Positions 1 through 64,000 of a stretch of 64,000 nt of DNA are shown piece by piece. The notes beneath the pieces are model-generated. The model searched no databases. It had not been told where the DNA came from and saw only the letters and a program-made list of their open reading frames with translations. The translations under genes and the position numbers were made by a program. This DNA comes from an uncultured Bacteroidales bacterium (GTDB lineage: Bacteria; Bacteroidota; Bacteroidia; Bacteroidales; VadinHA17), in contig CAVOWZ010000001.1 in assembly GCA_963700275.1 (NCBI GenBank), positions 344,151 through 408,150 of the forward strand, read 5' to 3'. Within the stretch, counting starts at the first letter, position 1; the number at the start of each line of letters is the position of its first letter.

Positions 1-95
1 AGGATAATAGATATTAATGTCCTACGGACAATTATTCCTGATCAGACATCCCATTTCTATTGTCATAAATGCCCTGACGGGCAAAATGTGGCATG
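1..95 (-). repeat. Two degenerate inverted copies of the REP-like unit that forms the adjacent tandem array
   Basis: Reverse complement of 14-35 (ttgtccgtaggacattaa) and of 51-90 (ttgcccgtcagggcatttatgacaatagaa) matches the hairpin plus tail of the 52-bp unit at 123-428. Confidence 0.55.
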
Positions 96-122
96 TAAAG
101 ATCCTTTATTAATTTCCCGTTT

Positions 123-428
123 GGTATTTTTTAATCCCTTTTTCCCATAGGGAATTAATGACAATAGAACCATTGGTATTTTATGATCCCTGTTTCCCGT
201 AGGGAATTAATGACAATAGAACCATCGGTATTTTATGATCCCTGTTTCCCAGGGAATTGATGACAAGAGAACCATCGGTATTTTATGATCCCTGTTTCCC
301 GTGGGGAATTAATGACAATAGAACCATCGGTATTTTATGATCCCTGTTTCCCGTAGGGAATTATTGACAATAGAACCATCGGTATTTTATGATCCCTGTT
401 TCCCGTGGGGAATTAATGCCAATAAAAT
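123..428 (+). repeat. Tandem array of about 6 head-to-tail REP-like units of 50-52 bp, with no spacers
   Basis: Consensus ggtattttatgatccctgtttcccgtagggaattaatgacaatagaaccatc. Units start at 123, 175, 227, 277, 329 and 381. Each contains a cccgtaggg hairpin. Confidence 0.9.
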
Positions 429-513
429 GTATCCGGAGCTCCATTAACAATTTCATGGGGTACCTGTAATAAAATAGATTAATACCCTACTTGCAATTTT
501 TATGAATAAATCC

Positions 514-1533
514 TCAGAGCGCCTGTATCTCATCCCACAGCTCCCTGTTAACCGGTATTCCGGATTTCAGATTTTCTTTGCGGGTTTTAATTATATTTTC
601 CCCGGGGTAACGGATCCATGTATTTTCATCTTCAGGCAGTGAAGATTTCAGGTCATTAAGAATTTGCATTATTGAGCTTTCAATTGAGGAAGCATTATAC
701 AGCTTATCTTTGCTTATTGCTATAAAAACCTGTGAAACACTGTATTCCACTTTAGATCCGGTAATTTCGTGAGTTGACTGCCCGCCTGAGATCACCGATG
801 CCAGGATGTCGAGAAGGATTGAAAAGGCTGATCCTTTCCAGTAACCTATCGGCAGTGCTCTGCGTGTTTCCAGTATTTCCGACGGATCATCAGAAAGCTT
901 TCCGGAAGCATTAAATCCTCCTGCATAAGGCAGCCTTTTCCCCTCTCTTCTGTAATTCTCCATTTTGCCATACGAAAACTGTGTCATTGCAAAATCGAGG
1001 ACAACAGCCTCGTCCTTATAAGGAACGGCTATCACGAATGGGTTATTCCCGAGCCTGACATCTCTAGCTCCCCAGGCAGGCATATTTGCTTCGGTATTGG
1101 TCCAGCAGAAAAAGATAAATCCTTTACGGGCAGCGTGCCAGCCGTATGTTCCGCCTCTCTGCCAGTGATTTGTATTCGAAAGGGAGGCCAGACCGATCCC
1201 ATTCACCCTTGCCAGCTCAATAGCCCGCTCAGTAGTAAAAAGCGCATTCAGTGGTCCGGGTCCAAGATTACCGTTCCATTGCTCCAGAGAGCCTGTTCTG
1301 TGGATAAGTGAAGGCTCTGCATCAGGCTTTACATAACCATCGCGGACATTCCTCACAAACCTGGGAAACCGGTTTGCACCGTGGGAATAAACTCCTTCAA
1401 GGCTGTTTACCGCAAAAATGCCGGCACATTTTTCAGCTTTATTATCGGAAAATCCTGATCGGATAAGGATCCGGGTGAATTCCGATCTCATATTTTCAAA
1501 TGGAATTAGGATGGTTTCGTTGTTATCAGACAT
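514..1533 (-). CDS. dlgD: 3-dehydro-L-gulonate 2-dehydrogenase (Ldh_2 family, YiaK/DlgD-like)
   Basis: 339 aa. Collinear with my recollection of E. coli YiaK: GVYSHGANRFPRF, NHWQRGGTYGW, GNNPFVIAVP, GYWKGS, and a C-terminal ...WDEIQAL. Confidence 0.85.
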   Translation of the reverse strand: MSDNNETILIPFENMRSEFTRILIRSGFSDNKAEKCAGIFAVNSLEGVYSHGANRFPRFVRNVRDGYVKPDAEPSLIHRTGSLEQWNGNLGPGPLNALFTTERAIELARVNGIGLASLSNTNHWQRGGTYGWHAARKGFIFFCWTNTEANMPAWGARDVRLGNNPFVIAVPYKDEAVVLDFAMTQFSYGKMENYRREGKRLPYAGGFNASGKLSDDPSEILETRRALPIGYWKGSAFSILLDILASVISGGQSTHEITGSKVEYSVSQVFIAISKDKLYNASSIESSIMQILNDLKSSLPEDENTWIRYPGENIIKTRKENLKSGIPVNRELWDEIQAL

Positions 1534-1544
1534 ATCATTTAATA

Positions 1545-1690
1545 TATTGGCAGTAGCGTAACATGGTAATAATCATATAAAAAGCGTTGCATGGTGATCA
1601 TTGCGACAGGAACAATGGAATAATCGTGGAACAGACGTTACATGGTAATAATCGTAGGCCGGGCATTGAATTCAATGTCCCAACAATCAT
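1545..1690 (+). repeat. Second REP-like family (REP2), degenerate copies
   Basis: Recurring cgtt(g/a)catggt(a/g)at..atcgt words and the palindrome gggcattgaattcaatgtccc. Related to the repeats at 2955-3112. Confidence 0.6.
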
Positions 1691-1692
1691 CA

Positions 1693-2940
1693 TCATAATA
1701 CCGAATCGGCAAAATCCATGAACCAGTTCCAGTCCTTCAGCAGCATGTTGTGACCACCGTCCCTTACATGATATCCTACGTTTCCGCCATGAACAGGCTT
1801 ATTCAGCGGGGGCATGGTTTCGGGCAGGGATGTTTTTGTCTTCAGGAGCTTAAAAACGGGAACAGAATGATACAGCGACAGGTATGAACCGCGGGGATCG
1901 GCCCAGAGGTCATCGGAAGCTGATGCAACATATACTGCACGCGGGGCTATCAATGCCATAAGCATATGCATGTCCACAGGCATTTCATTCTCATTATTGT
2001 TGTATTTCCTGTAATTCAGGCAGAACCAGTGAGGAAAAGATTTATTTATAACAGAAATAGTCTCACCGTATTTCCTTCTTGCAAGGGCAGCTCCCCCGCA
2101 ACCAGATTCATTGCTTATGACAAGAGCAAACCTCTGGTCTTCTGCGCCTGCCCATAATGCTGTTTTTCCACCCCTGGAATGACCCAGCACAGCCACCTTC
2201 CTGCTGTCTATTTCTTTATCGGACTCGAAATAATCCATGCAGCGGCTTGCACCCCATGCCCATGCAGCTATTGTTCCCCATGAATCGGGTTGCCTTCCCC
2301 TGTCAAGCATACCATGAATCCCGTTCTTAAAATCGTCGAAATTATCGGGATCCACATCGGCATTATAAAACACTGCAATGGCATACCCCCGGGCAATTAC
2401 CTCCTCGGCCGGCCAGAATTCACTTTTTACCTTTCTTGAAGGATCGGTATTGGCTGGTCCCCTGTTATCGATCAGCAGAAAAGCAGGAACAGGCTTCTTA
2501 ACCTTGTTTGGAACAAACATTGTCAGATGAATGACCAGGGACTTTCCTTCCGAGCTGATTGTGATATCGACCTGCTTGAGAGTGGCATCGCCATTCATTG
2601 CATTTCTGTCTTCCCTGACCAGTTTAAACTCTTTTGTATATGGTGTCGAAGGAACCCTGCCATAAACATTTTCCCTGAAAAGTTCAAGTATCTCCTGACG
2701 GCGGAATTTCTTCCATTTGCCGGCTGAAGTTATCCGTTTGCCTGAGGAACCTGTTAATACATCAGGAAGCGTATAAGCAGGGACTTTCCCCTCATAATAA
2801 TTTATTCCGGACCGGGATTCTGTCAGCTTGTCTGCTAATTCTGGAGACGCTTTCCAGCTATCCAATGACTGGGCACAGATTATATTGCCTGAAATGATTG
2901 TAAAAACCGAAAGAACCGCAAATTTTTTCGTAATTATCAT
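1693..2940 (-). CDS. CE15-type glucuronoyl esterase (alpha/beta hydrolase), secreted
   Basis: GHSRGGKTALWAGAEDQRFALVISNESGCGGAAL serine-nucleophile block typical of bacterial CE15. Signal peptide begins at MIITKKFAVLSVF. The ORF-track N-terminal 35 aa are a translation of REP2 repeats, so the start is moved to the ATG at 2940. Confidence 0.75.
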   Translation of the reverse strand: MIITKKFAVLSVFTIISGNIICAQSLDSWKASPELADKLTESRSGINYYEGKVPAYTLPDVLTGSSGKRITSAGKWKKFRRQEILELFRENVYGRVPSTPYTKEFKLVREDRNAMNGDATLKQVDITISSEGKSLVIHLTMFVPNKVKKPVPAFLLIDNRGPANTDPSRKVKSEFWPAEEVIARGYAIAVFYNADVDPDNFDDFKNGIHGMLDRGRQPDSWGTIAAWAWGASRCMDYFESDKEIDSRKVAVLGHSRGGKTALWAGAEDQRFALVISNESGCGGAALARRKYGETISVINKSFPHWFCLNYRKYNNNENEMPVDMHMLMALIAPRAVYVASASDDLWADPRGSYLSLYHSVPVFKLLKTKTSLPETMPPLNKPVHGGNVGYHVRDGGHNMLLKDWNWFMDFADSVL

Positions 2941-2954
2941 AATTATCAATATTA

Positions 2955-3112
2955 TATTGTACGGGCGTTGAATGCAACGACCCAGCGATATCCGGAATAT
3001 TGCATGGGAATATTCGTTGAACGGGCTTTGCATGCAACGCTCCAACGGTAACCGGGATATTGCATGGGATTATTCGTAAACGGGCATTGCATGCAACGCC
3101 CCTACGAATTTT
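2955..3112 (+). repeat. REP2 tandem repeats, about 2.5 units of 59-60 bp
   Basis: The unit acgggc(a/g/t)ttg(c/a)atgcaacg...attgcatggga(a/t)tattcgt recurs. The core gggcattgcatgcaacgccc is a near-perfect 20-bp palindrome. Confidence 0.8.
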
Positions 3113-3257
3113 CCATGTGGCTAATATAATTGTTTTATAGGATAAACCAATACCCCTACAGGCATCAATGCAGTCGGGACACCCTTCACCTTAATAATTA
3201 CGCTTATACTTGGTTCTCAGGTTTTATGTGTATTTTTACAGATCATATTTTATCAAT

Positions 3258-4277
3258 ATGGCCACTTTCTTCAAACAGGCGGGAGATAAGATCCAGTGCA
3301 TACTTTGTCCCCATAATTGCATGATTGGAGATGGCAATTCAGGAATATGCGGAGCAAGAAGGAACAACAGCGGTTCAGTTGAGTTGATTACCTATGGTGT
3401 AATATCGAGCTATGCTCTGGATCCGATCGAGAAAAAGCCATTGTACCATTTTTACCCCGGAACAAATATTCTGTCGATAGGTTCCTATGGCTGCAACATG
3501 AAGTGCGACTTCTGCCAGAACTACAGCATTTCCCAGCAGAAGGCAGCAGGGTTTGTTACCCGGACCGACCCCGAACAGATCGTAAAAAATGCCCTTGAAG
3601 CACTTCATAACATCGGGATAGCATTTACATACAATGAACCTGTTATCTGGCTTGAATATATAAGGGATGTAGCCCTGCTGGCAAAGAATAATGGCCTGCG
3701 GACCGTGATGGTGAGTAACGGATATGTCAACAGGGAACCTCTTGAAGAGTTCATTTCCTTTACCGATGCATTCAATATTGATCTGAAAGCATTTAACAAC
3801 GACTTTTACAGGCGTCTTACAGGGGCTGACATCGAACCGGTAAAGGAATCATTGAGAATTATTGCCAGGTCGGGCAGACACCTCGAGATAACAACTCTTA
3901 TTATACCCGGGCAGAACGACAGTGAAGAGGAGATGACGATGGAGACAGAATGGATAGCAGGTGAACTTGGTAATGATATCCCCTTCCATCTCAGCCGTTA
4001 CTTCCCCATGTATAAAAGGGAGGATCCGGCAACAACCGGGGTAAAACTTACAAAGCTGGCAGAAACAGCCTCAAAAAATCTGCGATATGTTTATGTCGGC
4101 AACCTTGTCTCCGAAACCGGCCAGAATACAGTTTGCCCGCAGTGCGGCAAAACAGTGACTAGAAGATCAGGATATAATATTAAAATTCTGAATCTTGATC
4201 AGAAGGGCAATTGTAAAAGCTGCGGAACGCAGATTTACAAACATTTCACCTCCTTCCCGCATTCAAGCAGGAACTGA
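3258..4277 (+). CDS. amrS: AmmeMemoRadiSam-system radical SAM enzyme (PFL-activase-like)
   Basis: N-terminal Cys-rich CILCPHNC...GICG, radical SAM motif GCNMKCDFCQN, and a C-terminal CPQCG...CKSCG zinc ribbon. Start chosen at MATFFKQ. Confidence 0.75.
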   Translation: MATFFKQAGDKIQCILCPHNCMIGDGNSGICGARRNNSGSVELITYGVISSYALDPIEKKPLYHFYPGTNILSIGSYGCNMKCDFCQNYSISQQKAAGFVTRTDPEQIVKNALEALHNIGIAFTYNEPVIWLEYIRDVALLAKNNGLRTVMVSNGYVNREPLEEFISFTDAFNIDLKAFNNDFYRRLTGADIEPVKESLRIIARSGRHLEITTLIIPGQNDSEEEMTMETEWIAGELGNDIPFHLSRYFPMYKREDPATTGVKLTKLAETASKNLRYVYVGNLVSETGQNTVCPQCGKTVTRRSGYNIKILNLDQKGNCKSCGTQIYKHFTSFPHSSRN

Positions 4278-4344
4278 CAAATCTGATTTTTGACACTTCG
4301 AAAATTCATTATCAGCTCCCTATAGTACTAAATGCCTCATGGGG

Positions 4345-4671
4345 CATAGCCGTCAACCTACGTAGTTTTGGGGACAAAAGTTTCCCCTCCTATTTTTAAG
4401 GAGGGGTGGCCAGACTACGAAGTCATCTAACGATCAGAAATCTAAATGGTCTGGCCGGGGTGGTTGACTCAATATGAGAAATAAGTCCACTCCTGCTGAA
4501 TCCGTTTAACCACCCCGGCCGGGAAAGCAGAATTGTAACCATTTTTAAATCAGCAATCCCGGCCACCCCTCCTTAAAAAAAGGAGGGAAACTTATTTGTA
4601 TATAAACCAGGCTATTACACTAGTTTTCGTTACTAAAATATTCCTTGGGTTGACGGCTATGCCCTATACCC
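4345..4671 (+). mobile_element. MITE-like nested-palindrome element, copy A (non-coding derivative of the DUF559 element)
   Basis: TIRs catagccgtcaacc / ggttgacggctatg. Internal modules cccctcc-loop-ggaggggtggccagac...gtctggccggggtggtt, then a core, then aaccaccccggccggg...cccggccacccctcc-loop-ggaggg. Confidence 0.85.
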
Positions 4672-4713
4672 CTAAATCCCCCAGCAGAACAAACGAACAC
4701 CGAATTAAGAAGT

Positions 4714-5562
4714 TCATTCCACCCTGAACTGTCTTACACTCTCTTCCGCTTTTATTATGTAGAGTCTTCTCAATTCACTTATCAGAGGTACCTTTACATT
4801 GAACTTCTTATCATCGATGTGCGAAAAAGGAAGTACCATCGGGGATGTTCCTGTCATAAAAACGGCCTCATATTCTGAGAGCCGGTCAGCTTTGACACAG
4901 CCCATTTTAACCATAATATTGTTTTCGGTGCAGATATCGAGGATATGCTTTCGGGTTATGCCGCAAAGGATAACATTTTCGGGGGCAGTAACGAGATGAT
5001 CTTTCCCCAGAAAAAATATATTTGAACGGCTCCCTTCTGTTACCTGCCCATTTTCATTAACAAGAAGAGCTTCATAACCACCATCAAGTATGAGCTTATG
5101 AAAAATTGATGATCTCAGCTTATGATTAATGACTTTTGAACCCGGATCTTTTCTTTCGGCATAGTACAAGATCCCTTTCACCCCTTCTCTGTACTGTTTT
5201 TCAGTAGGGTAGATTGGTTCTATATAATAAATAAGATAGTTGAAGGAGTCTTTATTGTAATTAAAGACAATCTTCAGATTAACTTCCTTCTTCCGGTCAG
5301 CCTTTGTAAGATTTAAAATATCCCTTTTAAGTGTTTCTTTTTCAGCCAGCATCTGTTTTTTCTGGTTCCTTACGCTTGATTCAAGCCGTTCCATATGATC
5401 ATAGAAAAAGACGGGGGTATTCCTGATCATCCTGATAACTTCATATACCGAATCGCCCTCATAAACAAGGGTATTATCGAAAGAGTCGGCCTGTTCAAGT
5501 TTACCATTAAGAATATACTTCCTTCCGAAACACTCATTCATATTTATGTCATTTGTCAACAA
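4714..5562 (-). CDS. Aminotransferase class IV (BCAT / aminodeoxychorismate lyase-like)
   Basis: 282 aa. The EGSRSNIFF...VTAP...ILCGITR pattern is typical of fold-type IV PLP enzymes. Confidence 0.7.
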   Translation of the reverse strand: MLTNDINMNECFGRKYILNGKLEQADSFDNTLVYEGDSVYEVIRMIRNTPVFFYDHMERLESSVRNQKKQMLAEKETLKRDILNLTKADRKKEVNLKIVFNYNKDSFNYLIYYIEPIYPTEKQYREGVKGILYYAERKDPGSKVINHKLRSSIFHKLILDGGYEALLVNENGQVTEGSRSNIFFLGKDHLVTAPENVILCGITRKHILDICTENNIMVKMGCVKADRLSEYEAVFMTGTSPMVLPFSHIDDKKFNVKVPLISELRRLYIIKAEESVRQFRVE

Positions 5563-5637
5563 ATTTACTAACTATTAGCCACTCTGCCCGCTTTTCTGAC
5601 TATATTCGTGAATGTTTAAGCCGGCGCATATTTCAGA

Positions 5638-7008
5638 ATGTACGCAATAATTGATATTGAGACCACCGGAGGAAGTTCCAGGCTTGAAAGGATAACGGAA
5701 ATTGCCGTTTACCTGCATGATGGTAAAAAAATTACGGGTGAATATGCCACACTTATAAATCCCGAAAGAAACATACCTTATTTTATAACCAACCTTACCG
5801 GTATTACGAACGAGATGGTGGAAAATGCACCCCGGTTTTATGAAATTGCCCGGACTATTGTGGAGATTACTGAAGGCAGGACTTTCGTTGCTCATAACGC
5901 AAGGTTCGATTATTCATTTATAAGACAGGAATTTAAATCGTTAGGATATAATTATAAAAGAAGTATCCTTGATACTGTTTCCCTTAGCAGAAGGCTTTTT
6001 CCCGGATACCGTTCATATAGTCTTGGAAATATCTGCAGGGAGTTAAAGATTGGCATTAACGACAGGCACAGGGCAGCCGGGGATGCTATGGCAACCGTAA
6101 AACTCTTCGAGCTGCTGATTGAAAAAGACATGGAGCTGAATTGCGGCAGGTCAAGCCTGATGAAGAATACAAGGATCTCAAAGCTTAATCCCGGACTGGA
6201 TCTGTTAAAAGTTGAAGCGATACCTGAGGAACCGGGAATATATTATTTTTACAATGAACGCGGTGATCTCATATATATTGGAAAGAGCAGGAATCTGCAG
6301 CAAAGGATAAGCACTCATCTTTCAAATAATACAACAAACCGGGCAATGGAAATGCGCGACCTCATTGCTGACATAAGCTGGGAGGCTACAGGAAGCGAGC
6401 TTATTGCGCTTTTAAGGGAATCGTTCGAGATCAAGGATAATAAGCCGGTCTATAACAGGGCGCAGAGGAGGTCATCGTTCCAGTGGGGTATTTATACTAC
6501 AACAGATAAAAACGGGTACATTCACTTCAGCTTCCTTCCTGTGACAAGTGAAGAAAATCCACTTTCGGTTTTCACCTCAAGGGAAAGAGCCAGGTCGAAA
6601 CTGGAATCACTAACCGGGAAATATAATCTCTGCCAGAAGCTCACCGGCCTTTATGAATGTGACGGACCATGTTTTCAGCATCATGTTGGTATCTGCAGGG
6701 GAGCGTGCTGCGGAAAAGAAACAACAGCAGATTATAATTGTCGCGCTGTGAAAGCTATTGAGGAATTTGTTTTTTTACGGCGAAATTTTTTAATAATCGA
6801 CAAAGGCAGGAATGATGAGGAGAAAAGCGCCATCAAGATCATTAATGGCAAGTATGCCGGGTATGGGTATTTCAACATAAATGATATCGGATTCGGGCTG
6901 AATGCCGTACACGACTGCATAAAAACAGCACAGGATAACATAGATATACAGGTCATCCTTAAACAATATCTCCGCAGCAATAAAGTGGAGAAAATTATTG
7001 AATTCTGA
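5638..7008 (+). CDS. DnaQ-like 3'-5' exonuclease fused to a GIY-YIG nuclease domain
   Basis: N-terminal IIDIETTG (ExoI), HNARFD and H..AGDA motifs, followed by GIYYFYNERGDLIYIGKSRNLQQRI (GIY-YIG). Confidence 0.8.
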   Translation: MYAIIDIETTGGSSRLERITEIAVYLHDGKKITGEYATLINPERNIPYFITNLTGITNEMVENAPRFYEIARTIVEITEGRTFVAHNARFDYSFIRQEFKSLGYNYKRSILDTVSLSRRLFPGYRSYSLGNICRELKIGINDRHRAAGDAMATVKLFELLIEKDMELNCGRSSLMKNTRISKLNPGLDLLKVEAIPEEPGIYYFYNERGDLIYIGKSRNLQQRISTHLSNNTTNRAMEMRDLIADISWEATGSELIALLRESFEIKDNKPVYNRAQRRSSFQWGIYTTTDKNGYIHFSFLPVTSEENPLSVFTSRERARSKLESLTGKYNLCQKLTGLYECDGPCFQHHVGICRGACCGKETTADYNCRAVKAIEEFVFLRRNFLIIDKGRNDEEKSAIKIINGKYAGYGYFNINDIGFGLNAVHDCIKTAQDNIDIQVILKQYLRSNKVEKIIEF

Positions 7009-7065
7009 TTCCATGATGATATACCAAATACTCCTATTTTTGCTAATAACCTAAATTAACCTGAT

Positions 7066-7716
7066 ATGGCTATATTTACAAGAACAACAAAAACCCTTAT
7101 CATCAAGATTGAGGAGTTTTTTGATAATGTTGAGCTTGGCATACTTGTTTTCAGGGAAGGCATCAAATCTTATCTTATTAATAATCAGGAAGATTTTGCC
7201 CGGCATCTTCAGAAGGTCAATGTACTTGAGAGTAATGCCGATAAACTGCAGCGGGAAATTGAAAATGATATGATCACCAATTCCATTCTGCCGCAGCACC
7301 GGGAGGAAGTAACGAGGCTTATAGACCAGCTTGACGAGATAATAGATTCTGTAAAGAGCTCTCTCAATGATTTTAATATTGAACTGCCTGAAATACCTGC
7401 ATCACTGAATAATAGTCTGCTTAACCTGACTGAGGTTTCCTCCAATGCGGCGGAAGAGCTGATCCCTGCAGCCCGGGCATATTTTAAAGCTCCCTATACC
7501 GTCAGGGAAAAACTCCTGAAAGTTTACTATTTTGAAACTGAAACAGATAAAGTATCAAAGAGGATTAAGAAGCATATCTTTCAGGAAATGCCTGAGCTGG
7601 ATCTTGCGCATAAGGCTCACCTGAGATATATTCTTCATCATATTGAAAATATTTCCGACATTGCCCAGAAAGCAGCGGATCTGCTTTCTGCGATGGCGAT
7701 AAAAATTATCACATAA
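7066..7716 (+). CDS. DUF47/TIGR00153 PhoU-like protein, partner of the PiT transporter
   Basis: 216-aa helical protein immediately upstream of a PiT gene, the conserved pairing. Confidence 0.7.
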   Translation: MAIFTRTTKTLIIKIEEFFDNVELGILVFREGIKSYLINNQEDFARHLQKVNVLESNADKLQREIENDMITNSILPQHREEVTRLIDQLDEIIDSVKSSLNDFNIELPEIPASLNNSLLNLTEVSSNAAEELIPAARAYFKAPYTVREKLLKVYYFETETDKVSKRIKKHIFQEMPELDLAHKAHLRYILHHIENISDIAQKAADLLSAMAIKIIT

Positions 7717-7792
7717 AGTTAAAGATTGCTTCGCTTTGCTCGCAATGACGGTAAGTCTGATATAACTTAATGATAAACCCGGAACAATAGAA

Positions 7793-9027
7793 ATGATACT
7801 TTTATTCCTTACAAGCGGATTATTTCTGGGATGGTCATTGGGCGCCAATGATGCTTCAAATGCATTCGGATCAGCTGTCGGATCGAAGATGGTCTCGTTC
7901 CGTAAAGCAGCAATTATTGCATCAGTAGCAGTCATTCTCGGGGCAGTAATGCAGGGAGCCGGAACATCCCAGACACTGGGGAAACTCGGTTCGGTAAATG
8001 CCATCGGAGGATCATTTACTCTTGCACTGGCCGCAGGAGTCACTGTTTACCTGATGACAAAGCTATCTCTTCCGGTATCGACAACGCAGGCAATTGTAGG
8101 TGCCATAATCGGCTGGAACCTTTTCACGGGTAATAAAACCGATGCCGCCACTCTGTCAACAATTGTTGCCAGCTGGGTATCAGGTCCTGTACTGGGGGCC
8201 TTGTTTTCCATCCCTCTTTTCATGCTTATAATCTCCATAAAAAAGAGATCGGGGATTCACCTGATAAGGTTTGAATCTTATATCAGAACCGGACTTATTA
8301 TTACCGGGGCTTTCGCAGCTTACAGTTTAGGTGCAAATAATATTGCAAACGTAATGGGAGTATTTCTGCCTGCATTTAACCTTCAGGAGCTGAACCTGGG
8401 AATTATAACTTTGACTTCCTCCCAGCAGCTTTTCCTGCTTGGCGGATTAGCTATTGCGGCAGGAATAATCACTTATTCAAAAAGAGTTATGCAGACTATC
8501 GGGGCAAATATTGTACAACTCAGTCCCGAAGCAGCAATGGTTGTAGTGCTTGCCCATTCTCTTGTTCTGTTTTTGTTCTCATCTTCCTCCCTGTCTTCAT
8601 TTCTGAAAGGAGCAGGCCTTCCCTCAATACCACTTGTTCCCATATCAAGCTCACAGGTAATTATCGGTTGTGTTCTGGCATAGGCCTTTACAAGGGTATA
8701 AGGAACATCAATTTCAGCCTTCTTGGCCAGGTAGCCGCAGGATGGATAGCAACTCCTGTTATAACATGCATCCTTACATTTCTTTCCCTGTTTTTCTTTA
8801 AAAACATGTTCAATATTGATGTCGGACACAGGATAGCGGAGGGTACTTTAGCGCCTGAGTCCATACGGCCTGTTTCTGATCCCGTGATTTCAGAATTAAT
8901 GAGATACTTGCTTCTGGGAATTCTTGTTGCAGGATTTTTCGTGATCGCTTATCTTTATTTTCTTGATAGAAAAAAAAGGAAGGAGCTCTTACGTTCGGAA
9001 AAGAGGTTCTGGAAAAATATCAAATGA
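7793..9027 (+). pseudogene. Inorganic phosphate transporter (PiT family) interrupted by one frameshift near 8678
   Basis: ORFs 7793-8683 and 8668-9027 together read SSSQVIIGCVL|GIGLYKG...AGWIATPV, a PiT signature split across frames. One base seems to be missing in ctggca. The N-terminal GANDASNAF motif is present. Confidence 0.8.
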
Positions 9028-9048
9028 CCTTGCCTTCATGATACGTTC

Positions 9049-9190
9049 AAAAGACAAAAGACAAAAGGATAAAGATACAAGTCAGTCAGTTACATCATAT
9101 CATTATTTCTTTCGTCTTAAAATGATTTTTTAATTTATTTTTGATAATGTTTGATACCTTTTGTCTTCAAAACTTTTGTCTTTTGTCTTT
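9049..9190. repeat. Long imperfect inverted repeat built from aaagacaaa words
   Basis: Left arm aaaagacaaaagacaaaagg, right arm ccttttgtcttcaaaacttttgtcttttgtcttt, with an AT-rich centre. The same word family occurs at 26296-26427. Confidence 0.75.
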
Positions 9191-9229
9191 CCTGAAATTG
9201 ATGAATTAAACAAATTTTAAATATTTACC

Positions 9230-11798
9230 ATGGAACCCAAAAAAAATCAGGAGAATAAAATGAATCTTTCGCGGAGGACCTTTTTAGGACAGGCTGCTGC
9301 AGGAAGCGCTGTCGTAATGCTTGGTCCGGTTAATTCAGTATTCGGTAGTCAAATTCAGGATGCCACGAGCTGGCCGGCAGGAGCCTCGGATTTCCGTGTC
9401 CATATGATTGGACATGCACATATCGATCCCGTATGGCTCTGGCCGTGGCCGGAAGGTATGTCTGTTGCCTACAGCACTTTCAGATCAGCGCTGGACCGAA
9501 TGAATGAGACTCCGGATTTCACTTTTACCGCCAGTTCTGCACAGTTTTACCAGTGGATAGCTGATAATGATCCGCTGATGCTGAAAGAGATCAAAAAACG
9601 GGTGGATGAAGGGCGATGGAATGTTGTCGGAGGATGGTGGATCGAACCTGATGTAAATATTCCATCAGGTGAGGCTCTTGTAAGACAGGGTCTCTATGGT
9701 CAGCTTACTTTCCAGCGCCTGCTGGGCCACAGGGCAAAAGTGGCATGTAATCCGGATTCTTTCGGACACACGGGGACATTACCTCAGATTATCAGGGGAC
9801 AGGGCATGGAGAATTATATTTTCATGCGGCCGGGCATCCTGGAAAAAACACTTCCTGCCGATCTTTTCTGGTGGGAAGGTCCGGACGGATCACGTGTACT
9901 TACATACAGGATCCCGATAAGCTATAATGATACCGGATCTGTGAGGAAGCGGGTGAATGACACCCTTGCCCAGTTCAGGGATCAGCCGGTGAAGAAATTC
10001 ATGGCTTATTACGGTGCAGGTGATCATGGAGGAGGCGCAACAAAAGAAAATATCCGTTCCATAAATGAACTGAAAACCGAAAAAGGAGCTCCGCTGATAT
10101 TCTACAGTACAACCGACAGATATTTCAATGAAATAAGGGCGGATAAAAGTATTAATCTTCCGGTGGTCAGTGATGATCTCCAGCATCATGCAACAGGATG
10201 CTACACGGCAGAATCAGAGATAAAGAAAGGGTAACCGTCAGTCCGAAGCTGCCCTGGTAACCGCAGAGAAAATTTCAGCCATAGGTTCCATGGCATGGGG
10301 AGCAAAATATCCGATGAAGGAATTAACCTCCGCGTGGCAAAAAGTGCTTTTCCTCCAGTTCCACGACAGCCTTGCCGGAACATCAGTACCGGAACACAGC
10401 CAGCATGCCCGCGAAGGCTATGGCTTTGCACTCGAAACGGCACACCAGGCAGCATATTTTGCTGTTCAGAAGCTGGAAAGCATGGTGGCTTCCGAAGATC
10501 CCGAATCACAGTATCTGCTTGCATTTAATCCGAATGCATGGGAGGTTACAGGAAATATAGAATATGATTTTTCCTGGAATATCAAAAACACTTCAAAGGT
10601 GGAGGATGAATCAGGAAAATCCTTACTTCACCAATGGATTGCCGGATCAACCGAAACAGGCAACCGTACAAGGCTCGTTGCCAAAGTCAGTCTGCCGGCG
10701 CTGGGTTATCGTCAGATCAGGATATCAAAGGGAGAAACTGCATCAATTGCGGATGCGGTCATTGTTAAGGAAAAGCTGCTCGAAAATGATTTCCTGAGAG
10801 TGTCTTTTTCATTTTCAGGCGCATTATCAATATTTGATAAAAAAGCCGGCAGGGAAGTTTTTGCCGGAAAAGATACCGGTTGCAGGGCATTGATCATCAA
10901 TGATCCAAGTGACACATGGAGCCATAACATCAAAACTTTTTCGGAAGAGATAGGCGCCTTCGGAAATGCTACTTTCAAAATTCTGGAAAACGGACCATTG
11001 CGCGGAGCAATCCGGGTAATCACAACCTATGGCAATTCATCACTCACAACAGACTGGTTTCTTACCTCGGGTTCCGGAATGCTCGAAGCAAGAGTCTCCC
11101 TGAACTGGCATGAACGTCTTAAGATGCTTAAATTCTCATTCCCGGTAAATGTTGAATCGCCGGTTGCCACATACGAAACACCTTACGGAAACATAGAAAG
11201 GAAAACAAACGGCGACGAAGATCCCGGACAAAGATGGATTGATGTCAGCGGAAAAAACAATGGAAACACCTGCGGCTTCTGCCTCTTCAATGATGCAAAA
11301 TATGGTTACAGTGTCCATGGGAATGATCTCAGGCTTTCAGTTGCCCGGTCTGCAGTATTTGCACATCACGATCCCAAAGTGCTGGATATGAAGGCTGAGC
11401 ACATATGGATGGACCAGGGCATTCAAACATTCCGGATGGTTATTGCTCCTCACAAGGGTGACTGGAAGAATAACAGCATTGTAAGGACGGCTGAAGAACT
11501 GCATGCTCCCCCGGTGGCAATATACCAGGGTATTCATGGCGGAAAACTGCCAAAATCAAATTCATTCCTGTCAGCGGATCCGGAAAATGTAATGGTATCA
11601 TCCATAAAGCTTGCCGAAACCAATGATGATCTTGTAATTCGCTGTGTTGAAACAGAAGGCCTGGCCTCAGATGCAACGATCGATCTGAAAATTGCAGGAA
11701 AAAAATGGCAGGGAAAATTCAAGCCTTATGAAATAAAAACATTACGGCTGAACCGTAAATCGGGGCAGATCAGGGAAGTAAATTTGTTGGAAGAGTAA
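9230..11798 (+). pseudogene. GH38 alpha-mannosidase with a Tat-type signal, interrupted by one frameshift near 10229-10232
   Basis: N-terminal part has SRRTFLG and HAHIDPVWLW. The C-terminal ORF continues the GH38 central and C-terminal domains. Removing one g from aaagggtaac gives ...EIKKGNRQSEAALVTAEKISAIGSMAWGAKYP in one frame. Confidence 0.8.
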
Positions 11799-11800
11799 TA

Positions 11801-11904
11801 AACCTCTGTGGAACTCTGTGAATCCTCAGTGTAACTCTGTGTAATAAAAAGAAATATAAGAACTTACACAGAGGTCCACAGAGGTTTCACAGAGGGACAC
11901 AGAG
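11801..11904. repeat. Imperfect long hairpin built from ctctgtg words between convergent genes (probable bidirectional terminator)
   Basis: Left arm aacctctgtggaactctgtgaatcctcagtgtaactctgtgtaa pairs with right arm ttacacagaggtccacagaggtttcacagagggacacagag. Confidence 0.7.
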
Positions 11905-11923
11905 AAAACAAAGAGAGAGAGGT

Positions 11924-13609
11924 TTATTTGGGGCTGGCTAATACTCTCCGCTCCCGAATCTTCAGATCTTTTATTATGATAAGCTCCTCAAGTATAAGCA
12001 GCATGTCATGGTTGGAAGGTGAGGAAATTGTTAGCATATTACCATCCTCGATACCGCTGCCTGTTGAATATTCGTTTTTGACAGGATCAAACCATCTGAC
12101 TGTATAATTATGGTTTTCGGGCTTTCTTATTCTGATTGTTTGTTTTACAGGAAGATAAGCCAATACAGTCTTATTATCCGGCGTTTTCACAACTGATACA
12201 AATTCATTGAATACCTTGTCGCCGGGTTGATCTGCAAGTAATTCCTGTGCAGGATAAAAGTTCCACCATGCAAATTTCGTAATAAAACCTGCAAGATATC
12301 CTGACTGGATTGAACCCGGCAAGTTTATACTTACATCCCATGTTGAGGTCCAGGGCGCATCGGTGTGGTTCAGTATTTTTTCGCCTTTTCTTATCCAGGG
12401 CCAGATCCCGTTAGCACCATAGGTAATTCCTGCTATCGGAGTTGCAAAAAGGCTCCAGTAACAGGCGTTACGCACGTCTTTGTCGGTAATGGATGTCCGG
12501 ATCTCCTCATAATTGGGTTCGAGGTTTATCAGAGGACGCGGAGGAAGATTTGCCCACATTTTGCTCATCGGGCCTTTAGTTATCCAGTTGACCGTGCCTT
12601 CTGCATTGCTGTGGCTGCTCTGATAGCCGATAATATTAAGCCATGGTTCATCTTTATAGATCTCTCCTATCCACGATCTTCCCTGTGGATGCTGAGCAAC
12701 TATCCCCTGTTGTTTCCCGTCAAAAACGGCCCGGCCGATAGTTTTCCAGCGTTGTTCATAGGTGCCTGTATAGTTGCCGTCACCGCCAAGTAACCACACC
12801 ACATGATTGGCACCATACCTGGCAACAATATATTTTGCCAGCAATATCGCCTGGTCGTCAGGCAGGTAATAACCCGGACTCAATTCCCTTCCTGCTCCGC
12901 TCTGCAGAGTCCACAAAACGACGGGAGCTGCAACAAGCCCGTATTCATTTACCCTGTCAATCTTTCCGTCGATAAGTCTGAAGAACTCGGGATTGATACT
13001 TATTCTTCCGCTTCCTTCAAATGCGACAAGTCCTTCGCTGCTTTTATCACAACCTCTCCATTGGGTTGTTACAAGCTGTATGGCGGTATAGTTGTTGACT
13101 ACACGTTGCTTAAGATACTGATCCCATTCTTCGTCGGTCGATTTCAGAGCGCCGTTCCATGCAGTACAGGCAAGCCAGAAAAAGGGAGTCCCGTCCGAAT
13201 GGGTGAGATGAAAAGTTCCTTTCGGGTTGATCACAGGTCCATGCCTGTATATAGCATTGGTCTCATTAATAGAGTGTTTGCAAAGAAATGTGCCTTTTTT
13301 ACCGTGCAGTCCCTCATTTTTTAAATCCGAACATATAGTCTCATAGCTCCATCTGCCTGCCTCGTCAGGCATAAACCGCACCTTCCAGAGTGTTCCGCCG
13401 TCCCAGAATCCGTTAACAGTCTTCATTATTCCTGTCGGAGAAGTAAAGTTTACTTCGAATGTTCTGACCTGCTGAACAGGATTTTCATAGGAGCTAGTGC
13501 TTGTGAAACTGATTTCGTATTTATGCCATTTCAGGGATTCACTTTCCTGGGCATTAGTAGTAAATGACATCGATGCTGATAAAATAACAAACATTAATTT
13601 TTTCATCAT
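11924..13609 (-). CDS. Secreted glycoside hydrolase, DUF5060 + DUF4038 (GH140-like)
   Basis: Signal peptide, an N-terminal beta-sandwich-like WHKYEISF...GFWDGG...W, then a GTPFFWLACTAW...TAIQLV catalytic-barrel-like region. Confidence 0.6.
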   Translation of the reverse strand: MMKKLMFVILSASMSFTTNAQESESLKWHKYEISFTSTSSYENPVQQVRTFEVNFTSPTGIMKTVNGFWDGGTLWKVRFMPDEAGRWSYETICSDLKNEGLHGKKGTFLCKHSINETNAIYRHGPVINPKGTFHLTHSDGTPFFWLACTAWNGALKSTDEEWDQYLKQRVVNNYTAIQLVTTQWRGCDKSSEGLVAFEGSGRISINPEFFRLIDGKIDRVNEYGLVAAPVVLWTLQSGAGRELSPGYYLPDDQAILLAKYIVARYGANHVVWLLGGDGNYTGTYEQRWKTIGRAVFDGKQQGIVAQHPQGRSWIGEIYKDEPWLNIIGYQSSHSNAEGTVNWITKGPMSKMWANLPPRPLINLEPNYEEIRTSITDKDVRNACYWSLFATPIAGITYGANGIWPWIRKGEKILNHTDAPWTSTWDVSINLPGSIQSGYLAGFITKFAWWNFYPAQELLADQPGDKVFNEFVSVVKTPDNKTVLAYLPVKQTIRIRKPENHNYTVRWFDPVKNEYSTGSGIEDGNMLTISSPSNHDMLLILEELIIIKDLKIRERRVLASPK

Positions 13610-13704
13610 ATTTATAAAATATTGCGACTTCTTTGTGTTCCTTTGTATAACAGGGTCATCGTGGTATAAAAATAAGATTTATTAAGAACTCAAAAGCTAT
13701 TTCA

Positions 13705-14412
13705 GTGAAAAATATACTTGATGAGATTAAGGCGGAAATAATAAAAAATGCCGATGAAAAGACAAGGTTATCCGGTGAAAGATTCTTTAAGGAGCATGTA
13801 AAAATCCACGGGCTTAAATCAGCTCAGATTAATCTGATTGCCCGTGAATTCTACAGGAAATTACCCGACAGGAACAGATTAAATGTTCTGGATCTATGTG
13901 AAGAATTATGGCAATCGGGGTACCTTGAAGAAACGGGCATAGCCTGTATATGGTCCTATAATATAAGGAAAGAATATCTTCCTGAAGATATCAGGGTTTT
14001 CGAAAGATGGGTGAGGGAATATGTAACCAACTGGGCATCATGTGATACACTATGTAATCATACTATCGGGACCTTTATTGAAATGTATCCTTCATATCTG
14101 GCTGAACTGAAAAAATGGACAATGTCAGAAAACCGCTGGGTTAAACGTGCTTCTGCCGTCTCCCTCATTGTTCCTGCAAGAAGGGGCAAATTTCTTAAAG
14201 ATATATTTGAAATTGCCGGTTTACTTCACTCCGATCCCGATGATATGGTACAGAAGGGCTATGGCTGGATGCTGAAGGCTGCAAGTCAGGCTCATCAAAA
14301 GGAAGTATTTGATTATGTCATGAAGAAAAAGGCCACAATGCCGAGGACGGCCCTGAGGTATGCTATCGAAAAGATGCCGGCAGATCTTAAGGCGAAGGCG
14401 ATGGCAAGGTGA
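13705..14412 (+). CDS. DNA alkylation repair protein (AlkD-like HEAT-repeat family)
   Basis: 235 aa. WASCDTLCNH, WVKRASAVSLI and GYGWMLK motifs. GTG start. Confidence 0.7.
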   Translation: MKNILDEIKAEIIKNADEKTRLSGERFFKEHVKIHGLKSAQINLIAREFYRKLPDRNRLNVLDLCEELWQSGYLEETGIACIWSYNIRKEYLPEDIRVFERWVREYVTNWASCDTLCNHTIGTFIEMYPSYLAELKKWTMSENRWVKRASAVSLIVPARRGKFLKDIFEIAGLLHSDPDDMVQKGYGWMLKAASQAHQKEVFDYVMKKKATMPRTALRYAIEKMPADLKAKAMAR

Positions 14413-14422
14413 GGGGTGAGGG

Positions 14423-14740
14423 CATTGCCGTCAACCTTAGGAGTTTTGGGGACAATAGTTTCCCCTCCTTTTTTTAGGGAGGGGTGGCCAGACTACAAAA
14501 TCATCTGACGTGCAGAAATATAAATGGTCTGGCCGGGGTGGTTGATTTAAGTCTGAGAAATTAGTCCTCTTCTGATGAATCCGTTTCAACCACCCCGGCC
14601 GGGAAAGTAGAATTGTAAACATTCTAAAATCAGCAATCCCGGCCACCCCTCCTTTAAAAGGAGGGGAAACTTATTTGTTTATAAAACAGATAATTACAGT
14701 AGTTCTCATTATCAAAATATTCCTTAAGTTGACGGTTATG
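14423..14740 (+). mobile_element. MITE-like nested-palindrome element, copy B
   Basis: Collinear with copy A over its full length (by eye roughly 85-90 percent identical). TIRs cattgccgtcaacc / agttgacggttatg. Confidence 0.85.
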
Positions 14741-14789
14741 GGGGCAAGGGGTTGGGTTTTTATTAACTTTGTAAACAAATTTTAGCGAG

Positions 14790-16478
14790 ATGAAAGGATT
14801 TCTTACCTTATTCCTATTATTGGTTATGACTGCAGTTTCATATTCACAGAACAGGATCACAGGCCGTGATTTTGCAACCAGGTCGGAAGTAATTGCAAAG
14901 AATGGAATGGCTGCAACAAGCCAGCCCCTTGCAACCCAGGTTGCCCTTGATATACTTAAAAAGGGTGGTAATGCTATTGATGCTGCGATAGCGGCCAATG
15001 CTGTACTCGGACTGGTTGAACCCACAGGCTGCGGGATGGGAGGTGATCTTTTTGCACTGATATGGAGTGCCAACAAGAAAAAGCTCTATGGGCTTAATGC
15101 CAGCGGACGGTCTCCCCGCTCCCTGAAACTTGAATATTTTGAAAAAAACAATTATGAGTTCATTCCGTCATACGGGCCTTTGCCGGTATCTGTTCCGGGA
15201 TGTGTGGACGGCTGGTTTGAGATGCACGATATGTTCGGACGACTTCCCATGAGAGATATCCTTCAACCGGCTATAAACTATGCAATTGAGGGATTCCCGG
15301 TAACGGAAGTAATAGCATATTATATTGACAGGAATACCAAAGCATTACAGGAATATCCGAACATAAAAGATGTTTATATGCCGGGAGGAAAAGCTCCGGC
15401 AAAAGGCGAGATCTTTAAGAATCCATTGCTCGCGAATACACTTGAGAAGATTGTCAAAGGAGGCCGGAATGAGTTTTACAGAGGAAGTATTGCAAGGGAT
15501 ATTGCGGCATTCATGAAAAAACAGGGAGGATTTCTTACATATGATGACATGTCGAGACATCATTCAGAATGGATTGAACCGGTAAGCACAATATACCGGG
15601 GATATGAAGTGTGGGAACTTCCTCCGAACGGCCAGGGAATTGCAGCGCTTCAGATTTTGAACATCCTCGAAGGATTTAATATTTCAGAAATGGATTTTGG
15701 TTCTTCGGAATATATTCATCATTTTACGGAAGCCAAAAAACTTGCATTTGAGGACAGGGCAAAATATTATACTGATCCTCTTTTCAGTGCCGTGCCGGTT
15801 GAACAGCTTATCTCGAAAAAATATGCTGCCGAAAGGCGGAAACTCATCAATCCTGACAAAGCTGCAAATGTCTTTGATGCCGGAGTGATTGAGGCGGGGA
15901 ATACAATCTATTTAACCGTTGCAGACAGATTCGGGAACATGGTATCTCTCATCCAGAGCAATTACAGGGGAATGGGTTCAGGTATGTGCCCCACAGGTCT
16001 GGGTTTTGTTCTTCAGGACAGGGGTGAAATGTTCAGTCTGGCGGAAGGGCATGCAAATGTATATGCTCCGGGGAAAAGACCTTTTCATACAATTATCCCT
16101 GCCTTTATTACCCGTAACGGAAAACCATATATCAGTTTCGGGGTAATGGGCGGAGATATGCAGCCTCAGGGCCATGTACAGATCGTAGTAAACCTCATAG
16201 ATTTCAAAATGAACCTTCAGGAAGCAGGTGACGCTCCACGTATTTATCATACAGGATCATCCGAACCGACAGGACAGCAAATGACCAACGGAGGGATCCT
16301 CATGCTTGAGAGCGGGTTCAGACCGGAGGTTGTTCATAAACTGCTGTCTATGGGTCATAAGATGCAGTGGAACCTTGGCGGCTTCGGGGGATACCAGGCA
16401 ATAATGTGGGACGAAAAGAACAAGGTCTACTACGGAGCCTCCGAATCGAGGAAGGATGGACAGGCGGCGGGCTACTAA
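14790..16478 (+). CDS. ggt: Gamma-glutamyltransferase
   Basis: 562 aa with a signal peptide. GGNAIDAA, the autoprocessing-site context GNTIYLTV, and PGKRPFHTIIP. Confidence 0.9.
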   Translation: MKGFLTLFLLLVMTAVSYSQNRITGRDFATRSEVIAKNGMAATSQPLATQVALDILKKGGNAIDAAIAANAVLGLVEPTGCGMGGDLFALIWSANKKKLYGLNASGRSPRSLKLEYFEKNNYEFIPSYGPLPVSVPGCVDGWFEMHDMFGRLPMRDILQPAINYAIEGFPVTEVIAYYIDRNTKALQEYPNIKDVYMPGGKAPAKGEIFKNPLLANTLEKIVKGGRNEFYRGSIARDIAAFMKKQGGFLTYDDMSRHHSEWIEPVSTIYRGYEVWELPPNGQGIAALQILNILEGFNISEMDFGSSEYIHHFTEAKKLAFEDRAKYYTDPLFSAVPVEQLISKKYAAERRKLINPDKAANVFDAGVIEAGNTIYLTVADRFGNMVSLIQSNYRGMGSGMCPTGLGFVLQDRGEMFSLAEGHANVYAPGKRPFHTIIPAFITRNGKPYISFGVMGGDMQPQGHVQIVVNLIDFKMNLQEAGDAPRIYHTGSSEPTGQQMTNGGILMLESGFRPEVVHKLLSMGHKMQWNLGGFGGYQAIMWDEKNKVYYGASESRKDGQAAGY

Positions 16479-16535
16479 GCTAGGGCTGGCAAAGCAAAAC
16501 GCAGAGCGCAGGGTTTAGACCTGAGGCTTGAGAGC

Positions 16536-17056
16536 CTAGCCGTCAGACTAAGGAGTTTTGGGGATAAAAGTTTGAACAATTTCGGGTTCCTGAAACACAA
16601 ACCTGTTCTCGAACCTTAGAACAGTGAATCCCAATGCTTCAAGATATTTGTCCCTGGTAATATCTTTCAGGATCTGTATTGAATCCCCATGAGGATCTCC
16701 ATCAAGTTCAATTATCAGCTTTTCTGATGGACAATAGAAATCAACTATATAATTACCGATACTTTGCTGTCTTCTGAATTTTCTTCCTTCAAGATTCTTT
16801 GACTTTAGGTATTTCCATAAAACAGATTCAGCAGAAGTGGACTTATTTCTCAGATATGTTCTGAGCGGTTTGAGACTTTTTCGGTTGAAGAGGTGATTGT
16901 TATCCATTAAAATAAAAGTAATAAGAAAATAGATCAACCACCCCGGCCAGAAAATTTATATTTCTGCACGTTAGATGATTTTGTGGTCTGGCCACCCCTC
17001 CTTAAAAAAAGGAGGGGAAACTTTTGTGCCCAAAACTACGTAGGTTTACGGATATG
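16536..17056 (-). mobile_element. Gene-bearing (putatively autonomous) member of the MITE family, copy C
   Basis: Same TIRs and 5' hairpin module as copies A, B, E and F, but it encloses the DUF559 ORF. The ORF stop and last codons lie inside the TIR. Confidence 0.75.
16548..16907 (-). CDS. DUF559 endonuclease-domain protein (Vsr / PD-(D/E)xK-like fold)
   Basis: LRNKSTSAESVLWKYLK...YIVDFYCPSEKLIIELDGDPH...VLRF is the DUF559 signature. ATG at 16907 preferred over the TTG at 16937, which lies in the hairpin module. Confidence 0.85.
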   Translation of the reverse strand: MDNNHLFNRKSLKPLRTYLRNKSTSAESVLWKYLKSKNLEGRKFRRQQSIGNYIVDFYCPSEKLIIELDGDPHGDSIQILKDITRDKYLEALGFTVLRFENRFVFQEPEIVQTFIPKTP

Positions 17057-17164
17057 GTACTGGGAGGGGAAGGGGGTGGGTTTTTAGCGCAGGGCTGTGA
17101 GCGATGAGCAATAAGTAGTGAGATTATTTCAGCCCCAGCAGATCCATAATCCCGTTAATGAAGG

Positions 17165-17878
17165 TCAGCGGATGGCAGGGATTTCCCGGAACAAACAAAT
17201 CAATATGAGTTTATCGATAAAGTCCCTATTGATGGCCGGAGAATCTGCGAACATTCCTCCGCTGATGGCATCTGTTCCTGCAAGAATGATGATCTTAGGT
17301 TCGGGAACTGCATCCCAGGTTATCTGTAATGCTTCTGACATATTCTCAGTTACCGGACCGGTTATAACTATACCGTCAGCATGCCGGGGAGAAGCAACAA
17401 ATTCAATACCGTAACGTCCCATATCGAAATTCACATTTCCGGCAGCATTCAGTTCCATCTCGCAGGAATTGTCACCACCGGCCGAAACCTGTCTGAGTTT
17501 TAGTGATCGTTTAAATAACTTTCTGACCTCTTTCCTTATCAGTTCCTCATTCAGCCTCAGGGGATTTTCATCCCCGGGATGGATGATCAGTCCGTTTCGT
17601 GTATTTGCCGATATCCTGAAATCGTTAGTAAATCTGATCTTCCCCGGACATACAAAAGAACACTCCCGGCAAAAGACGCACCGTCCGAGATCAATTGACC
17701 CTGATTCCGGATCTATTGCTCCTGACGGACACAAAGATGAGACCTTCCTGATATCATCTTTACTGATATCGCGTTCAATTACCGGCTGTCCCCGGAATAA
17801 TGGTGATACAGGCTGGGTGCGAAGGTTTTTCACATATTGTACGCCATGACTTTTAATGACTTTTATTCCTCTAAGCAT
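17165..17878 (-). CDS. NuoB/HycG-like small subunit with an N-terminal ferredoxin-like segment, and atypical cluster ligands
   Basis: CVFCRECSFVCP (one 4Fe-4S motif), then the NuoB-like core ASPRHADGIVITGPVT. See the finding on Cys-to-Asp changes. Confidence 0.8.
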   Translation of the reverse strand: MLRGIKVIKSHGVQYVKNLRTQPVSPLFRGQPVIERDISKDDIRKVSSLCPSGAIDPESGSIDLGRCVFCRECSFVCPGKIRFTNDFRISANTRNGLIIHPGDENPLRLNEELIRKEVRKLFKRSLKLRQVSAGGDNSCEMELNAAGNVNFDMGRYGIEFVASPRHADGIVITGPVTENMSEALQITWDAVPEPKIIILAGTDAISGGMFADSPAINRDFIDKLILICLFREIPAIR

Positions 17879-17895
17879 CGGAAGGTTCTTAAAAA

Positions 17896-19410
17896 TTAAA
17901 GATCATTACCACAATATGACAGATTAAAGCTTTTATTGCACACCGGGAAATCGGATATTTCCTGGTTACGTACAGCAAGTGCCAGAGCCATCCAGTTATG
18001 AAGTGAAGGATCCTTTATCTTATATCCGACAATCTTCCCTATATTATCGGTCATTGCAATATGACAAATCTCACCTCTCCATCCCTCCACAATTGAAACG
18101 GCAAGTGATCCGGGCTTTAAATCATAATCATAGACTGGTTTAGCTGATACTTTGTTTTTCCTTTTCCTGATATCAATAAGATCCCTGATGATCCTTACAG
18201 ATTCGCGGAATTCAAGATTCCGTATCATGGCCCTCGCCAGCACATCACCCGATTCAAGAATGACAGGAGAAACTGGAAATTCCCTGAAATACTGAAATGG
18301 ATGTGAGTTCCTGATATCCCTTTTGAGACCGGAGGTACGTGCAGCCATTCCTACAGCGCCAATGGCCAATGCCTGTTCCTTTGTAACCTGGCCGATATCT
18401 TCAAATCGTGCAAGGACACTGGGTAATGAAAAGATCAGGGCGGTAATCTCACCAAACCGTTTTTCTGTCTCGCCGAGAACTTTCAGGATCGCATCTGAAA
18501 CTTCATCAGTCAACGGATAATTACTTCCTCCCGGTCTTATAAGTCCTTTCCCGAACCGGTTCCCGCACCACAGCTGGGTAGTATTGATTATCAAGGTCCT
18601 GAGAGCCTCGCAGACCACCTGGCCAAGCTGATAGGCAACATCACCACAGAGAGCGGCAGTATCGCCGATATGGATCGCTATTCTTTCCATCTCAAGAGCA
18701 ATGCACCGTTCGATCTGTAATGATTCGCCTGACTGAATGCCGGCCAGAGATTCAATAAGTTGCGAATGAGCCAGAGCATGTCCGGCAGAGGTATCTCCCG
18801 CAATGCTTTCAGAAAGAATACATCTCTGCAAAGCATTGTCCTTTTGAATAAAGAGTTTTTCAATTCCGCGGTGCTGATATCCCAGCTGAATTTCGAGGTG
18901 AAGCACCTTTTCTCCATTGCAGATAAACCTGAAATGCCCCGGTTCAATAACTCCTGCATGAACTGGCCCCACTCCCACCTCATGTAATTCTTCGCTCTCA
19001 ATAGAATAAAAAGGATAACCAGCCATAGCTGTGTTAATGGCATTATCATGGGGATATCGTACAGGCTTCAGCCAGGGATGGCCCATGAATTTTACTCCCG
19101 GGTTTTCATGGATCTCTCTTTCAAAAATATGAAGCTCTGAACAGTATGGCGTTAATGATGGCAGCGAAGGATTATTACTGTTTAGTCTATGAGAAAAAAT
19201 CTTAATATTCCTTTCAGAATCATTGGCGATGAAGCAATAAAATATCAGGTCTCCCTCTTTCCCGACTGTAAAATAATTCAGACAATGGTTCTCTTCCGCT
19301 TTCAGCAAATCTTTCACCGCTCCTGTAAAATCATCGTAGTTTAAAAGAGGTATCTGCTGAAGATCAACCGGGTATGCATTATTTTGTATTTCGGAATATT
19401 TCTGGGTCAT
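17896..19410 (-). CDS. Group-4 [NiFe]-hydrogenase large-subunit homologue (HycE/HyfG, NuoC+NuoD-like) lacking NiFe cysteines
   Basis: HEVGVGPVHAGVIEPGHFRF and LGYQHRGIEKL match the HycE family. There is no CxxC anywhere in the 504 aa. Confidence 0.85.
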   Translation of the reverse strand: MTQKYSEIQNNAYPVDLQQIPLLNYDDFTGAVKDLLKAEENHCLNYFTVGKEGDLIFYCFIANDSERNIKIFSHRLNSNNPSLPSLTPYCSELHIFEREIHENPGVKFMGHPWLKPVRYPHDNAINTAMAGYPFYSIESEELHEVGVGPVHAGVIEPGHFRFICNGEKVLHLEIQLGYQHRGIEKLFIQKDNALQRCILSESIAGDTSAGHALAHSQLIESLAGIQSGESLQIERCIALEMERIAIHIGDTAALCGDVAYQLGQVVCEALRTLIINTTQLWCGNRFGKGLIRPGGSNYPLTDEVSDAILKVLGETEKRFGEITALIFSLPSVLARFEDIGQVTKEQALAIGAVGMAARTSGLKRDIRNSHPFQYFREFPVSPVILESGDVLARAMIRNLEFRESVRIIRDLIDIRKRKNKVSAKPVYDYDLKPGSLAVSIVEGWRGEICHIAMTDNIGKIVGYKIKDPSLHNWMALALAVRNQEISDFPVCNKSFNLSYCGNDL

Positions 19411-19419
19411 TAATTTGTT

Positions 19420-20847
19420 CTATTTAGGCAGTATTGAAATGCTCTGGTTTATCAGTTCAGTAAGAAACTGAGGATGATAGAAGCAAAGGATGATCACAGC
19501 GCCAAGAAGTATAAACTGGCTTAATGCTTCGATTGATTTCACGCCGGAAGAAGAAAATGAGGCCGGAAGTGTACGGGGTTCTGAAAATATTATATGCATG
19601 ACCCTGGTACTCATTGCATAAACTACGAAACAAAGGAGAATTACAGAAATGATCAGAACAAGCCACTGATCATTAAAGACCATACCTTTAATGATCATTA
19701 CTTCCGAAATGAACAATCCGGAGGGAGGAATGGCAAGAACGCAGATCATGCCGGTCAGTAGTACCATTGCACCAGCAGGGTAGAGTTGCATGTACCTGCC
19801 AGTCTCATCAAGTTTGAAAGTATGAAGAACTCTTGACAGCTGTCCCATCTGAAAGAAGAGGCTTGATTTGGCAAATGAATGCAGTACAATAAGGAAAAAT
19901 GCTGCATACCAGCCGGCACCGCCGACTCCGATGGCAATAGCCACGAGTCCCATATTCTCGAGACTGGAATAAGCAAGCATCCTTTTAAGGTGTTTAGCCT
20001 TGAGCATATATCCTGCGGCCATTAACAGGGAGAGAACTCCTGAAAGGATAAGAACATTATTCATAAATGACAGAATGGATGAAGATGAAAATAATGTATA
20101 TACCCTGAAGATAGCCAGGAAACCGACATTCATTAATGTAGTGGAAATTAATGCACTGATAGGAGGCGGTGCAACAGAATGCGCATCAATTGTAACTGTA
20201 TGCATCGGAAATAGTCCCATCTTGGTGCTGAAACCTATTACCACAAATACAAAAGCTATTTTCAGATACATGGGGTTGGCTTCATTTATTATATTTTCAA
20301 GTGATGAAAAGGAAAGGCTGGCGGCGTCTTCCCGTCCATAAATGAATCCGAGGAAAAGTATTCCAAGATAAGCCAGAGAAATCCCTACAGAGCAGATGAA
20401 TACATATTTCCAGGTAGCCTCAAGCGCTGTTTCAGTCCTGTCGTGATAGATCAGAACAGCTACAGCCAGTGTTGTGGCTTCAACAAAGATCCACAATACA
20501 GTCATTCCGTTTGCCAGATAGGCTCCCGACATAAAAGTCATCAGGGCTATGAGCGCTGAATGATAGATGTTATATCGCTTAATTTCATCCTGAGCCGCAT
20601 AGATGAATCCATGATAGATAACAGGTATTACAAGTACCGAAAGGACAGCCAGTAACATTACACCCGTACTTGTAAATGTAAAATAAACCAGCTCTGTTGT
20701 ATTTATATTAATAAAGCTGTAAGCTGAAAGGGCGATATGCATGACAGCATATGAAATTACAAGAATCCGTGTTACCGCTTTGTTCCTGAACACAAAGATC
20801 AGTCCGCAGAATAAAAAGGATATTATAAAAAACAATAACAGTATCAT
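19420..20847 (-). CDS. Antiporter-like membrane subunit (HyfF / NuoN / MrpD family)
   Basis: 475-aa polytopic protein with the proton-pumping subunit pattern (...LAYSSLENMG...), within the hyf-like operon. Confidence 0.8.
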   Translation of the reverse strand: MILLLFFIISFLFCGLIFVFRNKAVTRILVISYAVMHIALSAYSFININTTELVYFTFTSTGVMLLAVLSVLVIPVIYHGFIYAAQDEIKRYNIYHSALIALMTFMSGAYLANGMTVLWIFVEATTLAVAVLIYHDRTETALEATWKYVFICSVGISLAYLGILFLGFIYGREDAASLSFSSLENIINEANPMYLKIAFVFVVIGFSTKMGLFPMHTVTIDAHSVAPPPISALISTTLMNVGFLAIFRVYTLFSSSSILSFMNNVLILSGVLSLLMAAGYMLKAKHLKRMLAYSSLENMGLVAIAIGVGGAGWYAAFFLIVLHSFAKSSLFFQMGQLSRVLHTFKLDETGRYMQLYPAGAMVLLTGMICVLAIPPSGLFISEVMIIKGMVFNDQWLVLIISVILLCFVVYAMSTRVMHIIFSEPRTLPASFSSSGVKSIEALSQFILLGAVIILCFYHPQFLTELINQSISILPK

Positions 20848-20850
20848 CAG

Positions 20851-21465
20851 TTAATCTTTTAACCTGGTTAGTTCATTTGTATTTGGTCTGAGCTTCAGAC
20901 CAAAAAAGCCCAGGATCAGTACTCCGACAAATATATCAAGCAAAATTCCTATGTTGATGAGCATGGGCATGCTGTTCCCCACCGCCAGAGAGAAAATGAA
21001 TACAGCATTTTCAATTATCAGAAAACCTATCAGGTGTGAAATTATAAGGCGATGCGTTACAATGAGCAACAGGCCGGTAAACAGTGTAAAGAGCGCTATT
21101 GTCATGAATATTGTATTGACGAACTGGTTGACAAGTGATCTGGAAAGTATCACACTGATCAGCAATGCTGCAATTGAAAAGAGGAGTAAATAAAAACCCG
21201 GCATTGCCTGACGGTGAACCTTGGTTACACCTGAACGGTCTATGATCCATTTAAGAAGATAAGGGATGAGTATAGTTTTGAAAAGCAAAGTCTCGGCAAC
21301 GATAAAGATAAGATTGGCTGTATTGACCTCTCGGAGCTCAAACAGTGCGATTCCACATAATAAAAGCCCCTGTAGTCCTATCAGTCGTATATAAATTATA
21401 AGCCTCTCTGCGGATGCAAAATATACAAGTGTAATTGCGAATAATACTATCAGGTAAGGTATCAT
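20851..21465 (-). CDS. HyfE-like small membrane subunit
   Basis: 204-aa hydrophobic protein. Its position between the HycD-like and HyfF-like genes matches hyf operon order. Confidence 0.65.
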   Translation of the reverse strand: MIPYLIVLFAITLVYFASAERLIIYIRLIGLQGLLLCGIALFELREVNTANLIFIVAETLLFKTILIPYLLKWIIDRSGVTKVHRQAMPGFYLLLFSIAALLISVILSRSLVNQFVNTIFMTIALFTLFTGLLLIVTHRLIISHLIGFLIIENAVFIFSLAVGNSMPMLINIGILLDIFVGVLILGFFGLKLRPNTNELTRLKD

Positions 21466-21469
21466 CCGT

Positions 21470-22381
21470 TCAGATCAGTTTATCGGTTGATATGAGGATT
21501 ATTACAAAAGCCAGCAGAGCAATAAAAGAAAGGGTAAGAATGAATTTGGGATTCTTATTCATCTTATTACGGGCCCTGAATGACTCCGTGAGACCAATTA
21601 TCAGTGCAAACAGAACCTGAATTGCAAGAAACAGTCCGATCTGGAGAAAAATATTCCAGCCCGCAGGGACTATTACATTAAATATCAGAGTGCCATATAT
21701 CGCAAATTTCAGATATGTTCCTATGTGAATAAGAGCTTTATCGAAACCGCTGTTATCAAGTATCATCACCTCGTGGATCATTGTAAGTTCAAGGTGAGTC
21801 TTAGGATCGTCGACCGGCAGTCTGCTGTTTTCAATAAGGGCTATCTGAAGCAGTAAATAGAATCCCAGTATCCCATAGATCAGCACATACTGGCTTCCGG
21901 AAATATAAAAATGACTGAATATTTCCGTGAAGGAAGTATACCCTGTCAGCATTGCGAAAGTGCCCATCAGTATGAAAAATGCCGGTTCAAGAAGCATTGA
22001 GAAGAATGCTTCGCGATTGGCGCCCATACCTTCAAAACTGCTTCCGGTATCAAGGGCTGCAATTATCATAAAGAATTTGCCCAAAGCAAGCATGTAAGAA
22101 AAAAATACAAAATCGCCATCGAAGGATATCAGGGAATTCTGATTGGCAAAGGGGATAAGCAGGGCGGCGCAGAAAATTGAAGAAAGTGTCACAACAGGTG
22201 CGATCTGAAAGATTATCCCGCTTGTGGTGCTGAAAACGCTACCCTTTCTCAGAAGGACAATAATATCGCGAACAGGCTGCAATATCCCGGGACCTTTCCT
22301 TCCTGAAGAAATACTCTTTGTTCTCAGAATAACTCCGGGAAACAGAAAGGAGACGAAAACTATAAGTAAAATCCCGGACAT
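21470..22381 (-). CDS. HycD/HyfC/NuoH-like membrane subunit
   Basis: 303-aa polytopic protein with a NuoH-type profile, in a tight operon. Confidence 0.75.
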   Translation of the reverse strand: MSGILLIVFVSFLFPGVILRTKSISSGRKGPGILQPVRDIIVLLRKGSVFSTTSGIIFQIAPVVTLSSIFCAALLIPFANQNSLISFDGDFVFFSYMLALGKFFMIIAALDTGSSFEGMGANREAFFSMLLEPAFFILMGTFAMLTGYTSFTEIFSHFYISGSQYVLIYGILGFYLLLQIALIENSRLPVDDPKTHLELTMIHEVMILDNSGFDKALIHIGTYLKFAIYGTLIFNVIVPAGWNIFLQIGLFLAIQVLFALIIGLTESFRARNKMNKNPKFILTLSFIALLAFVIILISTDKLI

Positions 22382-22383
22382 TT

Positions 22384-24375
22384 TCAGATAATCTTTAAAT
22401 AAGTCAGTAAAAAAACAACCAGCATAAAAATAAAGGCATACAGGATGTAGTGTTGTATAAGTCCGGTCTGCATCACAGCTATTTTTTTAAGAAGATCAGA
22501 AATCCATCCCATTGGTTTGTCAATAAGAAGCTTTTTAATAATATCATCGCTCTGTGATTCGAAGGTTCTCCCGGCAGGAAAAATCTCATCCTGTCCGATC
22601 TCCTTCATAATTTTCTTTGTCTGCAGAAGAGGCTTTGCAAGGTGATTGTAATTATATGCAAATGATGTTGAGGTATATTGTTGTCTGGCAGATGGGGCAG
22701 TATATCCGCATCCCCAAGTAGGTCCGGCAGTAACCTGTCTTAACTTCAGGTGATAGTGCCGGTAAATAAGCATTGCTGTGACGGAAAGCAAAAATATACC
22801 GCTCAGAATACTGATCATGGCAAGGTTATTAAGCGCCGGTCCGTATGTAATTGCCAGGCCGGGAAGGCTGAATGCTTCTGTAACTATTCCGGTTAAAGGC
22901 TTTACGAACCATACAGATGCAAGTCCGATCAGTAAAATAAACACAACAGGTATTATCTGGGGCAAAAGCATGATCCGTGAGACTTCGGAAGCTTTTGAAG
23001 CTTTTTCTGAACGGGCTTCACCCAGGAATGCGATCCCGAATGCTTTTGTAAAGCAAAATATTGCAAGTCCGCCTATAAGGGAAAGTCCGGCGATAACAAC
23101 TATCAGCATGATTGACTGGTAAAGATTTGAAGCTGACAGACTGTTAAACATCCCCATATAAATAAGGTATTCTGATATAAATCCGTTAAAAGGGGGTAAA
23201 CCGCAGATTGCAAGGGAGCCGATCAGGAACAATGCTGCGGTGTATGGCATCTTCTTCATCAGTCCGCCCAGGTTCTCTATATTTCTGGTATGTGCAGCCT
23301 GATAAACGGATCCGGCGCTGAAGAAAAGCAGCGATTTGAACAGAGAATGATTCAGCACATGTAATAATCCGCCGCTGAAACCGCAAAGAGCGAGAAGATT
23401 ATTGTTTGTTGCAATGCCGATTACACCTGTTCCGATACCTATTCCGATTATTCCGATGTTCTCAATGCTGTGATAAGCAAGAAGCCGTTTCAGGTCGTGC
23501 TGTACAATTGCCATCATCACCCCCAGAACACCTGAGATAAGGGAAATGACCAGGATTATCACTCCGATCAGAAGAAGATCGTGCTGTAAAGGTATAATGA
23601 CCCTGATTATTCCGTAAATACCCATTTTGATCATTACACCCGACATTACACCCGATACATGGGAAGGGGCTGCAGGATGAGCCTCAGGAAGCCATGTATG
23701 CAAAGGAATAAAACCAGCTTTAATTGCAAATCCGATGAAGAAAAGCATGAAAAGAAGGATGTTTGAATTACCGGAAAAATAAAGTTCCAGAGCATCAAAA
23801 CTCATTTTGCCGGTTGCCCTTTCAACCAGTAAGAAGGCAATTAACAGGAAAAACATACCGGCGTGCATCTGGATCAGATAGCTGATACCAGTCTTCATGA
23901 TTGACCGTTTTTCCGCTTCAAAAATCACAAGAAAAAAGGAAGACAGCGCCATTATTTCCCATGCTATCAGAAAATACAGACCACTGCGTAACATAACTAC
24001 CATAAGCATTGATAAACATAGCCACAGGTAGGAGAAATAATGTATCGAGAAGCGCAGATTTTTACTGCTTTGTTCATAGGGTGCAAGGTATCCCCTGGCA
24101 TAAAGAAATCCGGTAAAAACTGTTATATTTATAACAATAATAAAAAACGCTGAAAGCCTGTCGATAATAAATATTAAACTCTCACCGGGAAAATCGAAGG
24201 GAGCATTTATTTTTATCAGTCCGTCACTTCCGGAAAATATCTGAAAACTCCAGAATGTTGTCAGTAAAACAATACTTAAGAGCAGAAAAAGAGTATAGTA
24301 GTATTTTAAGGATCGCGGGATTATAAAAATGGCAAACGACAGGAAAATGATTAGCAGAAACAAAATGGCACTCAT
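22384..24375 (-). CDS. HyfB/HycC/NuoL-like antiporter subunit
   Basis: WEIMALSSFFLV, LAYHSIENIG and a C-terminal GPTWGCGY region as in HycC/HyfB. Start moved to MSAILFLL (ATG at 24375) to avoid overlap with the divergent gene. Confidence 0.8.
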   Translation of the reverse strand: MSAILFLLIIFLSFAIFIIPRSLKYYYTLFLLLSIVLLTTFWSFQIFSGSDGLIKINAPFDFPGESLIFIIDRLSAFFIIVINITVFTGFLYARGYLAPYEQSSKNLRFSIHYFSYLWLCLSMLMVVMLRSGLYFLIAWEIMALSSFFLVIFEAEKRSIMKTGISYLIQMHAGMFFLLIAFLLVERATGKMSFDALELYFSGNSNILLFMLFFIGFAIKAGFIPLHTWLPEAHPAAPSHVSGVMSGVMIKMGIYGIIRVIIPLQHDLLLIGVIILVISLISGVLGVMMAIVQHDLKRLLAYHSIENIGIIGIGIGTGVIGIATNNNLLALCGFSGGLLHVLNHSLFKSLLFFSAGSVYQAAHTRNIENLGGLMKKMPYTAALFLIGSLAICGLPPFNGFISEYLIYMGMFNSLSASNLYQSIMLIVVIAGLSLIGGLAIFCFTKAFGIAFLGEARSEKASKASEVSRIMLLPQIIPVVFILLIGLASVWFVKPLTGIVTEAFSLPGLAITYGPALNNLAMISILSGIFLLSVTAMLIYRHYHLKLRQVTAGPTWGCGYTAPSARQQYTSTSFAYNYNHLAKPLLQTKKIMKEIGQDEIFPAGRTFESQSDDIIKKLLIDKPMGWISDLLKKIAVMQTGLIQHYILYAFIFMLVVFLLTYLKII

Positions 24376-24430
24376 CGGTATATTTAAATGATTGCGATTG
24401 GTGGCGCAAAAGTAAAAAAAAATCAAATAA

Positions 24431-26275
24431 ATGCTCAATAAGCGGGAAATAAAGATCGACAGCCTCAATGAAAGTGTGTGGGGAGACCGGTATTCAGATA
24501 ATAAACCACTTATAAAGAAAGCCTTACGTTTACTGAAAGATGCGGGTAAGATAAACTATTCAAGGGGAATTGCTTATGCAAATCTGAATATTGCAGCACT
24601 GAATTTTCTGAATTCAAGGAATGATGCTGCACTCAAATCTCTGTCAGATTCATTTCAATGGTTCAGGAACAAAAAGAAGGAAAAAGGATATGTTCGCTAC
24701 CTCCTTTTAAAGGGAAATATCCTTGAAAGCTTCGGTCATTATGATAAGACTTTAAAGTTATGGCTTGAAGCATATAATATCTCCCGCGAAACAGAAGACA
24801 GGGAATCTGAGGCAGAAGCATGTAATCAGCTTGGCCTGATATGGCTGAGGCTGGGTAATTATAAAAGATCACTGGAATTTTTTAACAAGGGGCTTGAAAT
24901 AAGGGAGATCCTTCATGATGAAAATGCCCTTGCCTCTTCCTGTAACAGGATCGGTATGGTTCTGAGAGAAATGAAAAAATATAATGAGTCGATCGATTAT
25001 TACTTCAGGAGCCTAGAAATAAGAAAAAGGAATAATCAGACCTCGGCAATTCAGTGGACTCTTCTGGGCATTGCAAGCACATATGAAAGAATGAAGAAAT
25101 TCCCGGAATCCCTTGGCTATTATGAACAGGGAGCCAGGGATGGCGACAGGCGATGCATGCTTCAGTGCATAATGGGTGCAGGTCGTGTGCAAAGCCGTCT
25201 GGGAAATGCTGATGATGCGGAACAGAAACTTAAGGAAGCTCTCAGGATTGCAGGGGAGCTGAAATCACTTGCGCTTATGGCAGAGGCTCATCTTGCTTTA
25301 GCGAATCACTATGAACTGAATAAGCAACCTCTGAAAGCATTGAGAAGCTTCAGACACTATTTGAAATCCAGGGAAGCGTTTCAAAGTAAAGTAATGCAGA
25401 ACCGGCTCAGCAGTATTGAAGTAGCACACGCAATTGAAAAATCGGAACAGGAAAGAGAGATTTACAGGCTAAAGCATGTTGAACTGAAAACCGCTTATGA
25501 CATCATTGATGAAAAAAATAAGGATATAACTGCCAATATCAGCTATGCAAGCCGCATCCAGATGGCAGTTCTTCCGGATCCCGGCGAAATACCCGTTATG
25601 AAGAAAAATTGCTTTATCCTTTATATCCCGAAAGATGTGATAGGAGGTGATTTTTACTGGTTTTCAGGGATAGACGACAAACATGTGATCGTTGTTGCCG
25701 ATTGTACTGGTCATGGAGTGCCAGGCGCACTGATGAGCATTCTCGGGATTTCCTTTCTTGAAGAAATAATAAACAACAGAAGGATCACCGAACCCGATCT
25801 GATACTTAATGAACTAAGCCTGAAGGTGATATCAGCCCTGAAACAAAAAGGTGAGAGAAATGAAACAAAAGACGGTATGGATATCTCTGTCTGCGTAATA
25901 GACCGGGTTAAGAGTTCACTTCAGTTTTCAGGAGCTCATAATAATCTTTACCTGATAAGCAACAAAGAGCTGAAAGAATACAGTGCCGACCGGTTATCGG
26001 TAGGGTATTCTGATGAACCCGGAGCCACTTTCTCGAGTCAGACAATCGGCATCAGCCGCGGCGATATTATTTATATGTCTACAGATGGCTATACCGATCA
26101 GTTTGGAGGTAAAGAGCATAAACGATATAAGTCGCAGGCTTTCAAATCGCTGCTGCTGAAAATTCATGACAGGCCGCTGCCGGAGCAGAAGAAAAGGCTG
26201 GAGAAGGAGTTTAACCGCTGGAAAGGAAAGAATATTCAGACTGACGATGTCCTTGTATTAGGAATGATCCTGTAA
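24431..26275 (+). CDS. TPR-repeat protein with a C-terminal SpoIIE/PP2C-type serine phosphatase domain
   Basis: Multiple TPR-like repeats, then SRIQMAVLP, GGDFYWF, VADCTGHGVPGALMS and DGYTDQFGG. Confidence 0.8.
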   Translation: MLNKREIKIDSLNESVWGDRYSDNKPLIKKALRLLKDAGKINYSRGIAYANLNIAALNFLNSRNDAALKSLSDSFQWFRNKKKEKGYVRYLLLKGNILESFGHYDKTLKLWLEAYNISRETEDRESEAEACNQLGLIWLRLGNYKRSLEFFNKGLEIREILHDENALASSCNRIGMVLREMKKYNESIDYYFRSLEIRKRNNQTSAIQWTLLGIASTYERMKKFPESLGYYEQGARDGDRRCMLQCIMGAGRVQSRLGNADDAEQKLKEALRIAGELKSLALMAEAHLALANHYELNKQPLKALRSFRHYLKSREAFQSKVMQNRLSSIEVAHAIEKSEQEREIYRLKHVELKTAYDIIDEKNKDITANISYASRIQMAVLPDPGEIPVMKKNCFILYIPKDVIGGDFYWFSGIDDKHVIVVADCTGHGVPGALMSILGISFLEEIINNRRITEPDLILNELSLKVISALKQKGERNETKDGMDISVCVIDRVKSSLQFSGAHNNLYLISNKELKEYSADRLSVGYSDEPGATFSSQTIGISRGDIIYMSTDGYTDQFGGKEHKRYKSQAFKSLLLKIHDRPLPEQKKRLEKEFNRWKGKNIQTDDVLVLGMIL

Positions 26276-26295
26276 TCTAACCTGGTTTATTCATG

Positions 26296-26427
26296 AAAAA
26301 GTTAAAAGACAAATGTAAAAAGATAAATGTCAGGCAATTGTAACACACAATTATCGATTTTTCCTCTGAAATCATCCGATTTGTAATGTTTTGCCTTTTG
26401 TCTTTAAACTTTTATCTTTTGTCTTAT
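26296..26427. repeat. Imperfect inverted repeat of the aaagacaaa word family
   Basis: Left arm aaaagttaaaagacaaatgtaaaaagataaatgtcaggca, right arm tgccttttgtctttaaacttttatcttttgtctta. Lies between convergent gene ends. Confidence 0.65.
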
Positions 26428-26432
26428 TGAAC

Positions 26433-26657
26433 TTATGGCAAGTCTTTCTTTTTTCTGAATTTGATTACAATATCATTGATCAGGCTCCCGGCAATGAATC
26501 CGAGCAATCCTCCGTAAAGTGTGCTCCAGTACCAGACAGATTTTATGGGACAGGTTCCGGAGAGACAACCAACGTATTTCCAATAGATGAAGCCTCCTAT
26601 GGCGCCGGCTGATGCAAAAATTATTAACAGAATATTCTTTTTTATAAGTTCTTTCAT
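26433..26657 (-). CDS. Small two-TM membrane protein with a GCLSGTCPI motif (DUF6132-like)
   Basis: 74 aa with two hydrophobic helices flanking a CxxGxC motif. The family assignment is from memory only. Confidence 0.5.
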   Translation of the reverse strand: MKELIKKNILLIIFASAGAIGGFIYWKYVGCLSGTCPIKSVWYWSTLYGGLLGFIAGSLINDIVIKFRKKKDLP

Positions 26658-26789
26658 CGTTTTGTCAGCTATAATTACAGTATAGCAAAATTGTGTCCCT
26701 CAAAAGTAGTGCATAATTCTGAATAGATGGGACGATTATGCTGCAATACGCTCTTTTTTTGAATTTTTCGAACGAAAGGAGCCGACCAG

Positions 26790-26945
26790 ACTGGCAACCT
26801 GGTTATTCAACCGGCTAAAAGCCACATTGCTTGGAAAATCCGTAACTGTCGTATATACAGGATCGCCGCTTCCCGAGCCGTCATTGTTTATATCATAGTC
26901 CTGCTACCAGAACGTCATTGCCACTGCTAAAAGTTATGAACGATG
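26790..26945 (-). pseudogene. Short diverged RHS-core fragment
   Basis: Minus-strand translation DYDINNDGSGSGDPVYTTVTDFPSNVAFSRLNNQ parallels DYDINNDGSANYTYTTDADFPNNSAFGRLRNK of the large RHS ORF. No start codon, and flanked by stops. Confidence 0.6.
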
Positions 26946-27024
26946 CTGTGAGGGGCATTTTGTTACAATTAGCAGATTCAATGATCATAGTAAAGCTGAT
27001 GTAAGGTTTGATCCTGAGGATAAT

Positions 27025-27285
27025 ATGTCAGATTACGACATTGAGAAGTTCATTTCTTATATTATTACCCTGTTTAGCAACTTGCATAGCTTTTCTCCTG
27101 TAATAGCAACCGCTCACAAATTATATGCTCCAATAGGTTCGGAGGGAAAAAAGGAAATTGACTTTGTTTATGTACCTCAACTAATCCCTTTCGATCAGGG
27201 AGATCCTCCAGACAAAAAAAGAAGAAACATTGATAAAGCAATACTGGACGCAGCAGCTATCGTAAAAGAGTATCTCCCTGCTTGA
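27025..27285 (+). CDS. Hypothetical protein
   Basis: 86-aa ORF followed by a clean hairpin terminator. No recognisable motif. Confidence 0.35.
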   Translation: MSDYDIEKFISYIITLFSNLHSFSPVIATAHKLYAPIGSEGKKEIDFVYVPQLIPFDQGDPPDKKRRNIDKAILDAAAIVKEYLPA

Positions 27286-27296
27286 GACTTAATATA

Positions 27297-27331
27297 AAAA
27301 CAAAACCCGGTTCAACGCCGGATTTTGTTTT
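27297..27331. terminator. Bidirectional intrinsic terminator hairpin
   Basis: aaaacaaaacccgg-ttcaacg-ccggattttgtttt between convergent ORFs. Confidence 0.7.
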
Positions 27332-27361
27332 ATTGTTCAATAACGATGCAAAAACTCATTA

Positions 27362-27715
27362 TCATTCCTGTGGTTTAACATAATACTTTATAGAAAACTT
27401 TTCTGATTTTTTATTACCACGCACATCAATGTACTCAACGATACCGCTATATGACTTCTCTCCAGACCTTTTACTTGCTGCTCTGAGTATTGCACATTTT
27501 TTTATCGTATCAATTGGAAGCCAAGATGTATCTGACCCCCTAATTATTTTAAATGCGGGTAAAAAGCCCTTATGGTAGGGCACATATAATTCCGCTATAA
27601 AATCAGTGCCATACTTAATGGTATCACCGTTTGTTTTTATTTCTATTTCAGTTGCTTGCTGTTTACCACAAGAAATAATTAATAAAATAATCAACCAAAA
27701 GCCTGCTTTTTTCAT
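27362..27715 (-). CDS. Lipoprotein, putative immunity protein for the orphan RHS toxin
   Basis: Signal and lipobox LLIISC. Its start overlaps the upstream toxin stop (ATGA), the usual toxin-immunity coupling. Confidence 0.55.
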   Translation of the reverse strand: MKKAGFWLIILLIISCGKQQATEIEIKTNGDTIKYGTDFIAELYVPYHKGFLPAFKIIRGSDTSWLPIDTIKKCAILRAASKRSGEKSYSGIVEYIDVRGNKKSEKFSIKYYVKPQE

Positions 27716-29100
27716 TTTGTCTTTTTTACGTATTTCTTTGAAACAGGTCTACCCATATTTGTAAATTTATGTACTTTCCAGTCTTGAACTGTATCCCCGT
27801 CTACATCATCAAAATAATATGTTTTTTGAACAACTGAAGAATCCGATTCTTTCCCTTCAGATTTATAATCATACTCATTCTTTTCCGATTCTTTAGTATA
27901 CTTTTTCACAAGAGGATTGTTTTGAATGAGTTCTTGATTATTCCCAGCTTTTTCCTTAATAATATCTTTATCCTCTGTTCCCTCGTAACTTTCATTTGAT
28001 CGGACATAATTATGTAATGCTGGATCGGTCAGATGAGCGCTACTTGCTTTTGCGATATCTTCAAGAATCTGCTGGTCAACATTTCTTATCATCCAATTTT
28101 CGAAATTTGTGGCATTTCTTACTTTACGTTCATAAGTATTACCTAATAAAAAATAATCAATTCTATTACCCAAAATCCATAGCCAACTATGAGATGATTG
28201 ATTTGGGGGATTTCTCTCTGCAACAACTACTACTTCTGGTAGTTTAATTGTGTCTATTAATCCAAATAGATCGATGAAGCGGATAGGGTTGTTCTTCACA
28301 TAGTTGTAAGGAGAAAGGTTTAGGCGGTATTCTGCCAATGGATCAGGCATATGCCACCTTCCAATTTGTGGATCGTACATCCTTGCGCCGTAATCGTAAA
28401 GGTCAAGATTCACGCCGCCAAGAAGGTTATTCTGAAATTCCTTACCGTTGTGAAGATATCTGTTGTCACTTGTTGCCGTCGTCTGAGGCTTATGAAGCAT
28501 ACCGAAAGGATAATAATCATCCTGCTGCACAATAACTCCTGTTGTTGAAGGCACATTAAATGACACTCTTGTACTGCCAAGGTGATCCTTCATGAAATAC
28601 TCATACGTATATGTTCCTGCTGAATTTGTTGCCCTCTCCTCCTGTGTAAGGATGTATTTCACCGCTATCCCGTTTGCTGTGCCGTCTAATGTGTAAACAT
28701 AGTTCCCAAAGTACAGAAGTGTTGTCCCTGTTGAAAGCCTCTGCTTCAGCTTTTCTCCTACCGAGGTATAAACATATTCTATCTTGTTTGCCGGGGTAAT
28801 AGTGTCGCTGATCCTTGCAGGAAGGTTAAGATAATTATACACGGTCTTCATCCTCTTGTTCCTGTTGAGCCACATGTTACCATTCTTATCGTAATAATAT
28901 TCCTTGTTAGTGTAACCGTTTGTAGCATCATAAAAATCACTCCTCCCTGCAATATCCGGTACTGAGTCAGCTATGGATCTAACCTGGTTACCCATACCAG
29001 TATACTTAAATGTAAGGCTGTCAAGCCTTCCAAACGATCCGGTGGCAATCTGACCTGACCTCAGGAGTTTGAGTATATTCCCGTTTTTATCATATGTCAT
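27712..29100 (-). CDS. Orphan RHS/YD-repeat C-terminal cassette (5'-truncated core plus a distinct C-terminal toxin domain)
   Basis: YD repeats nearly identical to the large RHS ORF, core-end motif NNPIRFIDLFGL, then about 183 aa of unrelated C-terminal sequence. Confidence 0.8.
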   Translation of the reverse strand: MTYDKNGNILKLLRSGQIATGSFGRLDSLTFKYTGMGNQVRSIADSVPDIAGRSDFYDATNGYTNKEYYYDKNGNMWLNRNKRMKTVYNYLNLPARISDTITPANKIEYVYTSVGEKLKQRLSTGTTLLYFGNYVYTLDGTANGIAVKYILTQEERATNSAGTYTYEYFMKDHLGSTRVSFNVPSTTGVIVQQDDYYPFGMLHKPQTTATSDNRYLHNGKEFQNNLLGGVNLDLYDYGARMYDPQIGRWHMPDPLAEYRLNLSPYNYVKNNPIRFIDLFGLIDTIKLPEVVVVAERNPPNQSSHSWLWILGNRIDYFLLGNTYERKVRNATNFENWMIRNVDQQILEDIAKASSAHLTDPALHNYVRSNESYEGTEDKDIIKEKAGNNQELIQNNPLVKKYTKESEKNEYDYKSEGKESDSSVVQKTYYFDDVDGDTVQDWKVHKFTNMGRPVSKKYVKKTK

Positions 29101-29345
29101 GATCTCACGATACCTGTTGACATTGGTAGTATACGAGATACCCTCCCCATATCTGGAAGTTGTCAGCCTGTTTAACTGGTCATAAATAAAACCGTATCCT
29201 TTCTGTGCAGACCCTGAACTACCGTTTTTCCACTTTATACCGCTAATGAAGCTCTCTTACTTTTGTAACAGCAGGTTTGTTCCTGAGTCTACCGAAAGCG
29301 CTGTTATTCGGGAAATCGGTATCGATAGTATATGTATAGTTCGCC
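29101..29345 (-). pseudogene. Out-of-frame upstream remnant of the orphan RHS core, with an internal deletion scar
   Basis: 29101-29245 aligns to about 31275-31425, and 29250-29345 aligns to about 31950-32050 of the large RHS ORF. About 0.5 kb is missing between them. Confidence 0.7.
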
Positions 29346-29378
29346 GGTTTTTTTATTTTATATTCATTTAATATGTAT

Positions 29379-29711
29379 TTACTTTTTATTACCGATTCCC
29401 CTTTCAACTTCTTCCCATCTTTTTGTATCTGAGTAATATGTTATTGATTCTCCTAACGATGTTCCAAACCAAATTTTGAAATTAATACTATCGTGTTTTA
29501 AGTAGCAAATTTTCTCATATAAAGCAGTATCTATTTTAAGTTCGACCATATTATTTGGTAACCTCCCGTGCTCCATTTTAAATTGCTCAACCAGTCCAAC
29601 TATTTCATCCCCTTTTTTAATCATTCTCTTTTCATACCTATTACAAGAGACTAATAGGACAATAAGAATGACTATAATATTTATTCTTTTTAGTGAGAGT
29701 ATATGTTTCAT
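29379..29711 (-). CDS. Lipoprotein, putative immunity protein for the RHS C-terminal toxin
   Basis: MKHILSLKRINIIVILIVLLVSC lipobox. Located 35 bp downstream of the RHS stop. Confidence 0.55.
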   Translation of the reverse strand: MKHILSLKRINIIVILIVLLVSCNRYEKRMIKKGDEIVGLVEQFKMEHGRLPNNMVELKIDTALYEKICYLKHDSINFKIWFGTSLGESITYYSDTKRWEEVERGIGNKK

Positions 29712-29745
29712 CTGGATCATAGTTTGATAATATAAACCTCCACAA

Positions 29746-32631
29746 TTAATTGTTAAAATCATCTTCAAGTTTACTCAAATCCAAAGGTTTGGTAGATTTA
29801 TTCTGTTTGGATGGCTTTTTATCCCTTGACTGGACATTGGGTAAGGAGTTAAAATTAGGTGCATTTTCTGGTTTGGTAGCATGTAGAATATTATTCAAAT
29901 AATTCTGCACTTGTTCCCCAAAATTCATATTACTATTCGGGTCAAAATAGTTTGCTCCAAAATCAGCACCGTATTTATCACTTGGTAGATCTTCGTAGCT
30001 ATATTTTGAATATTTTGGATCAAATCTTTCTTGCATATACCCTTCTTGAACCGCTTCTCCAACAGGATTTAAACCAGCCTGGTTCAGATAGTACATTTGT
30101 ATTTCAGGTGTCATTCTGGAAAAATCATCACTGTAAACCTTTTCCTGAGTTTGTATCTTAGTTTGTTTATATGTATAGGCCCTACCTGAATAAAACACAA
30201 AATGAGCTATATCTATCCATCCTCCTTTTTCAGTATAAATATACCTGTTGTTACCAGCCTCATTAAATGGAGCTGTGTTTGCAGGTCTTGGTCCTTTCAT
30301 AGTCATTTGACTTTGTCCCATACGTAGCATGGCTGAATGAGCCGATCTTCCAGATGTTAAACCAATTTTAGTTTCAATATTATTCATAAAACGCAATAGG
30401 CCTTCTACAGTTCCAGCTAAAGGTTTAATAGGTTCTTGTCCATCAGGGTCAATCAGAGAAATGGGATTATTAGCTACATAAGTATATGGGGAAATACCAA
30501 AGTATTTCTCAGCTGATTGGTCAACAACCAAAAACCTTCCTATTTGCGGGTCCATAAAGCGGCTACCATAGTCGTATAGATCAAGATTCAGACCTCCAAT
30601 AAGATTGTTTTGGAACTCTTTACCATTGAAGAGGTACCTGTTGTCACTTGTAGTAGTCGCCTGAGGCTTATGAAGCATTCCGAAAGGATAATAATCATCC
30701 TGCTGCACAATAACTGCTGTTGTTGAAGGCACATTAAATGACACTCTTGTACTGCCAAGGTGATCTTTCATGAAATACTCGTAAGTGTATGTTCCTGCTG
30801 AATTTGTTGCCCTTCCCTCCTGAGTGAGGATATATTTCACCGCTATCCCGTTTGCTGTGCCGTCCAATGTGTATACATAGTTTCCAAAGTACAGAAGTGT
30901 TGTCCCTGTTGAAAGCCTCTGCTTTAGCTTTTCTCCTGCTGAAGTATAAACATATTCTATCTTGTTTGCCGGGGTAATTGTGTCACTTATCCTTGCAGGA
31001 AGATTAAGGCAATTGTACACGGTCTTCATCCTCTTGTTCCTGTCGAGCCACATGTTACCGTTTTTATCGTAATAGTATTCCTTATTTGTGCATCCGTTTG
31101 TGGCATCATAAAAGTCACCTCTCCCTGCAACATCTGGTACCGAGTCAGCGATTGACCTTACCTGGTTTCCCATCCCAGTATATTTATATGTCAGACTGTC
31201 AAGCCTTCCAAACGATCCGGTGGCTATCTGCCCTGACCTCAGGAGTTTGAGTATATTCCCGTTTTTATCATATGCCATGATCTCACGATACCTGTTAACA
31301 TTGGTAGCATAAGAGATACCCTCCCCATATCTGGAAGTTGTCAGCCTGTTCACCTGATCATAAATAAAACCGTATCCTTTCTGAGTGGATCCCGAACTTC
31401 CGTTCTTCCATTTTATACCACTTATATTACCATTATATGCTGCTGCACCGTTCATGGCCGTTCCGTTTAGAGCTGCAAAGCCTTCATCGTACAGAAGTTC
31501 TGCGCCGAAAAAGTCGCCCTCTCCTCCGCTAAGGTCAGGCTCGTTGATCTTCTTAAGCCAGCCTTTAATGTTATAAGTATAATCGATTTTCTGTAATCCT
31601 GTCCCCGACGTTACATGAAGCTTCTTTGTAAGCAGTTGTCCGAGTTCGTTGTACGAAATATTTGATATGTTCCTTTCCGTGCCTGAGTTTATTTTATGAT
31701 ATATGTTTGCCAGTCTTCCCTGGTGGTCATATTCATTTCTTGTCAGCACATAATTTGTAAGTGTCGTTGCCCCCTGCACAACTGTCTGGCTCTCTTTGCT
31801 CTTTACGAGCCATCCCGGGAAATTTACCTCATTGGTCACAAGGTTGCTCCCTCCCTGTATTCCCGTTGTTTTTGTCTGGATTATCCTGTAACGTTTATCG
31901 TAAAAAGTTGCGGTGGTAAACCATACCTCGGAACTGCTTGCGGGGTCTAGCTCTTTTACTTTTGTAACAGCAGGTTTATTCCTGAGTCTACCGAATGCGC
32001 TGTTATTCGGGAAATCGGCATCAGTAGTATAAGTGTAGTTCGCAGAACCGTCATTGTTTATATCATAATCATCATAATAGGTTACTGTCAGATAGGTCTT
32101 TGTAAATGTAGAATTCGGGAAAGAGTTTTGAGTATAATAATGATGTGTGGAACTTGTGGTTCTTGTTTCATACAGGTTCGTCCCTGAATATGCGTTTACT
32201 GCTGTCTGCATCTGGACCCGTGTATTGGCCGACTGGATTGTCCCGGTAAGGATTGGCCGGTTCAACTCATCATACTTGGTAAACAACCATTCTTTGGGTG
32301 ACTTTACACGCTGTTCCCCGTCCTGGGTGGCAATAAGCCTGTCGCGACGGTCATAAACCATCAATACCGAATCTGCACCTGGAAGCTTCTTTACTACCAT
32401 TCTCTGCCTCTTATCGTACCTGTAAATATAGCATAAACTGGCCAGATCGCCAGCTGCAAGAAATTCATTACCGCTACTAAAGGTATGAACGATTTCGCAG
32501 AAAATCTTAAAAAATGCAGGACGCAGAAGGGGGATATCCCAGGAAGAGATCTCTAAAAAATAAGCATTCACCCGGTTCAGTTTTCCAGGTATGAAAGAGG
32601 GCAGAGTGTACCCTCTATTGAAGTCGTTCAA
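29746..32631 (-). CDS. RHS/YD-repeat protein, 5'-truncated (no N-terminal delivery domain), with a C-terminal toxin domain
   Basis: Many YD-type repeats (YDxxGRL, YxYDKNGN) and core end NNPISLIDPDGQ. The first ~25 codons of the ORF are read-through of an opposite-strand HTH pseudogene, and RHS homology begins near 32500. Confidence 0.8.
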   Translation of the reverse strand: MNDFNRGYTLPSFIPGKLNRVNAYFLEISSWDIPLLRPAFFKIFCEIVHTFSSGNEFLAAGDLASLCYIYRYDKRQRMVVKKLPGADSVLMVYDRRDRLIATQDGEQRVKSPKEWLFTKYDELNRPILTGTIQSANTRVQMQTAVNAYSGTNLYETRTTSSTHHYYTQNSFPNSTFTKTYLTVTYYDDYDINNDGSANYTYTTDADFPNNSAFGRLRNKPAVTKVKELDPASSSEVWFTTATFYDKRYRIIQTKTTGIQGGSNLVTNEVNFPGWLVKSKESQTVVQGATTLTNYVLTRNEYDHQGRLANIYHKINSGTERNISNISYNELGQLLTKKLHVTSGTGLQKIDYTYNIKGWLKKINEPDLSGGEGDFFGAELLYDEGFAALNGTAMNGAAAYNGNISGIKWKNGSSGSTQKGYGFIYDQVNRLTTSRYGEGISYATNVNRYREIMAYDKNGNILKLLRSGQIATGSFGRLDSLTYKYTGMGNQVRSIADSVPDVAGRGDFYDATNGCTNKEYYYDKNGNMWLDRNKRMKTVYNCLNLPARISDTITPANKIEYVYTSAGEKLKQRLSTGTTLLYFGNYVYTLDGTANGIAVKYILTQEGRATNSAGTYTYEYFMKDHLGSTRVSFNVPSTTAVIVQQDDYYPFGMLHKPQATTTSDNRYLFNGKEFQNNLIGGLNLDLYDYGSRFMDPQIGRFLVVDQSAEKYFGISPYTYVANNPISLIDPDGQEPIKPLAGTVEGLLRFMNNIETKIGLTSGRSAHSAMLRMGQSQMTMKGPRPANTAPFNEAGNNRYIYTEKGGWIDIAHFVFYSGRAYTYKQTKIQTQEKVYSDDFSRMTPEIQMYYLNQAGLNPVGEAVQEGYMQERFDPKYSKYSYEDLPSDKYGADFGANYFDPNSNMNFGEQVQNYLNNILHATKPENAPNFNSLPNVQSRDKKPSKQNKSTKPLDLSKLEDDFNN

Positions 32632-32907
32632 AAGATTGCCGATGCACTGGAAGTTTCAATTGATTAACTTGTATACGGAGATCAGGATAATAAAGCAGAA
32701 CAGTCTATCTTAGATCGTGAGCTGCTCTCGATGTTCAAACAGGTTCAGCTACTGAGCGAACGCCAGAAGGGGATTGTAAAGGATTTCTTATCTTCTTATA
32801 TACTCAAAAACGACCTGAAGCAAAAACTTGCACAAAGAAAAATGGACAAATTAAAAGCAATCACCATCATTGAAGCACCGGTTAACGGCACTGATCCGCT
32901 CAAATGA
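32557..32907 (+). pseudogene. XRE-family HTH regulator fragment (5'-truncated, with an in-frame stop at 32665)
   Basis: Reads ...FSRYERGQSVPSIEVVQKIADALEVSID*LVYGD.... The TAA replaces the usual Tyr codon of the SxDYL motif. Confidence 0.65.
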
Positions 32908-32962
32908 GTTAAAGAATTTTACAATAAAATATACTTCAAATACACCTCTACTATATCAATAA

Positions 32963-33268
32963 TTAACCACCAAGATTACCTTCGATCTCTTGCTCTGACA
33001 AAAATTTAACTATTCGTTCAGATATTACCTTGATTTTTTCTTTCATTTTTTCATTGGGATAATCCAATAGGTCGGTTTGAAGCTCTATCATATAATTATA
33101 TATAGATTCTTTTGAATTATAGACTTCAATTATGGGTTCAACATATCTGGAATATTCACCAGTCGTACCCTCGTAATAATTTATAGGTTTAAATTCCTGA
33201 AGTATACCAATTGGATCCCAATCATTTAATAATTTTTCAACCTCCAAGTATATTTTCTTCTTTTCCAT
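32963..33268 (-). CDS. Small cytoplasmic immunity-type protein (DUF1871-like)
   Basis: 101 aa. The LLNDWDPIGI motif recalls the DUF1871/immunity families. It is preceded by a toxin-tail remnant. Confidence 0.45.
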   Translation of the reverse strand: MEKKKIYLEVEKLLNDWDPIGILQEFKPINYYEGTTGEYSRYVEPIIEVYNSKESIYNYMIELQTDLLDYPNEKMKEKIKVISERIVKFLSEQEIEGNLGG

Positions 33269-33279
33269 TTTAATTTAGT

Positions 33280-33430
33280 TTAAAATCCTGTAAAAATCCC
33301 CCGTATACCTCCTTCAATTTCATTATAATCTCCCATTACTGTAATAATTGTACCTTTATTATAATAAACCCGAAATGATTTAAATTTTTGGTTTAATCCG
33401 AAATGATAGGAATTTGTTACCCTGGTTTCA
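33280..33430 (-). pseudogene. Possible C-terminal remnant of a lost toxin gene
   Basis: Open frame with no start codon, ...SYHFGLNQKFKSFRVYYNKGTIITVMGDYNEIEGGIRGIFTGF*, ending 11 bp before the immunity-type ORF. Confidence 0.3.
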
Positions 33431-33565
33431 GGTAGTTTTTTTCAACAAAATAGAAAAAAATCAATGTAATATTGAGTCTTGTTTAAGTATTCATTAAACT
33501 CATTAAACTTACACCGTTTATGAAAGAGATATGAAAATGAAGGAGATGCCATATTTCACCAACTT

Positions 33566-34717
33566 TCACTTTGTTTTAGTTGACTTCATTACTTTTTCAT
33601 AAAACTCTCTTACCTTTACGGATTCTTTCTCCCAGGTAAGTTCTTCAGCTGCTGTAACAGCGTTTTGCTTCAATTTGTTCAGCAGTTCCCTGTTATTTCT
33701 CAGTTTATTGATAGCATCGGCAATTGCTGAAGGTGTAATTTCCGGAATGATCAGTCCGCAATCATATTTATTTATGATAGCTGAAACCTCCTGCAGGTTC
33801 CCGGCAATTACAGGTATCCCTGCTGATATATAATCGAACAGCTTGTTGGGCAGACTGAACCTGTAATTGAGATTGGTATCCTTGTCGAGGCTCAGACCTG
33901 CATCTGCAGTTCGTGTAAACCTCATTAGTTCATGCCATGGTAATTTTGGCACAAATTTAACCCTGCCGGATAGTTTAAGGTCAGTTACCTGTTTCCGGAG
34001 TTCGGGCAATACATCACCCGATCCGGCAATTATCAGACTTACATTTTCAACCAGGCTCATAGCTTCTATCAGCTCCTCTCCTCCCCTGTCGACATTAATT
34101 CCTCCTCCCTGCAGAATTAGAAGAAGATCCTCAGGATTCAGGCCCGTTTCTGCCTTAGAAAATCCTGCTATTCTTTTTGACGACCTGGAACAATTCCTTA
34201 CAACTACCGGCCTGATACCATATTCAAGCTCATATTGCTGTGCTATTGAATCACTTACCGTAATAACATGATCAAGATGCGGAAAAATATTTTTCTCTAT
34301 TGTCTTCCATACCCATTTAACAACAGGTCTCTTCTGAATCTCCGGCACTCCAGTAAAATATTCATGTGAGTCATAAACAAGGATTTTCCGTTTCAGTCTG
34401 GATATCAGAAAATTCGGAAGTAAAGTATCAAGGTCATTTGCAACCAGGATATCATAATTGTGAAAAAGAAGGTAAAAGAAGAGGCGGATGTTAAAGAATT
34501 TATAGAACAGAAATCCTTTGTGAAAGAACATTCTGAACCTTTTTGTTCTGAAAGGAACCTGGTCATTTTCACAACAGCTCCCCGATCTTCTTCCGATTAT
34601 TGTGACCACACAGCCAAGATCAGTGACTGTCTTTGCCATTTTCTGAACCCTCTGGTCGTGGCAGATGCAGTTTATGACGGAAAAAGCGGCGGTGGGGAGT
34701 TGTCTGCGATTACTCAT
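33566..34717 (-). CDS. Glycosyltransferase family 4 (GT-B fold)
   Basis: The C-terminal half has the GT4 pattern ...RVKFVPKLPWHEL...ADAGLSL...PNKLFDYISAGIPVIA. Start taken at MSNRRQL. Confidence 0.75.
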   Translation of the reverse strand: MSNRRQLPTAAFSVINCICHDQRVQKMAKTVTDLGCVVTIIGRRSGSCCENDQVPFRTKRFRMFFHKGFLFYKFFNIRLFFYLLFHNYDILVANDLDTLLPNFLISRLKRKILVYDSHEYFTGVPEIQKRPVVKWVWKTIEKNIFPHLDHVITVSDSIAQQYELEYGIRPVVVRNCSRSSKRIAGFSKAETGLNPEDLLLILQGGGINVDRGGEELIEAMSLVENVSLIIAGSGDVLPELRKQVTDLKLSGRVKFVPKLPWHELMRFTRTADAGLSLDKDTNLNYRFSLPNKLFDYISAGIPVIAGNLQEVSAIINKYDCGLIIPEITPSAIADAINKLRNNRELLNKLKQNAVTAAEELTWEKESVKVREFYEKVMKSTKTK

Positions 34718-34809
34718 GAAGTAAAGATAAGGAATACGGCGCAAAGGCACAAAGGGATTACCGGTAGTTCAATGATGTGAAGTGGGAGAGAAGGTGAGGG
34801 GGAGATTGG

Positions 34810-34943
34810 CATAGCCTTCAACCTAAGGACTTTTAGGGACAAAAGTTTCCCCTCCTTTTTAAGGAGGGGAAACTTATTTGCCTATAATCCAGATAATTAC
34901 AGTAGTTTCCGTTATTAAAATATTCATTAAGTTGACGGCTATG
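34810..34943 (+). mobile_element. Minimal derivative of the MITE family, copy D
   Basis: Both TIRs (catagccttcaacc / gttgacggctatg) and a single cccctcc-loop-ggagggg hairpin. Everything between the two hairpins of the long copies is absent. Confidence 0.8.
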
Positions 34944-35032
34944 GGGCTGAGGGTGAATGGGAGAAAAGGCGAAAAGGTGAAAGTCCTGTCGTTGCATCCA
35001 TGCTCCTATACTCCTTTGCGCCCCTGTGCCAC

Positions 35033-35791
35033 CTAGTATCTGTATTTCTTCTTAAACAGAAGTACTCCGATAACAAAATACGCCAACGACAGTACCAATA
35101 TCCATATAAGCTCAAAAAAGATATCCTGGAAACCAGCATTATGGTTGAGTATCTCATTAAAAACTCTTGTCCCGGTAGCGGTTGGGAGGATATCGGTCAG
35201 ATAAACCTGGTTACCGGCTAATCTGACCAGGTTTATCTTTGGTACAGGGAAAAAACAATCTGAGAAAAAAACCAGGATAAAGAAAGGGAAGCATCCGAGG
35301 GTCAGCAATCCGAACATTGTCCTGATAAAACAGGCAGTGATAATACTGATACTGATCACGGAAAAACAAGTTAAAATGCCGGTCAGGAAAAACAGCATGA
35401 TAGAACCCGAAGTCTTATATCCGATTGAGAAAGCAGCAAAAAGAGTGAGGATAATGCAAAAAAGACCTATAATTATCTGATTCAGACTCACTGCAGTCAT
35501 GAATCCGGAGGATCTGAGTTTTGATAAACTAAGTCTGGTTATTGTATCTTTTTCTATCTCGCGCACAATTGATGCACCTGAGGTAAATAAGATCATGATT
35601 ATTCCCATAACGAGCATTGCGGGAATATATGCATTAAAATCATCAGCAGATATACCGGCACTCTCAGCATTCAGGTAATAGAAATGCATCAGATAAACAA
35701 AAAAGGGTGCAAAGAGTAACACCAGGATCAGAATTTTCCAGTCACGTATATTTTCTTTCAATGTCTTTATAAAACAGGAAATTGTCTTCAT
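35033..35791 (-). CDS. ABC-2 type transporter permease
   Basis: 252 aa with about six TM segments. Overlaps the upstream ATPase gene by 4 bp. Confidence 0.75.
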   Translation of the reverse strand: MKTISCFIKTLKENIRDWKILILVLLFAPFFVYLMHFYYLNAESAGISADDFNAYIPAMLVMGIIMILFTSGASIVREIEKDTITRLSLSKLRSSGFMTAVSLNQIIIGLFCIILTLFAAFSIGYKTSGSIMLFFLTGILTCFSVISISIITACFIRTMFGLLTLGCFPFFILVFFSDCFFPVPKINLVRLAGNQVYLTDILPTATGTRVFNEILNHNAGFQDIFFELIWILVLSLAYFVIGVLLFKKKYRY

Positions 35792-36702
35792 TCTCTTAAA
35801 CTCCTTCCGGTCAGATTAATGAATATATCTTCCAGGCTGTTCTTTCTCAATCTAAGATCCTGTATCTTAATTCCATTTTCTCTTAAGATTTTCAGCATTT
35901 CATCCAATGCCGGTATGGGATCATTAACTTTGAATAACAAACTATCAGAAGTAATTGTCATTTTTTTCACCAGCTCCAGGTTAAGGGAAGAGATGAATTT
36001 CTTCTGAAGATCGCCGCTGATCTCAATCTCAATAAGATCTTCATAGCCGCCTGTTTTCCTGACTTCATCTGTTGTTCCTGAAATGAGCAGTCTGCCATGG
36101 TCAATTATACATATCCTGTCGGAAAGCTTCTCAGCCTCCTCCATATCATGTGTTGTAAGGACCACTGTCGTCTTATCTTTTATCGATCTTATATAGTCAC
36201 GCACCAGAATCCTGCTCTGGGGGTCGAGTCCTGCCTGTGGCTCATCCAGAAAAAGTATCCGGGGCGAATGGATCAGGGCAAGAGCGATATTCAGCCTTCG
36301 CTGCATTCCGCCTGAAAGCTTTTTGGCAATCCTGTTCTTAACACCAGAAAGCCCCAGTGACTCCAAAAGTTCTTCACCTTTCAGAATTACTTCCCTGGCA
36401 GACATATCGTACATACGGCCCATAAAAACAATCTCTTCAAGACAGGTCAGGTTTTCCCATATAACAATATGCTGCGGACAAAATCCTATTGAATTGCCGT
36501 TTTTATTACTATCGATTATCACTCTTCCGCTGTCAGGTTTCAGAAGACCGGTCATCATTTTAATCGTGGTGGTCTTGCCTGCCCCGTTCGGACCTAAAAA
36601 GCCAAATATCTCCCCGGGATAAATTTCAAAGGATATGTCATTAACAGCAGTGATTTTACCGTATCTTTTGACAAGAGATTCAGCTTTTAGTATGGGATTC
36701 AT
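35788..36702 (-). CDS. ABC transporter ATP-binding protein
   Basis: Walker A GPNGAGKTT, signature LSGGMQRR and Walker B ILFLDEP. Start taken at MNPILKAESL. Confidence 0.9.
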   Translation of the reverse strand: MNPILKAESLVKRYGKITAVNDISFEIYPGEIFGFLGPNGAGKTTTIKMMTGLLKPDSGRVIIDSNKNGNSIGFCPQHIVIWENLTCLEEIVFMGRMYDMSAREVILKGEELLESLGLSGVKNRIAKKLSGGMQRRLNIALALIHSPRILFLDEPQAGLDPQSRILVRDYIRSIKDKTTVVLTTHDMEEAEKLSDRICIIDHGRLLISGTTDEVRKTGGYEDLIEIEISGDLQKKFISSLNLELVKKMTITSDSLLFKVNDPIPALDEMLKILRENGIKIQDLRLRKNSLEDIFINLTGRSLRE

Positions 36703-36810
36703 GTGATTCGGGCATCCGCTTTTTGTTCTGTCTGATTCAACATACCGCATTTAATTGATCTTGCTTTGTAATCAAATGTAATAATTAATATTAATTCCTT
36801 AGCTTTCATA

Positions 36811-36970
36811 ATTCATAAACTTTGTGTCCTTTGTGAAATCCTTAGTGCTCTTTGTGCCTGCCTGCCGTCAGGCAGGGTTAAACAAAAATTGTTATTTAAC
36901 CACAAAGGATCACTAAGGTTAGCACTAAGGAACACAAAGGAATTCAATAATTTAAGTATATTTATGAATT
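36811..36970. repeat. 160-bp imperfect palindrome built from ctttgtg / cttagtg words, with an inner cctgcctg/caggcagg hairpin
   Basis: attcataaactttgtgtcctttgtgaaatccttagtgctctttgtg ... cacaaaggatcactaaggttagcactaaggaacacaaagg ... tttatgaat. Confidence 0.8.
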
Positions 36971-37032
36971 AAAAAGAACAGAAAATTATTTATACGTATA
37001 AATTTATTATTTTTGTCGTATATAAACAATTT

Positions 37033-37290
37033 ATGGATGCAAAAATTACAATGTCATTCGACAAAGATGTAATTGCGAAAGCAAAGAAATTCGCTGAATC
37101 CAAGAATATAAGTCTTTCCCGTCTTACTGAGTTTTTACTAAGACAGATTACCAGCAGTAATACGAAAACCCTTGAAGATATAAAGGTTTCAGAATGGGTG
37201 ATGCAATTGTCAGAGGGTAAGGCTGAATATCATATACGAAGGCGATCCAGAAAATCAATGAAAAATGAATTTTTTAAGAACCAATTATGA
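37033..37290 (+). CDS. Antitoxin (DUF6364-like) of a type II TA pair
   Basis: 85 aa. The KITMSFDKDVIAKAKKFAESKNISLSRL pattern. Overlaps the PIN gene by 4 bp. Confidence 0.6.
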   Translation: MDAKITMSFDKDVIAKAKKFAESKNISLSRLTEFLLRQITSSNTKTLEDIKVSEWVMQLSEGKAEYHIRRRSRKSMKNEFFKNQL

Positions 37291-37706
37291 AGATTTTTCT
37301 TGATGCCAACATTCTTGTGACTGTCATTAACAATGAATATCCGCTTTTCAGTCTTGCATCAAGAATAATGAGCCTTCAGGATTATAAAAGGTTTACAGTC
37401 TATACTTCACCAATATGTCTGGCAATTGCATTCTATTTTGCAGAAAAGAAAAGCGGAACATTGATTGCTTTGAAAAAAATTTCCCTGCTTGCTTCAAAAA
37501 TAAATACAGTAACATCCGGGCAGAATGAAGTAAGACAAACTGTTTCCAACAGGAAAATCCTTGATTTTGAAGATGGTCTGGAGTATTACTCTGCACTGAA
37601 TGCAGGATGTGGCATAATAATTACGGAAGATACCGGCGATTTTCATTTTGCAGAGATTGAAGTGCTGAATTGCAGTCAGTTTTTTGAACGCTATTTTGCC
37701 GTCTGA
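37287..37706 (+). CDS. PIN-domain toxin (VapC-like)
   Basis: MKIFLDANILV (first acidic residue), ...DGLEY..., ...ITEDTGDF (distal acidic residues). Confidence 0.75.
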   Translation: MKIFLDANILVTVINNEYPLFSLASRIMSLQDYKRFTVYTSPICLAIAFYFAEKKSGTLIALKKISLLASKINTVTSGQNEVRQTVSNRKILDFEDGLEYYSALNAGCGIIITEDTGDFHFAEIEVLNCSQFFERYFAV

Positions 37707-37717
37707 TTTACCGGGAC

Positions 37718-38749
37718 TCACCTGAATATCTTCCTTTTATTCAATTCCCGCTGGTATATGGCTGCATACCTGTTATGCTCTGAAAGAGTCCTTGAGAAAT
37801 GATGATATCCCGAGAAATCAGCTTTTGCAACAAAATATAGATAATCATGCTTTTCAGCATTCAATACAGCATCGATACTTCCAATTGGAGGACATCCTAT
37901 GGGACCCGGAGGCAGGCCTCCGTTAATGTATGTATTGTAAGGTGAATCAATCCCGAGATGTCTTTTCAGAATCCTGGTCAATGAAAAATCGTTAAGCGCA
38001 AACTTGATTGTCGGATCAGCCTGAAGGGGGATTCCCCTTTTAAGCCGGTTAAGATAAACTCCTGCTATTTTTGGTTTTTCATCTGCTTTTGCAGCCTCTT
38101 CATCAACAATAGAAGCAAGGGTGGAGACCTCTACAGGGGTCAGGTCAATGGCTTCAGCCTTGGATTTCCGCTCATCGTTCCAGAATTTCCGGTTTTCTTT
38201 CAGCATTCTTTCATACAGTTCTTCAGGATCAGTGTTCCAGAAAAACTGGTAGGTATTCGGGATAAAAACAGAGATGATAGTCTCTCTTGAGAAACCATCA
38301 TCCTGGTAATATGAGCTATCCGTTAAAAAGTTTATTATTCCGGCTGAATCCGCACTGATCTGGCCGCCTATTTTGCCTGCAAGGTCGTAAAGAGTACGGA
38401 CATTATTGAAAGTTACATTCACAGGAGCCTGATCGCCTGAACGGAACATATTTATTGCCTCGACATAGCTCATCTTCTGTTTGATAACATACCGTCCGGG
38501 TTTAACATTTGCCGGATAATTCTTCCTCCTGGCAATCCGGTCAAAAACCACAGGGTGTTTTACAGGGATATGTGCCTTTATGGAATCCATTGCCTGGCTG
38601 TATGAAGCTGATTCGGGAATAAACAGTACTATCTCTTTCCCGGGTGGGACAATATTCATTCCGAATAATACTTTAATCAGCAGTATTAAGGCAACCGAAA
38701 ATATCAGTCCGGCAGACAACAGGAGAAATTTCAGTGTCTTATTTATCAT
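37718..38749 (-). CDS. mltG: Endolytic murein transglycosylase MltG (YceG family)
   Basis: N-terminal TM segment, then ASIVDEEA, YLNRLKRGIPLQADPT and SPYNTYINGGLPPGPI. Confidence 0.9.
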   Translation of the reverse strand: MINKTLKFLLLSAGLIFSVALILLIKVLFGMNIVPPGKEIVLFIPESASYSQAMDSIKAHIPVKHPVVFDRIARRKNYPANVKPGRYVIKQKMSYVEAINMFRSGDQAPVNVTFNNVRTLYDLAGKIGGQISADSAGIINFLTDSSYYQDDGFSRETIISVFIPNTYQFFWNTDPEELYERMLKENRKFWNDERKSKAEAIDLTPVEVSTLASIVDEEAAKADEKPKIAGVYLNRLKRGIPLQADPTIKFALNDFSLTRILKRHLGIDSPYNTYINGGLPPGPIGCPPIGSIDAVLNAEKHDYLYFVAKADFSGYHHFSRTLSEHNRYAAIYQRELNKRKIFR

Positions 38750-38883
38750 TGGCTTACAACGGATGCGCAAATTTACGGATAATGTTGGAAAGAGCAAAAG
38801 GTCTTAGGGTCATGCAGTCTATGGTCTTCCGGTCAAATTTTACAAGCTGTAGCTTTTATTACATTGAAGGCCGCACGGATTTG

Positions 38884-38936
38884 ACTCTGTGTAACTCTGT
38901 GATTCTCTGTGTAACTCTGTGTAAGTTCTTAATTCC
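38884..38936 (+). repeat. Four tandem ctctgtg-word units (half-element of the family at 11801-11904)
   Basis: actctgtgtaactctgtgattctctgtgtaactctgtgtaagttctt. Its end equals the reverse complement of aagaacttacacagag at 11858-11873. Confidence 0.7.
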
Positions 38937-39038
38937 CCCTTTCATAATTATTTCTTCTACTTTAAGATCATACTTTTACCTCACTTGTTTAATATTTATT
39001 AATATTTTTACAGAGCGAATAATAATTAAATCCTTTAA

Positions 39039-39408
39039 AATGTCTGTTTCGATGTTAATTTTACTTCTGGCAATCGGTTTAGTTACCGGTGTGATGGCCG
39101 GAATGCTTGGAATCGGTGGTGCCATTATCATGGTTCCGGCGCTTGTATTCATCATGGGATTCAGTCAGCAGATGGCACAGGGAACAAGCCTTGCAGTTAT
39201 GCTCCCTCCTATCGGAATAATAGCTGCATATAATTACTGGAAAGCAGGACAGGTGAATATAAAATTTGCCCTTATCCTTGCAGTGACATTTATAATTGGT
39301 TCATATTTCGGATCAAAGCTGGCTCTCACCCTGCCACAGCCGGTACTAAAGAAGATATTTGGCATTTTGCTTCTTCTTGTTGCTGCCAGAATGCTTTTAA
39401 GCAAATAA
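39039..39408 (+). CDS. Half-size TauE/SafE (DUF81) family membrane protein
   Basis: The 122-aa product has the G.LGIGGAIIMVPAL motif. The longer ORF-track extension upstream runs through non-coding repeats. Confidence 0.65.
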
Positions 39409-39410
39409 AA

Positions 39411-39440
39411 AAAGGGTCATACCTTCTGCACGACCCTTTT
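39411..39440. terminator. Hairpin terminator between convergent genes
   Basis: aaagggtc-ataccttctgcac-gaccctttt. Confidence 0.55.
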
Positions 39441-39457
39441 AATAACTCCCATGTTCC

Positions 39458-40073
39458 TCAGAACATTATCCCTAGGCTTAATATGAATGACGGCTGGCGG
39501 CTGTCGAGATTGAATGTCTGGTTTCCAATTGACACCGACTCGCCGAATCTTTCACTAAGGCTTCCGCCATATCTGGCATCAATAACCAGCTTGTTAAAAA
39601 TGTCCAGTCCAATCCCGGCCTGATAGCCGAATGTTGCACTCCTGTACAAATCACCGAAATCCGGATCATCAATCAGGGCTTTCGGGGAACCTATATTAAT
39701 ATTTGCCGATGGTCCGGCATTAATATGAAGCGGACCAAGCTTGATACCAAGGAGTAACGGGATTTCAAGACGGGTGAATTTCTGGTGGAGAACATCCTGG
39801 ACCGGTTACTGTTGTAACAGTGTAATCATAAGAATTGGAGGCCAGCATTATTTCAGGCTGAATAAAAATTGCACCGAGTCCAACACGCAGAAAAGCACCA
39901 GCCTGCAAACCCCATTGTGCATCCTTAAGGGTTTCAATATTATTTGTCCCTGAGCTTATTTTATAGGTCGGTACCGTGGCGGTATTGGCACCCAGCTTAA
40001 GTCCGAATTTGATCTGCGAAAAAACCGGCAGAACCAGAAAAGCTGCTAAGGTAAATACCAGTAATTTTTTCAT
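39458..40073 (-). pseudogene. Outer-membrane beta-barrel (PorT/OmpA-beta-barrel-like) protein with one frameshift near 39798-39808
   Basis: The signal peptide and first strands are in one frame. The remainder (VQDVLHQKFTRLEIPLLLGIKLGPLHINAGPS...DLYRSATFGYQAGIGLDIF...SLGIMF) is continuous in another frame. It has a terminal aromatic residue. Confidence 0.7.
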
Positions 40074-40212
40074 AATTTGTATTTTAAATTATTTAAATGA
40101 ATTTAGGAATAGGACTTTCATCACTATTTTAAGTAAAACGTTTAAAGCATAAAAAGGTTACAAAAAGTATTGAAAAACTCTGCTTTTAAGTTTAACGGGA
40201 AAAACAGGAGCT

Positions 40213-40749
40213 TTATTTCGCTGCGATAGTTGCAGATATTGCCTTTTTCATGAGGTCGAATTCCTCCCGGTCATAGAGGCGGGTAAGAAAAACAATCTTT
40301 CCCTGCCTGTCAATGATCACATTCCTTGTCACTCCTGCTTCCTTAAGGGCAAATAATCCGAAAATATCCGCACCTGGATCAAGTGCAAGAGGGTAAGTAA
40401 CACCAATATTATTTTTGAATTTAAGAACTGTTTCCAGGGGTTCATCCCTGTCGATACCTATTACAATAAGATCTTTATCTTTATTTGGCAGCCATATTTC
40501 TTTCTCTATAAAAGGCATTTCGGTTCTGCATACGCCGCACCAGCTTGCAGTGAATTGCAGCATTACAACTTTTCCTTTCAGATTCAGAGAGTCTGTATGA
40601 TCTTTCCGCCTGCTTCCCTGATCATGAAAATCGGGAGCCATATCTCCAACTTTCACGATATAACCTCTCTCATCTGCTTTTTGAGCATTGCTGCAGGATA
40701 ATGCCACTAAAAAAATAACCGTCAGGACTAACACAAACTTCTTTTCCAT
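40213..40749 (-). CDS. TlpA-family thiol:disulfide oxidoreductase (thioredoxin fold), lipoprotein
   Basis: ALSC lipobox and the WCGVC active site. Confidence 0.85.
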   Translation of the reverse strand: MEKKFVLVLTVIFLVALSCSNAQKADERGYIVKVGDMAPDFHDQGSRRKDHTDSLNLKGKVVMLQFTASWCGVCRTEMPFIEKEIWLPNKDKDLIVIGIDRDEPLETVLKFKNNIGVTYPLALDPGADIFGLFALKEAGVTRNVIIDRQGKIVFLTRLYDREEFDLMKKAISATIAAK

Positions 40750-40828
40750 GATAAAACTTTACTATCAAATTAAATTCCCCAAATTTATTAAACAATTTAT
40801 TATGACAAACGTTCATTTTTAACTAACA

Positions 40829-40866
40829 AGTGCCTGGAGTGCCTAAAGTGCCTAGAGTGCCTGGAG
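40829..40866 (+). repeat. Four tandem 9-mers agtgcct(r)(r)
   Basis: agtgcctgg agtgcctaa agtgcctag agtgcctgg, in a divergent promoter region. Confidence 0.8.
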
Positions 40867-40903
40867 TTAATAAATATTTTTACCTTAGTAGAAATTTGAC
40901 TTG

Positions 40904-42502
40904 ATGAAGTCGCTGAAGTATATTCTGACCGTTATCACAATACTGGCTGCACCAATTCTGTATTCCCAGGATACTCCAACAGAGAAAGGATTGAAGGCAA
41001 TAACTGCCGATGCACTGAAAGCGCAGCTTGGGTTCCTTGCATCAGACTGGATGGAAGGCCGGGCTGCGGGTGAAAAAGGAGAATATCTGGCAGGAGATTA
41101 TATTGCAAGCATGCTGCAACTTTACGGTGTGAAGCCCGGAGGTGATTATCTGAGAGGTACTGATTATCTTAATTCCCTTGTTCCCGGGGGAAGATCATAT
41201 TTTCAGAACTTCACCCTGATAAAGACCCTGCCTGACAATGAACCGGAATTCAGACTGGGATCGGTTTCAGGAGATCTGACCCGGGAAACAGGCTTTGCAT
41301 ATAACGTCGATTTTTCTGTCCGGCCATTATACAATTTTGTGGAGATTACAGCTCCTGTTGTCTTTGCCGGGTATGCATTTAAGAATGAAAAAATAAAATT
41401 CAACGACCTTGGCAAGACAGATATTAAGGGTAAGTTTATCCTTAAAATATCGGGTTACCCGGCATTTGCTGAAAAAAAACTGAGTCCTTCAGAAATTAAT
41501 GCCTCTACATCCTCATTAGAAAATTATGCAAGGGAAATGGGAGCAGCAGGCATAATTGAATTCAGTCCTTCGGCATCAGTGGCGGGAAGAGCAGAACCGG
41601 AAGAGTTCCTGAACCTCTCCCCTGCGGAAAAAGATCAGAATCGTGGCAGGATCAGGGCGAGATATACATTGCCCGGGAAAACATTTCAGGAAGAATTTAT
41701 AAGAATCTCTGTCTCCGCAAGGACAGCGGATGAAATTTTAAAGGGATCGGGAATAAATGTCGAAGACTATCTGAAACGGGCAGATTCAAACCAGCAATAC
41801 GAAATACCTCCCCTGACTGGAAAATCAATCTGTTTTAAATCACACTCAACTGCAGAACAACTGGCTGTAAGGAATATTATCGGCCTCATTGAAGGAAATG
41901 ATCCTGAAAAATTCATCGTGATCGGGGCCCACTACGATCATATGGGTATGAAAGACGGACTTATCTGGAACGGAGCAGATGATAATGCTTCAGGGACCGT
42001 GGGAGTCATGACACTGGCCAAAGCCCTGACAGCCACAGGTGTAAAACCGGAGAAGTCGATCATTTTTGCATTATGGTCATCTGAAGAGCTGGGTCTTCTC
42101 GGATCCCGTTATTTTGTAAGGAATTCTCCTTTCAATCTTAAAAGCATAACTCTCAATGTGAATTTTGATATGATCTCCAGGTATATCTCCGATGACAGTA
42201 AAAATGGGGTTGTAATGACATATACAACCTCATTGAAAGGATTAAAAGATATCACGGAGTCAAACCTGAAAAAATACGGTATCGATCTGGAAGTTAATTA
42301 TCAGCCATCTGATGATCCTCCGGGAGGCAGTGATCACAGATCGTTTGTTGAAGCCGGTATCCCAATAATGAGGTTTAAACCCGGTCATCGGGAAGAGTAT
42401 CATACACCGGCTGATGAAGCAGGAACTCTCAATTGGGATATAATGGAGAAGATTGTAAGGATTAGCTTTGCGAATGTTTGGGAGATGGCGAACAGGGAGT
42501 GA
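40904..42502 (+). CDS. M28 family metallopeptidase with a PA domain
   Basis: GAHYDHMG, DDNASGT, SSEELGLLGS and a late GGSDH block. Confidence 0.85.
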   Translation: MKSLKYILTVITILAAPILYSQDTPTEKGLKAITADALKAQLGFLASDWMEGRAAGEKGEYLAGDYIASMLQLYGVKPGGDYLRGTDYLNSLVPGGRSYFQNFTLIKTLPDNEPEFRLGSVSGDLTRETGFAYNVDFSVRPLYNFVEITAPVVFAGYAFKNEKIKFNDLGKTDIKGKFILKISGYPAFAEKKLSPSEINASTSSLENYAREMGAAGIIEFSPSASVAGRAEPEEFLNLSPAEKDQNRGRIRARYTLPGKTFQEEFIRISVSARTADEILKGSGINVEDYLKRADSNQQYEIPPLTGKSICFKSHSTAEQLAVRNIIGLIEGNDPEKFIVIGAHYDHMGMKDGLIWNGADDNASGTVGVMTLAKALTATGVKPEKSIIFALWSSEELGLLGSRYFVRNSPFNLKSITLNVNFDMISRYISDDSKNGVVMTYTTSLKGLKDITESNLKKYGIDLEVNYQPSDDPPGGSDHRSFVEAGIPIMRFKPGHREEYHTPADEAGTLNWDIMEKIVRISFANVWEMANRE

Positions 42503-42634
42503 ATGGTACGAGCCCTCCTACGCTAAAGCTTCGGAGGGTAATAGGTTCGAAGGCTCGATGGTTTGGTCGTGCGGTCATGCAGTCATGCGGTCTTTAGCAA
42601 TGCAGAAATGTTATTTTATTTAAATCCAAATACT

Positions 42635-43525
42635 ATGAAACGGAGAATGTTCATTTTACAGCTGTTAGTCTTGTTTGTTCTGGCAACAACTATTCAGGCA
42701 CAGGTAAACGCCAACGAGAAGCTTAGGATTATTGTGATAGGGGCGCATCCCGATGACCCCGACAAGGTAGGTGGGACAGCTCATAAATGGGCTATGCTGG
42801 GACATGATGTCCTGCTGGTTTCTCTGACCAGCGGGGATGCCGGGCATCAGTCACTCAAGCCTGCAAAACTGGCAAAGATCAGGAGAGAAGAAGCAAGGAG
42901 GGCCGGTGAAGCTATCGGAGTACGGTATATAACACTCAGTAACCACGACGGAAAACTAATGCCCACCTATAAAAACAGACTTGAAGTGATTAAGCTGATA
43001 AGGGAACATAAAGCCGATCTGGTGATCTTTCCGAGACCTTATGATTACCATCCCGATCACCGGTATACGGGAACTCTTGTACTTGATGCGGCATATATGG
43101 TTACTGTGCCCCGGATTCTTCCGAAGGTGCCGCATCTCGAAAAAAATCCTGTCTTCCTCTATATGAGCGACGGATTCGTTCATCCCGAACCATTTAAACC
43201 GGATGTATGCGTTATTATCGATGACGTTATAGAAAAGAAGATCGATATGTATCATCAGCATACGTCGCAGATGTATGAGTGGCTTCCTTATAACCGTGGA
43301 GGACTTTCAGAAGTCCCTGCAACTGAAGCTGAAAGAAGGGAATGGCTTGGAAAGACCCGTAAAAGCTCATCCAATGCCGGGGCATACCGCGAAAAGCTAA
43401 CCGAATTATACGGTGAAGAAAAAGCATCGGCTGCCAGATACTGTGAAGCTTTCCAGGACTCAGGGTACGGTACCCGACTCACAAAAGATAATATCAAAAA
43501 GTACTTCCCATTTATTGGTAACTGA
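42635..43525 (+). CDS. PIG-L/LmbE family deacetylase, secreted
   Basis: IIVIGAHPDDPD...SLTSGDAGH motif. Signal peptide begins at MKRRMFIL. Confidence 0.8.
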   Translation: MKRRMFILQLLVLFVLATTIQAQVNANEKLRIIVIGAHPDDPDKVGGTAHKWAMLGHDVLLVSLTSGDAGHQSLKPAKLAKIRREEARRAGEAIGVRYITLSNHDGKLMPTYKNRLEVIKLIREHKADLVIFPRPYDYHPDHRYTGTLVLDAAYMVTVPRILPKVPHLEKNPVFLYMSDGFVHPEPFKPDVCVIIDDVIEKKIDMYHQHTSQMYEWLPYNRGGLSEVPATEAERREWLGKTRKSSSNAGAYREKLTELYGEEKASAARYCEAFQDSGYGTRLTKDNIKKYFPFIGN

Positions 43526-43877
43526 GATACTGGCTGTTCTGCTTTAACTCAATAAAGTCGTTGCCAGTTTCCCGGTAACCATATTCGAAACAATAATGGA
43601 ATCTCTGTCCTCCTGATGTTTCGATTATATGGGTGAAAAAGCTGAAGTTATAACCAAGGGCAAACAGCGCATCTTTATGAACATCGTGCTTACCCTCGTT
43701 ATAGAGATCTGAGAGGATCCTTCTGTTCTTCCGCAGTAAACCATGCACATTCCGTACAAAATTGTTTGAATCGCGGTTAAGACGGTTATTGAAATTATTC
43801 CTGCACTGGTCGGAACAGAATTTCTTATCGGTGCGGCCGCGAATAACTTCGCCGCAATCGAGACATTTCTTTTCCAC
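43512..43877 (-). CDS. Conserved hypothetical zinc-ribbon protein
   Basis: N-terminal CLDCG...CSDQC four-Cys ribbon followed by a basic region. Confidence 0.5.
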   Translation of the reverse strand: MEKKCLDCGEVIRGRTDKKFCSDQCRNNFNNRLNRDSNNFVRNVHGLLRKNRRILSDLYNEGKHDVHKDALFALGYNFSFFTHIIETSGGQRFHYCFEYGYRETGNDFIELKQNSQYLSYQ

Positions 43878-43979
43878 AGCACTAAAGTTTTGATAAAGAT
43901 AAAAAAAAACGTTTACAAACGACTAGAAACGGATCTGAAAAAAGGACTTTATGGTGGGAAAAAATTGCTCTTCAGGCTG

Positions 43980-44717
43980 CTATGGACCCTGCGAAATAAG
44001 ATCATCCAGGAAATCGGCCAGTTTTAAAAGGTCAGCCCTGGAATTAAAATCAACCTTATTTGCCTTAAGATATTTGTTGATTATATCCTTCTTCGCCGGC
44101 AACAAAAGAAATATATTTTTTCTGGTAAATTGAAGATATTCGTGTGCTGGTGTTGAAAAATAATAACCAGGTGTATTCTGTAGCAGCCAGTCCTCATCAG
44201 GTACCAGATCATTTGTAAACCCCTTAGTTATCAGAAAACTATATGATTCGGAGGCAGAAGTTCTGTTTATTGTACCAAAAGCACCTTCCTTCTGGATATC
44301 TTTAATTATGATTTTCTGATTTAAGAAGACTCTGAACGAACCACTCCGGATAATTTCAAGATAACCGTTCCTGTAATAAAATGTATCTTGTGCAACAGTA
44401 ATGTATTTTATATCCTTTTTGTTTGCAATTATCAGTGTGTCAGCTGACCGGATAAATTCCATTTCACCGGAAAGAAAATTATAATTAAACCTCGCGGAAT
44501 TGGTTGTTCCGTTTTTTGAAACAGCTTTTCCATCGGCAAAATCCTGATACCTGTACCGGATATTAAAAGGGAAGTAATCAGTTACTCTTGTCCCTGCTTT
44601 TACCAGTACAGGTTCGGAATTTTGAGCTGTCAGAAAATGTGTTAATAATAAGAATAATGAAAAAGCAATATACCTGCTCATAATAGTTAACTTCTTCATT
44701 ATTAAGTGAAGCGTCAT
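43980..44717 (-). CDS. Hypothetical secreted protein, translationally coupled to the upstream DUF5107 gene
   Basis: Signal-like N-terminus. ATGA start/stop overlap at 44714-44717. Confidence 0.55.
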   Translation of the reverse strand: MTLHLIMKKLTIMSRYIAFSLFLLLTHFLTAQNSEPVLVKAGTRVTDYFPFNIRYRYQDFADGKAVSKNGTTNSARFNYNFLSGEMEFIRSADTLIIANKKDIKYITVAQDTFYYRNGYLEIIRSGSFRVFLNQKIIIKDIQKEGAFGTINRTSASESYSFLITKGFTNDLVPDEDWLLQNTPGYYFSTPAHEYLQFTRKNIFLLLPAKKDIINKYLKANKVDFNSRADLLKLADFLDDLISQGP

Positions 44718-47700
44718 AGTCCTTTGAATTTCTGTGCTATCTCATTTACAAGTCTGAAATCGTCATCGGACCCTGCAGGATTCCACGGAGTACCTTCTCC
44801 ATCGTCAGTTACTGATTTAAGAAGAGCAGCGGCATCCTCCTTTTTATTCTCTGACATCAGCTTAGCCCAATCGATTAATTTCTTGTTCCTGGTCATTTCT
44901 GTCCATTGTTTAAAATAACCCGAAGATTCTTCTGTGCGGCCAAGTTTTTTCAGCGCCATAACCGACAGGTAATTGATTGAATTGCCTCCCGATGGCTTGC
45001 CTCCGTTATAATCTGCAACTTTCGCGAGCAGTTCGGCCGAAAGCTTCTTATTACCCAGTTTTTCCTGAATCATTGAACTTATGAAATTCTCAGCCCTCTC
45101 ATCGACATTAAATGGCCGGCCGACGCCCAGGTTTTCAGGCCATTTATAGGAATTATTCGTATAAACAAGCGCTTTTCTGGCCTGGTTGGAAGAATAATAT
45201 TTTAACGCATTCATCAGATTTGCAGTCTTCCATGCCACTCTTCCTGAGCCTGCACCTTCATGAGGAAGAATTTCAGTATTCTCCAGAATTTTAATACTTC
45301 CATCATAATTGCCATTATATAACAGAGCCAACGCATGATCGAATTTTATTATGTATGACTCTCCGGCAACTTTCATAGCCCTGGTTGTGATGTCAAGAGC
45401 CTTGTCATACTTATTTTCTGAAGTGTAAAATCCATACAATACATGATACGATCTCCAGTTATCAGGACTCAGTGAGAGGGCTTTCAGGAGATCTGTTTCT
45501 GCATCCTGACCTTCTTTTTGTCTGAATGTACCCCTGGTCATATAGAAGCCGTAACTATCAGGCATATTCCCGCACTGATCAAAGTACCAGGCTGCTCTTT
45601 CAGTCTGCTGCTTACTCCAGTACAACAGAGCTGAATAATATTTAGTTTTCCATAACGGAACTTTACTTTCAGCCCACTTAAATATGTCGACAAATTCATC
45701 CCTGTACGGAAACACATACTTGTCATCTCCTTTGAGGGCTTTCTGGAGGTAAGTGTCACATCCGGAAGCATCATTATTTTTTTCAGCCAGATAAGCAGCA
45801 AGGTAGTCTGCAACAGGATTTGAAGGGCTTTGCTCCATAACGTTAAATGCTTCCTTTGTCAGTCCGGCATTCATATACCATAATGCCAGCTCTGTATAGG
45901 TTTCATACTGAAGCTCATTTGTTATTCCGGATTTAAATGCCTTAAGAGCTCCCGGATCTTTCGTCGAATAGTATTTTTCGAATGCAGCAAAATGATTGAG
46001 CGGATCTTTCTCAAGCAGGTCAGCCAGAATTTTATTGTAAACTGACAAATCATTTCTCAACCTGGCAATAACTGCCCTGGTATAAGAAATATTCTTATCG
46101 ATTGCATTATATAAACCTGCATCAGTTGCATATTCCCAGGCTTCATCGAGCCTGTTTTCCTGAAGGGCGATAAGAGCAAGCTTATTCCGTGATACTGCTT
46201 TGTACTGGGGCGAACGGAGTGTTATTCCAAAAGCATCTCTTGCCTTATTAAATTCCTTTTTCTTTGTAAGAAGAACACCGTAAAGAAAATTTGCATCCGG
46301 ATCATAAGTATTGAACCTGATCACTTCAAGTAATTTCTTCTCAGCCTCATCAAATTTCAGATTCCTGATATCAATATCGGCAAGACCGGTGAGTGCAGGC
46401 AAATACCAGCGATCCTTTTCAAGACATCTTTTAAAGTAAGTTTCAGCATCAGAATAAAGTCTTTGTTTGGCTTTTTCAATACCTGTTGTATAGAGACCAA
46501 AAACAGATTCCCAGTCAAAATCTTCCTGGATTACAAGCGGACGGTCAAGAAAATTTGCCTCTTTATCGGACATATTGTAATTTAATTCACCCTTTGCCAA
46601 TCTGAAAATTACGTTTTCAGTTTGAAGTGTGATCTTCTTTTCAAGTTCCTGTTCCGGTTCCAGGTCAAGCTGAAATTCCTGAAGGATCTTTCCGGACGGA
46701 TCGGTTATAAGGAGTTTATCATTAACGAATGAGAGAGCCTGGAATTCCAGTTTATATTCATTTCCTTCTTTTTCAATGTTAAATATCCCTTCACGTGAAA
46801 TTGCCTTCACATTACTGAAATTGCTCAGAGGGAACCATAATTCGGAGAAAGTTTCAACAGCTCCCGGTTCGAAGAACTGATGCTTGAACGGACTTCTGGT
46901 ACTTGCGTCTCCTTCCTGGTTAAAAAGAAGTCCGGTCTGCATTTCAATATATTGTGTATTTCCTTTCTCAGGATCAGTAAGCAGATCTGTCCAGATAGCT
47001 CCGTCGCGGGCAAGGGACCATATCCAAATCTTTTTCCCCGGTTTTACAGGTTGTCTTGTCCAGTGGCCGAATCCCGACTGGGTGTCATGATAATACCCTG
47101 CGAACCAGTCAGTATATTCTCCGAGAACATGATAACTGTGAGATGAGCCGTAATTGTTATTCTTATAAAATGAGATATCTCTTCCGTCTTCTCTTACAGG
47201 CCAGTCGGATGCGTCCCCGTCATGACCTATTTCCGCCTTCCCGGGAAAATAGAACCTAAGATCGTCTTTGCCATCAGCTGCAGCGGTCTGCCAGTGATAT
47301 AAAGATGTTTTCATATCCGTCGGATTATTCCAGTAGGAATTTATCTCGAACCAGGCTTTATCAGCAGGAAGTCTTATTTCAGCTCTCCATTCAGTGCGTG
47401 AGGTCAGCTCGAGTGATCCGACAAAACATGAAACACTTCCGTCAGGATTTTTTCTGAAGGAATAATCAACAGGGGTGGCAACCGTCGGTGCATGCCCGAT
47501 TGATCCGAAATTATGTTCTATACCGCCGGAGGTCCAGGGACCTCTCATTGAAATATCCCTGAACTTAACAACATTATTATGATAGATGAAATACTGATTG
47601 TTCTTCTTATCCAGGGCGCCCCATACCTTCCCTCCTATTTCCGGAGCAACCCAGACCTTGATCCACTTATTTTCGAGGACCACCATTTTATGCTTTTTCT

Positions 47701-56116: not shown

Positions 56117-57724
56117 TTATTCGTTTGAAGCTTCAGCTTTCTTCCTTCTCGATGCTGTCTGAATACATTCTCTCGTAGAAACAATAACCGAAACACCCCT
56201 GTATTCAAATTCTTCTTTCATGATCCTTACATTCTCCTCATGATTTTTTCTGAGGGGAATGATTGTCCTGATATGATCATTGCTGACTCCCAGGCCTGAA
56301 CATATCTTTTCGAGTTTACCGGTACCTTCTGATTTCTGACCTCCTGTCATTCCCGTGGTAAGGTTATCGGATATTATTATTGTAACCGGCGAGTTCTTGC
56401 TTACGGCATCCAGCAGGCCGGTCATGCCTGAATGGGTAAAAGTTGAATCACCTATAACTGCAACAGACGGGATCAGCCCTGCATCGGCAGCACCAATTGC
56501 CATTGTAACGGATGCTCCCATATCCACACATGAATTAATTGAATTGTATGGTGGCAATGCTCCCAGGGTATAACATCCTATGTCGCTGAAAACACGTCCC
56601 TGTCCGAATGGTTTTATAGCTTCTATCAGAGCATTGAACGTGTCTGAGTGTCCGCATCCCTTGCAAAATGATGGCGGACGTGTTTTTACAACTTCTGGAA
56701 CACTTCGGCCCTGACTGATATTCAGTCCCAGAGCCCTGGCTACAACAGATGGATTCAGCTCGCCATCTCTTGGTACTGTACCGTCAAGCCGGCCCAGGAT
56801 TTTCACACCGTTGTCAAGTATTCCCCTTATGCCCTCCTCAATCAGCGGAAATCCTTCCTCCAGGATGAGTATCTCATTGCACCTGTTCACTATTTCTTTT
56901 ATCAGATCGGCAGTGAACGGATAAGCACAAATTTTAAGTACAGGAAGGTCAATTGCCGTTTCTGCCAGATTTTCCATAAGGTAATTATGAGCTATCCCGC
57001 ATGTAATTATTCCCAGCTCTCTCCTTTTTGAATCGGTGAAGGAATTATATTTCGATATCCTTATATCATATCGTAGTGATTCATAAGTCGCCAGAAGTTT
57101 TTTATATTTTTTTCGCGCAAGAGCGGGAAGCAGAACGAACTGGATAGGGTCAGCCGGAAGTTTAAGTTCATTCTCTGGTACCGGATAATTTACCTGTTCG
57201 ATGCTTGCCCTGGAATGTGCGAGTCTTGTTGTAATCCGCATAAGTACCGGGATCCTGTATTTTTCAGATAATTCAAATGCATCTAACACCATATCATAAG
57301 CTTCCTGCTGACTGGAAGGTTCAAAGCAGGGTATAAAAGCAAACTTTCCATAAAATCTGGAATCCTGTTCATTCTGGGAGGAGTGCATAGACGGATCATC
57401 AGCTGAAACGACTATAAGACCGCCATTTACTCCTGTCATGGCAGAATTGATAAAACTGTCAGAAGCAACATTAAGTCCGACATGCTTCATGGCCACCATT
57501 GCTCTCTTTCCAGCATATGACATTCCCAGAGCCGCTTCCATGGCAGTCTTCTCATTAGCAGACCATTCCCGGTGAATCCTGCGTTCCGCTGCAATGGCTG
57601 ATGCCTGTATATATTCCATTATTTCAGTCGAGGGAGTGCCTGGATAAGCATACATCCCGCTCAGTCCCGCATCAATTGCAGCCTGTGCAATTGCCTCATC
57701 TCCCAGCAAAAGAAGTCTATTCAT
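56117..57724 (-). CDS. iorA: Indolepyruvate:ferredoxin oxidoreductase subunit alpha (TPP enzyme)
   Basis: LLLGDEAIAQAAIDAG...YPGTPSTEI N-terminus, CKGCGH Cys motif and TPP-binding GDSTFTHSG. Confidence 0.85.
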   Translation of the reverse strand: MNRLLLLGDEAIAQAAIDAGLSGMYAYPGTPSTEIMEYIQASAIAAERRIHREWSANEKTAMEAALGMSYAGKRAMVAMKHVGLNVASDSFINSAMTGVNGGLIVVSADDPSMHSSQNEQDSRFYGKFAFIPCFEPSSQQEAYDMVLDAFELSEKYRIPVLMRITTRLAHSRASIEQVNYPVPENELKLPADPIQFVLLPALARKKYKKLLATYESLRYDIRISKYNSFTDSKRRELGIITCGIAHNYLMENLAETAIDLPVLKICAYPFTADLIKEIVNRCNEILILEEGFPLIEEGIRGILDNGVKILGRLDGTVPRDGELNPSVVARALGLNISQGRSVPEVVKTRPPSFCKGCGHSDTFNALIEAIKPFGQGRVFSDIGCYTLGALPPYNSINSCVDMGASVTMAIGAADAGLIPSVAVIGDSTFTHSGMTGLLDAVSKNSPVTIIISDNLTTGMTGGQKSEGTGKLEKICSGLGVSNDHIRTIIPLRKNHEENVRIMKEEFEYRGVSVIVSTRECIQTASRRKKAEASNE

Positions 57725-57845
57725 AATGAGAAATTTAAAGTTCTGAAATTATTAAAATTTAGTTAAATCTTTCCCGTTACACTCAATAATGTTTACTTTG
57801 CAGGTGCATACAGGATTAGTGACTTAATTTTTAGCAGTTAATTAA

Positions 57846-58541
57846 TTGAATAAATTCTTTCATACCGTTGTTCTGCTGATCTTAATAATTTTTTCGACCG
57901 GAGGCCGGATGATTGCCCAGGAAAGGTTCATCCAGCTGAGCGGTATCATCACTGATGAAGCAAACAGGCCTGTGGCAGGAGTTGCCATAATATCGAAAAA
58001 GCTTCAGAGGGGAGCCGTGAGCGAGAGGTCGGGGATCTATTCAATAACCACTGCTCCGGGAGATACGGTGTTTTACAGGGCACTGGGATACAAAAGGTAT
58101 CATACTTTTATTCCACCATCATACTCTGACAGACGTTGCATGGTTGATATTGTTCTTGAACCCGATACAATTTCAATTGCCGAGGTTACTATTATGCCAT
58201 GGCGCAATTATGATGAATTTATCAAGGATATGACCAAAGAGAAGCCAGTTGATCCATTAATTGAAAATATGAATGAGAATCTTGCATCTATCTATGTTGC
58301 AATAACAAATCAGTCAAACCTCAACGTTTCGCCCGAAGCGGGTTACAGATATGCGATGGAGCAGAATTTCAGTACAATGTCAACCCGGAATCAGTTCCCT
58401 GTAAATAACCTTCTGAATCCCTTTGCATGGTCAAGGTTCATCAGTGAGGTCAAAAGAGGCCTTCTGAAGAATCACTCCTTCACCAGGCCACAACAGTCGA
58501 AAGTGATCAAGAAGAAGAAACAGAAACAGGGTAAAAACTGA
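57846..58541 (+). CDS. CarboxypepD_reg-like domain protein
   Basis: Signal-like N-terminus (TTG start), then LSGIITDEANRPVAGVAII...SGIYSI. Confidence 0.6.
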   Translation: MNKFFHTVVLLILIIFSTGGRMIAQERFIQLSGIITDEANRPVAGVAIISKKLQRGAVSERSGIYSITTAPGDTVFYRALGYKRYHTFIPPSYSDRRCMVDIVLEPDTISIAEVTIMPWRNYDEFIKDMTKEKPVDPLIENMNENLASIYVAITNQSNLNVSPEAGYRYAMEQNFSTMSTRNQFPVNNLLNPFAWSRFISEVKRGLLKNHSFTRPQQSKVIKKKKQKQGKN

Positions 58542-59281
58542 TGAAAGATTATCAGGGTAAGCTGGTCGGAATTCTTGGAACTGTAATAATACATCTTGTT
58601 GCAGCGATAATTTTTATGTCGTTCAGGATTCATACACTCAAAAAGATCAGGGAAGAATTTACCGTGGAGTTTGAAGCGGTTCAGGCATCAGATGAAGAAC
58701 AGCTTATCGAGCTTCCGGCATCCTCACTTGAAAGTATTCTCCAGGGTAATGAGGAGCTGCTGAATATTGCAAGGAATCTGGCAAACAGACCTGAAGAGCA
58801 GATTGATCCTGCTGACTATATCGACAAAGTGAAGGAGGAGCTGATAGAAAGCGGAAAGTTGGGACCCGACAATTATATCGATGAACAGAAGAGGATGCAG
58901 GAGATGGAAGGAGAAGAACAGCTTGCATATGAAAACAATAACCAGGAGGAGGATTCCTTAAAAAAGAAGGATTCAAATGAAATGGCCGCCAATTATCAGG
59001 GTCCTACAAGAATATATTACGATCTGGCCGGCCGGAATCATTTATATCTTCCAATTCCCATATATAAATGCCGTGGATCGGGAAAGGTGGTTCTTAAGAT
59101 AGAGGTCAACCAGAAAGGTTTAGTCGAAGATGCCGGAATTATGGAAGCATTAAGCACCACAAATGATCCCTGCCTGATTGAGACCGCCCTTTCAACCGCC
59201 AGGATCTCAAAATTCAACCCGGACATCAGCGCACCGAGAATTCAGACAGGAACGCTCACCTATCATTTCGTTGCACAATAA
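58541..59281 (+). CDS. Membrane-anchored protein with a TonB-C-like C-terminal domain
   Basis: N-terminal TM segment, an acidic linker, and a C-terminal GSGKVVLKIEVNQKGLV... resembling the TonB C-terminal fold. Confidence 0.5.
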   Translation: MKDYQGKLVGILGTVIIHLVAAIIFMSFRIHTLKKIREEFTVEFEAVQASDEEQLIELPASSLESILQGNEELLNIARNLANRPEEQIDPADYIDKVKEELIESGKLGPDNYIDEQKRMQEMEGEEQLAYENNNQEEDSLKKKDSNEMAANYQGPTRIYYDLAGRNHLYLPIPIYKCRGSGKVVLKIEVNQKGLVEDAGIMEALSTTNDPCLIETALSTARISKFNPDISAPRIQTGTLTYHFVAQ

Positions 59282-59364
59282 AATATAGGTAAAGGTTAAG
59301 GTTAAGGCTCAGTGCTCAGAGCGCAGAGCAGGGATTGCCGGACCCAATAATCCCCTCCTGGGAG

Positions 59365-59646
59365 CATAACCGTAAACGTAAGGAGTTTTGGGGGCAGAGT
59401 TTCCCCTCCTTTTTTTAAGGAGGGGTGGCCGGGATGGCTGATTTTGAAATGTTTACAATTCTGCTTTCCCGGCCGGGGTGGTTAAAACGGATTCAGCAGA
59501 AAGGACTAATTTCTCAGGATTACATCAACCACCCCGGCCAGATCATTTATATTTCTGCACGTCAGATGATTTTGTTGTCTGGCCACCCCTCCTTAAAAAA
59601 AGGAGGGGAAAGTTATATCCCTAAAACTCTTTGAGTTGCCGACTGG
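59365..59646 (-). mobile_element. MITE-like nested-palindrome element, copy E (symmetric-end subtype)
   Basis: The reverse complement is collinear with copy A through both hairpin modules and the core. Both ends are of the agttttgggg...agtttcccctcc type. Confidence 0.85.
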
Positions 59647-59673
59647 TCGATCAGGGGAAGGCGCAGAGGAATA

Positions 59674-62600
59674 TTATTTTTTTCCGCTTTTATCCGGGAA
59701 CGGAGGTATTGCCGGAAGCTGTTTTGCTTCAGTTTTAAGTTTTTCGAGAGCAACACTTATAGCCTTATCCAGCTGGTCATCCTGCCCAAGGTATTCCTTA
59801 TGCGGATCATTCTCCACAACAATATCAGGATCGACTCCGTAACCCTCAATAATAAAGCTGCTGCCGTCGGCTGCATATGGAGCCCACGATGGTGTGTTAA
59901 TATTACCACCGTCTATTGTGGGAGCCGGACCTGAAATCCCCACTACCCCTCCCCACGTACGGGTCCCGATAAGAGTACCCAGTTTATTATACTTAAACCG
60001 GTAAGAGAACAGATCACCGTCAGATGCAGAATATTTGTCACACAGGGCAATTTTCGGCCCGAGATGGGTACCTCCCGGATTAATATCTCCAACGGTGGCA
60101 CCTGTATTCATTGTAACATAGTTAATTGTTCTCATCAGCCGCTCGATTATCATCGGGGAGACATTTCCTCCGCCATTGCTGCGGTCATCAATTATCAGCG
60201 CCTCCTTATGCAGCTGGGGATAAAAATGTTCGGCAAACTGATTGAGGCCCGGAACCTGCATGTCGGGAATATGGATATATCCGACCCTACCGTTTGTGGC
60301 TTCACTCACTTTTCTTGTATTTTCCTGCACCCAGTTATAATAATACAGATCCTTTTCTGAAGCAACAGGCTTAACAATAACATTCCTGCTTCCGGTGAAT
60401 GAAGGCTTTGAATTTAATGTAAGCTCAACCAGGGTTCCTGCCTTCCCAACGAGCAGTTCATAAATATCATCAACCTTGTTTACCGGCTCTCCGTTTATAG
60501 CCAGGATGAATTCACCTTCCTTTGCATCGACACCGTTTACTGAAAGCGGTGAAATAAGAGACTGACTCCAGTTGGCTCCCATAAGAATCCGGTCAATCCT
60601 GGCAAAACCAGACGGATCCCTGCTGAGTCTTGCTCCCAGAAGTCCTGTTTCTATTCTTTCAGGCATGGGACGTTCACCATTCATAACATATGCATGTCCG
60701 ACACTCAACTCAGCAATCATTTCACCGATTATATATGTAAGATCAGTTCTATGGTTGATATAAGGAAGCAAAACCGAATATTTTTCATGCATTTTCTTCC
60801 AGTCAACACCATGCATTCCCGGATCGTAAAAGAAATCACGCATCTGTCGCCATGATTCATTGAAGATATTTTTCCATTCCGCTGAGAGATCGACAATCAC
60901 CTTCATATCCCCGGTGTTTATCTGGTCTTTCAACTCTGCTTTTCCTGATGGAACAGGTATTATCCCATATCTGTTTCCCTGCCTCATGACCATCTTTTTT
61001 CCGCTGGGGACAAGAGTTAATGATATTCCTGTTCCGACCTCCACTTCTTTCTTTTCTTTCAGATCAAAATATTTGGTGGCAGGCTGGCCTCCGAGACGGG
61101 AATTCATATTATAAAACAACTTATCACCTGATGATTGGAGATTATTATAATTTCCAGGTTTAACTGGAAGGGAAATCACCCTGTCATTTATCCCGTCGAA
61201 ATCTATTTTCACAGTTTTTGATTCGCTTTCCGGTTTTTTAACCTCGGGTGTTTTCTTATTTTTTCCTGTTGTAGCCGGAGCCGGTGTACTCTTAACCTCA
61301 GCCTCAGCCTCAGCCTCTTTTACCTTATCATCTGAAGCTGCAAAAGGGGAAGGAGTATCTTTTGCAAGCGTAATAAGATATATCCTGCTCATATCCACAT
61401 AAGCATGATTCCATTCAGTTTCGCTGTAAACCGGATTAAAATCTCTCTCAGAGGTAAAGAAGAGATATTTCCCATCTTCGCTGAAAACAGGATCAGCCGA
61501 AAAATACCAGTTATTTGTTACTGCAGTGGATTTTTGTGTTTCAAGATCATAAATCCTGATGATCGGGAATCCGACCTCCTCACGTACGAATGCGATCCAT
61601 CTGCTGTCGGGTGACCAGCTTGCATCATAAGCCGGACTTTTGGGTGATTTATCAACAATTGTTATCTTCCCAGACGCAACATCCACATATCTGAGGTCAT
61701 TCTTTTTGGTGGTATAAAGCAGTTTCTTACTGTCGGGCGACCAGGTTATTCCAAACAGATAAGTATTCTGGTCTTTTGTTACCATGGTAGCCGGCTGTGA
61801 TCTGTCAGCTTTCTGCATCCAGATCTCAAACTCACCACCGGCGTCTGATATCCATGCTATGTTTTTACCATCAGGAGACCACCGGGCATTTCTTTCATGC
61901 ACTCCGGAAGTTGCTGTAATATTTCTTGTAACACCCTCCTTAACAGGAACATTAAAGACATCACCCCGGGCGCTGAAAATGACTCTTTCCCCATCCGGAG
62001 ATGGACTTACAGCAGTTATCCTTTCGGAAGCATCTTTCAGCGCTTTCTTTCCTGCCTCAAAATCGTCTGCAATATAAATTGTTACTTTCTCAGGCTTGCG
62101 CGATTTTGCATCCATCTTATAAATGAATCCTCCGTTCTCAAAAACGATCTGATCCTTGCCGGCGGACGGGAATTTTATATCGTAAGTATCGAAATTAGTC
62201 ACTTTTTCTGTTTTCCCGGAAACTGTATTATAAACAAACATATTCATGATCCTGTCCCTGTCGGAGAGAAAGAATATATCATTACCTATCCACATCGGGA
62301 AGATTTCCTGGGCCTTTGTATCGGTTATTTTTTCAACCTTCCCGGATTCAAAATCAAATATTCTTATATCATCGGCCATTCCGCCTTCATAATATTTCCA
62401 GGTTCTGAATTCACGGAACACCCAGTTAAATGCCAGTTTTTTCCCATCTGCAGAAAATGAGCAGAATCCGCTTTTAGTAAGGGGTATCTCCTTCGACATT
62501 CCTCCTTCAGGCGACACCATAAAAAGTTGTCCGAGGAAATCGCTTATTGAATTCTGTCTTGACCTGTAAACTATATTCTTTCCGTCAGGTGTCCATGTCA

Positions 62601-62970
62601 TTACTATATTATTTGGCCCCATTCTGTCGCCAACATCATCTCTCGACAGGGTGGCGGTATGAGTAAGCCTTTCGGGAGTTCCGCCCTCCGACGGTATGAG
62701 GAATACTTCGGTATTTCCGTTATACTGGCCGGTAAAAGCAATCTGTTTACCATCGGGAGAGAATCTCGGAAATATCTCATATCCTGTATCGGTGGTAAGT
62801 TTACGGGCTATTCCACCGGCAGCTGCTACCGAATAAAGATCGCCGGCATAGCTGAAAACTATCTGATCGCCGTTTATTGCCGGGAATCTCAGCAATCTTG
62901 CCTCATCCGTTGCTGATAATGAAAAACATACTGATAACAGTATGAAAGTTAGTTTGAGTTTTGAAATCAT
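59674..62970 (-). CDS. Tricorn-protease homologue (beta-propellers + PDZ + S41 peptidase)
   Basis: 1098 aa with a signal peptide. RFPAINGDQIVFSYAGDLY...FPRFSPDGKQIAF propeller repeats and a C-terminal S41-like region. Confidence 0.85.
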   Translation of the reverse strand: MISKLKLTFILLSVCFSLSATDEARLLRFPAINGDQIVFSYAGDLYSVAAAGGIARKLTTDTGYEIFPRFSPDGKQIAFTGQYNGNTEVFLIPSEGGTPERLTHTATLSRDDVGDRMGPNNIVMTWTPDGKNIVYRSRQNSISDFLGQLFMVSPEGGMSKEIPLTKSGFCSFSADGKKLAFNWVFREFRTWKYYEGGMADDIRIFDFESGKVEKITDTKAQEIFPMWIGNDIFFLSDRDRIMNMFVYNTVSGKTEKVTNFDTYDIKFPSAGKDQIVFENGGFIYKMDAKSRKPEKVTIYIADDFEAGKKALKDASERITAVSPSPDGERVIFSARGDVFNVPVKEGVTRNITATSGVHERNARWSPDGKNIAWISDAGGEFEIWMQKADRSQPATMVTKDQNTYLFGITWSPDSKKLLYTTKKNDLRYVDVASGKITIVDKSPKSPAYDASWSPDSRWIAFVREEVGFPIIRIYDLETQKSTAVTNNWYFSADPVFSEDGKYLFFTSERDFNPVYSETEWNHAYVDMSRIYLITLAKDTPSPFAASDDKVKEAEAEAEVKSTPAPATTGKNKKTPEVKKPESESKTVKIDFDGINDRVISLPVKPGNYNNLQSSGDKLFYNMNSRLGGQPATKYFDLKEKKEVEVGTGISLTLVPSGKKMVMRQGNRYGIIPVPSGKAELKDQINTGDMKVIVDLSAEWKNIFNESWRQMRDFFYDPGMHGVDWKKMHEKYSVLLPYINHRTDLTYIIGEMIAELSVGHAYVMNGERPMPERIETGLLGARLSRDPSGFARIDRILMGANWSQSLISPLSVNGVDAKEGEFILAINGEPVNKVDDIYELLVGKAGTLVELTLNSKPSFTGSRNVIVKPVASEKDLYYYNWVQENTRKVSEATNGRVGYIHIPDMQVPGLNQFAEHFYPQLHKEALIIDDRSNGGGNVSPMIIERLMRTINYVTMNTGATVGDINPGGTHLGPKIALCDKYSASDGDLFSYRFKYNKLGTLIGTRTWGGVVGISGPAPTIDGGNINTPSWAPYAADGSSFIIEGYGVDPDIVVENDPHKEYLGQDDQLDKAISVALEKLKTEAKQLPAIPPFPDKSGKK

Positions 62971-63083
62971 GGTTCAATTATTTAAATTCAAGATAGTGCC
63001 CTAATTTAGAAAAAAATCCTTAGTGTCCGATTAAATTTAGTGAGTGTGGACTTAATATTAATTTTAGCTACCCCGCCAAAGCG

Positions 63084-63303
63084 CATGGCCGAAACCTAAG
63101 GAGGTTTGGGATTTAAGTTTCCCCTCCTTTTTTCAAGGAGGGGTGGCCGGGATTGCTGATTTTGAAAAGTTTACAATTATGCCTTCCCGGCCGGGGTGGT
63201 TAAAACGGATTCAGGAGAAGTGAACTAATCTCTCAGAATTACATCAACCACCCCGGCCAGAATATTTACATTTCTTCACGTTAGACGATTTTGTGGTCTG
63301 GCC
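63084..63303 (-). mobile_element. MITE-like element, copy F, truncated at 63303
   Basis: Collinear with copy E from the TIR catggccgaaacc to gtctggcc. The final acccctcc hairpin and TIR are missing. Confidence 0.8.
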
Positions 63304-64000
63304 AGGCATTTAAATTGATCTTCTTTACTATCATATTCAAAACGATCTGAAAGAAAGGTTTTCTTATTGTGACCGTGAGTTTTTTCGATGTCAAATGATG
63401 TTATATTTTACATAGTTACCAAGCTTCTGGTCTGTTATATAACTTATAGTTCTCCTCACTGCCATATCCTGCATCTGCTATGATATTTGCCGGCAGCGCT
63501 TTTAGCTGTGTTTTTACCTTATCAAAGAACGGGATTAATACAGATGTATCCGCAGCTTTCTGATATATACCGTAGCTCAATATAAACTGATCCTCAGTTG
63601 CGATCTGAACATTATATGCAGGCTTTAACTGACCCATTCCAAGATGATCTTCTTTCATACGAAAGAATGTGGCATCTATGTCGGTTTTTGAACAGCTGTT
63701 GCGCTGCTGTAACATATCTTTCTGCTGCTCATACTTTTTCAACTTTGGCACGTACTCATTTTTAAGCTTTTTGACCTCAGAGGTTACTCGTTTTGATTTT
63801 GTCCCATTTGATAGTTTCTGGTTGATATCATCTACCAGCTTCTCAACCTTCTCTGCTGTTATATGGCCCTCTAACTCTTCCAGGTTATGTATACCGTATT
63901 CAGCATCTTCCTCTTTCTGAAGTTGTTCAATGTGAGATAATAATTTTTTTACTCTTTCTTTCGTCTTAGATTCATGCCTTTCTACATTCTTCCTCCATAT
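63304..64000 (-). pseudogene. IS1182-family transposase fragment (runs off the window, frameshifted and 3'-truncated)
   Basis: SKTDIDATFFRMKEDHLGMGQLKPAYNVQIATE...ADAGYGSEENY. The frame is open to position 64000. Downstream pieces NYVKYN and FDIEKTHGHNKKTFLSDRFEYDSKEDQFKC lie in other frames and stop at the MITE junction. Confidence 0.75.

Follow-up and report, generated by a model that had tools for sequence, protein, structure and literature searches.

The repeat of about 320 bp described here, of which copy A occupies positions 4345-4661 of the window (the whole stretch of 64 kb of Bacteroidales DNA that was analysed), is best explained as a transposon carrying the remains of a nuclease cassette. 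The copies are non-autonomous MITEs of an IS4-family insertion sequence of the IS231 subgroup, of mobile-insertion-cassette descent, with a gutted DUF559 cassette as interior and with triplex-type module ends that most likely act as DNA; we give this joint explanation a probability of about 0.72. According to it, a transposase supplied in trans would recognise the 20-bp ends and insert the element at GC-rich palindromic sites with 10-bp duplications. The interior is not derived from the transposase; it is a gutted passenger cassette in which a Vsr-like PD-(D/E)XK gene of the DUF559 family lay between two inverted modules of about 95 bp. Where replication, transcription or supercoiling separates the strands, each G-rich half would fold into a hairpin, a clamp and a third strand, and the two folded halves would delimit a cargo slot.

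In the roughly 80%-complete Bacteroidales genome, the element was found at about 59 loci (copy A and about 58 others) with one rigid plan. The spacing between the parts was also rigid genome-wide, T-39-H-16-53-X-53-5-H-82/48-T, which agrees with the shared and conserved multi-stem plan proposed in the initial annotation. All occurrences of GGCCGGGGTGGTT (81 of 81), GGAGGGGTGGCC (69 of 69) and the CCCCTCC/GGAGGGG-type hairpins (73 of 73) in the 4.9-Mb genome fell within this element family. Identity to the majority base was 97-100% in the GC blocks, 91-94% in the loops, 90-92% in the TIRs and 83% in the core; the stems are conserved above the loops and the loops are still kept, as had been stated.

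The window contains six copies (Table 1). Copies A, B and E follow the full plan, C has one module together with an intact DUF559 gene, D has 134 bp and F is truncated. The common module order claimed for A, B, E and F was present in all four, except that the last hairpin and TIR of F are missing from the window and lie beyond its end, past a 1-kb IS1182 transposase fragment (63305 onward). The core is 42-45 nt long and not 36 nt. Two end subtypes do exist, with hairpin-to-TIR spacings of 82 and 48 nt, and the extra AT-rich sequence measured 34 bp instead of about 50 bp. The gene-context check agreed that all six copies are intergenic and that A, C and E lie between convergent gene ends; B and D lie between tandem genes.

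Table 1. Parts of copy A and the other copies of the element in the window.
Feature	Position	Strand	Remark
TIR-L of copy A, CATAGCCGTCAACCTACGTA	4345..4364	+	IS231-subgroup end signature; same TIR bounds autonomous IS in L172 and L166
Hairpin H1: CCCCTCC 4384-4390, 9-nt loop, GGAGGGG 4400-4406	4384..4406	+	Invariant among the copies of the genome
GGCC-clamped hairpin H2: GGCCAGAC-33 nt-GTCTGGCC	4408..4456	+	Stem covaries across 279 distinct modules
G-box GGCCGGGGTGGTT; GGGGTGG 4457-4463 is the third-strand block	4453..4465	+	Also 5' arm of long-range stem H3
42-nt core of copy A, cargo slot	4466..4507	+	In-frame remnant of DUF559 N-terminus (..LRNKSTSAESV..)
C-box AACCACCCCGGCC, complement of G-box	4508..4520	+	3' arm of H3; minus-strand third-strand block of right module
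GGCC-clamped hairpin H4: GGCCGGG-34 nt-CCCGGCC	4517..4564	+	
GGCCACCCCTCC, then hairpin H5 (CCCCTCC, 9-nt loop, GGAGGG; hairpin 4566-4587)	4561..4587	+	
AT-rich right subterminal segment, long subtype, hairpin-to-TIR spacing 82 nt	4588..4641	+	80% conserved, among the least conserved parts
TIR-R of copy A	4642..4661	-	
Copy B, full-length, same plan as copy A	14423..14740	+	
Copy C, a single module with one TIR (16936-17056) adjoining an intact DUF559 gene (16548-16937, -)	16536..17056	-	
Copy D, 134-bp short form, TIRs and single CCCCTCC/GGAGGG hairpin	34810..34943	+	
Copy E, full inner architecture, opposite orientation, short end subtype	59365..~59646	-	
Copy F, truncated; hairpin 63121-63142, H4, C-box, G-box, core and H2 present	63121..63304	-	

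The element ends are 20-bp TIRs, CATAGCCGTCAACYTAAGGA, with target duplications of 10 bp. The end CATAGCCGTCAACCTAAGGA fits the IS231-subgroup signature CAT-------AA--TAA--- at positions 1-3, 11-12 and 15-17, and the duplications reported for this subgroup are 10-12 bp (De Palmenaer et al. 2008, PMC2266710 Table 1). Duplications of 10 bp were identified at C6:263375 (CCCTTTAGGG) and C16:77185 (GGGTTAACGG), and those at C8:604292 and C11:341259 matched at 9 of 10 bases each; at the flanks of copy A, no recognisable target duplication was seen. The G-rich flanking words mentioned in the initial annotation are the sites that the transposon targets, which are palindromic and rich in GC.

The autonomous partner expected for such an element has a single-ORF DDE transposase with a YREK motif, Y(2)R(3)E(6)K. 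An element of 1646 bp from the same genus (L172) had the same TIRs and the target duplication CCCCCAACCC, and its transposase carried the YREK motif in YRIRWQIELIFKIWK and matched NF033592 with 195 bits (cut-off 115). A similar autonomous element with the same TIRs was identified in L166. Autonomous partners of 1.6 kb are present in sister species, and no autonomous IS231-type element was found in the 80%-complete host genome.

Several other origins were rejected. A cyanobacterial Nezha-like MITE did not fit, as HIP1 was not enriched and the related records were Bacteroidales MAGs. Neither IS1182 nor IS1380 is the parent: the copies of IS1182 end in a TIR of their own, GGGGGTGTTGAAAAAGT, and are nested at hairpin H1, and the IS1380 copy (L067), also with separate TIRs, lies within the cargo slot with a duplication of 5 bp. 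The core-site orientation, as read from the sequence, was unfit for an integron attC-like site. A literature search found no description of this element.

Between the same arms we observed a deletion series of 416, 141, 126, 117, 105, 84 and 44 nt, of which the 416-nt form is an intact ORF of 125 amino acids belonging to DUF559 (PF04480, E = 8e-35). A gene for this 125-aa protein is located at C10:55028-55657. The core is an in-frame remnant of this endonuclease gene. Each module of about 95 bp consists of the hairpin CCCCTCC/GGAGGGG, a GGCC-clamped hairpin and then GGGGTGG, and the full element has two of them, inverted. The same modules bracket DUF559 genes in MAGs of Acidobacteriota and Armatimonadota (Fimbriimonadaceae) without IS231 TIRs. 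Among 72 metagenome DUF559 loci, 40 had a G-box upstream and a C-box downstream (2 of 72 in the reversed-motif control); 28 of these 40 had no IS231 TIR, and their GC content ranged from 0.32 to 0.61. Since the modules bracket DUF559 genes without IS231 ends, they belong to the nuclease cassette and not to the transposase, and their conservation across phyla is independent of the IS231 ends. Neither the DUF559 origin of the core nor the fact that the modules are foreign to the transposase's own element had been noticed in the initial annotation.

These data also bear on the fallback offered there, that the structure merely reflects DNA palindromy needed for mobility. The modules would then be extended IS231-type subterminal repeats serving the transposase, with no independent existence. 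The whole element is indeed a long imperfect palindrome bounded by TIRs, and IS231 left ends are conserved past the TIR (PMC2266710). However, the GC modules are entirely absent from the autonomous L172 and L166 with the same TIRs, they occur in other phyla without IS231 ends and they are better conserved than the TIRs, while 134-bp short forms without the inner module still carry TIRs at several loci. We therefore consider this explanation highly improbable.

The close company of module and gene could also mean that the modules are cis sites of the cassette's own DUF559 nuclease, which would recognise or cut the folded ends or the abutted G-box/C-box palindrome. The gene might be copied into empty modules in the style of homing endonucleases, or the repeats might be maintained or multiplied in the style of REP/RAYT, and the IS231 ends would be only a second vehicle. 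It is matched with the strict co-occurrence of module and gene in at least three phyla and on many metagenome contigs, mostly without IS231 ends, with box sequences conserved beyond the needs of pairing and beyond the TIRs, and with putative catalytic residues that are invariant between phyla. Gene-less module pairs with cores of 8-24 nt exist, stand-alone copies are found in two Acidobacteria MAGs (38 and 25 boxes), and the Vsr/DUF559 fold group includes a homing endonuclease such as I-Bth0305I (PMC3424549). On the other hand, no cleavage site, activity or pair of empty and filled alleles is known, and the one DUF559 protein studied, VsrA of Caulobacter, acts like a nuclease of the mismatch-repair type (PMC12907096). 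The gene-less copies in the host genome are deletion scars, and their spread is explained by transposition because they have IS231 ends with target duplications. A role of the modules as nuclease sites thus appears rather unlikely.

In its widest form, we may speculate that the mirror-image triplex-type modules and the DUF559 gene are one self-contained selfish element across phyla. Its nuclease would copy or maintain the cassette by acting on the ends, either folded or as a palindrome, the BoxC/PIT/TM repeats would be its gene-less relics, and in the host genome the IS231-type transposon would have captured it and amplified the relics to about 59 loci. This is a tentative idea that we hold to be doubtful, and the joint explanation of a transposon with a gutted cassette is preferred in the following.

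Folding of the modules was examined in 279 distinct sequences. The clamp stem was 96/95/90% Watson-Crick paired, with the pair types GC, CG, AT and TA, and its covariation score was 0.253 versus 0.104 in shuffles, none of 500 of which reached it. Structured DNA is supported by these compensatory changes in the GGCC-clamped hairpin, and selection for pairing is supported for at least one stem. In the left triplex-type module, the clamped hairpin H2 makes up the second loop, and the third block GGGGTGG (4457-4463) mirrors GGAGGGG (4400-4406) and is not complementary to it. The right module has the same pyrimidine/purine/mirror layout on the minus strand. The third block also changes together with the hairpin: CCTCCCC/GGGGAGG had GGWGGGG as its partner in 12 matches, from 8 loci (versus 1 with GGGGWGG), and CCCCTCC/GGAGGGG went with GGGGWGG in 40 loci (versus 4 with GGWGGGG), a mirror covariation that may rest on few independent evolutionary events.

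Judged from its sequence, the module is of the purine-motif (class II) intrastrand-triplex type with the layout of the BoxC/PIT/TMECO repeats (Hoyne et al. 2000, as cited by Holder et al. 2015, PMC4666352), and it may form a triplex in the cell. The layout of pyrimidine, purine and mirror purine and the inverted pairs are described in PMC4666352, according to which TMECO showed no stable triplex in vivo, and formation was seen in vitro for the E. coli sequence only. Loop 1 has 9 nt. In the host genome, loop 2 measures about 50 nt and contains an 8-bp clamp hairpin, far beyond the limits quoted for PIT/TM motifs (1-6 nt in ITxF, 0-10 nt as the definition of Hoyne et al. is cited); some relatives have a short loop 2, of 2 nt (L243) or 13 nt (L142). 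A search for compensation in the long-range stems H3 and P1 by fuzzy matching, which was swamped by chance matches, gave only a few clean compensated variants (L052, L140 and L027). With four GGCC boxes meeting, the four-way junction suggested in the initial annotation can be drawn on paper; any two such modules in inverted order would give it automatically.

Both strands folded equally against the controls, with z-scores of -9.7 (RNA, plus strand), -9.5 (RNA, minus strand) and -8.7 (DNA). Departures from pairing in the three best stem pairs were 7 G-T and 5 A-C in 837 cells. No Rfam match at gathering score was found in the 64-kb window, and copy A gave only chance hits with E-values of 0.3-0.4. 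Of the two forms considered earlier, cruciform DNA or structured RNA, structured DNA is retained, and RNA is disfavoured by the lack of strand bias and of any Rfam match and by the cargo gene, which takes both orientations with respect to the modules. The stems are most likely folded DNA ends of the cassette rather than an RNA gene.

If the stems acted as RNA, H1 and H5 might serve as intrinsic terminators, facing outwards and insulating both the cassette and its neighbours, and the two ends of the DUF559 mRNA, 5' and 3', might be brought together by pairing of the G-box with the C-box, or the whole element might be a structured non-coding RNA. The terminator scan did pick out H1 (minus strand) and H5 (plus strand), with T-rich tails (AAACTTATTT for H5); three of the six copies in the window lie between convergent genes, the RNA z-score reaches about -9.7 and the clamp hairpin covaries. 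But the opposite strand folds equally well and G-U is not in excess over A-C, and H2 and H4, with their 33-nt loops and without U-tails, are unlike terminators. The convergent-gene location is explained by the preference of the transposon for GC-rich palindromic targets. The GGGGTGG/GGAGGGG relation is one of mirror symmetry and not complementarity, a signature of purine-motif triplexes that has no RNA-pairing rationale and argues against RNA; such triplexes do not form in RNA (PMC4666352), and PIT elements were without promoter or terminator activity in work cited by the same paper. An action as RNA is therefore improbable.

The cargo slot appears to be a hot spot where sequence is deleted, inverted or duplicated and where other mobile elements invade. 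The short form without the inner module, as in copy D, is a deletion between two directly repeated hairpins. The cargo gene was found in either orientation relative to the modules, and an inversion was seen between L056 and the host genome. Tandem G-box units were present in L004, L115 and L142, and an IIC-like group II intron, IS1182 and IS1380 have landed in the element. It suggests that folding of the modules might cause these rearrangements, a reading that is correlative.

To our knowledge, the BoxC/PIT/TMECO repeats are abundant in bacteria, their origin, mobility and function are not known, and repeats of the BoxC/PIT/TM type have been unexplained since the 1990s. Here, a module of this triplex type forms the conserved ends of a nuclease cassette, which a classical transposon carries and has multiplied in the host genome. 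It means that the repeats gain a vehicle and a candidate protein partner, and that the large DUF559 family gains a genomic context. As a landing pad for the IIC-like group II intron and other IS, the element is relevant for mobile-element nesting and genome instability in Bacteroidales. In annotation, the copies are to be treated as transposon relics and masked; they should not be called RNA genes.

Among known systems, the element shares with MIC231 and the IS231 MITEs the end signature, the GC-rich dyad-symmetric target sites with 10-bp duplications, the YREK DDE transposase of the autonomous partner and the passenger DNA between IS ends; non-autonomous derivatives of those elements are mobilised in trans, and the same is predicted here. 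It differs in its host, a member of Bacteroidales; the published description places the subgroup almost exclusively in Firmicutes (PMC2266710). Moreover, its passenger, a DUF559 cassette, brings structured inverted ends of its own, the passenger gene is gone from most copies, and the host genome showed no autonomous copy.

Like the REP/REPIN-RAYT systems (REPtrons), the cassette has an enzyme gene flanked by inverted structured repeats, which are also scattered without the gene. But the enzyme is a DUF559 PD-(D/E)XK nuclease and not the HUH Y1 (RAYT) transposase by which a REP/RAYT gene is recognised, and the spread in the host genome is explained by IS231-type transposition, with no evidence for the enzyme acting on the repeats. 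Free-standing or Vsr-like (EDxHD) homing endonuclease genes such as that of I-Bth0305I likewise encode small nucleases that belong to the Vsr/DUF559 fold group, and lie between the halves of a palindromic sequence; our cassette differs in that it sits in neither an intron nor an intein, without a known recognition site or demonstrated homing.

A structural parallel exists with BoxC/PIT/TMECO: three consecutive blocks of pyrimidine, purine and mirror purine with T opposite A (G.G-C, T.A-T), the G/C-rich class II layout, intergenic position, inverted pairs, loops less conserved than stems and an association with rearranged loci. The blocks themselves are different, CCCCTCC/GGAGGGG/GGGGTGG here versus CCCTCTCCC/GGGAGAGGG/GGGTGAGGG in E. 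coli, and so is the second loop, a clamped hairpin of about 50 nt here (2-13 nt in some relatives). Holder et al. 2015 (PMC4666352) found TMECO-type repeats to have no link to any mobile element; the pairs described here enclose a nuclease gene and are carried by a transposon.

The ~320-bp repeat is best read as an IS231-type MITE that holds a decayed DUF559 cassette, with the cassette's two inverted, triplex-type ends forming the conserved stems and acting as DNA. The modular order that the initial annotation gave for copy A was matched exactly on reading the sequence: terminal inverted repeat (TIR), CCCCTCC-loop-GGAGGGG hairpin, stem GGCCAGAC(33 nt)GTCTGGCC, GGCCGGGGTGGTT, core, AACCACCCCGGCC, stem GGCCGGG(34 nt)CCCGGCC, second CCCCTCC/GGAGGG hairpin and the other TIR. 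In the window's own genome (4.94 Mb, 22 contigs, ~80% complete) we identified ~59 family loci by blastn, with the rigid spacing TIR-39-hairpin-16-53-X-53-5-hairpin-82 or 48-TIR, where X, the distance between two 13-nt boxes, is the sole variable. These loci contain 81 of 81 genomic GGCCGGGGTGGTT, 69 of 69 GGAGGGGTGGCC and 73 of 73 hairpins. Identity to the majority base, computed on 18 long copies, was 97-100% for the GC blocks, 90-92% for the TIRs, 91-94% for the loops and 83% for the core. The core measured 42-45 nt instead of the 36 nt first reported, and the extra end segment 34 bp instead of ~50 bp. All six window copies are intergenic, with A, C and E between convergent gene ends, as had been noted. 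Copy F is truncated, copy C retains one module plus a gene, and copy D (134 bp) belongs to the short form.

Clean 10-bp target duplications (CCCTTTAGGG, GGGTTAACGG, CCCCTCAGGG) flank several copies of the family, whose ends read CATAGCCGTCAACYTAAGGA. Ends and duplication length both match those tabulated for the IS231 subgroup, of which passenger DNA is a hallmark (PMC2266710). Two congeneric genomes contain autonomous partners of 1.62-1.65 kb with identical ends, one partner being flanked by the 10-bp duplication CCCCCAACCC. The single transposase that they encode is a DDE enzyme with the YREK motif (NF033592, IS4 family, 195 bits), and the GC modules are absent from these autonomous elements. 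The neighbouring IS1182-family transposase was rejected as parent, being nested at the first hairpin with its own ends GGGGGTGTTGAAAAAGT; so was an IS1380 element of a related MAG, another nested insertion that carries ends of its own and a 5-bp duplication. The MITE copies are inserted at GC-rich palindromic repeats. Several loci share the flank ..GCTCCCCGCTTTGGCG / CGCCAAAGCGGGGCAGGCTC.., and the flank word GGTGAGGGGTGAGGG is similar to the third block that TMECO has in E. coli.

The values of X were 55-58, 96-97, 115-118, 129-139, 429 and ~1935 nt. In the 416-nt insert, a DUF559 gene of 125 aa (PF04480, E = 8e-35) is intact; the gene lies either way relative to the modules. Shorter inserts are its nested deletion derivatives, and the 44-nt core that they share comes in frame from the gene's N-terminus (LRNKSTSAESV). 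The 134-bp short forms are without everything between the two hairpins, which are direct repeats, so that slippage or recombination between them accounts for the missing inner part. The closest solved structure to the DUF559 protein is 3hrl, and among DUF559 proteins the single one so far characterised is a Vsr-like repair nuclease (PMC12907096). The DUF559 nuclease may use the modules, though this is less likely than not.

A half-module pattern scan of one-genome-per-species contigs gave at least 115 stretches, mostly from Bacteroidales or Bacteroidota MAGs, the others from two Acidobacteria gp5 MAGs and a Fimbriimonadaceae MAG. An IS231-type end lies within 260 nt of about half of the Bacteroidota half-modules. 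The Acidobacteria MAGs, with 38 and 25 of the 13-nt boxes, also hold small DUF559 genes bounded by these modules in inverted order; the flanks are unique, and IS231 ends are absent. The Fimbriimonadaceae DUF559 gene, the only one of its genome, is directly adjoined by an array of seven 45-nt minimal units, into which its open frame appears to continue, and has one inverted unit on its other side. As an independent sample, 80 metagenome loci were collected by DUF559 protein similarity (46-76% identity), and the 72 with adequate flanks were counted. GGGGTGGT upstream together with ACCACCCC downstream was present in 40 of these 72 (reversed-motif control, 2/72), a hairpin on at least one side in 51/72 and an IS231 end on either side in 12/72, 11 of which fall among the 15 closest, low-GC relatives. 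The modules are part of the DUF559 cassette and not of the transposon.

The three pairs beyond GGCC in the clamp hairpin are Watson-Crick in 96, 95 and 90% of 279 distinct modules, against 42, 70 and 47% in shuffled controls, and GC, CG, AT and TA pairs all occur. The proposed covariation check gave a score of 0.253 against 0.104 ± 0.009, reached by 0 of 500 shuffles (RNAalifold and a pair counter agreed; slid controls, 0.04-0.09), on a seed set stratified by stem type, which inflates diversity and not the pairing rate; the 279-module count is the unbiased one. These patterns indicate selection for pairing in the GGCC-clamped hairpin. Wobble is near-absent and symmetric (7 G-T vs 5 A-C). The suspected fold of copy A was borne out against shuffled controls for RNA of the plus strand (z = -9.7), RNA of the minus strand (-9.5) and DNA (-8.7); RNA does not form purine-motif triplexes (PMC4666352), and a discrete RNA gene is unlikely. 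The outer hairpins score as terminator-like and may be transcription terminators; for PIT elements no promoter or terminator activity was reported (PMC4666352).

GGGGTGG mirrors GGAGGGG, T standing opposite A. Each half is thus laid out as pyrimidine, purine and mirror-purine blocks, like the class II purine-motif intrastrand triplexes of the BoxC/PIT/TMECO repeats (PMC4666352), which would explain why the blocks are invariant. If so, the swapped hairpin CCTCCCC/GGGGAGG should go with the third block GGWGGGG. It did so in 12 matches (8 loci), against 1 match with GGGGWGG, and the canonical hairpin had the reversed preference (GGGGWGG in 40 loci, GGWGGGG in 4); related loci may be among those counted for either form.

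The cargo slot between the boxes appears to be a hot spot of change, with inversions and tandem box duplications besides the deletion series. A group II intron of 1876 nt (RF00029, RF01999) makes up the 1.9-kb inserts, which occur in three MITE copies outside the window. Its reverse transcriptase matches TIGR04416, and the nearest solved ones are IIC enzymes. The intron is inserted exactly 3 nt past the G-box GGCCGGGGTGGTT, on either strand. EBS1 lies at intron nt 250, and its UUUAAC pairs with GUUAAA of IBS1; in the copy at the other site the two differ by a matched change (AUUAAC opposite GUUGAU); EBS2 was looked for in the intron and none was found. IS1182 copies are located at or in CCCC(C)TCC/GG(A)AGGGG(G)-type hairpins, which this element seems to target: the fragment in copy F lies between outer hairpin H1 and clamp stem H2, the full copy adjoins a MITE end at the place of H1, and in another genome the loop of a CCCCCTCC/GGAAGGGGG hairpin holds IS1182. 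An IS1380-family element occupies the cargo slot of a related cassette, and a mini-element lies within the 5' arm of the H1/H5 outer hairpins in several Bacteroidales MAGs. Elsewhere in the genome, the L037 stretch may be a foreign or mis-binned segment.

Coordinates of the features (C-numbers, contigs of the window's own genome; L-numbers, related loci)
Feature	Position	Details
Copy A	window 4345-4661	
Tandem repeat (repeat-search family D1)	window 71-456	six head-to-tail copies of ~52-nt unit; unrelated to MITE
MITE insertion sites (examples)	window 14396-14422, 34793-34809; C5:78642; C6:150639; C11:463437	
IS1182 transposase fragment in copy F	window 63305-64000, running on to C1:408523	codons ~51-385, 99% identical
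Full IS1182 copy	C22:70540-72303 + C21:1-475	TIR GGGGGTGTTGAAAAAGT
Group II intron (L039, L040, L042)	C6:150891-152766; C18:184851-186726; C9:64824-66701	
L037 stretch	C6:313407-316562	many long overlapping high-GC open frames; genome 41% GC
IS1380-family element (L067, Bacteroidales MAG KA25)	~666-2417, reverse-complement reading	NF033539, 203 bits; TIR CCTAAAGTGAGCGATT; 5-bp duplication TAATA
Mini-element, ~75 nt (..GGCTGGCCCCTACGCTAAAATTGCCCACTGGGCAATTTTTTAACGCTCGG..)	L056 3690-3775; also L067, L069, L105	
Array of 45-nt units (L142/L188, Fimbriimonadaceae MAG)	L142 515-830	CCCCTCC-loop-GGAGGGG-T-GGCCGTCAGGCC-GGGGTGGTT

TMECO repeats are also found as inverted pairs, and no link of such repeats to mobile elements was found (PMC4666352). 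What is added here is a DUF559 cassette captured and amplified by a classical transposon, as well as a test of mirror covariation and a homing site of the intron. The published BoxC/PIT/TMECO searches applied a short-loop criterion, which the second loop in this genome exceeds, being ~50 nt long and holding a clamp hairpin; some relatives have loops of 2-13 nt.

Follow-up and report, generated by a model that had tools for sequence, protein, structure and literature searches.

The closest described relatives of the element reported here are the IS231 insertion sequences (IS) of the Bacillus cereus group and their MIC231 cassettes. IS231-subgroup ends have the form CAT-------AA--TAA--- and are accompanied by direct repeats of 10 to 12 bp (PMC2266710 Table 1, a review of the IS4 family), the target of IS231A being GGGNNNNNCCC with an 11-bp duplication (PMC2577343 Table 1). 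The IS231 transposase acts in trans on MIC231 cassettes with shared inverted repeats (PMC6199540). The family described below has in common with MIC231 and IS231 the CAT-------AA--TAA ends, the lack of an internal transposase, the single passenger, a structured region adjoining the left end, the existence of full-length IS with matching ends, and duplications of ca. 10 to 11 bp at targets flanked by G/C triplets. It differs in its host, which belongs to the Bacteroidales and not to Bacillus, and in its cognate transposases, only ca. 30% identical to that of IS231F; trans-mobilization here would be by analogy. The passenger is also different, a DUF559 nuclease gene with a composite hairpin arm on either side, the two being inverted, and this cassette, unlike MIC231, has given rise to a large family of MITEs through internal deletions.

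Other known elements resemble it in part. IS-derived bacterial MITEs are likewise short and non-coding (134 to 430 bp in the copies seen here), with TIRs, target duplications, strong fold-back, an intergenic location, and a high copy number, but the immediate parent here is a nuclease-gene cassette rather than a transposase-bearing IS, and the remnants inside the short copies are pieces of the passenger. REP/REPIN sequences and their RAYT genes share the small gene flanked by inverted GC-rich hairpins, the dispersed gene-less hairpin doublets, and the use of hairpins as favored targets of IS110-type elements. The original prediction had proposed an analogy with this system, which breaks down at the defining enzyme. 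RAYTs are of the Y1/HUH type, whereas the gene flanked here is DUF559 and no enzyme of the Y1/HUH type is encoded within the element; the single IS200-like Y1 gene that we saw (locus L081) was an independent insertion into a hairpin. In addition, the mobile unit has IS231-type ends and ca. 10-bp duplications, and we know of no REPINs with either. A selfish context for this kind of nuclease is provided by the Vsr-fold (EDxHD) homing endonuclease I-Bth0305I, which we take to have the same broad fold as DUF559. Homing endonucleases use one conserved recognition site, usually in connection with an intron or intein, and lack TIRs and target duplications, whereas the insertion sites found here were many and varied and the gene-less copies kept different remnants of the gene.

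The whole stretch of DNA that we analyzed (64 kb, referred to as the window) contained one gene-bearing copy and five gene-less relatives, whose features were as follows.

16535 to 17056, minus strand: gene-bearing MIC, 522 bp, 3′-truncated compared with the ca. 720 to 795 bp of full-length relatives
17039 to 17056, minus strand: left TIR (IRL type) on the gene-upstream side, CATATCCGTAAACCTACG, with 3 mismatches to the consensus CATAGCCGTCAACCTAAG and fitting the IS231 end signature
16995 to 17017, minus strand: outer hairpin CCCCTCC-loop-GGAGGGG, adjoining the left end
16936 to 17001, minus strand: 5′ arm, consisting of GGAGGGGTGGCC, the stem-loop GGCCAGAC..TCTGGCC, and GGCCGGGGTGGTT
16548 to 16907, minus strand: passenger gene for a predicted DUF559 (Vsr-fold / PD-(D/E)XK) endonuclease, 119 aa, with Pfam and PDB matches
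16820 to 16855, minus strand: codons for approximately YLRNKSTSAESVL, kept as the 36-nt core of window MITEs
16535 to 16552, plus strand: right TIR (IRR type), CCTAGCCGTCAGACTAAG, with the stop codon within the overlap
4345 to 4661 (end also given as 4671), plus strand: MITE with both termini, both arms, and a 36-nt gene remnant
14423 to 14740, plus strand: MITE whose flanks GGGGTGAGGG and GGGGCAAGGG agree at 8/10 positions, a possible decayed target duplication
34810 to 34943, plus strand: short MITE of 134 bp, with its two termini and one CCCCTCC hairpin but with the arms deleted
59365 to 59646, minus strand: MITE sharing the short 3′-end type of the gene-bearing copy, its 5′ terminus degenerate
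63084 to 63303, minus strand: 5′-truncated MITE without left terminus and outer hairpin

Read in the sense of the gene, the unit at 16535 to 17056 runs from the left terminus through the CCCCTCC/GGAGGGG hairpin, the arm, and the DUF559 gene to the right terminus. The original prediction of a TIR-bounded unit carrying a DUF559 gene and a hairpin module was borne out: imperfect TIRs were present at 16535 to 16552 and 17039 to 17056 (the low end one base before the 16536 first given), the last DUF559 codons (..IPKTP*) with the stop fell within the low-coordinate TIR, and the CCCCTCC/GGAGGGG, GGCCAGAC/GTCTGGCC, and GGCCGGGGTGGTT components were all found. The C-terminus of DUF559 in this copy has been replaced by terminal-repeat-derived sequence and, compared with full-length relatives, ca. 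13 C-terminal codons and the entire 3′ hairpin arm are gone. This 3′ truncation was absent from the original description. Since Rfam at gathering thresholds matched no family in the entire 64-kb window, the hairpin module corresponds to no described RNA.

The five gene-less copies that had been predicted were all recovered, the one at 63084 to 63303 without its 5′ end. They measure 134 to 327 bp and are built of the left part of the cassette, a 34- to 36-nt remnant of the gene, an inverted second arm, and the right terminus, the arms being deleted in the copy at 34810 to 34943. Because the second arm is inverted, such copies fold as a long nested cruciform, as illustrated by the MITE at 14423 to 14740 (DNA minimum free energy of −66.2 kcal/mol, z = −8.9 against shuffles). 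The homology between the ca. 36-nt core and DUF559 codons, another element of the prediction, was confirmed, with positions 4472 to 4507 being 92% complementary to 16820 to 16855 over 36 nt (33/36), and it agreed with the longer and different gene pieces kept by copies elsewhere. MITEs in related loci retained residues 1 to 42 (L044), 42 to 76 (L042), 17 to 49 (L102), or 1 to 27 (L109), while in the MITE of L071 nothing was left of the gene but its start codon region and final ca. 15 nt. A full-length parent, with 90% protein identity, is found in L116, and its 3′ half closely resembles that of the window MITEs. Judging by this deletion series across loci, which goes beyond the single 36-nt match, the short copies are independent internal-deletion derivatives, with varied breakpoints, of a gene-bearing cassette, and their predicted descent from a gene-bearing parent stands. 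The five gene-less relatives of the unit at 16535 to 17056 have the characteristics of MITEs, namely, short non-coding copies with TIRs, several of them present together, and a longer parent.

The family consensus CATAGCCGTCAACCTAAG agrees with the IS231-subgroup signature at 8/8 fixed positions. In IS231F, from plasmid pBtoxis, the terminus is CATGCCCATCAACTTAAGAAT with an 11-bp duplication, and a Bacteroidales sub-lineage with the end CATGCGCGTCAACTTAAGAAT (L057, L009:7026) shares 19/21 bases with it. On this signature, we assign the family termini to the IS231 subgroup of the IS4 family. Target duplications abutting the termini were scored at lengths (n) of 9 to 11 bp, with n − 1 matches or better, in 29 copies with both termini. 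Seven of the 29 reached this threshold, i.e., clean duplications accompanied only about one-quarter of the complete copies elsewhere, and five further copies had partial ones. Those of L098 (CCCCTACGGG, 10/10), L110 (GGATTTAGGG, 10/10), L009 (CCCTTCAGG, 9/9), and L058 (AGATCCGGG, 9/9) were perfect, and those of L095 (9/10), L006 (9/10), and L113 (10/11) were imperfect. When left and right flanks were taken from different elements, the control rate for any one length (9, 10, or 11 bp) was 0.1 to 0.7%. Two of these targets also exist as uninterrupted paralogous copies, that of L095 ca. 80 nt upstream in the same locus and that of L098 in L057, which serve as empty sites. The duplicated MIC and MITE sites were flanked by G/C triplets, in line with the GGG(N)5CCC-like target and the 10- to 12-bp repeats of IS231, although some duplications were 9 bp long, slightly below the published range. 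Within the window, duplications were weak, the best being the 8/10 match at 14423 to 14740, and the gene-bearing copy had none.

Outside the window, a search of one genome of each species with an 18-mer taken from the arm returned at least 111 8-kb blocks. About 70 of them belonged to uncultured Bacteroidales or Bacteroidota genome bins, and at least 36 blocks came from one bin. Among the matches listed, the window and 70 related 8-kb Bacteroidales blocks held 91 element intervals; a complete DUF559 gene was present in seven (ca. 8%) and larger gene fragments in five more. Intact gene-bearing copies measure ca. 711 to 795 bp (L054, 5095 to 5818; L110; L112, 3822 to 4532; L113, 3818 to 4542), the one in L116 being longer owing to the insertion of another element, and in these relatives a pair of inverted GC-rich hairpin arms, within the termini, encloses the gene. 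The 149 arms in these loci fell into two main types of stem, some of them with compensatory changes, and the arms were conserved in gene-less copies too. A terminus-like sequence was found within 160 nt of 83 of the 120 arm ends, mostly at a fixed distance of ca. 35 or ca. 75 nt (4% in controls), and many of the remaining arm ends showed deleted variants of the terminus. The arms therefore appear not to spread without IS231-type ends, and a REPIN-like spread of the arms alone was rejected on the same grounds.

In related loci, other insertion sequences have inserted into the outer hairpin. “Solo” termini were considered as candidate transposase sites and discarded, since each proved to belong to a MITE or MIC that an unrelated insertion had interrupted, IS50-like in L071, L087, and L116, IS200-like in L081, and carrying an IS110 transposase and a GIY-YIG gene in L006 and L098. 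Orthologous blocks from different bins (e.g., L044 and L072) had intergenic DNA too diverged to align for a comparison of filled and empty sites. In a plasmid collection, neither a DNA match to the cassette nor Bacteroidota relatives of IS231 were detected, and viral contigs gave no match to the terminus.

In tblastn searches with IS231F and 150 relatives, no IS231-like transposase was found in the 64-kb window or, among the matches listed, in ca. 650 kb of Bacteroidales blocks sampled around MITEs, and for this reason the search for a partner was extended outward to metagenomes. IS231F matched 633 clusters at E ≤ 1e-30 when searched against cluster representatives (50% identity), a wide spread for a subgroup that in 2008 was described as nearly confined to the Bacillus cereus group. 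The named representatives in the first batch of these matches were Firmicutes. An alignment of 84 full-length IS231-like representatives, with invariant D, D, E, and K columns, was converted into a profile and scanned against metagenome contigs. Many of the single-ORF elements returned, 1.6 to 1.9 kb long, bear the termini of our family: the end matched at 18/18 bases in L121 and closely in L128, L125, L132, L131, L124, and L151, and the right end of L125 shares 21/22 bases with that of a window MITE. Duplications of 10 bp were seen at L131 (10/10), L130, and L199 to L204. These autonomous partners encode IS4-family DDE transposases of 436 to 472 aa and come from metagenomes and Bacteroidia genome bins.

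A search with the transposase of L128 led to P0429, named “IS4 family transposase [Bacteroidia bacterium],” which scored 232.5 bits against the NCBIfam IS4 model (cut-off, 115). Its identity to IS231F is 30% (E = 8e-60), with a shared RWQIE..FKTWKS motif. The partner elements, and not the window, have as their single ORF a gene for a DDE transposase that shows the Y(2)R(3)E(6)K motif (YKIRWQIELMFKTWKS in P0429). The IS encoding P0429 is 1,595 bp long, has the ends CATAGCCGTCAACTTAGT and CATAGCCGTCAACTTAAG with the 10-bp duplication GTGGAGACAC, and was found in identical copies on more than 20 contigs, of which two belong to NCBI genome bins. In L130, an IS231-like IS sits inside an arm-type hairpin, so both kinds of sequence are found on one contig. 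From the match of the termini, cognate autonomous IS exist in Bacteroidia, although none was located in the 64 kb searched of the window's own genome. The original prediction had associated no known transposase family with the element; the IS231-subgroup ends and these full-length Bacteroidia IS with an IS4-family DDE transposase speak against that statement.

The passenger ORF (16548 to 16937, minus strand) matched Pfam DUF559 (PF04480) with E = 2.9e-32. Its true start is likely the ATG at 16907, giving a product of 119 aa that is 100% identical to the database protein P0001. The sole match in a PDB sequence search was 3HRL (E = 1.5e-22), an uncharacterized endonuclease-like protein that is the nearest solved relative of the cassette protein. 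As predicted, the window copy retains the VDF..ELDGDPHG catalytic-type motif (VDF...ELDG..H), which is conserved in 10 of the 11 cassette copies. The passenger is accordingly best described as a predicted DUF559 / Vsr-like PD-(D/E)XK endonuclease. It is the only ORF within the element, as well as the only one there recognized by Pfam, and all of the close homologues examined (11/11) were flanked by the same hairpin arms. Identical cassette proteins recurred across many samples, and homologues were often located on contigs of ca. 1 kb. The median pairwise dN/dS of the 11 cassette copies was 0.14, so the cargo is under clear purifying selection and is not decaying. Because of this value, the conserved motif, and the compensatory variants of the arms, some function is evidently selected, for either the host or the cassette; it could be repair, defense, transcription insulation, or help in excision. 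A weak partial match to DpdF given by PADLOC (E = 1e-7) was not accepted as a sign of a defense system.

Taken together, the IS231 ends, the 9- to 11-bp duplications, and the autonomous IS partners lead us to consider the element, with high confidence, an IS231-type MIC with derived MITEs, moved in trans by an IS231-like transposase and carrying DUF559 as cargo. The attributes of a MIC are present, i.e., two TIRs of an IS family, no internal transposase gene, and one passenger, and duplications of the length produced by the parent IS were found in related loci (7/29), those of the window being weak. The proposed mechanism starts from a cassette with two IS231-type (IS4 family) TIRs, without a transposase gene and with DUF559 as its one passenger, from which the five gene-less MITEs arose by internal deletion. 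Elsewhere in the cell, a full-length IS would supply a DDE transposase of the IS231-like kind that moves MIC and MITEs in trans. This transposase would bind the CATAGCCGTCAAC(C/T)TAAG ends, excise the element, and reinsert it through a staggered cut of ca. 10 bp, preferably at targets flanked by G/C triplets. Selection would maintain DUF559 because of a different advantage, either for the host or for the cassette, and the protein would probably take no part in the movement. From the ends and duplications we infer that the family is mobile, and an IS231-like transposase presumably is, or was, encoded in this genome. Of the autonomous/non-autonomous pair in the original prediction, one half survives: the gene-less copies are derivatives, but since the ends, the duplications, and the transposase-bearing IS all match, the pair would be formed by the IS and the MIC or MITE rather than by a DUF559 element and the MITE. 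A pure cargo model leaves unexplained the purifying selection on the passenger and the conservation of the arms in gene-less copies.

The same two facts are among the points in favor of an active role of DUF559. In the original prediction, it was the mobilizing enzyme itself, recognizing TIRs or arms and spreading gene-bearing and gene-less copies alike in a REP/RAYT-like system with a different enzyme. In favor of this reading, the gene is selected, is the sole ORF of its element, and in 11/11 close homologues bears the same arms; these arms are kept in MITEs (some with compensatory stem changes), and no transposase was found nearby in the window and the Bacteroidales blocks, among the matches listed. 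We consider this very unlikely, as the termini are of the IS231 type and match those of transposase-bearing IS, the duplications of 9 to 11 bp are as expected for staggered DDE strand transfer, and the IS4-family DDE partners also point elsewhere. The protein is encoded by only ca. 8% of the copies (among the matches listed), and the gene-less copies, far from being pristine empty sites, were produced by deletions whose breakpoints vary. Moreover, we know of no strand-transfer activity in hydrolytic nucleases of the PD-(D/E)XK fold, which also counts against DUF559 as the mobilizer. Somewhat less remote, yet still improbable, is a two-layer element in which the gene and its paired arms form a selfish module captured between IS231-type ends, with both transposase and DUF559 shaping its spread, for example, by nicking of the arm hairpins by the nuclease, promoting gene conversion or copy gain. 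We see only a slim chance that DUF559 acts on the arms, by structure-specific nicking or, during excision, through a helper cut of the TnsA-like kind, and so aids spread or retention instead of being neutral cargo. The conserved, structured arms and the median dN/dS of 0.14 would fit two layers, as would the arm-type hairpin of L130, which has no IS231-type termini of its own nearby, and the copies in L117 and L118, where arms and gene are kept while the termini are degenerate or unrecognizable. However, most arm ends carry an IS231-type terminus or its deleted remnant at a fixed distance, precise “empty” arm pairs lacking the gene were not seen (all gene-less copies retain gene remnants), and such an activity of DUF559 has no known biochemical precedent.

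A fossil family, left inactive after a burst long ago and with apparent duplications that match only by coincidence in intergenic sequence rich in G/C, is the reading to which we give least credit. Many termini are indeed degenerate, most copies lack clean duplications, the gene-bearing copy of the window is truncated, and no transposase was found nearby, but clean duplications were far more common than in shuffled pairs of the same G/C-rich flanks, and two targets have uninterrupted paralogous copies. Fossils would also hardly be expected to include identical cassette proteins in many samples, with homologues often on ca. 1-kb contigs, or an identical cognate 1,595-bp IS on more than 20 contigs.

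With cassettes and MITEs of the IS231 type, probably mobilized in trans, as the preferred reading, what had appeared to be a new mobility mechanism is reassigned to a known one, and a false lead toward DUF559 is avoided. Novel are the Bacteroidales host lineage, the DUF559 passenger, and the GC-rich hairpin arms, which come in pairs and draw in other insertion sequences. The literature searched contained no account of a cassette with DUF559 as its cargo. By the look of its sequences, the IS231 subgroup is active in Bacteroidia, and the MIC architecture reaches a high copy number in Bacteroidales, as seen from the six copies that the 64-kb window holds and from a single bin that yielded at least 36 8-kb blocks. 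It is a puzzle that a Vsr-fold nuclease should travel as cargo and yet be under purifying selection. Many of the small genes annotated as “very-short-patch-repair endonuclease” on ca. 1-kb contigs of soil metagenomes may be passengers of such cassettes, which could account for the assembly breaks there.

The loop of the CCCCTCC/GGAGGGG hairpin, the outer hairpin beside the left terminus of the DUF559 cassettes and their gene-less MITE derivatives, is a recurrent target of a separate, IS50-like insertion sequence, found there at four related sequence loci (L071, L116, L087, and L063). This insertion sequence has the termini GCTMATCTTTC... and ...AAAGATKAGC, produces a 7-bp duplication (TTGAAAA or TTTTGAA), and encodes a transposase of 494 to 498 aa with the domains Tnp_DNA_bind and DDE_Tnp_1. 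The same loop is also occupied by IS110-type elements (L006, L098, and L107), which carry an IS110-type DEDD transposase and a GIY-YIG nuclease gene in place of the IS50-like transposase and the ends of which resemble those of the IS50-like element. Insertions in or around the hairpins were located as follows.

L071, 4553-6945: IS50-like element in the hairpin loop
L116, ~196-2300: IS50-like element in the hairpin loop
L006, ~4328-6535: IS110-type and GIY-YIG element in the hairpin loop
L098, ~4600-6840: IS110-type and GIY-YIG element in the hairpin loop
L081, 4608-5420: IS200-like Y1 (HUH) transposase unit (157 aa) inserted into a MITE's right hairpin
L110, ~5750-5830, and L006, ~3770-3860: ~80-nt nested repeat
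L130 (a metagenome contig), 74-1700: arm-type hairpin module interrupted by an autonomous IS231-like element (112-1675)

The IS200-like unit has GAAAAGGAG at each side, and the IS231-like element is flanked by a 10-bp duplication, GCTAGCTAGC. Two cassettes from different genomes contain the ~80-nt repeat, GGGGACCGACCG..TTGCCCAGTGGGCAA..GGGGCCAGCCTGCAGGGG, nested within their hairpin loop.

Six MITE copies in a single related bin, CAWDYR01 (L004, L020, L030, L082, L094, and L097), have a common defective terminus, CATAGCCAAAGA, without GTCAACCT, and an outer flank of ~45 nt in common, which suggests that they are nested inside, or have spread together with, another repeat. A short motif, GGGGATTTAGGGG / CCCCTAAATCCCC, repeatedly adjoins elements (window ~4672-4690; flanks of L023, L110, and L012) and is the duplicated target in L110.

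Cassette or MITE sequence also appeared on contigs labeled Chloroflexota (L118, GC 42%) and delta proteobacterium (L055), for which mis-binning seems likelier than cross-phylum transfer.

Other repeats in the window were the following.

123-424: 5.8 tandem copies of a 52-nt repeat with 92% matches and an internal TCCC..GGGA hairpin
53161-53211: single dispersed copy of the 52-nt repeat
2957-3107: 60-nt tandem repeat, 2.5 copies, GC-rich hairpins (GGGCRTTGMATGCAACGCCCC)
28388-28687 and 30566-30865: direct repeat pair
29250-29344 and 31949-32043: direct repeat pair

The direct repeats, with 88 to 92% identity and a spacing of ~2.2 to 2.7 kb, are probably neighboring paralogous genes.

Follow-up and report, generated by a model that had tools for sequence, protein, structure and literature searches.

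What does a membrane complex built like a hydrogenase do when its catalytic subunit no longer carries the ligands of the metal centre? The question is raised by a locus in a 64,000-nucleotide stretch of DNA (hereafter the window) from an uncultured Bacteroidales bacterium. A preliminary description had read it as six tightly packed hyf-like genes, HyfB-like to small subunit, and had noted a large subunit without any CxxC and with non-ligand residues in its L1 and L2 motifs. Open reading frames, domain matches and alignment to HycE all agree with this. The operon occupies positions 17124-24375 of the minus strand, with gaps of 2, 4, 3, 9 and 17 nt between its genes, and runs from a HyfB-like gene through HycD/NuoH-like, HyfE-like and HyfF-like genes to a fused NuoC-NuoD/HycE-like large subunit and a small subunit:

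22384-24375, minus strand: ehrA, HyfB/HycC/NuoL-like antiporter-type subunit, 663 aa (PF00361, 3e-55)
21470-22381, minus strand: ehrB, HycD/NuoH-like subunit, 303 aa (PF00146, 6.6e-28)
20851-21465, minus strand: ehrC, HyfE-like (NuoK-related) small membrane subunit, 204 aa (NF008556, 4.6e-10, below cutoff)
19420-20847, minus strand: ehrD, HyfF/NuoN-like antiporter-type subunit, 475 aa (PF00361, 3.2e-42)
17896-19410, minus strand: ehrL, NuoC-like part (aa 1-125) fused to a NuoD/HycE-like part (aa 130-504) (PF00329 and PF00346)
17124-17878, minus strand: ehrS, half-ferredoxin domain fused to a NuoB/HycG/MbhJ-like domain (PF00037 and PF01058)

The six-gene order is kept in 68 of 80 loci, the others being contig-truncated, and the operon is found in at least 522 Bacteroidales species genomes. 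Measured against the nearest relatives, dN/dS lies between 0.015 and 0.17 across all six genes (0.015-0.098 for ehrB); the operon is under purifying selection throughout and is functional, not decaying.

EhrL is closest to HycE (5e-34 to the E. coli protein, 7z0s_E, by phmmer), followed by MbhL (3.6e-29) and NuoD (Nqo4, 1e-23). Its motifs are found at residues 143 (HEVGVGPVHAGVIEPGHFRF), 176 (LGYQHRGIEKL), 200 (SESIAGDTSAGHALAH) and 496-504 (NLSYCGNDL), and none of its 12 cysteines forms a CxxC. The L1 segment 'lsdrvCgiCgfaH' of HycE pairs with 'lsesiaGdtsagH' and the L2 segment 'slDPCYSC' with 'fNLSYCG', the four [NiFe] cysteine positions falling on A204/T207 and S498/G501:

18766-18813, minus strand: L1 remnant SESIAGDTSAGHALAH (aa 200-215), A204 and T207 standing for the N-terminal Ni/Fe cysteine pair with D206 between them (HycE alignment)
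17899-17925, minus strand: L2 remnant NLSYCGNDL and stop (aa 496-504), S498 and G501 standing for the C-terminal cysteine pair (alignment to HycE 'DPCYSC')

Of 110 cluster representatives farther off, 104 share the ligand-less state, the other six bearing cysteines, and because it is the same in 81 of 81 orthologues, the missing ligands are, as the alignments have it, no sequencing artefact. Among these orthologues G205 and T/S207 are universal, D206 is kept in 80 and A204 in 75, and the L2 string EISDFPVCNKSFNLSYCGxDL is invariant, where true relatives read NKSFELCYSCxDR. Conservation in at least 98% of sequences extends to 143 of the 504 positions, the whole L2 remnant included, and the protein ends at what is the cleavage point of hydrogenase precursors. 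D206, D257 and D467 each occur in 88-92% of the 104 ligand-less representatives and differ in the CCCC ones; D206 itself (92%) is V or A in the six with cysteines. An AF2 model of EhrL (pTM 0.81) has 7z0s_E as its best match (TM 0.74), and its pLDDT drops below 50 at exactly the pocket segments.

The small subunit, matching MbhJ (3.1e-19) and HycG (1.1e-17), has lost ligands as well. Its gene had been recognised in the preliminary description; this loss, at the proximal cluster, and a frameshift in the assembly had gone unnoticed.

17660-17731, minus strand: sole retained [4Fe-4S] motif of EhrS, C50-P plus C67xxC70xxC73 (alignment to MbhN and NuoI)
17462-17473, minus strand: D136-N-S-C139, at the first cysteine pair of the proximal (N2-type) cluster (MbhJ alignment)

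C50, C67, C70 and C73 are each conserved in 81 of 81 sequences, C77 is an orphan (Leu in most relatives), and the first CxxCxxC of MbhN and NuoI is absent; from the NuoI literature we take the retained cluster to be the 'medial/N6b-like' one. At the proximal cluster, 'GSCNGCDIE' of MbhJ pairs with 'GGDNSCEME' of EhrS (D136 in 81/81, C139 in 76/81), the third N2 ligand position is D203 (17270-17272; 80/81) and the fourth is the Asn of PGNP (79/81), a D/C/D/N pattern with one of four cysteines left. The AF2 model of EhrS is poor. In L088, a true 4f relative, the clusters number 2+1 and all four NiFe cysteines are there. Ehr clades keep different clusters (the proximal one only in L082, all three in L086, the medial one only in the type found here), which speaks against a single electron path to the pocket having been conserved.

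Ligand loss, group-4 affinity and the ehrABCDLS gene order bear out the earlier assignment to the Ehr class, and we put the probability at roughly 0.9 that the locus encodes an Ehr complex, a six-subunit descendant of group-4f-type membrane-bound [NiFe] hydrogenases. The class had been described as a bioinformatic proposal of an intermediate between group-4 hydrogenases and complex I; this account of its origin needs amending, its naming by Coppi (2005) reportedly predating Marreiros et al. (2013). We infer the cofactor content from cysteine patterns, and it is very probable that the complex neither makes nor oxidises H2, because a NiFe centre could not be bound, and that it is no complex I.

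The membrane arm presents a different picture from the pocket. EhrA, which begins at an ATG (24375) shared with its relatives, scores 546 bits with its best NCBIfam model (NF005086, hydrogenase 4 subunit B; cutoff 667) and has HycC as best PDB match (7z0s_C, 8e-65); in 64 orthologues its E140, K250, E305, K347 and E402 never vary. EhrB matches HycD (7z0s_D, 2.6e-26), and all 73 orthologues compared share its charged TM5-6 loop PVDDPKTHLELTMIHE (about 21737-21832) unchanged. E43, E58 and E152 are invariant in EhrC, whose below-cutoff match is to a hydrogenase 4 membrane subunit model and whose homologues in L083 and L085 match PF00420 weakly. EhrD, with HyfF models as best NCBIfam matches (scores below cutoff), has invariant E123, K327 and E382, and N240 (100%) in place of the usual TM7 Lys. 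Judged by its invariant channel residues and EhrB loop charges, the arm is intact. Upstream of it lies a possible promoter element:

24407-24414, minus strand: TACTTTTG, a -7 box match 32 nt upstream of the ehrA ATG (fits TAnnTTTG)

TAnnTTTG is the Bacteroidetes -7 box consensus of the Bacteroides promoter literature; because the motif is not enriched across the window (44 found versus 61 expected), TACTTTTG is only a lead as a candidate promoter box.

How might such a complex work? We lean, at slightly less than even odds, towards a scenario whereby ion movement is coupled to protonation, or to cation or ligand binding, in an acidic pocket and not to electron transfer through the arm. The membrane arm would be an intact H+ or Na+ translocation device composed of two antiporter-like subunits, one HyfE/NuoK-like and one NuoH-like subunit, and the charged EhrB loop and an invariant beta1-beta2 block in EhrL would still couple the arms mechanically. 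True 4f enzymes have three [4Fe-4S] clusters; here the ancestral electron wire would be broken, the middle cluster alone (motif 1 Cys-Pro plus motif 2 CxxCxxC) being left, and the old NiFe pocket would have gained carboxylates (D206, D257, D467) as well as hydroxyls (T207, S498). It is the broken wire together with the acidic pocket that makes us favour non-redox coupling, which, like the coupling of the arms, we infer from sequence; the lone EhrS cluster might then be there for structure, for gating or for one-electron sensing. As an expression lead we count the Methylocystis 'group 4f' cluster, induced 16-20-fold at pH 5, whose quoted L1 motif AARVS has Ser at the first ligand position. Against such a scenario, four perfectly conserved cluster cysteines are no less expected of an active redox centre than of a structural one. 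Since ion translocation by Mrp antiporters needs no peripheral arm, the roughly 750 residues of EhrL and EhrS are hard to explain unless they perform chemistry. The greater abundance of Ehr proteins on formate in G. sulfurreducens (PMC7894505) also hints at a redox role.

Alternatively, Ehr may be a redox-driven ion pump exporting H+/Na+ as electrons flow through the EhrS cluster, an arrangement that we consider rather unlikely. The single cluster would take electrons from a formate dehydrogenase encoded elsewhere or from reduced ferredoxin or flavodoxin, and a putative acceptor would bind at the EhrL/EhrS/EhrB interface; MBH, MBS/Mbx and FHL would be analogues with different terminal chemistry. 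The invariant cysteines, coupling loops and channel residues and the formate response in Geobacter are consistent with a pump, as are the full three-cluster chain of the L086 clade, which lacks NiFe and resembles an MBS-type electron path, and the partnership of formate dehydrogenase and Ehr proposed for Margulisbacteria. An IorAB-like ferredoxin-reducing enzyme is encoded in the window (55535-57724) and can be set beside these. However, with the proximal ligands gone, electrons would by homology need two transfer hops from the remaining cluster to the pocket. EhrL has Ile155/Gly205 where NuoD has its quinone-binding His/Tyr, and Ehr expression in Nitrospira is indifferent to H2. Nor is a donor or acceptor gene (formate dehydrogenase, NuoEF or another) conserved within 10 kb on either side in 80 loci, or present among the window's ORFs of at least 100 aa.

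Might the operon instead be a relic, on its way out of this genome, as has been asserted for the Geobacter KN400 Ehr? We think this improbable, although a 2026 paper terms Ehr 'nonfunctional' and ehrS is broken as assembled:

17207-17213, minus strand: 1-nt deletion truncating ehrS (nucleotide alignment with L002/L003/L022: GATAAAC-TCATATT)

Compared with every relative, a base is missing at about 17209, which leads to a stop at 17165, and tblastn places the frame switch between 17213 and 17207. EhrS thereby loses its last 28 conserved residues, being 237 aa as read and 251 aa (ending at 17124) when repaired, against 251-254 aa in relatives, and the truncated form is seen on no contig but the present one of 472,549 bp (P0318). 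Yet the shifted frame is open, running on as HIDLFVPGNPCHPLTFINGIMDLLGLK and a stop to 17124, and its last 25 residues are the same as those closing the intact protein in the nearest relatives (P0432, P0433), which implies that the lesion is very recent or an error. The five other genes are intact, with the low dN/dS given above, and the family is conserved in more than 500 species. In the same 64 kb, PitA is frame-broken too (tblastn), and GH38 and SusC appear split. Several such genes close together are typical of assembly indels, and the ehrS deletion is probably an assembly error.

Two further readings are almost certainly wrong. A genuine [NiFe] hydrogenase of Hyf/Hyc/4f type, its cysteines displaced or masked by sequence errors, might be suggested by the overall HycE similarity, the hyf-like operon and the invariant C491 and C500 (the latter one residue off a ligand position), but is refuted at the sequence level by the ligand-less motifs: L1 has no cysteine, only these two lie near L2 and they are not conserved in other Ehr clades, the ligand-less state itself is conserved family-wide, independently assembled sequences of 81 orthologues carry identical motifs, EhrS lacks its proximal ligands too, and, as reported earlier, the window holds no Hyp, HycI or formate dehydrogenase family (Pfam scan of other ORFs of at least 100 aa). 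A portion of ordinary respiratory complex I (NuoCD/NuoB/NuoH/NuoLMN), as the Complex1_30kDa/49kDa, Oxidored_q6, NADHdh and Proton_antipo_M matches and the NCBI name of relatives ('NADH-quinone oxidoreductase subunit C') would have it, is refuted by gene content and motifs, since NuoD, NuoB and NuoH NCBIfam scores fall far under cutoff (NuoD 160 versus 360), the best structural and sequence matches are FHL/MBH subunits, the six genes are conserved as a unit that lacks neighbouring NuoA, J, I or E-G genes, and the N2 ligands and quinone His/Tyr are lost.

The genes and their order are those of the ehrA-D, L, S cluster as named in Geobacter sulfurreducens (PMC7894505), and HydDB treats Ehr as hydrogenase homologues without H2 metabolism (PMC5037454). 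The function of Ehr is described as unknown in papers from 2019 to 2025, and still so up to 2025-26, in line with the earlier remark that none had been established experimentally. The Bacteroidales operon is thus a new member of a known, named, widespread and functionally uncharacterised class, to which it adds the loss of the proximal EhrS ligands with one ferredoxin-type cluster kept, and three Ehr-specific aspartates predicted around the old active site.

To judge from its residues, the complex encoded by this operon has no capacity to ligate a [NiFe] centre and holds cysteines for one [4Fe-4S] cluster only, and its channel and coupling residues are kept. The operon comprises six contiguous open reading frames (ORFs) on the minus strand of the window, separated by 2, 4, 3, 9 and 17 nt, and Pfam and NCBIfam identify it as the six-gene hyf-like unit proposed in the preliminary description. 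Its genes are as follows.

Genes of the operon
ehrA (A), 22384-24375, minus strand: 663 aa, antiporter-like; best model hydrogenase-4 subunit B, 546 bits against a cutoff of 667
ehrB (B), minus strand: 303 aa, NuoH/HycD-like (Pfam/NCBIfam)
ehrC (C), minus strand: 204 aa, weakly HyfE-like (Pfam/NCBIfam)
ehrD (D), minus strand: 475 aa, HyfF-like (Pfam/NCBIfam)
ehrL (E), minus strand: 504 aa, Complex1_30kDa and Complex1_49kDa (Pfam)
ehrS (F), minus strand: Fer4 and Oxidored_q6 (Pfam)

For the membrane subunits, HyfB, HyfE and HyfF are the best NCBIfam models, each below its equivalog cutoff, and HycC and HycD are the best PDB matches. Because all equivalog scores fall short of their cutoffs, we regard the six subunits as relatives, not members, of the Hyf, Hyc and Nuo families. 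Among the other window ORFs of at least 100 aa, a Pfam scan finds no Hyp protein, hydrogenase endopeptidase or formate dehydrogenase, in agreement with the preliminary description; hyp and endopeptidase genes are likewise absent within 10 kb of the true group 4f locus L088.

The large subunit, EhrL, is most similar to hydrogenase large subunits. Of all PDB chains, phmmer ranks E. coli HycE first (5e-34), then MbhL (3.6e-29) and Nqo4 (1e-23), with MBS-L at 1.6e-16, and PF00346 matches at 2.6e-35. In these alignments 'lsdrvCgiCgfaH' of HycE pairs with 'lsesiaGdtsagH' of EhrL and 'slDPCYSC' with 'fNLSYCG', so that A204, T207, S498 and G501 occupy the four ligand positions; EhrL ends three residues past the last of them and has no C-terminal extension. 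The motifs previously quoted from this subunit all lie where they had been placed, and its 12 cysteines form no CxxC. Across 81 Bacteroidales orthologues, none has a Cys at a ligand position: the N-terminal remnant (L1) reads E[SN]IAGD[TS], with G205 and D206 essentially invariant, and the C-terminal remnant (L2) EISDFPVCNKSFNLSYCGxDL is invariant. Nearly all of the block from E141 to E184 is also invariant; this is the beta1-beta2 region, through which the large subunits of homologous complexes touch their NuoH-like partner. With all four ligands missing, six subunit genes clustered and HycE as best match, the earlier assignment to the energy-converting-hydrogenase-related (Ehr) class was right. 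An AlphaFold2 model of EhrL (45-sequence alignment) has a pTM of 0.81 and confirms the fold, with pLDDT below 50 at residues 115-180 and 480-504, which are the pocket itself; a Foldseek search with it returns HycE (7z0s_E) first, at a TM-score of 0.74, ahead of fused NuoCD chains.

Which residues arrived as the thiolates disappeared? HMMER, run in full against 1.84 billion cluster representatives, found 580 matches below 1e-30, and the best 150 yielded 110 usable near-full-length representatives (33-54% identity). Of these, 104 lack the ligands and carry the same L1/L2 remnants, and six hold all four cysteines, reading AERICG[VA]C...SH and NKSFELCYSCxDR; the named members of the latter clusters are Planctomycetota. 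In a neighbour-joining tree of the top 150 matches, midpoint-rooted and with no outgroup, the six Cys-bearing sequences form one clade. Seven positions are conserved in at least 85% of the ligand-less representatives yet different in the Cys-bearing ones: D206, D257, D467, P468, S498, G501 and L504. Instead of Asp, the Cys-bearing relatives have V/A at 206, G at 257 and S at 467; three aspartates thus accompany the loss of the thiolates. D257 aligns with MbhL Asp121 and with Nqo4 Asp139, and the quinone-binding Nqo4 positions His38/Tyr87 are Ile155/Gly205 in EhrL (phmmer alignment). Four cysteines outside the ligand positions are invariant in the 81 orthologues.

Invariant cysteines of EhrL (minus strand)
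18919-18921: C164
18565-18567: C282
17938-17940: C491
17911-17913: C500

Across the 110 representatives all four are found in 28, none in 29 and a mixture in 53, with phi of 0.3-0.6. The mixed set, and a co-occurrence that is confounded by phylogeny, led us to reject an obligate four-Cys site; the tetrad could be a clade-specific metal site or merely shared ancestry.

In the small subunit, EhrS, comparison with MbhN and NuoI shows that the first CxxCxxC of the 2x[4Fe-4S] ferredoxin fold is gone and that its Cys-Pro and the second CxxCxxC are kept, which leaves ligands for exactly one cluster. C50, C67, C70 and C73 are conserved in 81/81 orthologues; C77 is usually Leu. Homology, read against the N6a/N6b clusters of NuoI, would make the surviving cluster the medial of the three that formed the wire of the ancestor. 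The former ligand positions of the N2-type proximal cluster are filled by an invariant Asp, a (Cys), an Asp and an Asn, not by random residues.

Former proximal-cluster ligand positions of EhrS
17462-17473, minus strand: D136 (81/81) and C139 (76/81)
17270-17272, minus strand: D203 (80/81)
Fourth position: the Asn of PGNP (79/81)

An AlphaFold2 model of an intact EhrS homologue has a mean pLDDT of 57, and only its ferredoxin-like domain is confident.

The six genes stand as first delimited, except for the end of the sixth: its stop at 17165 arises because a single base is lacking near 17209. In frame 0 the product closes with FIDKLILICLFREIPAIR and a stop; the adjacent frame gives HIDLFVPGNPCHPLTFINGIMDLLGLK and a stop, the C-terminus that every relative conserves. 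Aligned with three relatives at the nucleotide level, the gene has a single gap, and tblastn switches frame at the same place (17207-17213). Repair extends ehrS to 17124 and its product to 251 aa; the truncated product of 237 aa was found on one 472,549-bp contig only, and the closest relatives (92-93% identity) have 251-254 aa. The last 25 residues of EhrS from two of these closest relatives, P0432 and P0433, are identical to the shifted frame of the window. An exact look-up of the repaired protein, with Thr put at the indel, gave no match; the residue is probably His (FIDKHHIDL, as in P0433). Within the 64 kb, four conserved genes are each divided between two frames or ORFs.

Broken genes in the window
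17207-17213: ehrS, verified by tblastn frame switch
8677: PitA (gene 7793-9027), verified by tblastn frame switch
10234-10290: GH38 mannosidase (9230-11798), inferred from domain content and frame
49634-49704: SusC-like receptor (48328-51349), inferred from domain content and frame

Given the frame switch in PitA and the apparent splits in the GH38 and SusC-like genes, an indel of the assembly is the probable cause of the ehrS lesion, although a real mutation of very recent date is possible; the pattern of the four breaks suggests uncorrected indel errors of the source assembly, not pseudogenes.

The membrane arm shows no comparable loss of its key residues. The canonical channel residues E140, K250, E305, K347 and E402 are all retained in EhrA, as are E123, K327 and E382 in EhrD, and the charged TM5-6 loop of EhrB is invariant. 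EhrD has an invariant N240 (20128-20130) at the usual TM7 Lys position, which is K250 in EhrA, so that its channel may be incomplete or work differently.

The operon is widespread and keeps its form. A homologue search with EhrL scored 8000 sequences, thousands of them close, the best 120 being 67-100% identical; those that bear a name are annotated as 'NADH-quinone oxidoreductase subunit C' or else as 'Ni,Fe-hydrogenase III large subunit' and come from metagenome-assembled genomes of Bacteroidales or Bacteroidota. When each species was represented by a single genome, a scan turned up at least 522 carriers; the 80 loci that were kept are all from uncultured Bacteroidales or 'Rikenellaceae' of soils, fens, lake sediments, digesters and biofilms. 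Of these 80, 68 have the complete order ABCDEF, and contig ends cut the rest. NuoA, J, I and E-G are not in the conserved unit of six genes. Clustering of the flanking ORFs in the 80 loci yielded unrelated housekeeping synteny only (ggt, DNA-alkylation repair, PitA/PhoU, MltG and Gfo/Idh/MocA), so a conserved partner gene was rejected; no formate dehydrogenase, NuoEF, hyp or cytochrome genes occur among these flanks.

Several neighbours in the window may be recorded here. A gene for a protein that combines TPR repeats and a C-terminal SpoIIE/PP2C phosphatase domain (24431-26275, plus strand) diverges from ehrA, 55 bp from its start; it is not conserved, and a TAT-signal Gfo/Idh/MocA oxidoreductase lies upstream on the same strand in 39 of the 80 relatives' loci, not in the window. 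Downstream, a DUF559 (endonuclease-like) gene (16548-16937, minus) sits between ehrS and the gamma-glutamyltranspeptidase gene ggt, usually the first downstream gene in relatives. At 55535-57724 (minus), 31 kb from the operon, two genes (POR_N + TPP_enzyme_C; POR) encode an indolepyruvate-type (IorA/IorB) 2-oxoacid:ferredoxin oxidoreductase, a source of reduced ferredoxin. Large ORFs of 961, 462, 129 and 117 aa at 27362-32631 (minus) have no Pfam matches; the 462-aa product resembles, by eye, the C-terminal region of an RHS/YD-repeat toxin and is followed by small lipoprotein-like ORFs, so that the block is possibly a polymorphic toxin/immunity locus. An IS110-family transposase (53328-54404, plus) and, where the window ends, a partial DDE transposase (63416-64000, minus) are mobile elements in an otherwise syntenic chromosomal region. 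A scan for sigma-70 promoters and terminators did no better than on shuffles, and an Rfam search of the window gave no matches.

More distant relatives form a graded series of cofactor loss. The six-gene set is present in five of six distant loci examined, in the same order in four and with the small subunit first in L082, which is also the order of M. tuberculosis Rv0082-87; the sixth, L084, is cut by a contig end.

Cofactor ligands in the window and at distant loci
L088 (anammox-type, true 4f-like): all four NiFe Cys; 2+1 clusters
L086: no NiFe Cys; all three clusters
L082 (Acidimicrobiales-type, small subunit first): no NiFe Cys; plain NuoB-like subunit with 4 Cys and without a ferredoxin domain
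Window, L083 and L085: no NiFe Cys; medial cluster only
L084: all four NiFe Cys; D/A/D/D small subunit

Membrane genes are alike wherever present, complete in the window, L082, L085, L086 and L088 and partial on the short contigs L083 and L084. The series thus runs from three clusters with NiFe, through three clusters, to one proximal or one medial cluster, with the membrane arm unchanged. L084, with a cluster-less-type small subunit beside a four-NiFe-Cys large subunit, is hard to reconcile with normal electron delivery.

How might such a complex work? Both clusters that neighboured the surviving one are gone, which would make electron delivery from it to the old pocket unlikely. Ehr clades differ in the clusters that they retain; this speaks against one electron path conserved throughout the class and in favour of a common functional core that consists of the membrane and coupling module. 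Carboxylates have been gained at or beside former ligand positions, which suggests a proton- or hard-cation-binding site in the old pocket. Our preferred model, at a probability of roughly 0.45, is therefore a machine whose ion translocation is coupled to protonation of the pocket or to binding there, and in which the cluster would serve as a sensor, gate or structural element. Alternatively, a redox-driven pump may have been retained, its acceptor not named; the perfect conservation of the cluster ligands and the formate response of Ehr in Geobacter speak for this main rival, which, with the wire broken, we consider less likely. More speculative still, and doubtful as a whole, is the proposal that in this Bacteroidales clade wire and NiFe pocket were rebuilt into a carboxylate-lined proton or cation site, in an energy-converting machine without through-arm redox. 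The site would consist of EhrS D136/D203 and EhrL D206/D257/D467/E156, with the one remaining [4Fe-4S] cluster as a redox switch; the complex might then translocate H+/Na+ under the gating of its peripheral arm and so serve pH or ion homeostasis, or it might use the ion gradient to drive non-redox chemistry in the old active site. In a sub-variant, C164/C282/C491/C500 may form a new metal site that replaces NiFe. That the ehr copy of the window genome is an inactive relic is improbable, since all six genes, in pairwise comparison of the window with the three relatives nearest to it, have a dN/dS of 0.015-0.17, which shows strong purifying selection and functional genes, not relics. Common to the Ehr class, the comparison suggests, is the coupling and ion-translocation module and not any particular redox reaction.

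The literature on Ehr frames these alternatives. The name was coined for GSU0739-45 of G. sulfurreducens (EhrA-1, EhrC, EhrL, EhrS and others) and is attributed to Coppi 2004/2005; all subunits were detected there by proteomics and were more abundant on formate (PMC7894505). HydDB was trained to exclude Ehr as non-H2-metabolising homologues (PMC5037454). Papers covering Margulisbacteria, comammox Nitrospira, Nitrospirales (2025), M. tuberculosis, ammonia-oxidising archaea and CPR bacteria describe complexes without CxxC motifs and near group 4f, whose function is given as unknown; in Nitrospirales (2025), ehr was not induced by H2. A 'group 4f' cluster of Methylocystis is induced 16-20-fold at pH 5 (2026 preprint; bioRxiv 10.1101/2025.08.29.672306). 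The motif AARVS quoted there for the L1 region of the large subunit puts Ser in place of the first ligand and matches our ligand-less representative P0267 (AARVSGDS...NLSYSGHDL), so that this cluster, too, may be an Ehr misclassified as a hydrogenase.

Ehr stands between group-4 hydrogenases and complex I and occurs in Geobacter, M. tuberculosis, Nitrospira, ammonia-oxidising archaea and CPR bacteria; the present analysis adds over 500 species of Bacteroidales that live in soils, fens, sediments and digesters. The window operon is the Ehr of a very large Bacteroidales clade, belongs to a known but functionally uncharacterised class and will not surprise specialists; its organism being uncultured, it adds no experimental handle. 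What is added is a one-cluster small subunit without the proximal cluster, the Ehr-specific aspartates, the ehrS frameshift in the assembly and the cofactor-loss series, which gives concrete residues and variants to test. A corollary of the automated names, which invoke complex I or Ni,Fe-hydrogenase III, is that counts of both are inflated in metagenomic surveys.

At the level of sequence, a true hydrogenase and a complex I fragment are both excluded, and comparison with known systems places the operon as follows. Mrp-type cation/proton antiporters share with it two MrpA/D-like antiporter subunits and a NuoK-like subunit and, under the favoured reading, redox-independent ion movement, a works-like comparison only; unlike the window, Mrp has MrpE/F/G and lacks NuoB/C/D/H homologues. 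Complex I (Nuo/Nqo) has Q-module and P-module subunits homologous to those of the window, which lacks the N-module, NuoA, J and I and the N2 cluster and has Ile155/Gly205 at Nqo4 His38/Tyr87; with six genes only against the eleven to fourteen nuo genes of a complex I, no NuoD quinone site and Nuo NCBIfam scores far below cutoffs, a respiratory complex I was rejected. MBH and MBS/Mbx of P. furiosus (6cfw, 6u8y) likewise mount a NuoB/D-like peripheral module on a NuoH-like and antiporter-like arm, and MBS is the precedent for a hydrogenase descendant without NiFe and with other chemistry. They have 13-14 subunits, a Mrp-type Na+ module and three [4Fe-4S] clusters, against six subunits and one cluster here, and match more weakly (MbhL 3.6e-29, MBS-L 1.6e-16). 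The one-cluster Cys pattern, the six subunits and an MBS-L match of only 1.6e-16 argue against a sulfane reductase of the MBS/Mbx type.

Group 4 hydrogenases come closer. E. coli formate hydrogenlyase/hydrogenase-4 (group 4a, 7z0s) provides the best solved-structure matches for four window subunits (besides EhrL, EhrA-HycC 8e-65, EhrB-HycD 2.6e-26 and EhrS-HycG 1.1e-17), and the window has the HyfB/HycD/HyfE/HyfF-type membrane subunits of the group. It differs from formate hydrogenlyase in lacking HycB, a separate HycF and the FdhF partner, as well as the NiFe site, the HycI-cleaved C-terminal extension and nearby hyp/hycI genes, and in having an extra HyfE/HyfF-like pair, as in Hyf. The group 4f hydrogenase ('Ehf') of anammox Planctomycetota, L088, shares with the window the order ABCDEF, a fused NuoC-NuoD large subunit, a fused ferredoxin-NuoB small subunit and the L2 context DFPLxNKSFxLxY...D, and its type is the closest Cys-bearing relative among the top 150 cluster representatives. 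L088 has all four NiFe Cys and, besides two ferredoxin-type clusters, a proximal cluster with 4 Cys, whereas the window has no NiFe Cys and one cluster; the missing L1/L2 Cys pairs, 4-Cys proximal cluster and 2x[4Fe-4S] HycF/HyfH-type module rule out a group 4 hydrogenase (4a or 4f). Ehr itself (G. sulfurreducens GSU0739-45, M. tuberculosis Rv0082-87, Nitrospira, Margulisbacteria) has all six subunit types in common with the window and, in Geobacter, the same order of subunit names (ehrA-D, L, S). Like the other Ehr complexes, the window has a large subunit that is akin to NuoD and to those of group 4 hydrogenases and is free of CxxC ligands, encoded in a six-gene cluster and without the NuoD quinone His/Tyr. 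It is set apart from them by its large Bacteroidales clade and by an EhrS that, devoid of the proximal cluster ligands, carries a one-cluster half-ferredoxin domain.

Follow-up and report, generated by a model that had tools for sequence, protein, structure and literature searches.

It is debated how redox chemistry at the N2/quinone site of complex I, or at the [NiFe] site of its hydrogenase relatives, drives ion pumping; in Nqo4 of T. thermophilus, His38 and Tyr87 form the quinone site and Arg84 is found near N2. Among these relatives, the Ehr (Ech-related or energy-converting-hydrogenase-related) complexes were surveyed by Marreiros et al. 2013 (as cited in PMC6349859 and PMC4758237), and their name is traced in PMC7894505 to EhrA-D, L and S of Geobacter sulfurreducens (Coppi). 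The function of Ehr complexes is unknown (PMC10284858, PMC7304191). A CPR-specific Ehr clade, also with large subunits devoid of the metal-binding Cys residues, has been described (Jaffe et al. 2020, PMC7304191). The papers on Ehr complexes that we consulted describe missing [NiFe] ligands only, and we found no description of a pocket lined by Asp and Asn in them.

The window (the whole stretch of 64,000 nucleotides analysed here) contains an operon that encodes a six-gene Ehr complex, a relative of the group-4 membrane hydrogenases and of complex I, with Pfam and NCBIfam matches for all six genes. Judging from the sequences, its small subunit is rather likely an EhrS-type protein in which the site of the proximal cluster has been rebuilt with oxygen donors and the canonical electron path has been cut.

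The Ehr operon and its large subunit

The six genes are arranged as follows:

17124..17878, minus strand: EhrS-like small subunit gene, 251 aa if a 1-nt frameshift is read through
17896..19410, minus strand: NuoC-NuoD/HycE-like large subunit, without the [NiFe] ligands
19420..20847, minus strand: HyfF/MbhH/NuoN-like antiporter-type subunit, with conserved E123 (TM5), K209 (TM7), K288 and K327 (TM12)
20851..21465, minus strand: HyfE-like membrane subunit
21470..22381, minus strand: NuoH/HycD-like membrane subunit, rich in conserved acidic residues
22384..24468, minus strand: HyfB/NuoL-like antiporter-type subunit, whose true start is probably the ATG at 24375

This is the set of subunits known from Ehr complexes (HyfB/NuoL-like, NuoH-like, HyfE-like, HyfF-like, large and small), and, as in these complexes, the large subunit lacks the four [NiFe] Cys residues: those of HycE align to A204, T207, a Ser and a Gly. 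Nor are the quinone-site residues retained, with R84, Y87 and H38 of Nqo4 corresponding to S202, G205 and I155. The same gene order was found in 80 genomic loci. The motif region of the large subunit was fully recovered in 71 of them, none of which possesses the [NiFe] Cys set; in 5 further loci only the C-terminal pair was recovered, also as non-Cys residues, while in the remaining 4 of the 80 the large subunit is absent from the contig.

The frameshifted small-subunit gene and its ferredoxin domain

The small-subunit gene reveals the following features:

17124..17878, minus strand: fusion of a NuoB/HycG-like domain with a HycF/NuoI-like ferredoxin domain for one cluster
17165..17878, minus strand: uninterrupted open reading frame, 237 aa
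17208..17209, minus strand: 1-nt gap relative to the orthologues (GATAAAC-TCATATT versus GATGAACACCATATC and ...CATCATATT), downstream of which the reading frame is out of register
17660..17731, minus strand: four invariant Cys residues, from C50(P) to C67-x2-C70-x2-C73, a single predicted [4Fe-4S] site equivalent to N6b

The orthologues are 250-252 aa long and the window protein departs from them after 'FIDK'. The alignment of DNA sequences revealed that one base is missing between 17209 and 17208, and the alternative frame of the 3' end of the gene reads HIDLFVPGNPCHPLTFINGIMDLLGLK followed by a stop. In its own genome the small subunit is accordingly matched in two pieces, residues 1-224 and 224-251; the frameshift removes the last 28 residues and hides the true C-terminus (...VPGNPCHPLTF...). 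The 1-nt deletion, 43 codons before the stop, reflects either a mistake in the assembly or the recent inactivation of this copy, and the frameshift means that the small subunit may be non-functional in this strain. A programmed frameshift was considered and rejected, as the site lacks a slippery sequence and every orthologue is encoded in a single frame. The rpoB and rpoC genes, sought as gauges of the indel rate, are both missing from this 80%-complete assembly. The other five genes of the operon are all intact.

The fold assignment of the C-terminal part is confident: residues 137-215 match the Oxidored_q6/NuoB domain (54 bits versus a cut-off of 27), and the AlphaFold2 model of the orthologue P0002 (pLDDT 91.4) was matched by Foldseek to the HycG/NuoB/MbhJ structures with TMt of up to 0.83. 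Residues 50-79 form a Fer4-like segment. The suggestion made in the preliminary description that a reduced HycF/NuoI-like module is fused to the small subunit is supported by the alignment of the N-terminal domain to motif II of E. coli NuoI and to motifs I and II of MbhN. Such a fusion of a HycF/NuoI-like domain with a NuoB-like domain is, however, a trait of the whole EhrS family, beyond the window protein, and Geobacter EhrS presumably exhibits the same architecture.

The 'complete' CxxCxxCxxxCP motif and the lone CP described earlier are indeed present in this copy, but not all of their Cys residues are retained in the family. C50, C67, C70 and C73 are each Cys in 119 out of 119 orthologue cluster representatives, the sample on which our conservation analysis is based, while C77, the last Cys of the motif, is kept in only 16 of 119. 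The conserved set thus comprises the Cys of the lone CP and the CxxC-x2-C part of the longer motif. In terms of the two motifs of NuoI, it contains the fourth Cys of motif I, whose other three are absent, and the first three Cys of motif II. These four residues would be enough to bind one [4Fe-4S] cluster equivalent to N6b, and the complete conservation of this lone cluster suggests that redox chemistry might still be important. The genuine NuoI/HycF subunits with two [4Fe-4S] clusters carry eight Cys residues in two CxxCxxCxxxCP motifs, a pattern that the window protein lacks, and its score against the NCBIfam NuoI model is only 32 bits versus 113.

The altered proximal-cluster site and its distribution

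The positions of the four proximal-cluster ligands were mapped by HMMER alignment to the solved chains of MbhJ (6cfw_J), HycG (7z0s_G) and Nqo6 (2fug_6):

17462..17473, minus strand: D136-N-S138-C139, in place of the CxxC of the proximal cluster
17270..17272, minus strand: D203 (in GTDAISGG), the former ligand 3 (GxCxxxGG)
17181..17183, minus strand: Asn at the former ligand 4 (VPGNPCHP versus PGCPP), encoded in the shifted frame

In these alignments D136 takes the place of ligand 1, C139 of ligand 2, D203 of ligand 3 and N233 of ligand 4; S138 and C139 align to C45 and C46 of Nqo6. The occurrence of Asp at two of the four ligand positions, already remarked upon in the preliminary description, is therefore confirmed. 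The fourth ligand Cys that it placed in 'LICLFR' turned out to be an out-of-frame artefact: because the frameshifted tail was read, the ligand set was given as D,C,D,C, while the true set is D,C,D,N. In the orthologues the ligand-4 motif is 'PGNPxHP', and the Cys two residues after the Asn is variable (C in only 14 of 119).

The conservation of the ligand positions exceeds chance by far. Among the 119 representatives, D136 and N233 are invariant, D203 is Asp in 118 and Glu in one, and C139 is Cys in 108, Ser in 6, Ala in 4 and Thr in one. The persistence of the Asp residues in Bacteroidota orthologues, which had been proposed as a check on the earlier observation, is thus evident. In relatives the set reads D,(A/S/T/V/I),D/E,N/A, and Alistipes has E at position 203 and A at position 233. 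A paralogous Ech hydrogenase encoded in the same genome has all ligands intact, including a small subunit with all four Cys.

Out of the 80 loci, 30 keep all four Cys (CCCC), together with one or two ferredoxin clusters, while 47 loci from Bacteroidota exhibit the pattern D-x-D/E-N/A. The only small-subunit columns that separate these two groups are 136, 138, 203 and 233, with sequence identity across orders at 50-70%. Since the sister lineages keep CCCC, the ancestral state was a normal cluster. The cluster-less Bacteroidota sequences form a single branch (SH-aLRT 100%), and sequences from Isosphaeraceae (DSDN, DTDS) and from an Opitutae genome (DVCW) are nested among the CCCC sequences of planctomycete type. 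A single origin of the cluster loss was rejected (delta lnL 259.5, p-AU 2e-60); at least two separate events led to the cluster-less state, each of them placing Asp at position 1, and the replacements C to D at 136 and G to S at 138 are seen repeatedly, in lineages independent of each other. Further cluster-less variants (DIDD, DVDS, DDDS, DAAD, ECED) are found on remote branches, where P0185, P0229, P0233, P0236 and P0245 are the Asp-lined representatives. Across the family the clusters were lost stepwise, from three to two to one. Within one order of planctomycetes the residues of the D/S/D/N site vary (D/E/N; S/A; D/A/C/N/E/S; N/D/S/F/W), a drift that favours a looser role as a 'polar filler' over a precise new site.

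The pocket motifs of the large subunit are equally conserved with and without the cluster, and both clades retain the TM5 Glu and the TM7/TM8/TM12 Lys residues of the antiporter-like subunits as well as the acidic residues of the NuoH-like subunit. Of the 11 clade-specific columns in the large subunit, none is shared with the independent loss in Isosphaeraceae, i.e. no compensating change was found there. Clustering of the flanking ORFs of the 80 loci revealed no conserved partner gene beside the Bacteroidota operons. A gene with HTH and PTS-EIIA-like domains adjoins 12 operons of the CCCC type.

Possible roles of the pocket and comparison with known systems

We propose the following scenario. 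The ancestral small subunit would have carried three [4Fe-4S] clusters, two in the fused HycF/NuoI-like ferredoxin domain and one, proximal and N2-like, in the NuoB fold. In Bacteroidota only the middle one could still be bound, by C50, C67, C70 and C73, and the proximal site would have been rebuilt from D136, S138, D203 and N233, together with the dispensable Cys139, so as no longer to hold an Fe-S cluster. The sequences suggest that the proximal cluster has probably been lost and that no cluster occupies its former site, and the canonical path (donor to N6a to N6b to N2 to active site) would be interrupted; with a large subunit that lacks both the [NiFe] and the quinone residues, the interruption would lie both before and after the cluster that remains. 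The loss of the N2-equivalent cluster and the break of the electron path, one of two options raised in the preliminary description, fit the finding of at most one, dispensable Cys, of Asn at ligand 4 and of CCCC in the sister lineages. Most probably the two carboxylates make up for the negative charge that went with the cluster and also link the three ligand loops, possibly via a hard cation. We infer that ions are still moved through the intact antiporter-like arm of the complex, but that electron delivery to the large-subunit pocket is not what drives it, and that the lone cluster is a structural element or senses the redox state. Our best guess of the function is ion translocation independent of the canonical electron path. 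More tentatively, and with considerable doubt, we speculate that the acid-lined pocket is a selected substitute for the N2 cluster, providing a cation site or a negative charge fixed in place, in a complex-I-like ion translocator that operates without electron transfer to an active site, with the lone [4Fe-4S] cluster as a redox or oxygen sensor or a structural pin.

The other option raised earlier, i.e. that the former N2 site binds an Fe-S cluster by mixed Cys/Asp (and Asn/Ser) ligation, has a precedent in the single Asp ligands to [4Fe-4S] clusters of the Pyrococcus furiosus ferredoxin and the NB cluster of DPOR, and D136 and D203 are placed exactly at ligand positions. However, it was derived from the D,C,D,C set of the frameshifted tail. 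The lone Cys is Ser, Ala or Thr in 11 of 119 representatives, and A, V, T, S or I replaces it in many loci (DADN, DVDN, DTDN, D[IV]EA), so that in these members a mixed-ligated cluster would need zero thiolates. At ligand 4 there is Asn (Ala in Alistipes), and Phe, Trp, Ala or Gly appear at ligand positions in the planctomycete relatives. The Pyrococcus ferredoxin itself combines three Cys with one Asp, while the Ehr site has one Cys at the most, and we give this explanation hardly any credence. It is also very improbable that the ligand losses and the frameshift together reflect pseudogenisation of a useless operon. The removal of the last 28 residues in the window copy and the stepwise loss of clusters would agree with decay, but intact, stop-free ORFs (250 to ~280 aa) were found in 17 of the 24 congeneric genomes searched and in 13 of 250 evenly sampled high-quality Bacteroidota genomes (~5%), including gut Alistipes. 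The identity maintained across orders, the restriction of clade-specific differences to four columns, the integrity of the remaining five genes and the conserved charged residues of the membrane subunits likewise speak against it. Decay may apply to the window copy alone, not to the family.

A further possibility is that the pocket, more than a filler of charge or space, offers a new and specific binding site to a hard cation (Mg2+, Ca2+, Mn2+ or Na+), which would hold the three ligand loops together or participate in coupling. The set of donors consists entirely of oxygen ligands (Asp, Ser, Asp, Asn) at positions that converge on one point in the homologues, its residues are nearly invariant across Bacteroidota, and the same replacements at 136 and 138 were made independently. 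By the genetic code, each change from Cys to Asp or from Cys to Asn requires two nucleotide substitutions. A new, specific site for a cofactor or a metal would also be in keeping with how strictly D/S/D/N is conserved in Bacteroidota. On the other hand, the planctomycete lineage exhibits many different residues at positions 203 and 233, where Alistipes has Glu and Ala, and no convergent change was seen in the large subunit; altogether we regard a specific cation site as unlikely. Our preferred explanation remains the one in which oxygen donors fill a site that would no longer hold a cluster.

The family is widespread, and in it the coupling and membrane machinery is whole, while the active-site metals and the adjacent cluster have probably been lost and carboxylates have appeared convergently at the cluster site. 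If the complex is active, it may reveal what this machinery does without an electron wire; should the carboxylates imitate the cluster's charge, an electrostatic role of N2 would be indicated; and if the pocket replaces N2 functionally, the family would be a natural experiment that separates the coupling machinery of complex I from redox chemistry.

Compared with other Ehr complexes, with which it shares the fusion of a ferredoxin-like to a NuoB-like domain, the Bacteroidota small subunit has probably lost two further clusters, the proximal one (D/S/D/N) and one of the ferredoxin domain. Its best sequence and fold matches are HycG of the E. coli formate hydrogenlyase (7z0s/7z0t) and MbhJ of the Pyrococcus furiosus MBH (6cfw), with E-values of 9e-20 and 4e-21 and a Foldseek E-value of 9e-10. 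The small subunits of group-4 [NiFe]-hydrogenases (HycG/MbhJ/EchC) possess four Cys ligands of the proximal [4Fe-4S] cluster (CxxC ... GxCxxxGG ... PGCPP), which are not retained here, and HycG with HycF, like MbhJ with MbhN, are separate proteins with three clusters in all that feed a [NiFe] site, in contrast to the fused window protein with one remaining cluster and no [NiFe] site to feed. Remote representatives with D..D..D/S patterns belong to different subfamilies with HycG-like 'PGDPP' motifs. NuoB/Nqo6 of complex I has the same fold (Foldseek TMt 0.7-0.8, rmsd 2.2-2.8 A over ~133 residues); the SPRHAD and GG motifs are kept and the retained cluster is the counterpart of N6b, but the N2 ligands (tandem CC, C, C) are not preserved, ligands 3 and 4 being D and N, and the large subunit lacks the quinone residues His38 and Tyr87 of NuoD as well as Arg84. 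The scores against the NCBIfam models of NuoB (83 bits versus a cut-off of 116) and NuoD (160 versus 360) are far below the thresholds, and NuoB, hydrogenase-3 small subunit and hydrogenase-4 are unsuitable names for this family. The antiporter-like subunits share the TM5 Glu and the TM7 and TM12 Lys residues with the Mrp-type Na+/H+ antiporters, which, unlike the window complex, have no NuoB/NuoD/NuoH-like peripheral module; by analogy, without redox drive the complex would work like an Mrp module.

The Ehr operon and its large subunit

The small subunit is encoded by the last of six closely packed genes on the minus strand, which run from 24468 down to 17124.

Genes of the operon
22384-24468, minus: HyfB/NuoL-like subunit, listed as 694 aa, probably 663 aa from an ATG at 24375
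minus: NuoH/HycD-like subunit, 303 aa
minus: HyfE-like subunit, 204 aa
minus: HyfF/NuoN-like subunit, 475 aa
minus: NuoC-NuoD/HycE-like large subunit, 504 aa
17165..17878, minus: uninterrupted small-subunit ORF, 237 aa as annotated
17124..17878, minus: full small-subunit gene read through a frameshift, with the C-terminus homologous to orthologues in the neighbouring frame

The operon encodes an Ehr complex. Such complexes are relatives of group-4 hydrogenases, without the [NiFe] ligands and without an assigned function (PMC6349859, PMC7304191, PMC10284858, PMC7894505, PMC4758237); small-subunit ligands are not mentioned in these five papers. The curated NCBIfam cut-off is reached by none of the six proteins (NuoB: 83 vs 116; NuoD: 160 vs 360; hydrogenase-4 subunit B: 547 vs 667). 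In the large subunit, A204 and T207 replace the CxxC of HycE (ESIAGDTSAGH vs DRVCGICGFAH), the C-terminal Cys pair of HycE is changed to S and G (NLSYCGNDL vs DPCYSCTDR), and R84, Y87 and H38 of Nqo4 correspond to S202, G205 and I155. On the basis of these alignments, the pocket is neither a [NiFe] site nor the quinone site of complex I, and the subunit is left without known cofactor ligands. The membrane arm seems undamaged: the antiporter-like subunits, alignable with MbhH and MbsH, retain the TM5 Glu (E123), the TM7 Lys (K209), K288 and the TM12 Lys (K327), the NuoH-like subunit retains 19 charged residues, and this conservation is common to the clades with and without the proximal-cluster cysteines.

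The HyfB-like ORF as listed begins with TTG, about 31 codons beyond its orthologues (660-676 aa), and translation probably starts at the ATG at 24375. Divergent from the operon, a gene at 24431-26275 (plus) encodes a 614-aa protein with, by eye, TPR-like repeats and a C-terminal SpoIIE/PP2C-like region. The small-subunit stop at 17124 is followed after ~70 bp by a DUF559 (Vsr-like) cassette (16536-17056; ORF 16548..16937, minus); the syntenic relative L094 has a gamma-glutamyltranspeptidase gene 327 bp past the stop.

Reading frame and cluster ligands of the small subunit

In the Pfam search, residues 137-215 matched the NuoB-type domain Oxidored_q6 (54 bits, cut-off 27), and residues 62-78 matched Fer4 weakly. 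The nearest homologues have 250-252 aa and the window protein is covered to 94% only, departing from them past 'FIDK'; the adjacent frame encodes HIDLFVPGNPCHPLTFINGIMDLLGLK followed by a stop, which is the C-terminus found in orthologues. The whole-genome search reported the match in the own genome as broken in two (residues 1-224 and 224-251), with unbroken frames in 17 congeners and one genome from another family, and DNA alignment with two relatives revealed 1 base absent between 17209 and 17208 (GATAAAC-TCATATT vs GATGAACACCATATC and CATCATATT; not a homopolymer). Because of the missing base and the orthologous C-terminus in the next frame, the true gene span is 17124..17878. The gap in this copy could be an assembly error or a real, recent inactivation; a programmed frameshift is unlikely, since there is no slippery site and the shift occurs in no orthologue. 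Orthologues, each a single open frame, were found in 17/24 congeneric genomes searched (E <=1e-99) and in 13 members of an even sample of 250 high-quality Bacteroidota genomes (12/126 genera).

Ligand positions were mapped by HMMER alignments to the solved chains of MbhJ (6cfw_J), HycG (7z0s_G) and Nqo6 (2fug_6).

Proximal-cluster ligand positions
Ligands 1 and 2: MbhJ SGSCNGCDIE; HycG GGCNGCEIE; window family AGGDNSCEME; D136 (1), C139 (2)
Ligand 3: MbhJ GACPTGG; HycG GACGNSGG; window family GTDAISGG; D203
Ligand 4: MbhJ PGCPPRP; HycG PGCPPTP; window family PGNPCHP; N233

S138 and C139 are placed opposite the tandem C45 and C46 of Nqo6. Among 119 representatives of orthologue clusters (identity >=69%), D136, N137 and N233 are invariant and S138 is present in 117; column 203 contains 118 D and 1 E, column 139 contains 108 C, 6 S, 4 A and 1 T, and the position +2 from N233 varies (I, A, V, C, L, M). 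The preliminary description had proposed the set D, C, D, C, with 'LICLFR' as the fourth motif. Its two Asp residues are real and, as the alignments and counts indicate, conserved in orthologues, and C139 also stands; 'LICLFR' is out-of-frame sequence, however, and the fourth ligand is Asn, so that the four residues are D, C, D, N, of which the Cys is dispensable. The proximal-cluster ligands are thus gone and their replacements conserved. The AlphaFold2 model of an intact orthologue of the 251-aa type (P0002) is confident (mean pLDDT 91.4, pTM 0.89), with the lowest values (73-81) at residues 131-150, i.e. the first ligand loop and helix. Foldseek matched it to HycG (E 9e-10) and to NuoB/PSST and MbhJ (target-normalised TM-score mostly 0.64-0.83, rmsd 2.1-3.3 Å, ~133 residues).

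The N-terminal domain matches motif II of E. coli NuoI (RCIFCGLCEEACP vs RCVFCRECSFACP) and can be aligned with P. furiosus MbhN, whose motif I CVGCRMCVTVCP is opposite 'ISKDDIRKVSALCP'. C50 (in 'CP'), C67, C70 and C73 are invariant, and C77 is present in 16/119 representatives only. Each cluster of a 2x[4Fe-4S] ferredoxin fold is bound by three Cys of one motif and the 'CP' Cys of the other; by this rule the four invariant Cys leave exactly one cluster site. Judging from the alignments it corresponds to N6b, the neighbour of N2 in complex I, by the N6a/N6b ligand assignment in Nqo9 of T. thermophilus, with which the NuoI and MbhN residue offsets are consistent.

Ligand states across the family

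The profile search of 1.8 billion representatives reported 177 proteins at E <=1e-30. The best 150 of these include many Fer4-NuoB fusions with all four ligand cysteines (CCCC) and one or two ferredoxin clusters, as well as Cys-poor sets (DCDN, DTDN, D[IV]EA, DIDD, DVDS, DDDS, DSSD, DAAD, ECED). Scanning of species-representative genomes yielded 80 loci, all with the same six- or seven-gene operon; the [NiFe] Cys set is found in 0/71 large subunits recovered across the entire motif region, which conserve E[ST]IAGD[TS]xxGH and SFNLSYCGHDL. CCCC occurs in 30 loci (Gastranaerophilales/Melainabacteria, Planctomycetota, Ignavibacteriota, Spirochaetota, Aminicenantes, Acidobacteriota and some Bacteroidota) and D-x-D/E-N/A in 47 Bacteroidota loci (Bacteroidales, Prolixibacteraceae, Flavobacteriales, Saprospiraceae, Lentimicrobiaceae, Paludibacter, Rikenellaceae/Alistipes); Isosphaeraceae exhibit DSDN and DTDS, and one Opitutae genome DVCW. 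The only small-subunit columns that part the 47 from the 30 are 136, 138, 203 and 233. The large subunit contributes eleven further differing columns, none of them common with the Isosphaeraceae sequences.

A maximum-likelihood tree was computed from the concatenated subunits, small and large, after masking of the ligand columns. In it the 48 Bacteroidota-type rows share a single branch (100% SH-aLRT), and the Isosphaeraceae and Opitutae sequences are nested in a separate, fully supported CCCC clade. All cluster-less rows, a group defined with the tree already in view, can be joined only at a cost of 259.5 log-likelihood units (p-AU 2e-60), and the cluster-less state accordingly has independent origins. 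Further sampling of one planctomycete order found canonical CACCC and CGCCC sequences and a drifting series (DSSDN, DSGAD, DSACN, DSTDS, DAAEF, DSADN, DASND, ESACN, DSACS, NAEEW, NAEDW), every member of which retains the five ferredoxin Cys. Changes of Cys to Asp or to Asn require two nucleotide substitutions each, and the one-step residues W, F, S and G are found in this younger series; in the order around Isosphaeraceae (L095-L119), the states lead from CCCC via these residues to D/E/N, which looks like cluster loss caught in progress. Given the states of the Bacteroidota and planctomycete series, Asp has repeatedly come to occupy 136, often with Ser at 138; tight fixation of 203 and 233 is confined to Bacteroidota.

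Many Bacteroidota operons (L023, L026, L027, L033, L035, L040, L042, L043, L050 and others) have a second HyfB-like gene in tandem with the first, which brings them to seven genes; the window operon and its closest relatives have a single one. The Spirochaetota locus L058 is permuted (Large-Small-HyfB-NuoH-HyfE-HyfF). Directly upstream of 12 operons (L062-L064, L068, L081, L082, L084, L087, L089, L091-L093), before the HyfB-like gene, a gene (for example L092:1519-2307) encodes a ~228-aa protein with an N-terminal HTH and, by eye, a PTS-EIIA-type C-terminal domain; ten of these loci have Cys-complete small subunits, and the other two, L082 and L089, belong to cluster-less Isosphaeraceae. This gene is absent beside the cluster-less Bacteroidota operons.

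The former cluster site and the role of the complex

Judged from its residues, the former N2 site very probably holds no cluster. Mixed Cys/Asp ligation of a retained cluster would make use of the conserved D136, D203 and the common C139; the same columns include Ser, Ala and Thr at 139 and an invariant Asn at ligand 4, and we regard such ligation as scarcely credible. Family-wide decay, to which the broken frame of the present copy might point, is hardly more probable, beside the open frames of the orthologues and the fixed replacement residues. A specific cation site in the pocket, compatible with loss of the cluster, is rather unlikely but deserves more weight than either.

In complex I, N6b lies ~10 Å (edge to edge) from N2, and N2 ~12 Å from quinone. 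Given these distances and loss of N2, the lone cluster would lie >20 Å from the large-subunit pocket, beyond useful electron transfer, and may be structural or a sensor. The carboxylates most plausibly stand in for the lost net negative charge of the [4Fe-4S](Cys)4 centre and hold the three ligand loops together, perhaps with a hard cation between them. Movement of ions by the complex probably persists, but without the canonical electron wire as its drive; for ion translocation without redox drive we would give slightly less than even chances.

The own genome (G000) also encodes a genuine Ech-type group-4 [NiFe] hydrogenase in which no ligand is lacking (contig 7, L001:3-2067, minus; small subunit CNNC, GACG, PGCPP; large subunit RICGICSTSH). 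About 72 kb upstream of the window (contig 1, L002:983-3497), an MvhD-like gene accompanies a group-3 [NiFe] hydrogenase (small subunit 324 aa; large subunit with RLEGH and KICGVCPGCH). The genome thus possesses undamaged Fe-S and [NiFe] ligand sets outside the Ehr operon. Searched with the rpoB and rpoC family models, the assembly (4.94 Mb, 22 contigs, 80% complete) gave no match, so a core genome region is missing from it.

We found no description of cluster-less, Asp-lined small subunits in the accessible literature, a scope outside which the founding papers (Coppi 2005, Marreiros 2013) lie; the Ehr complexes themselves and their [NiFe]-less large subunits are already known.
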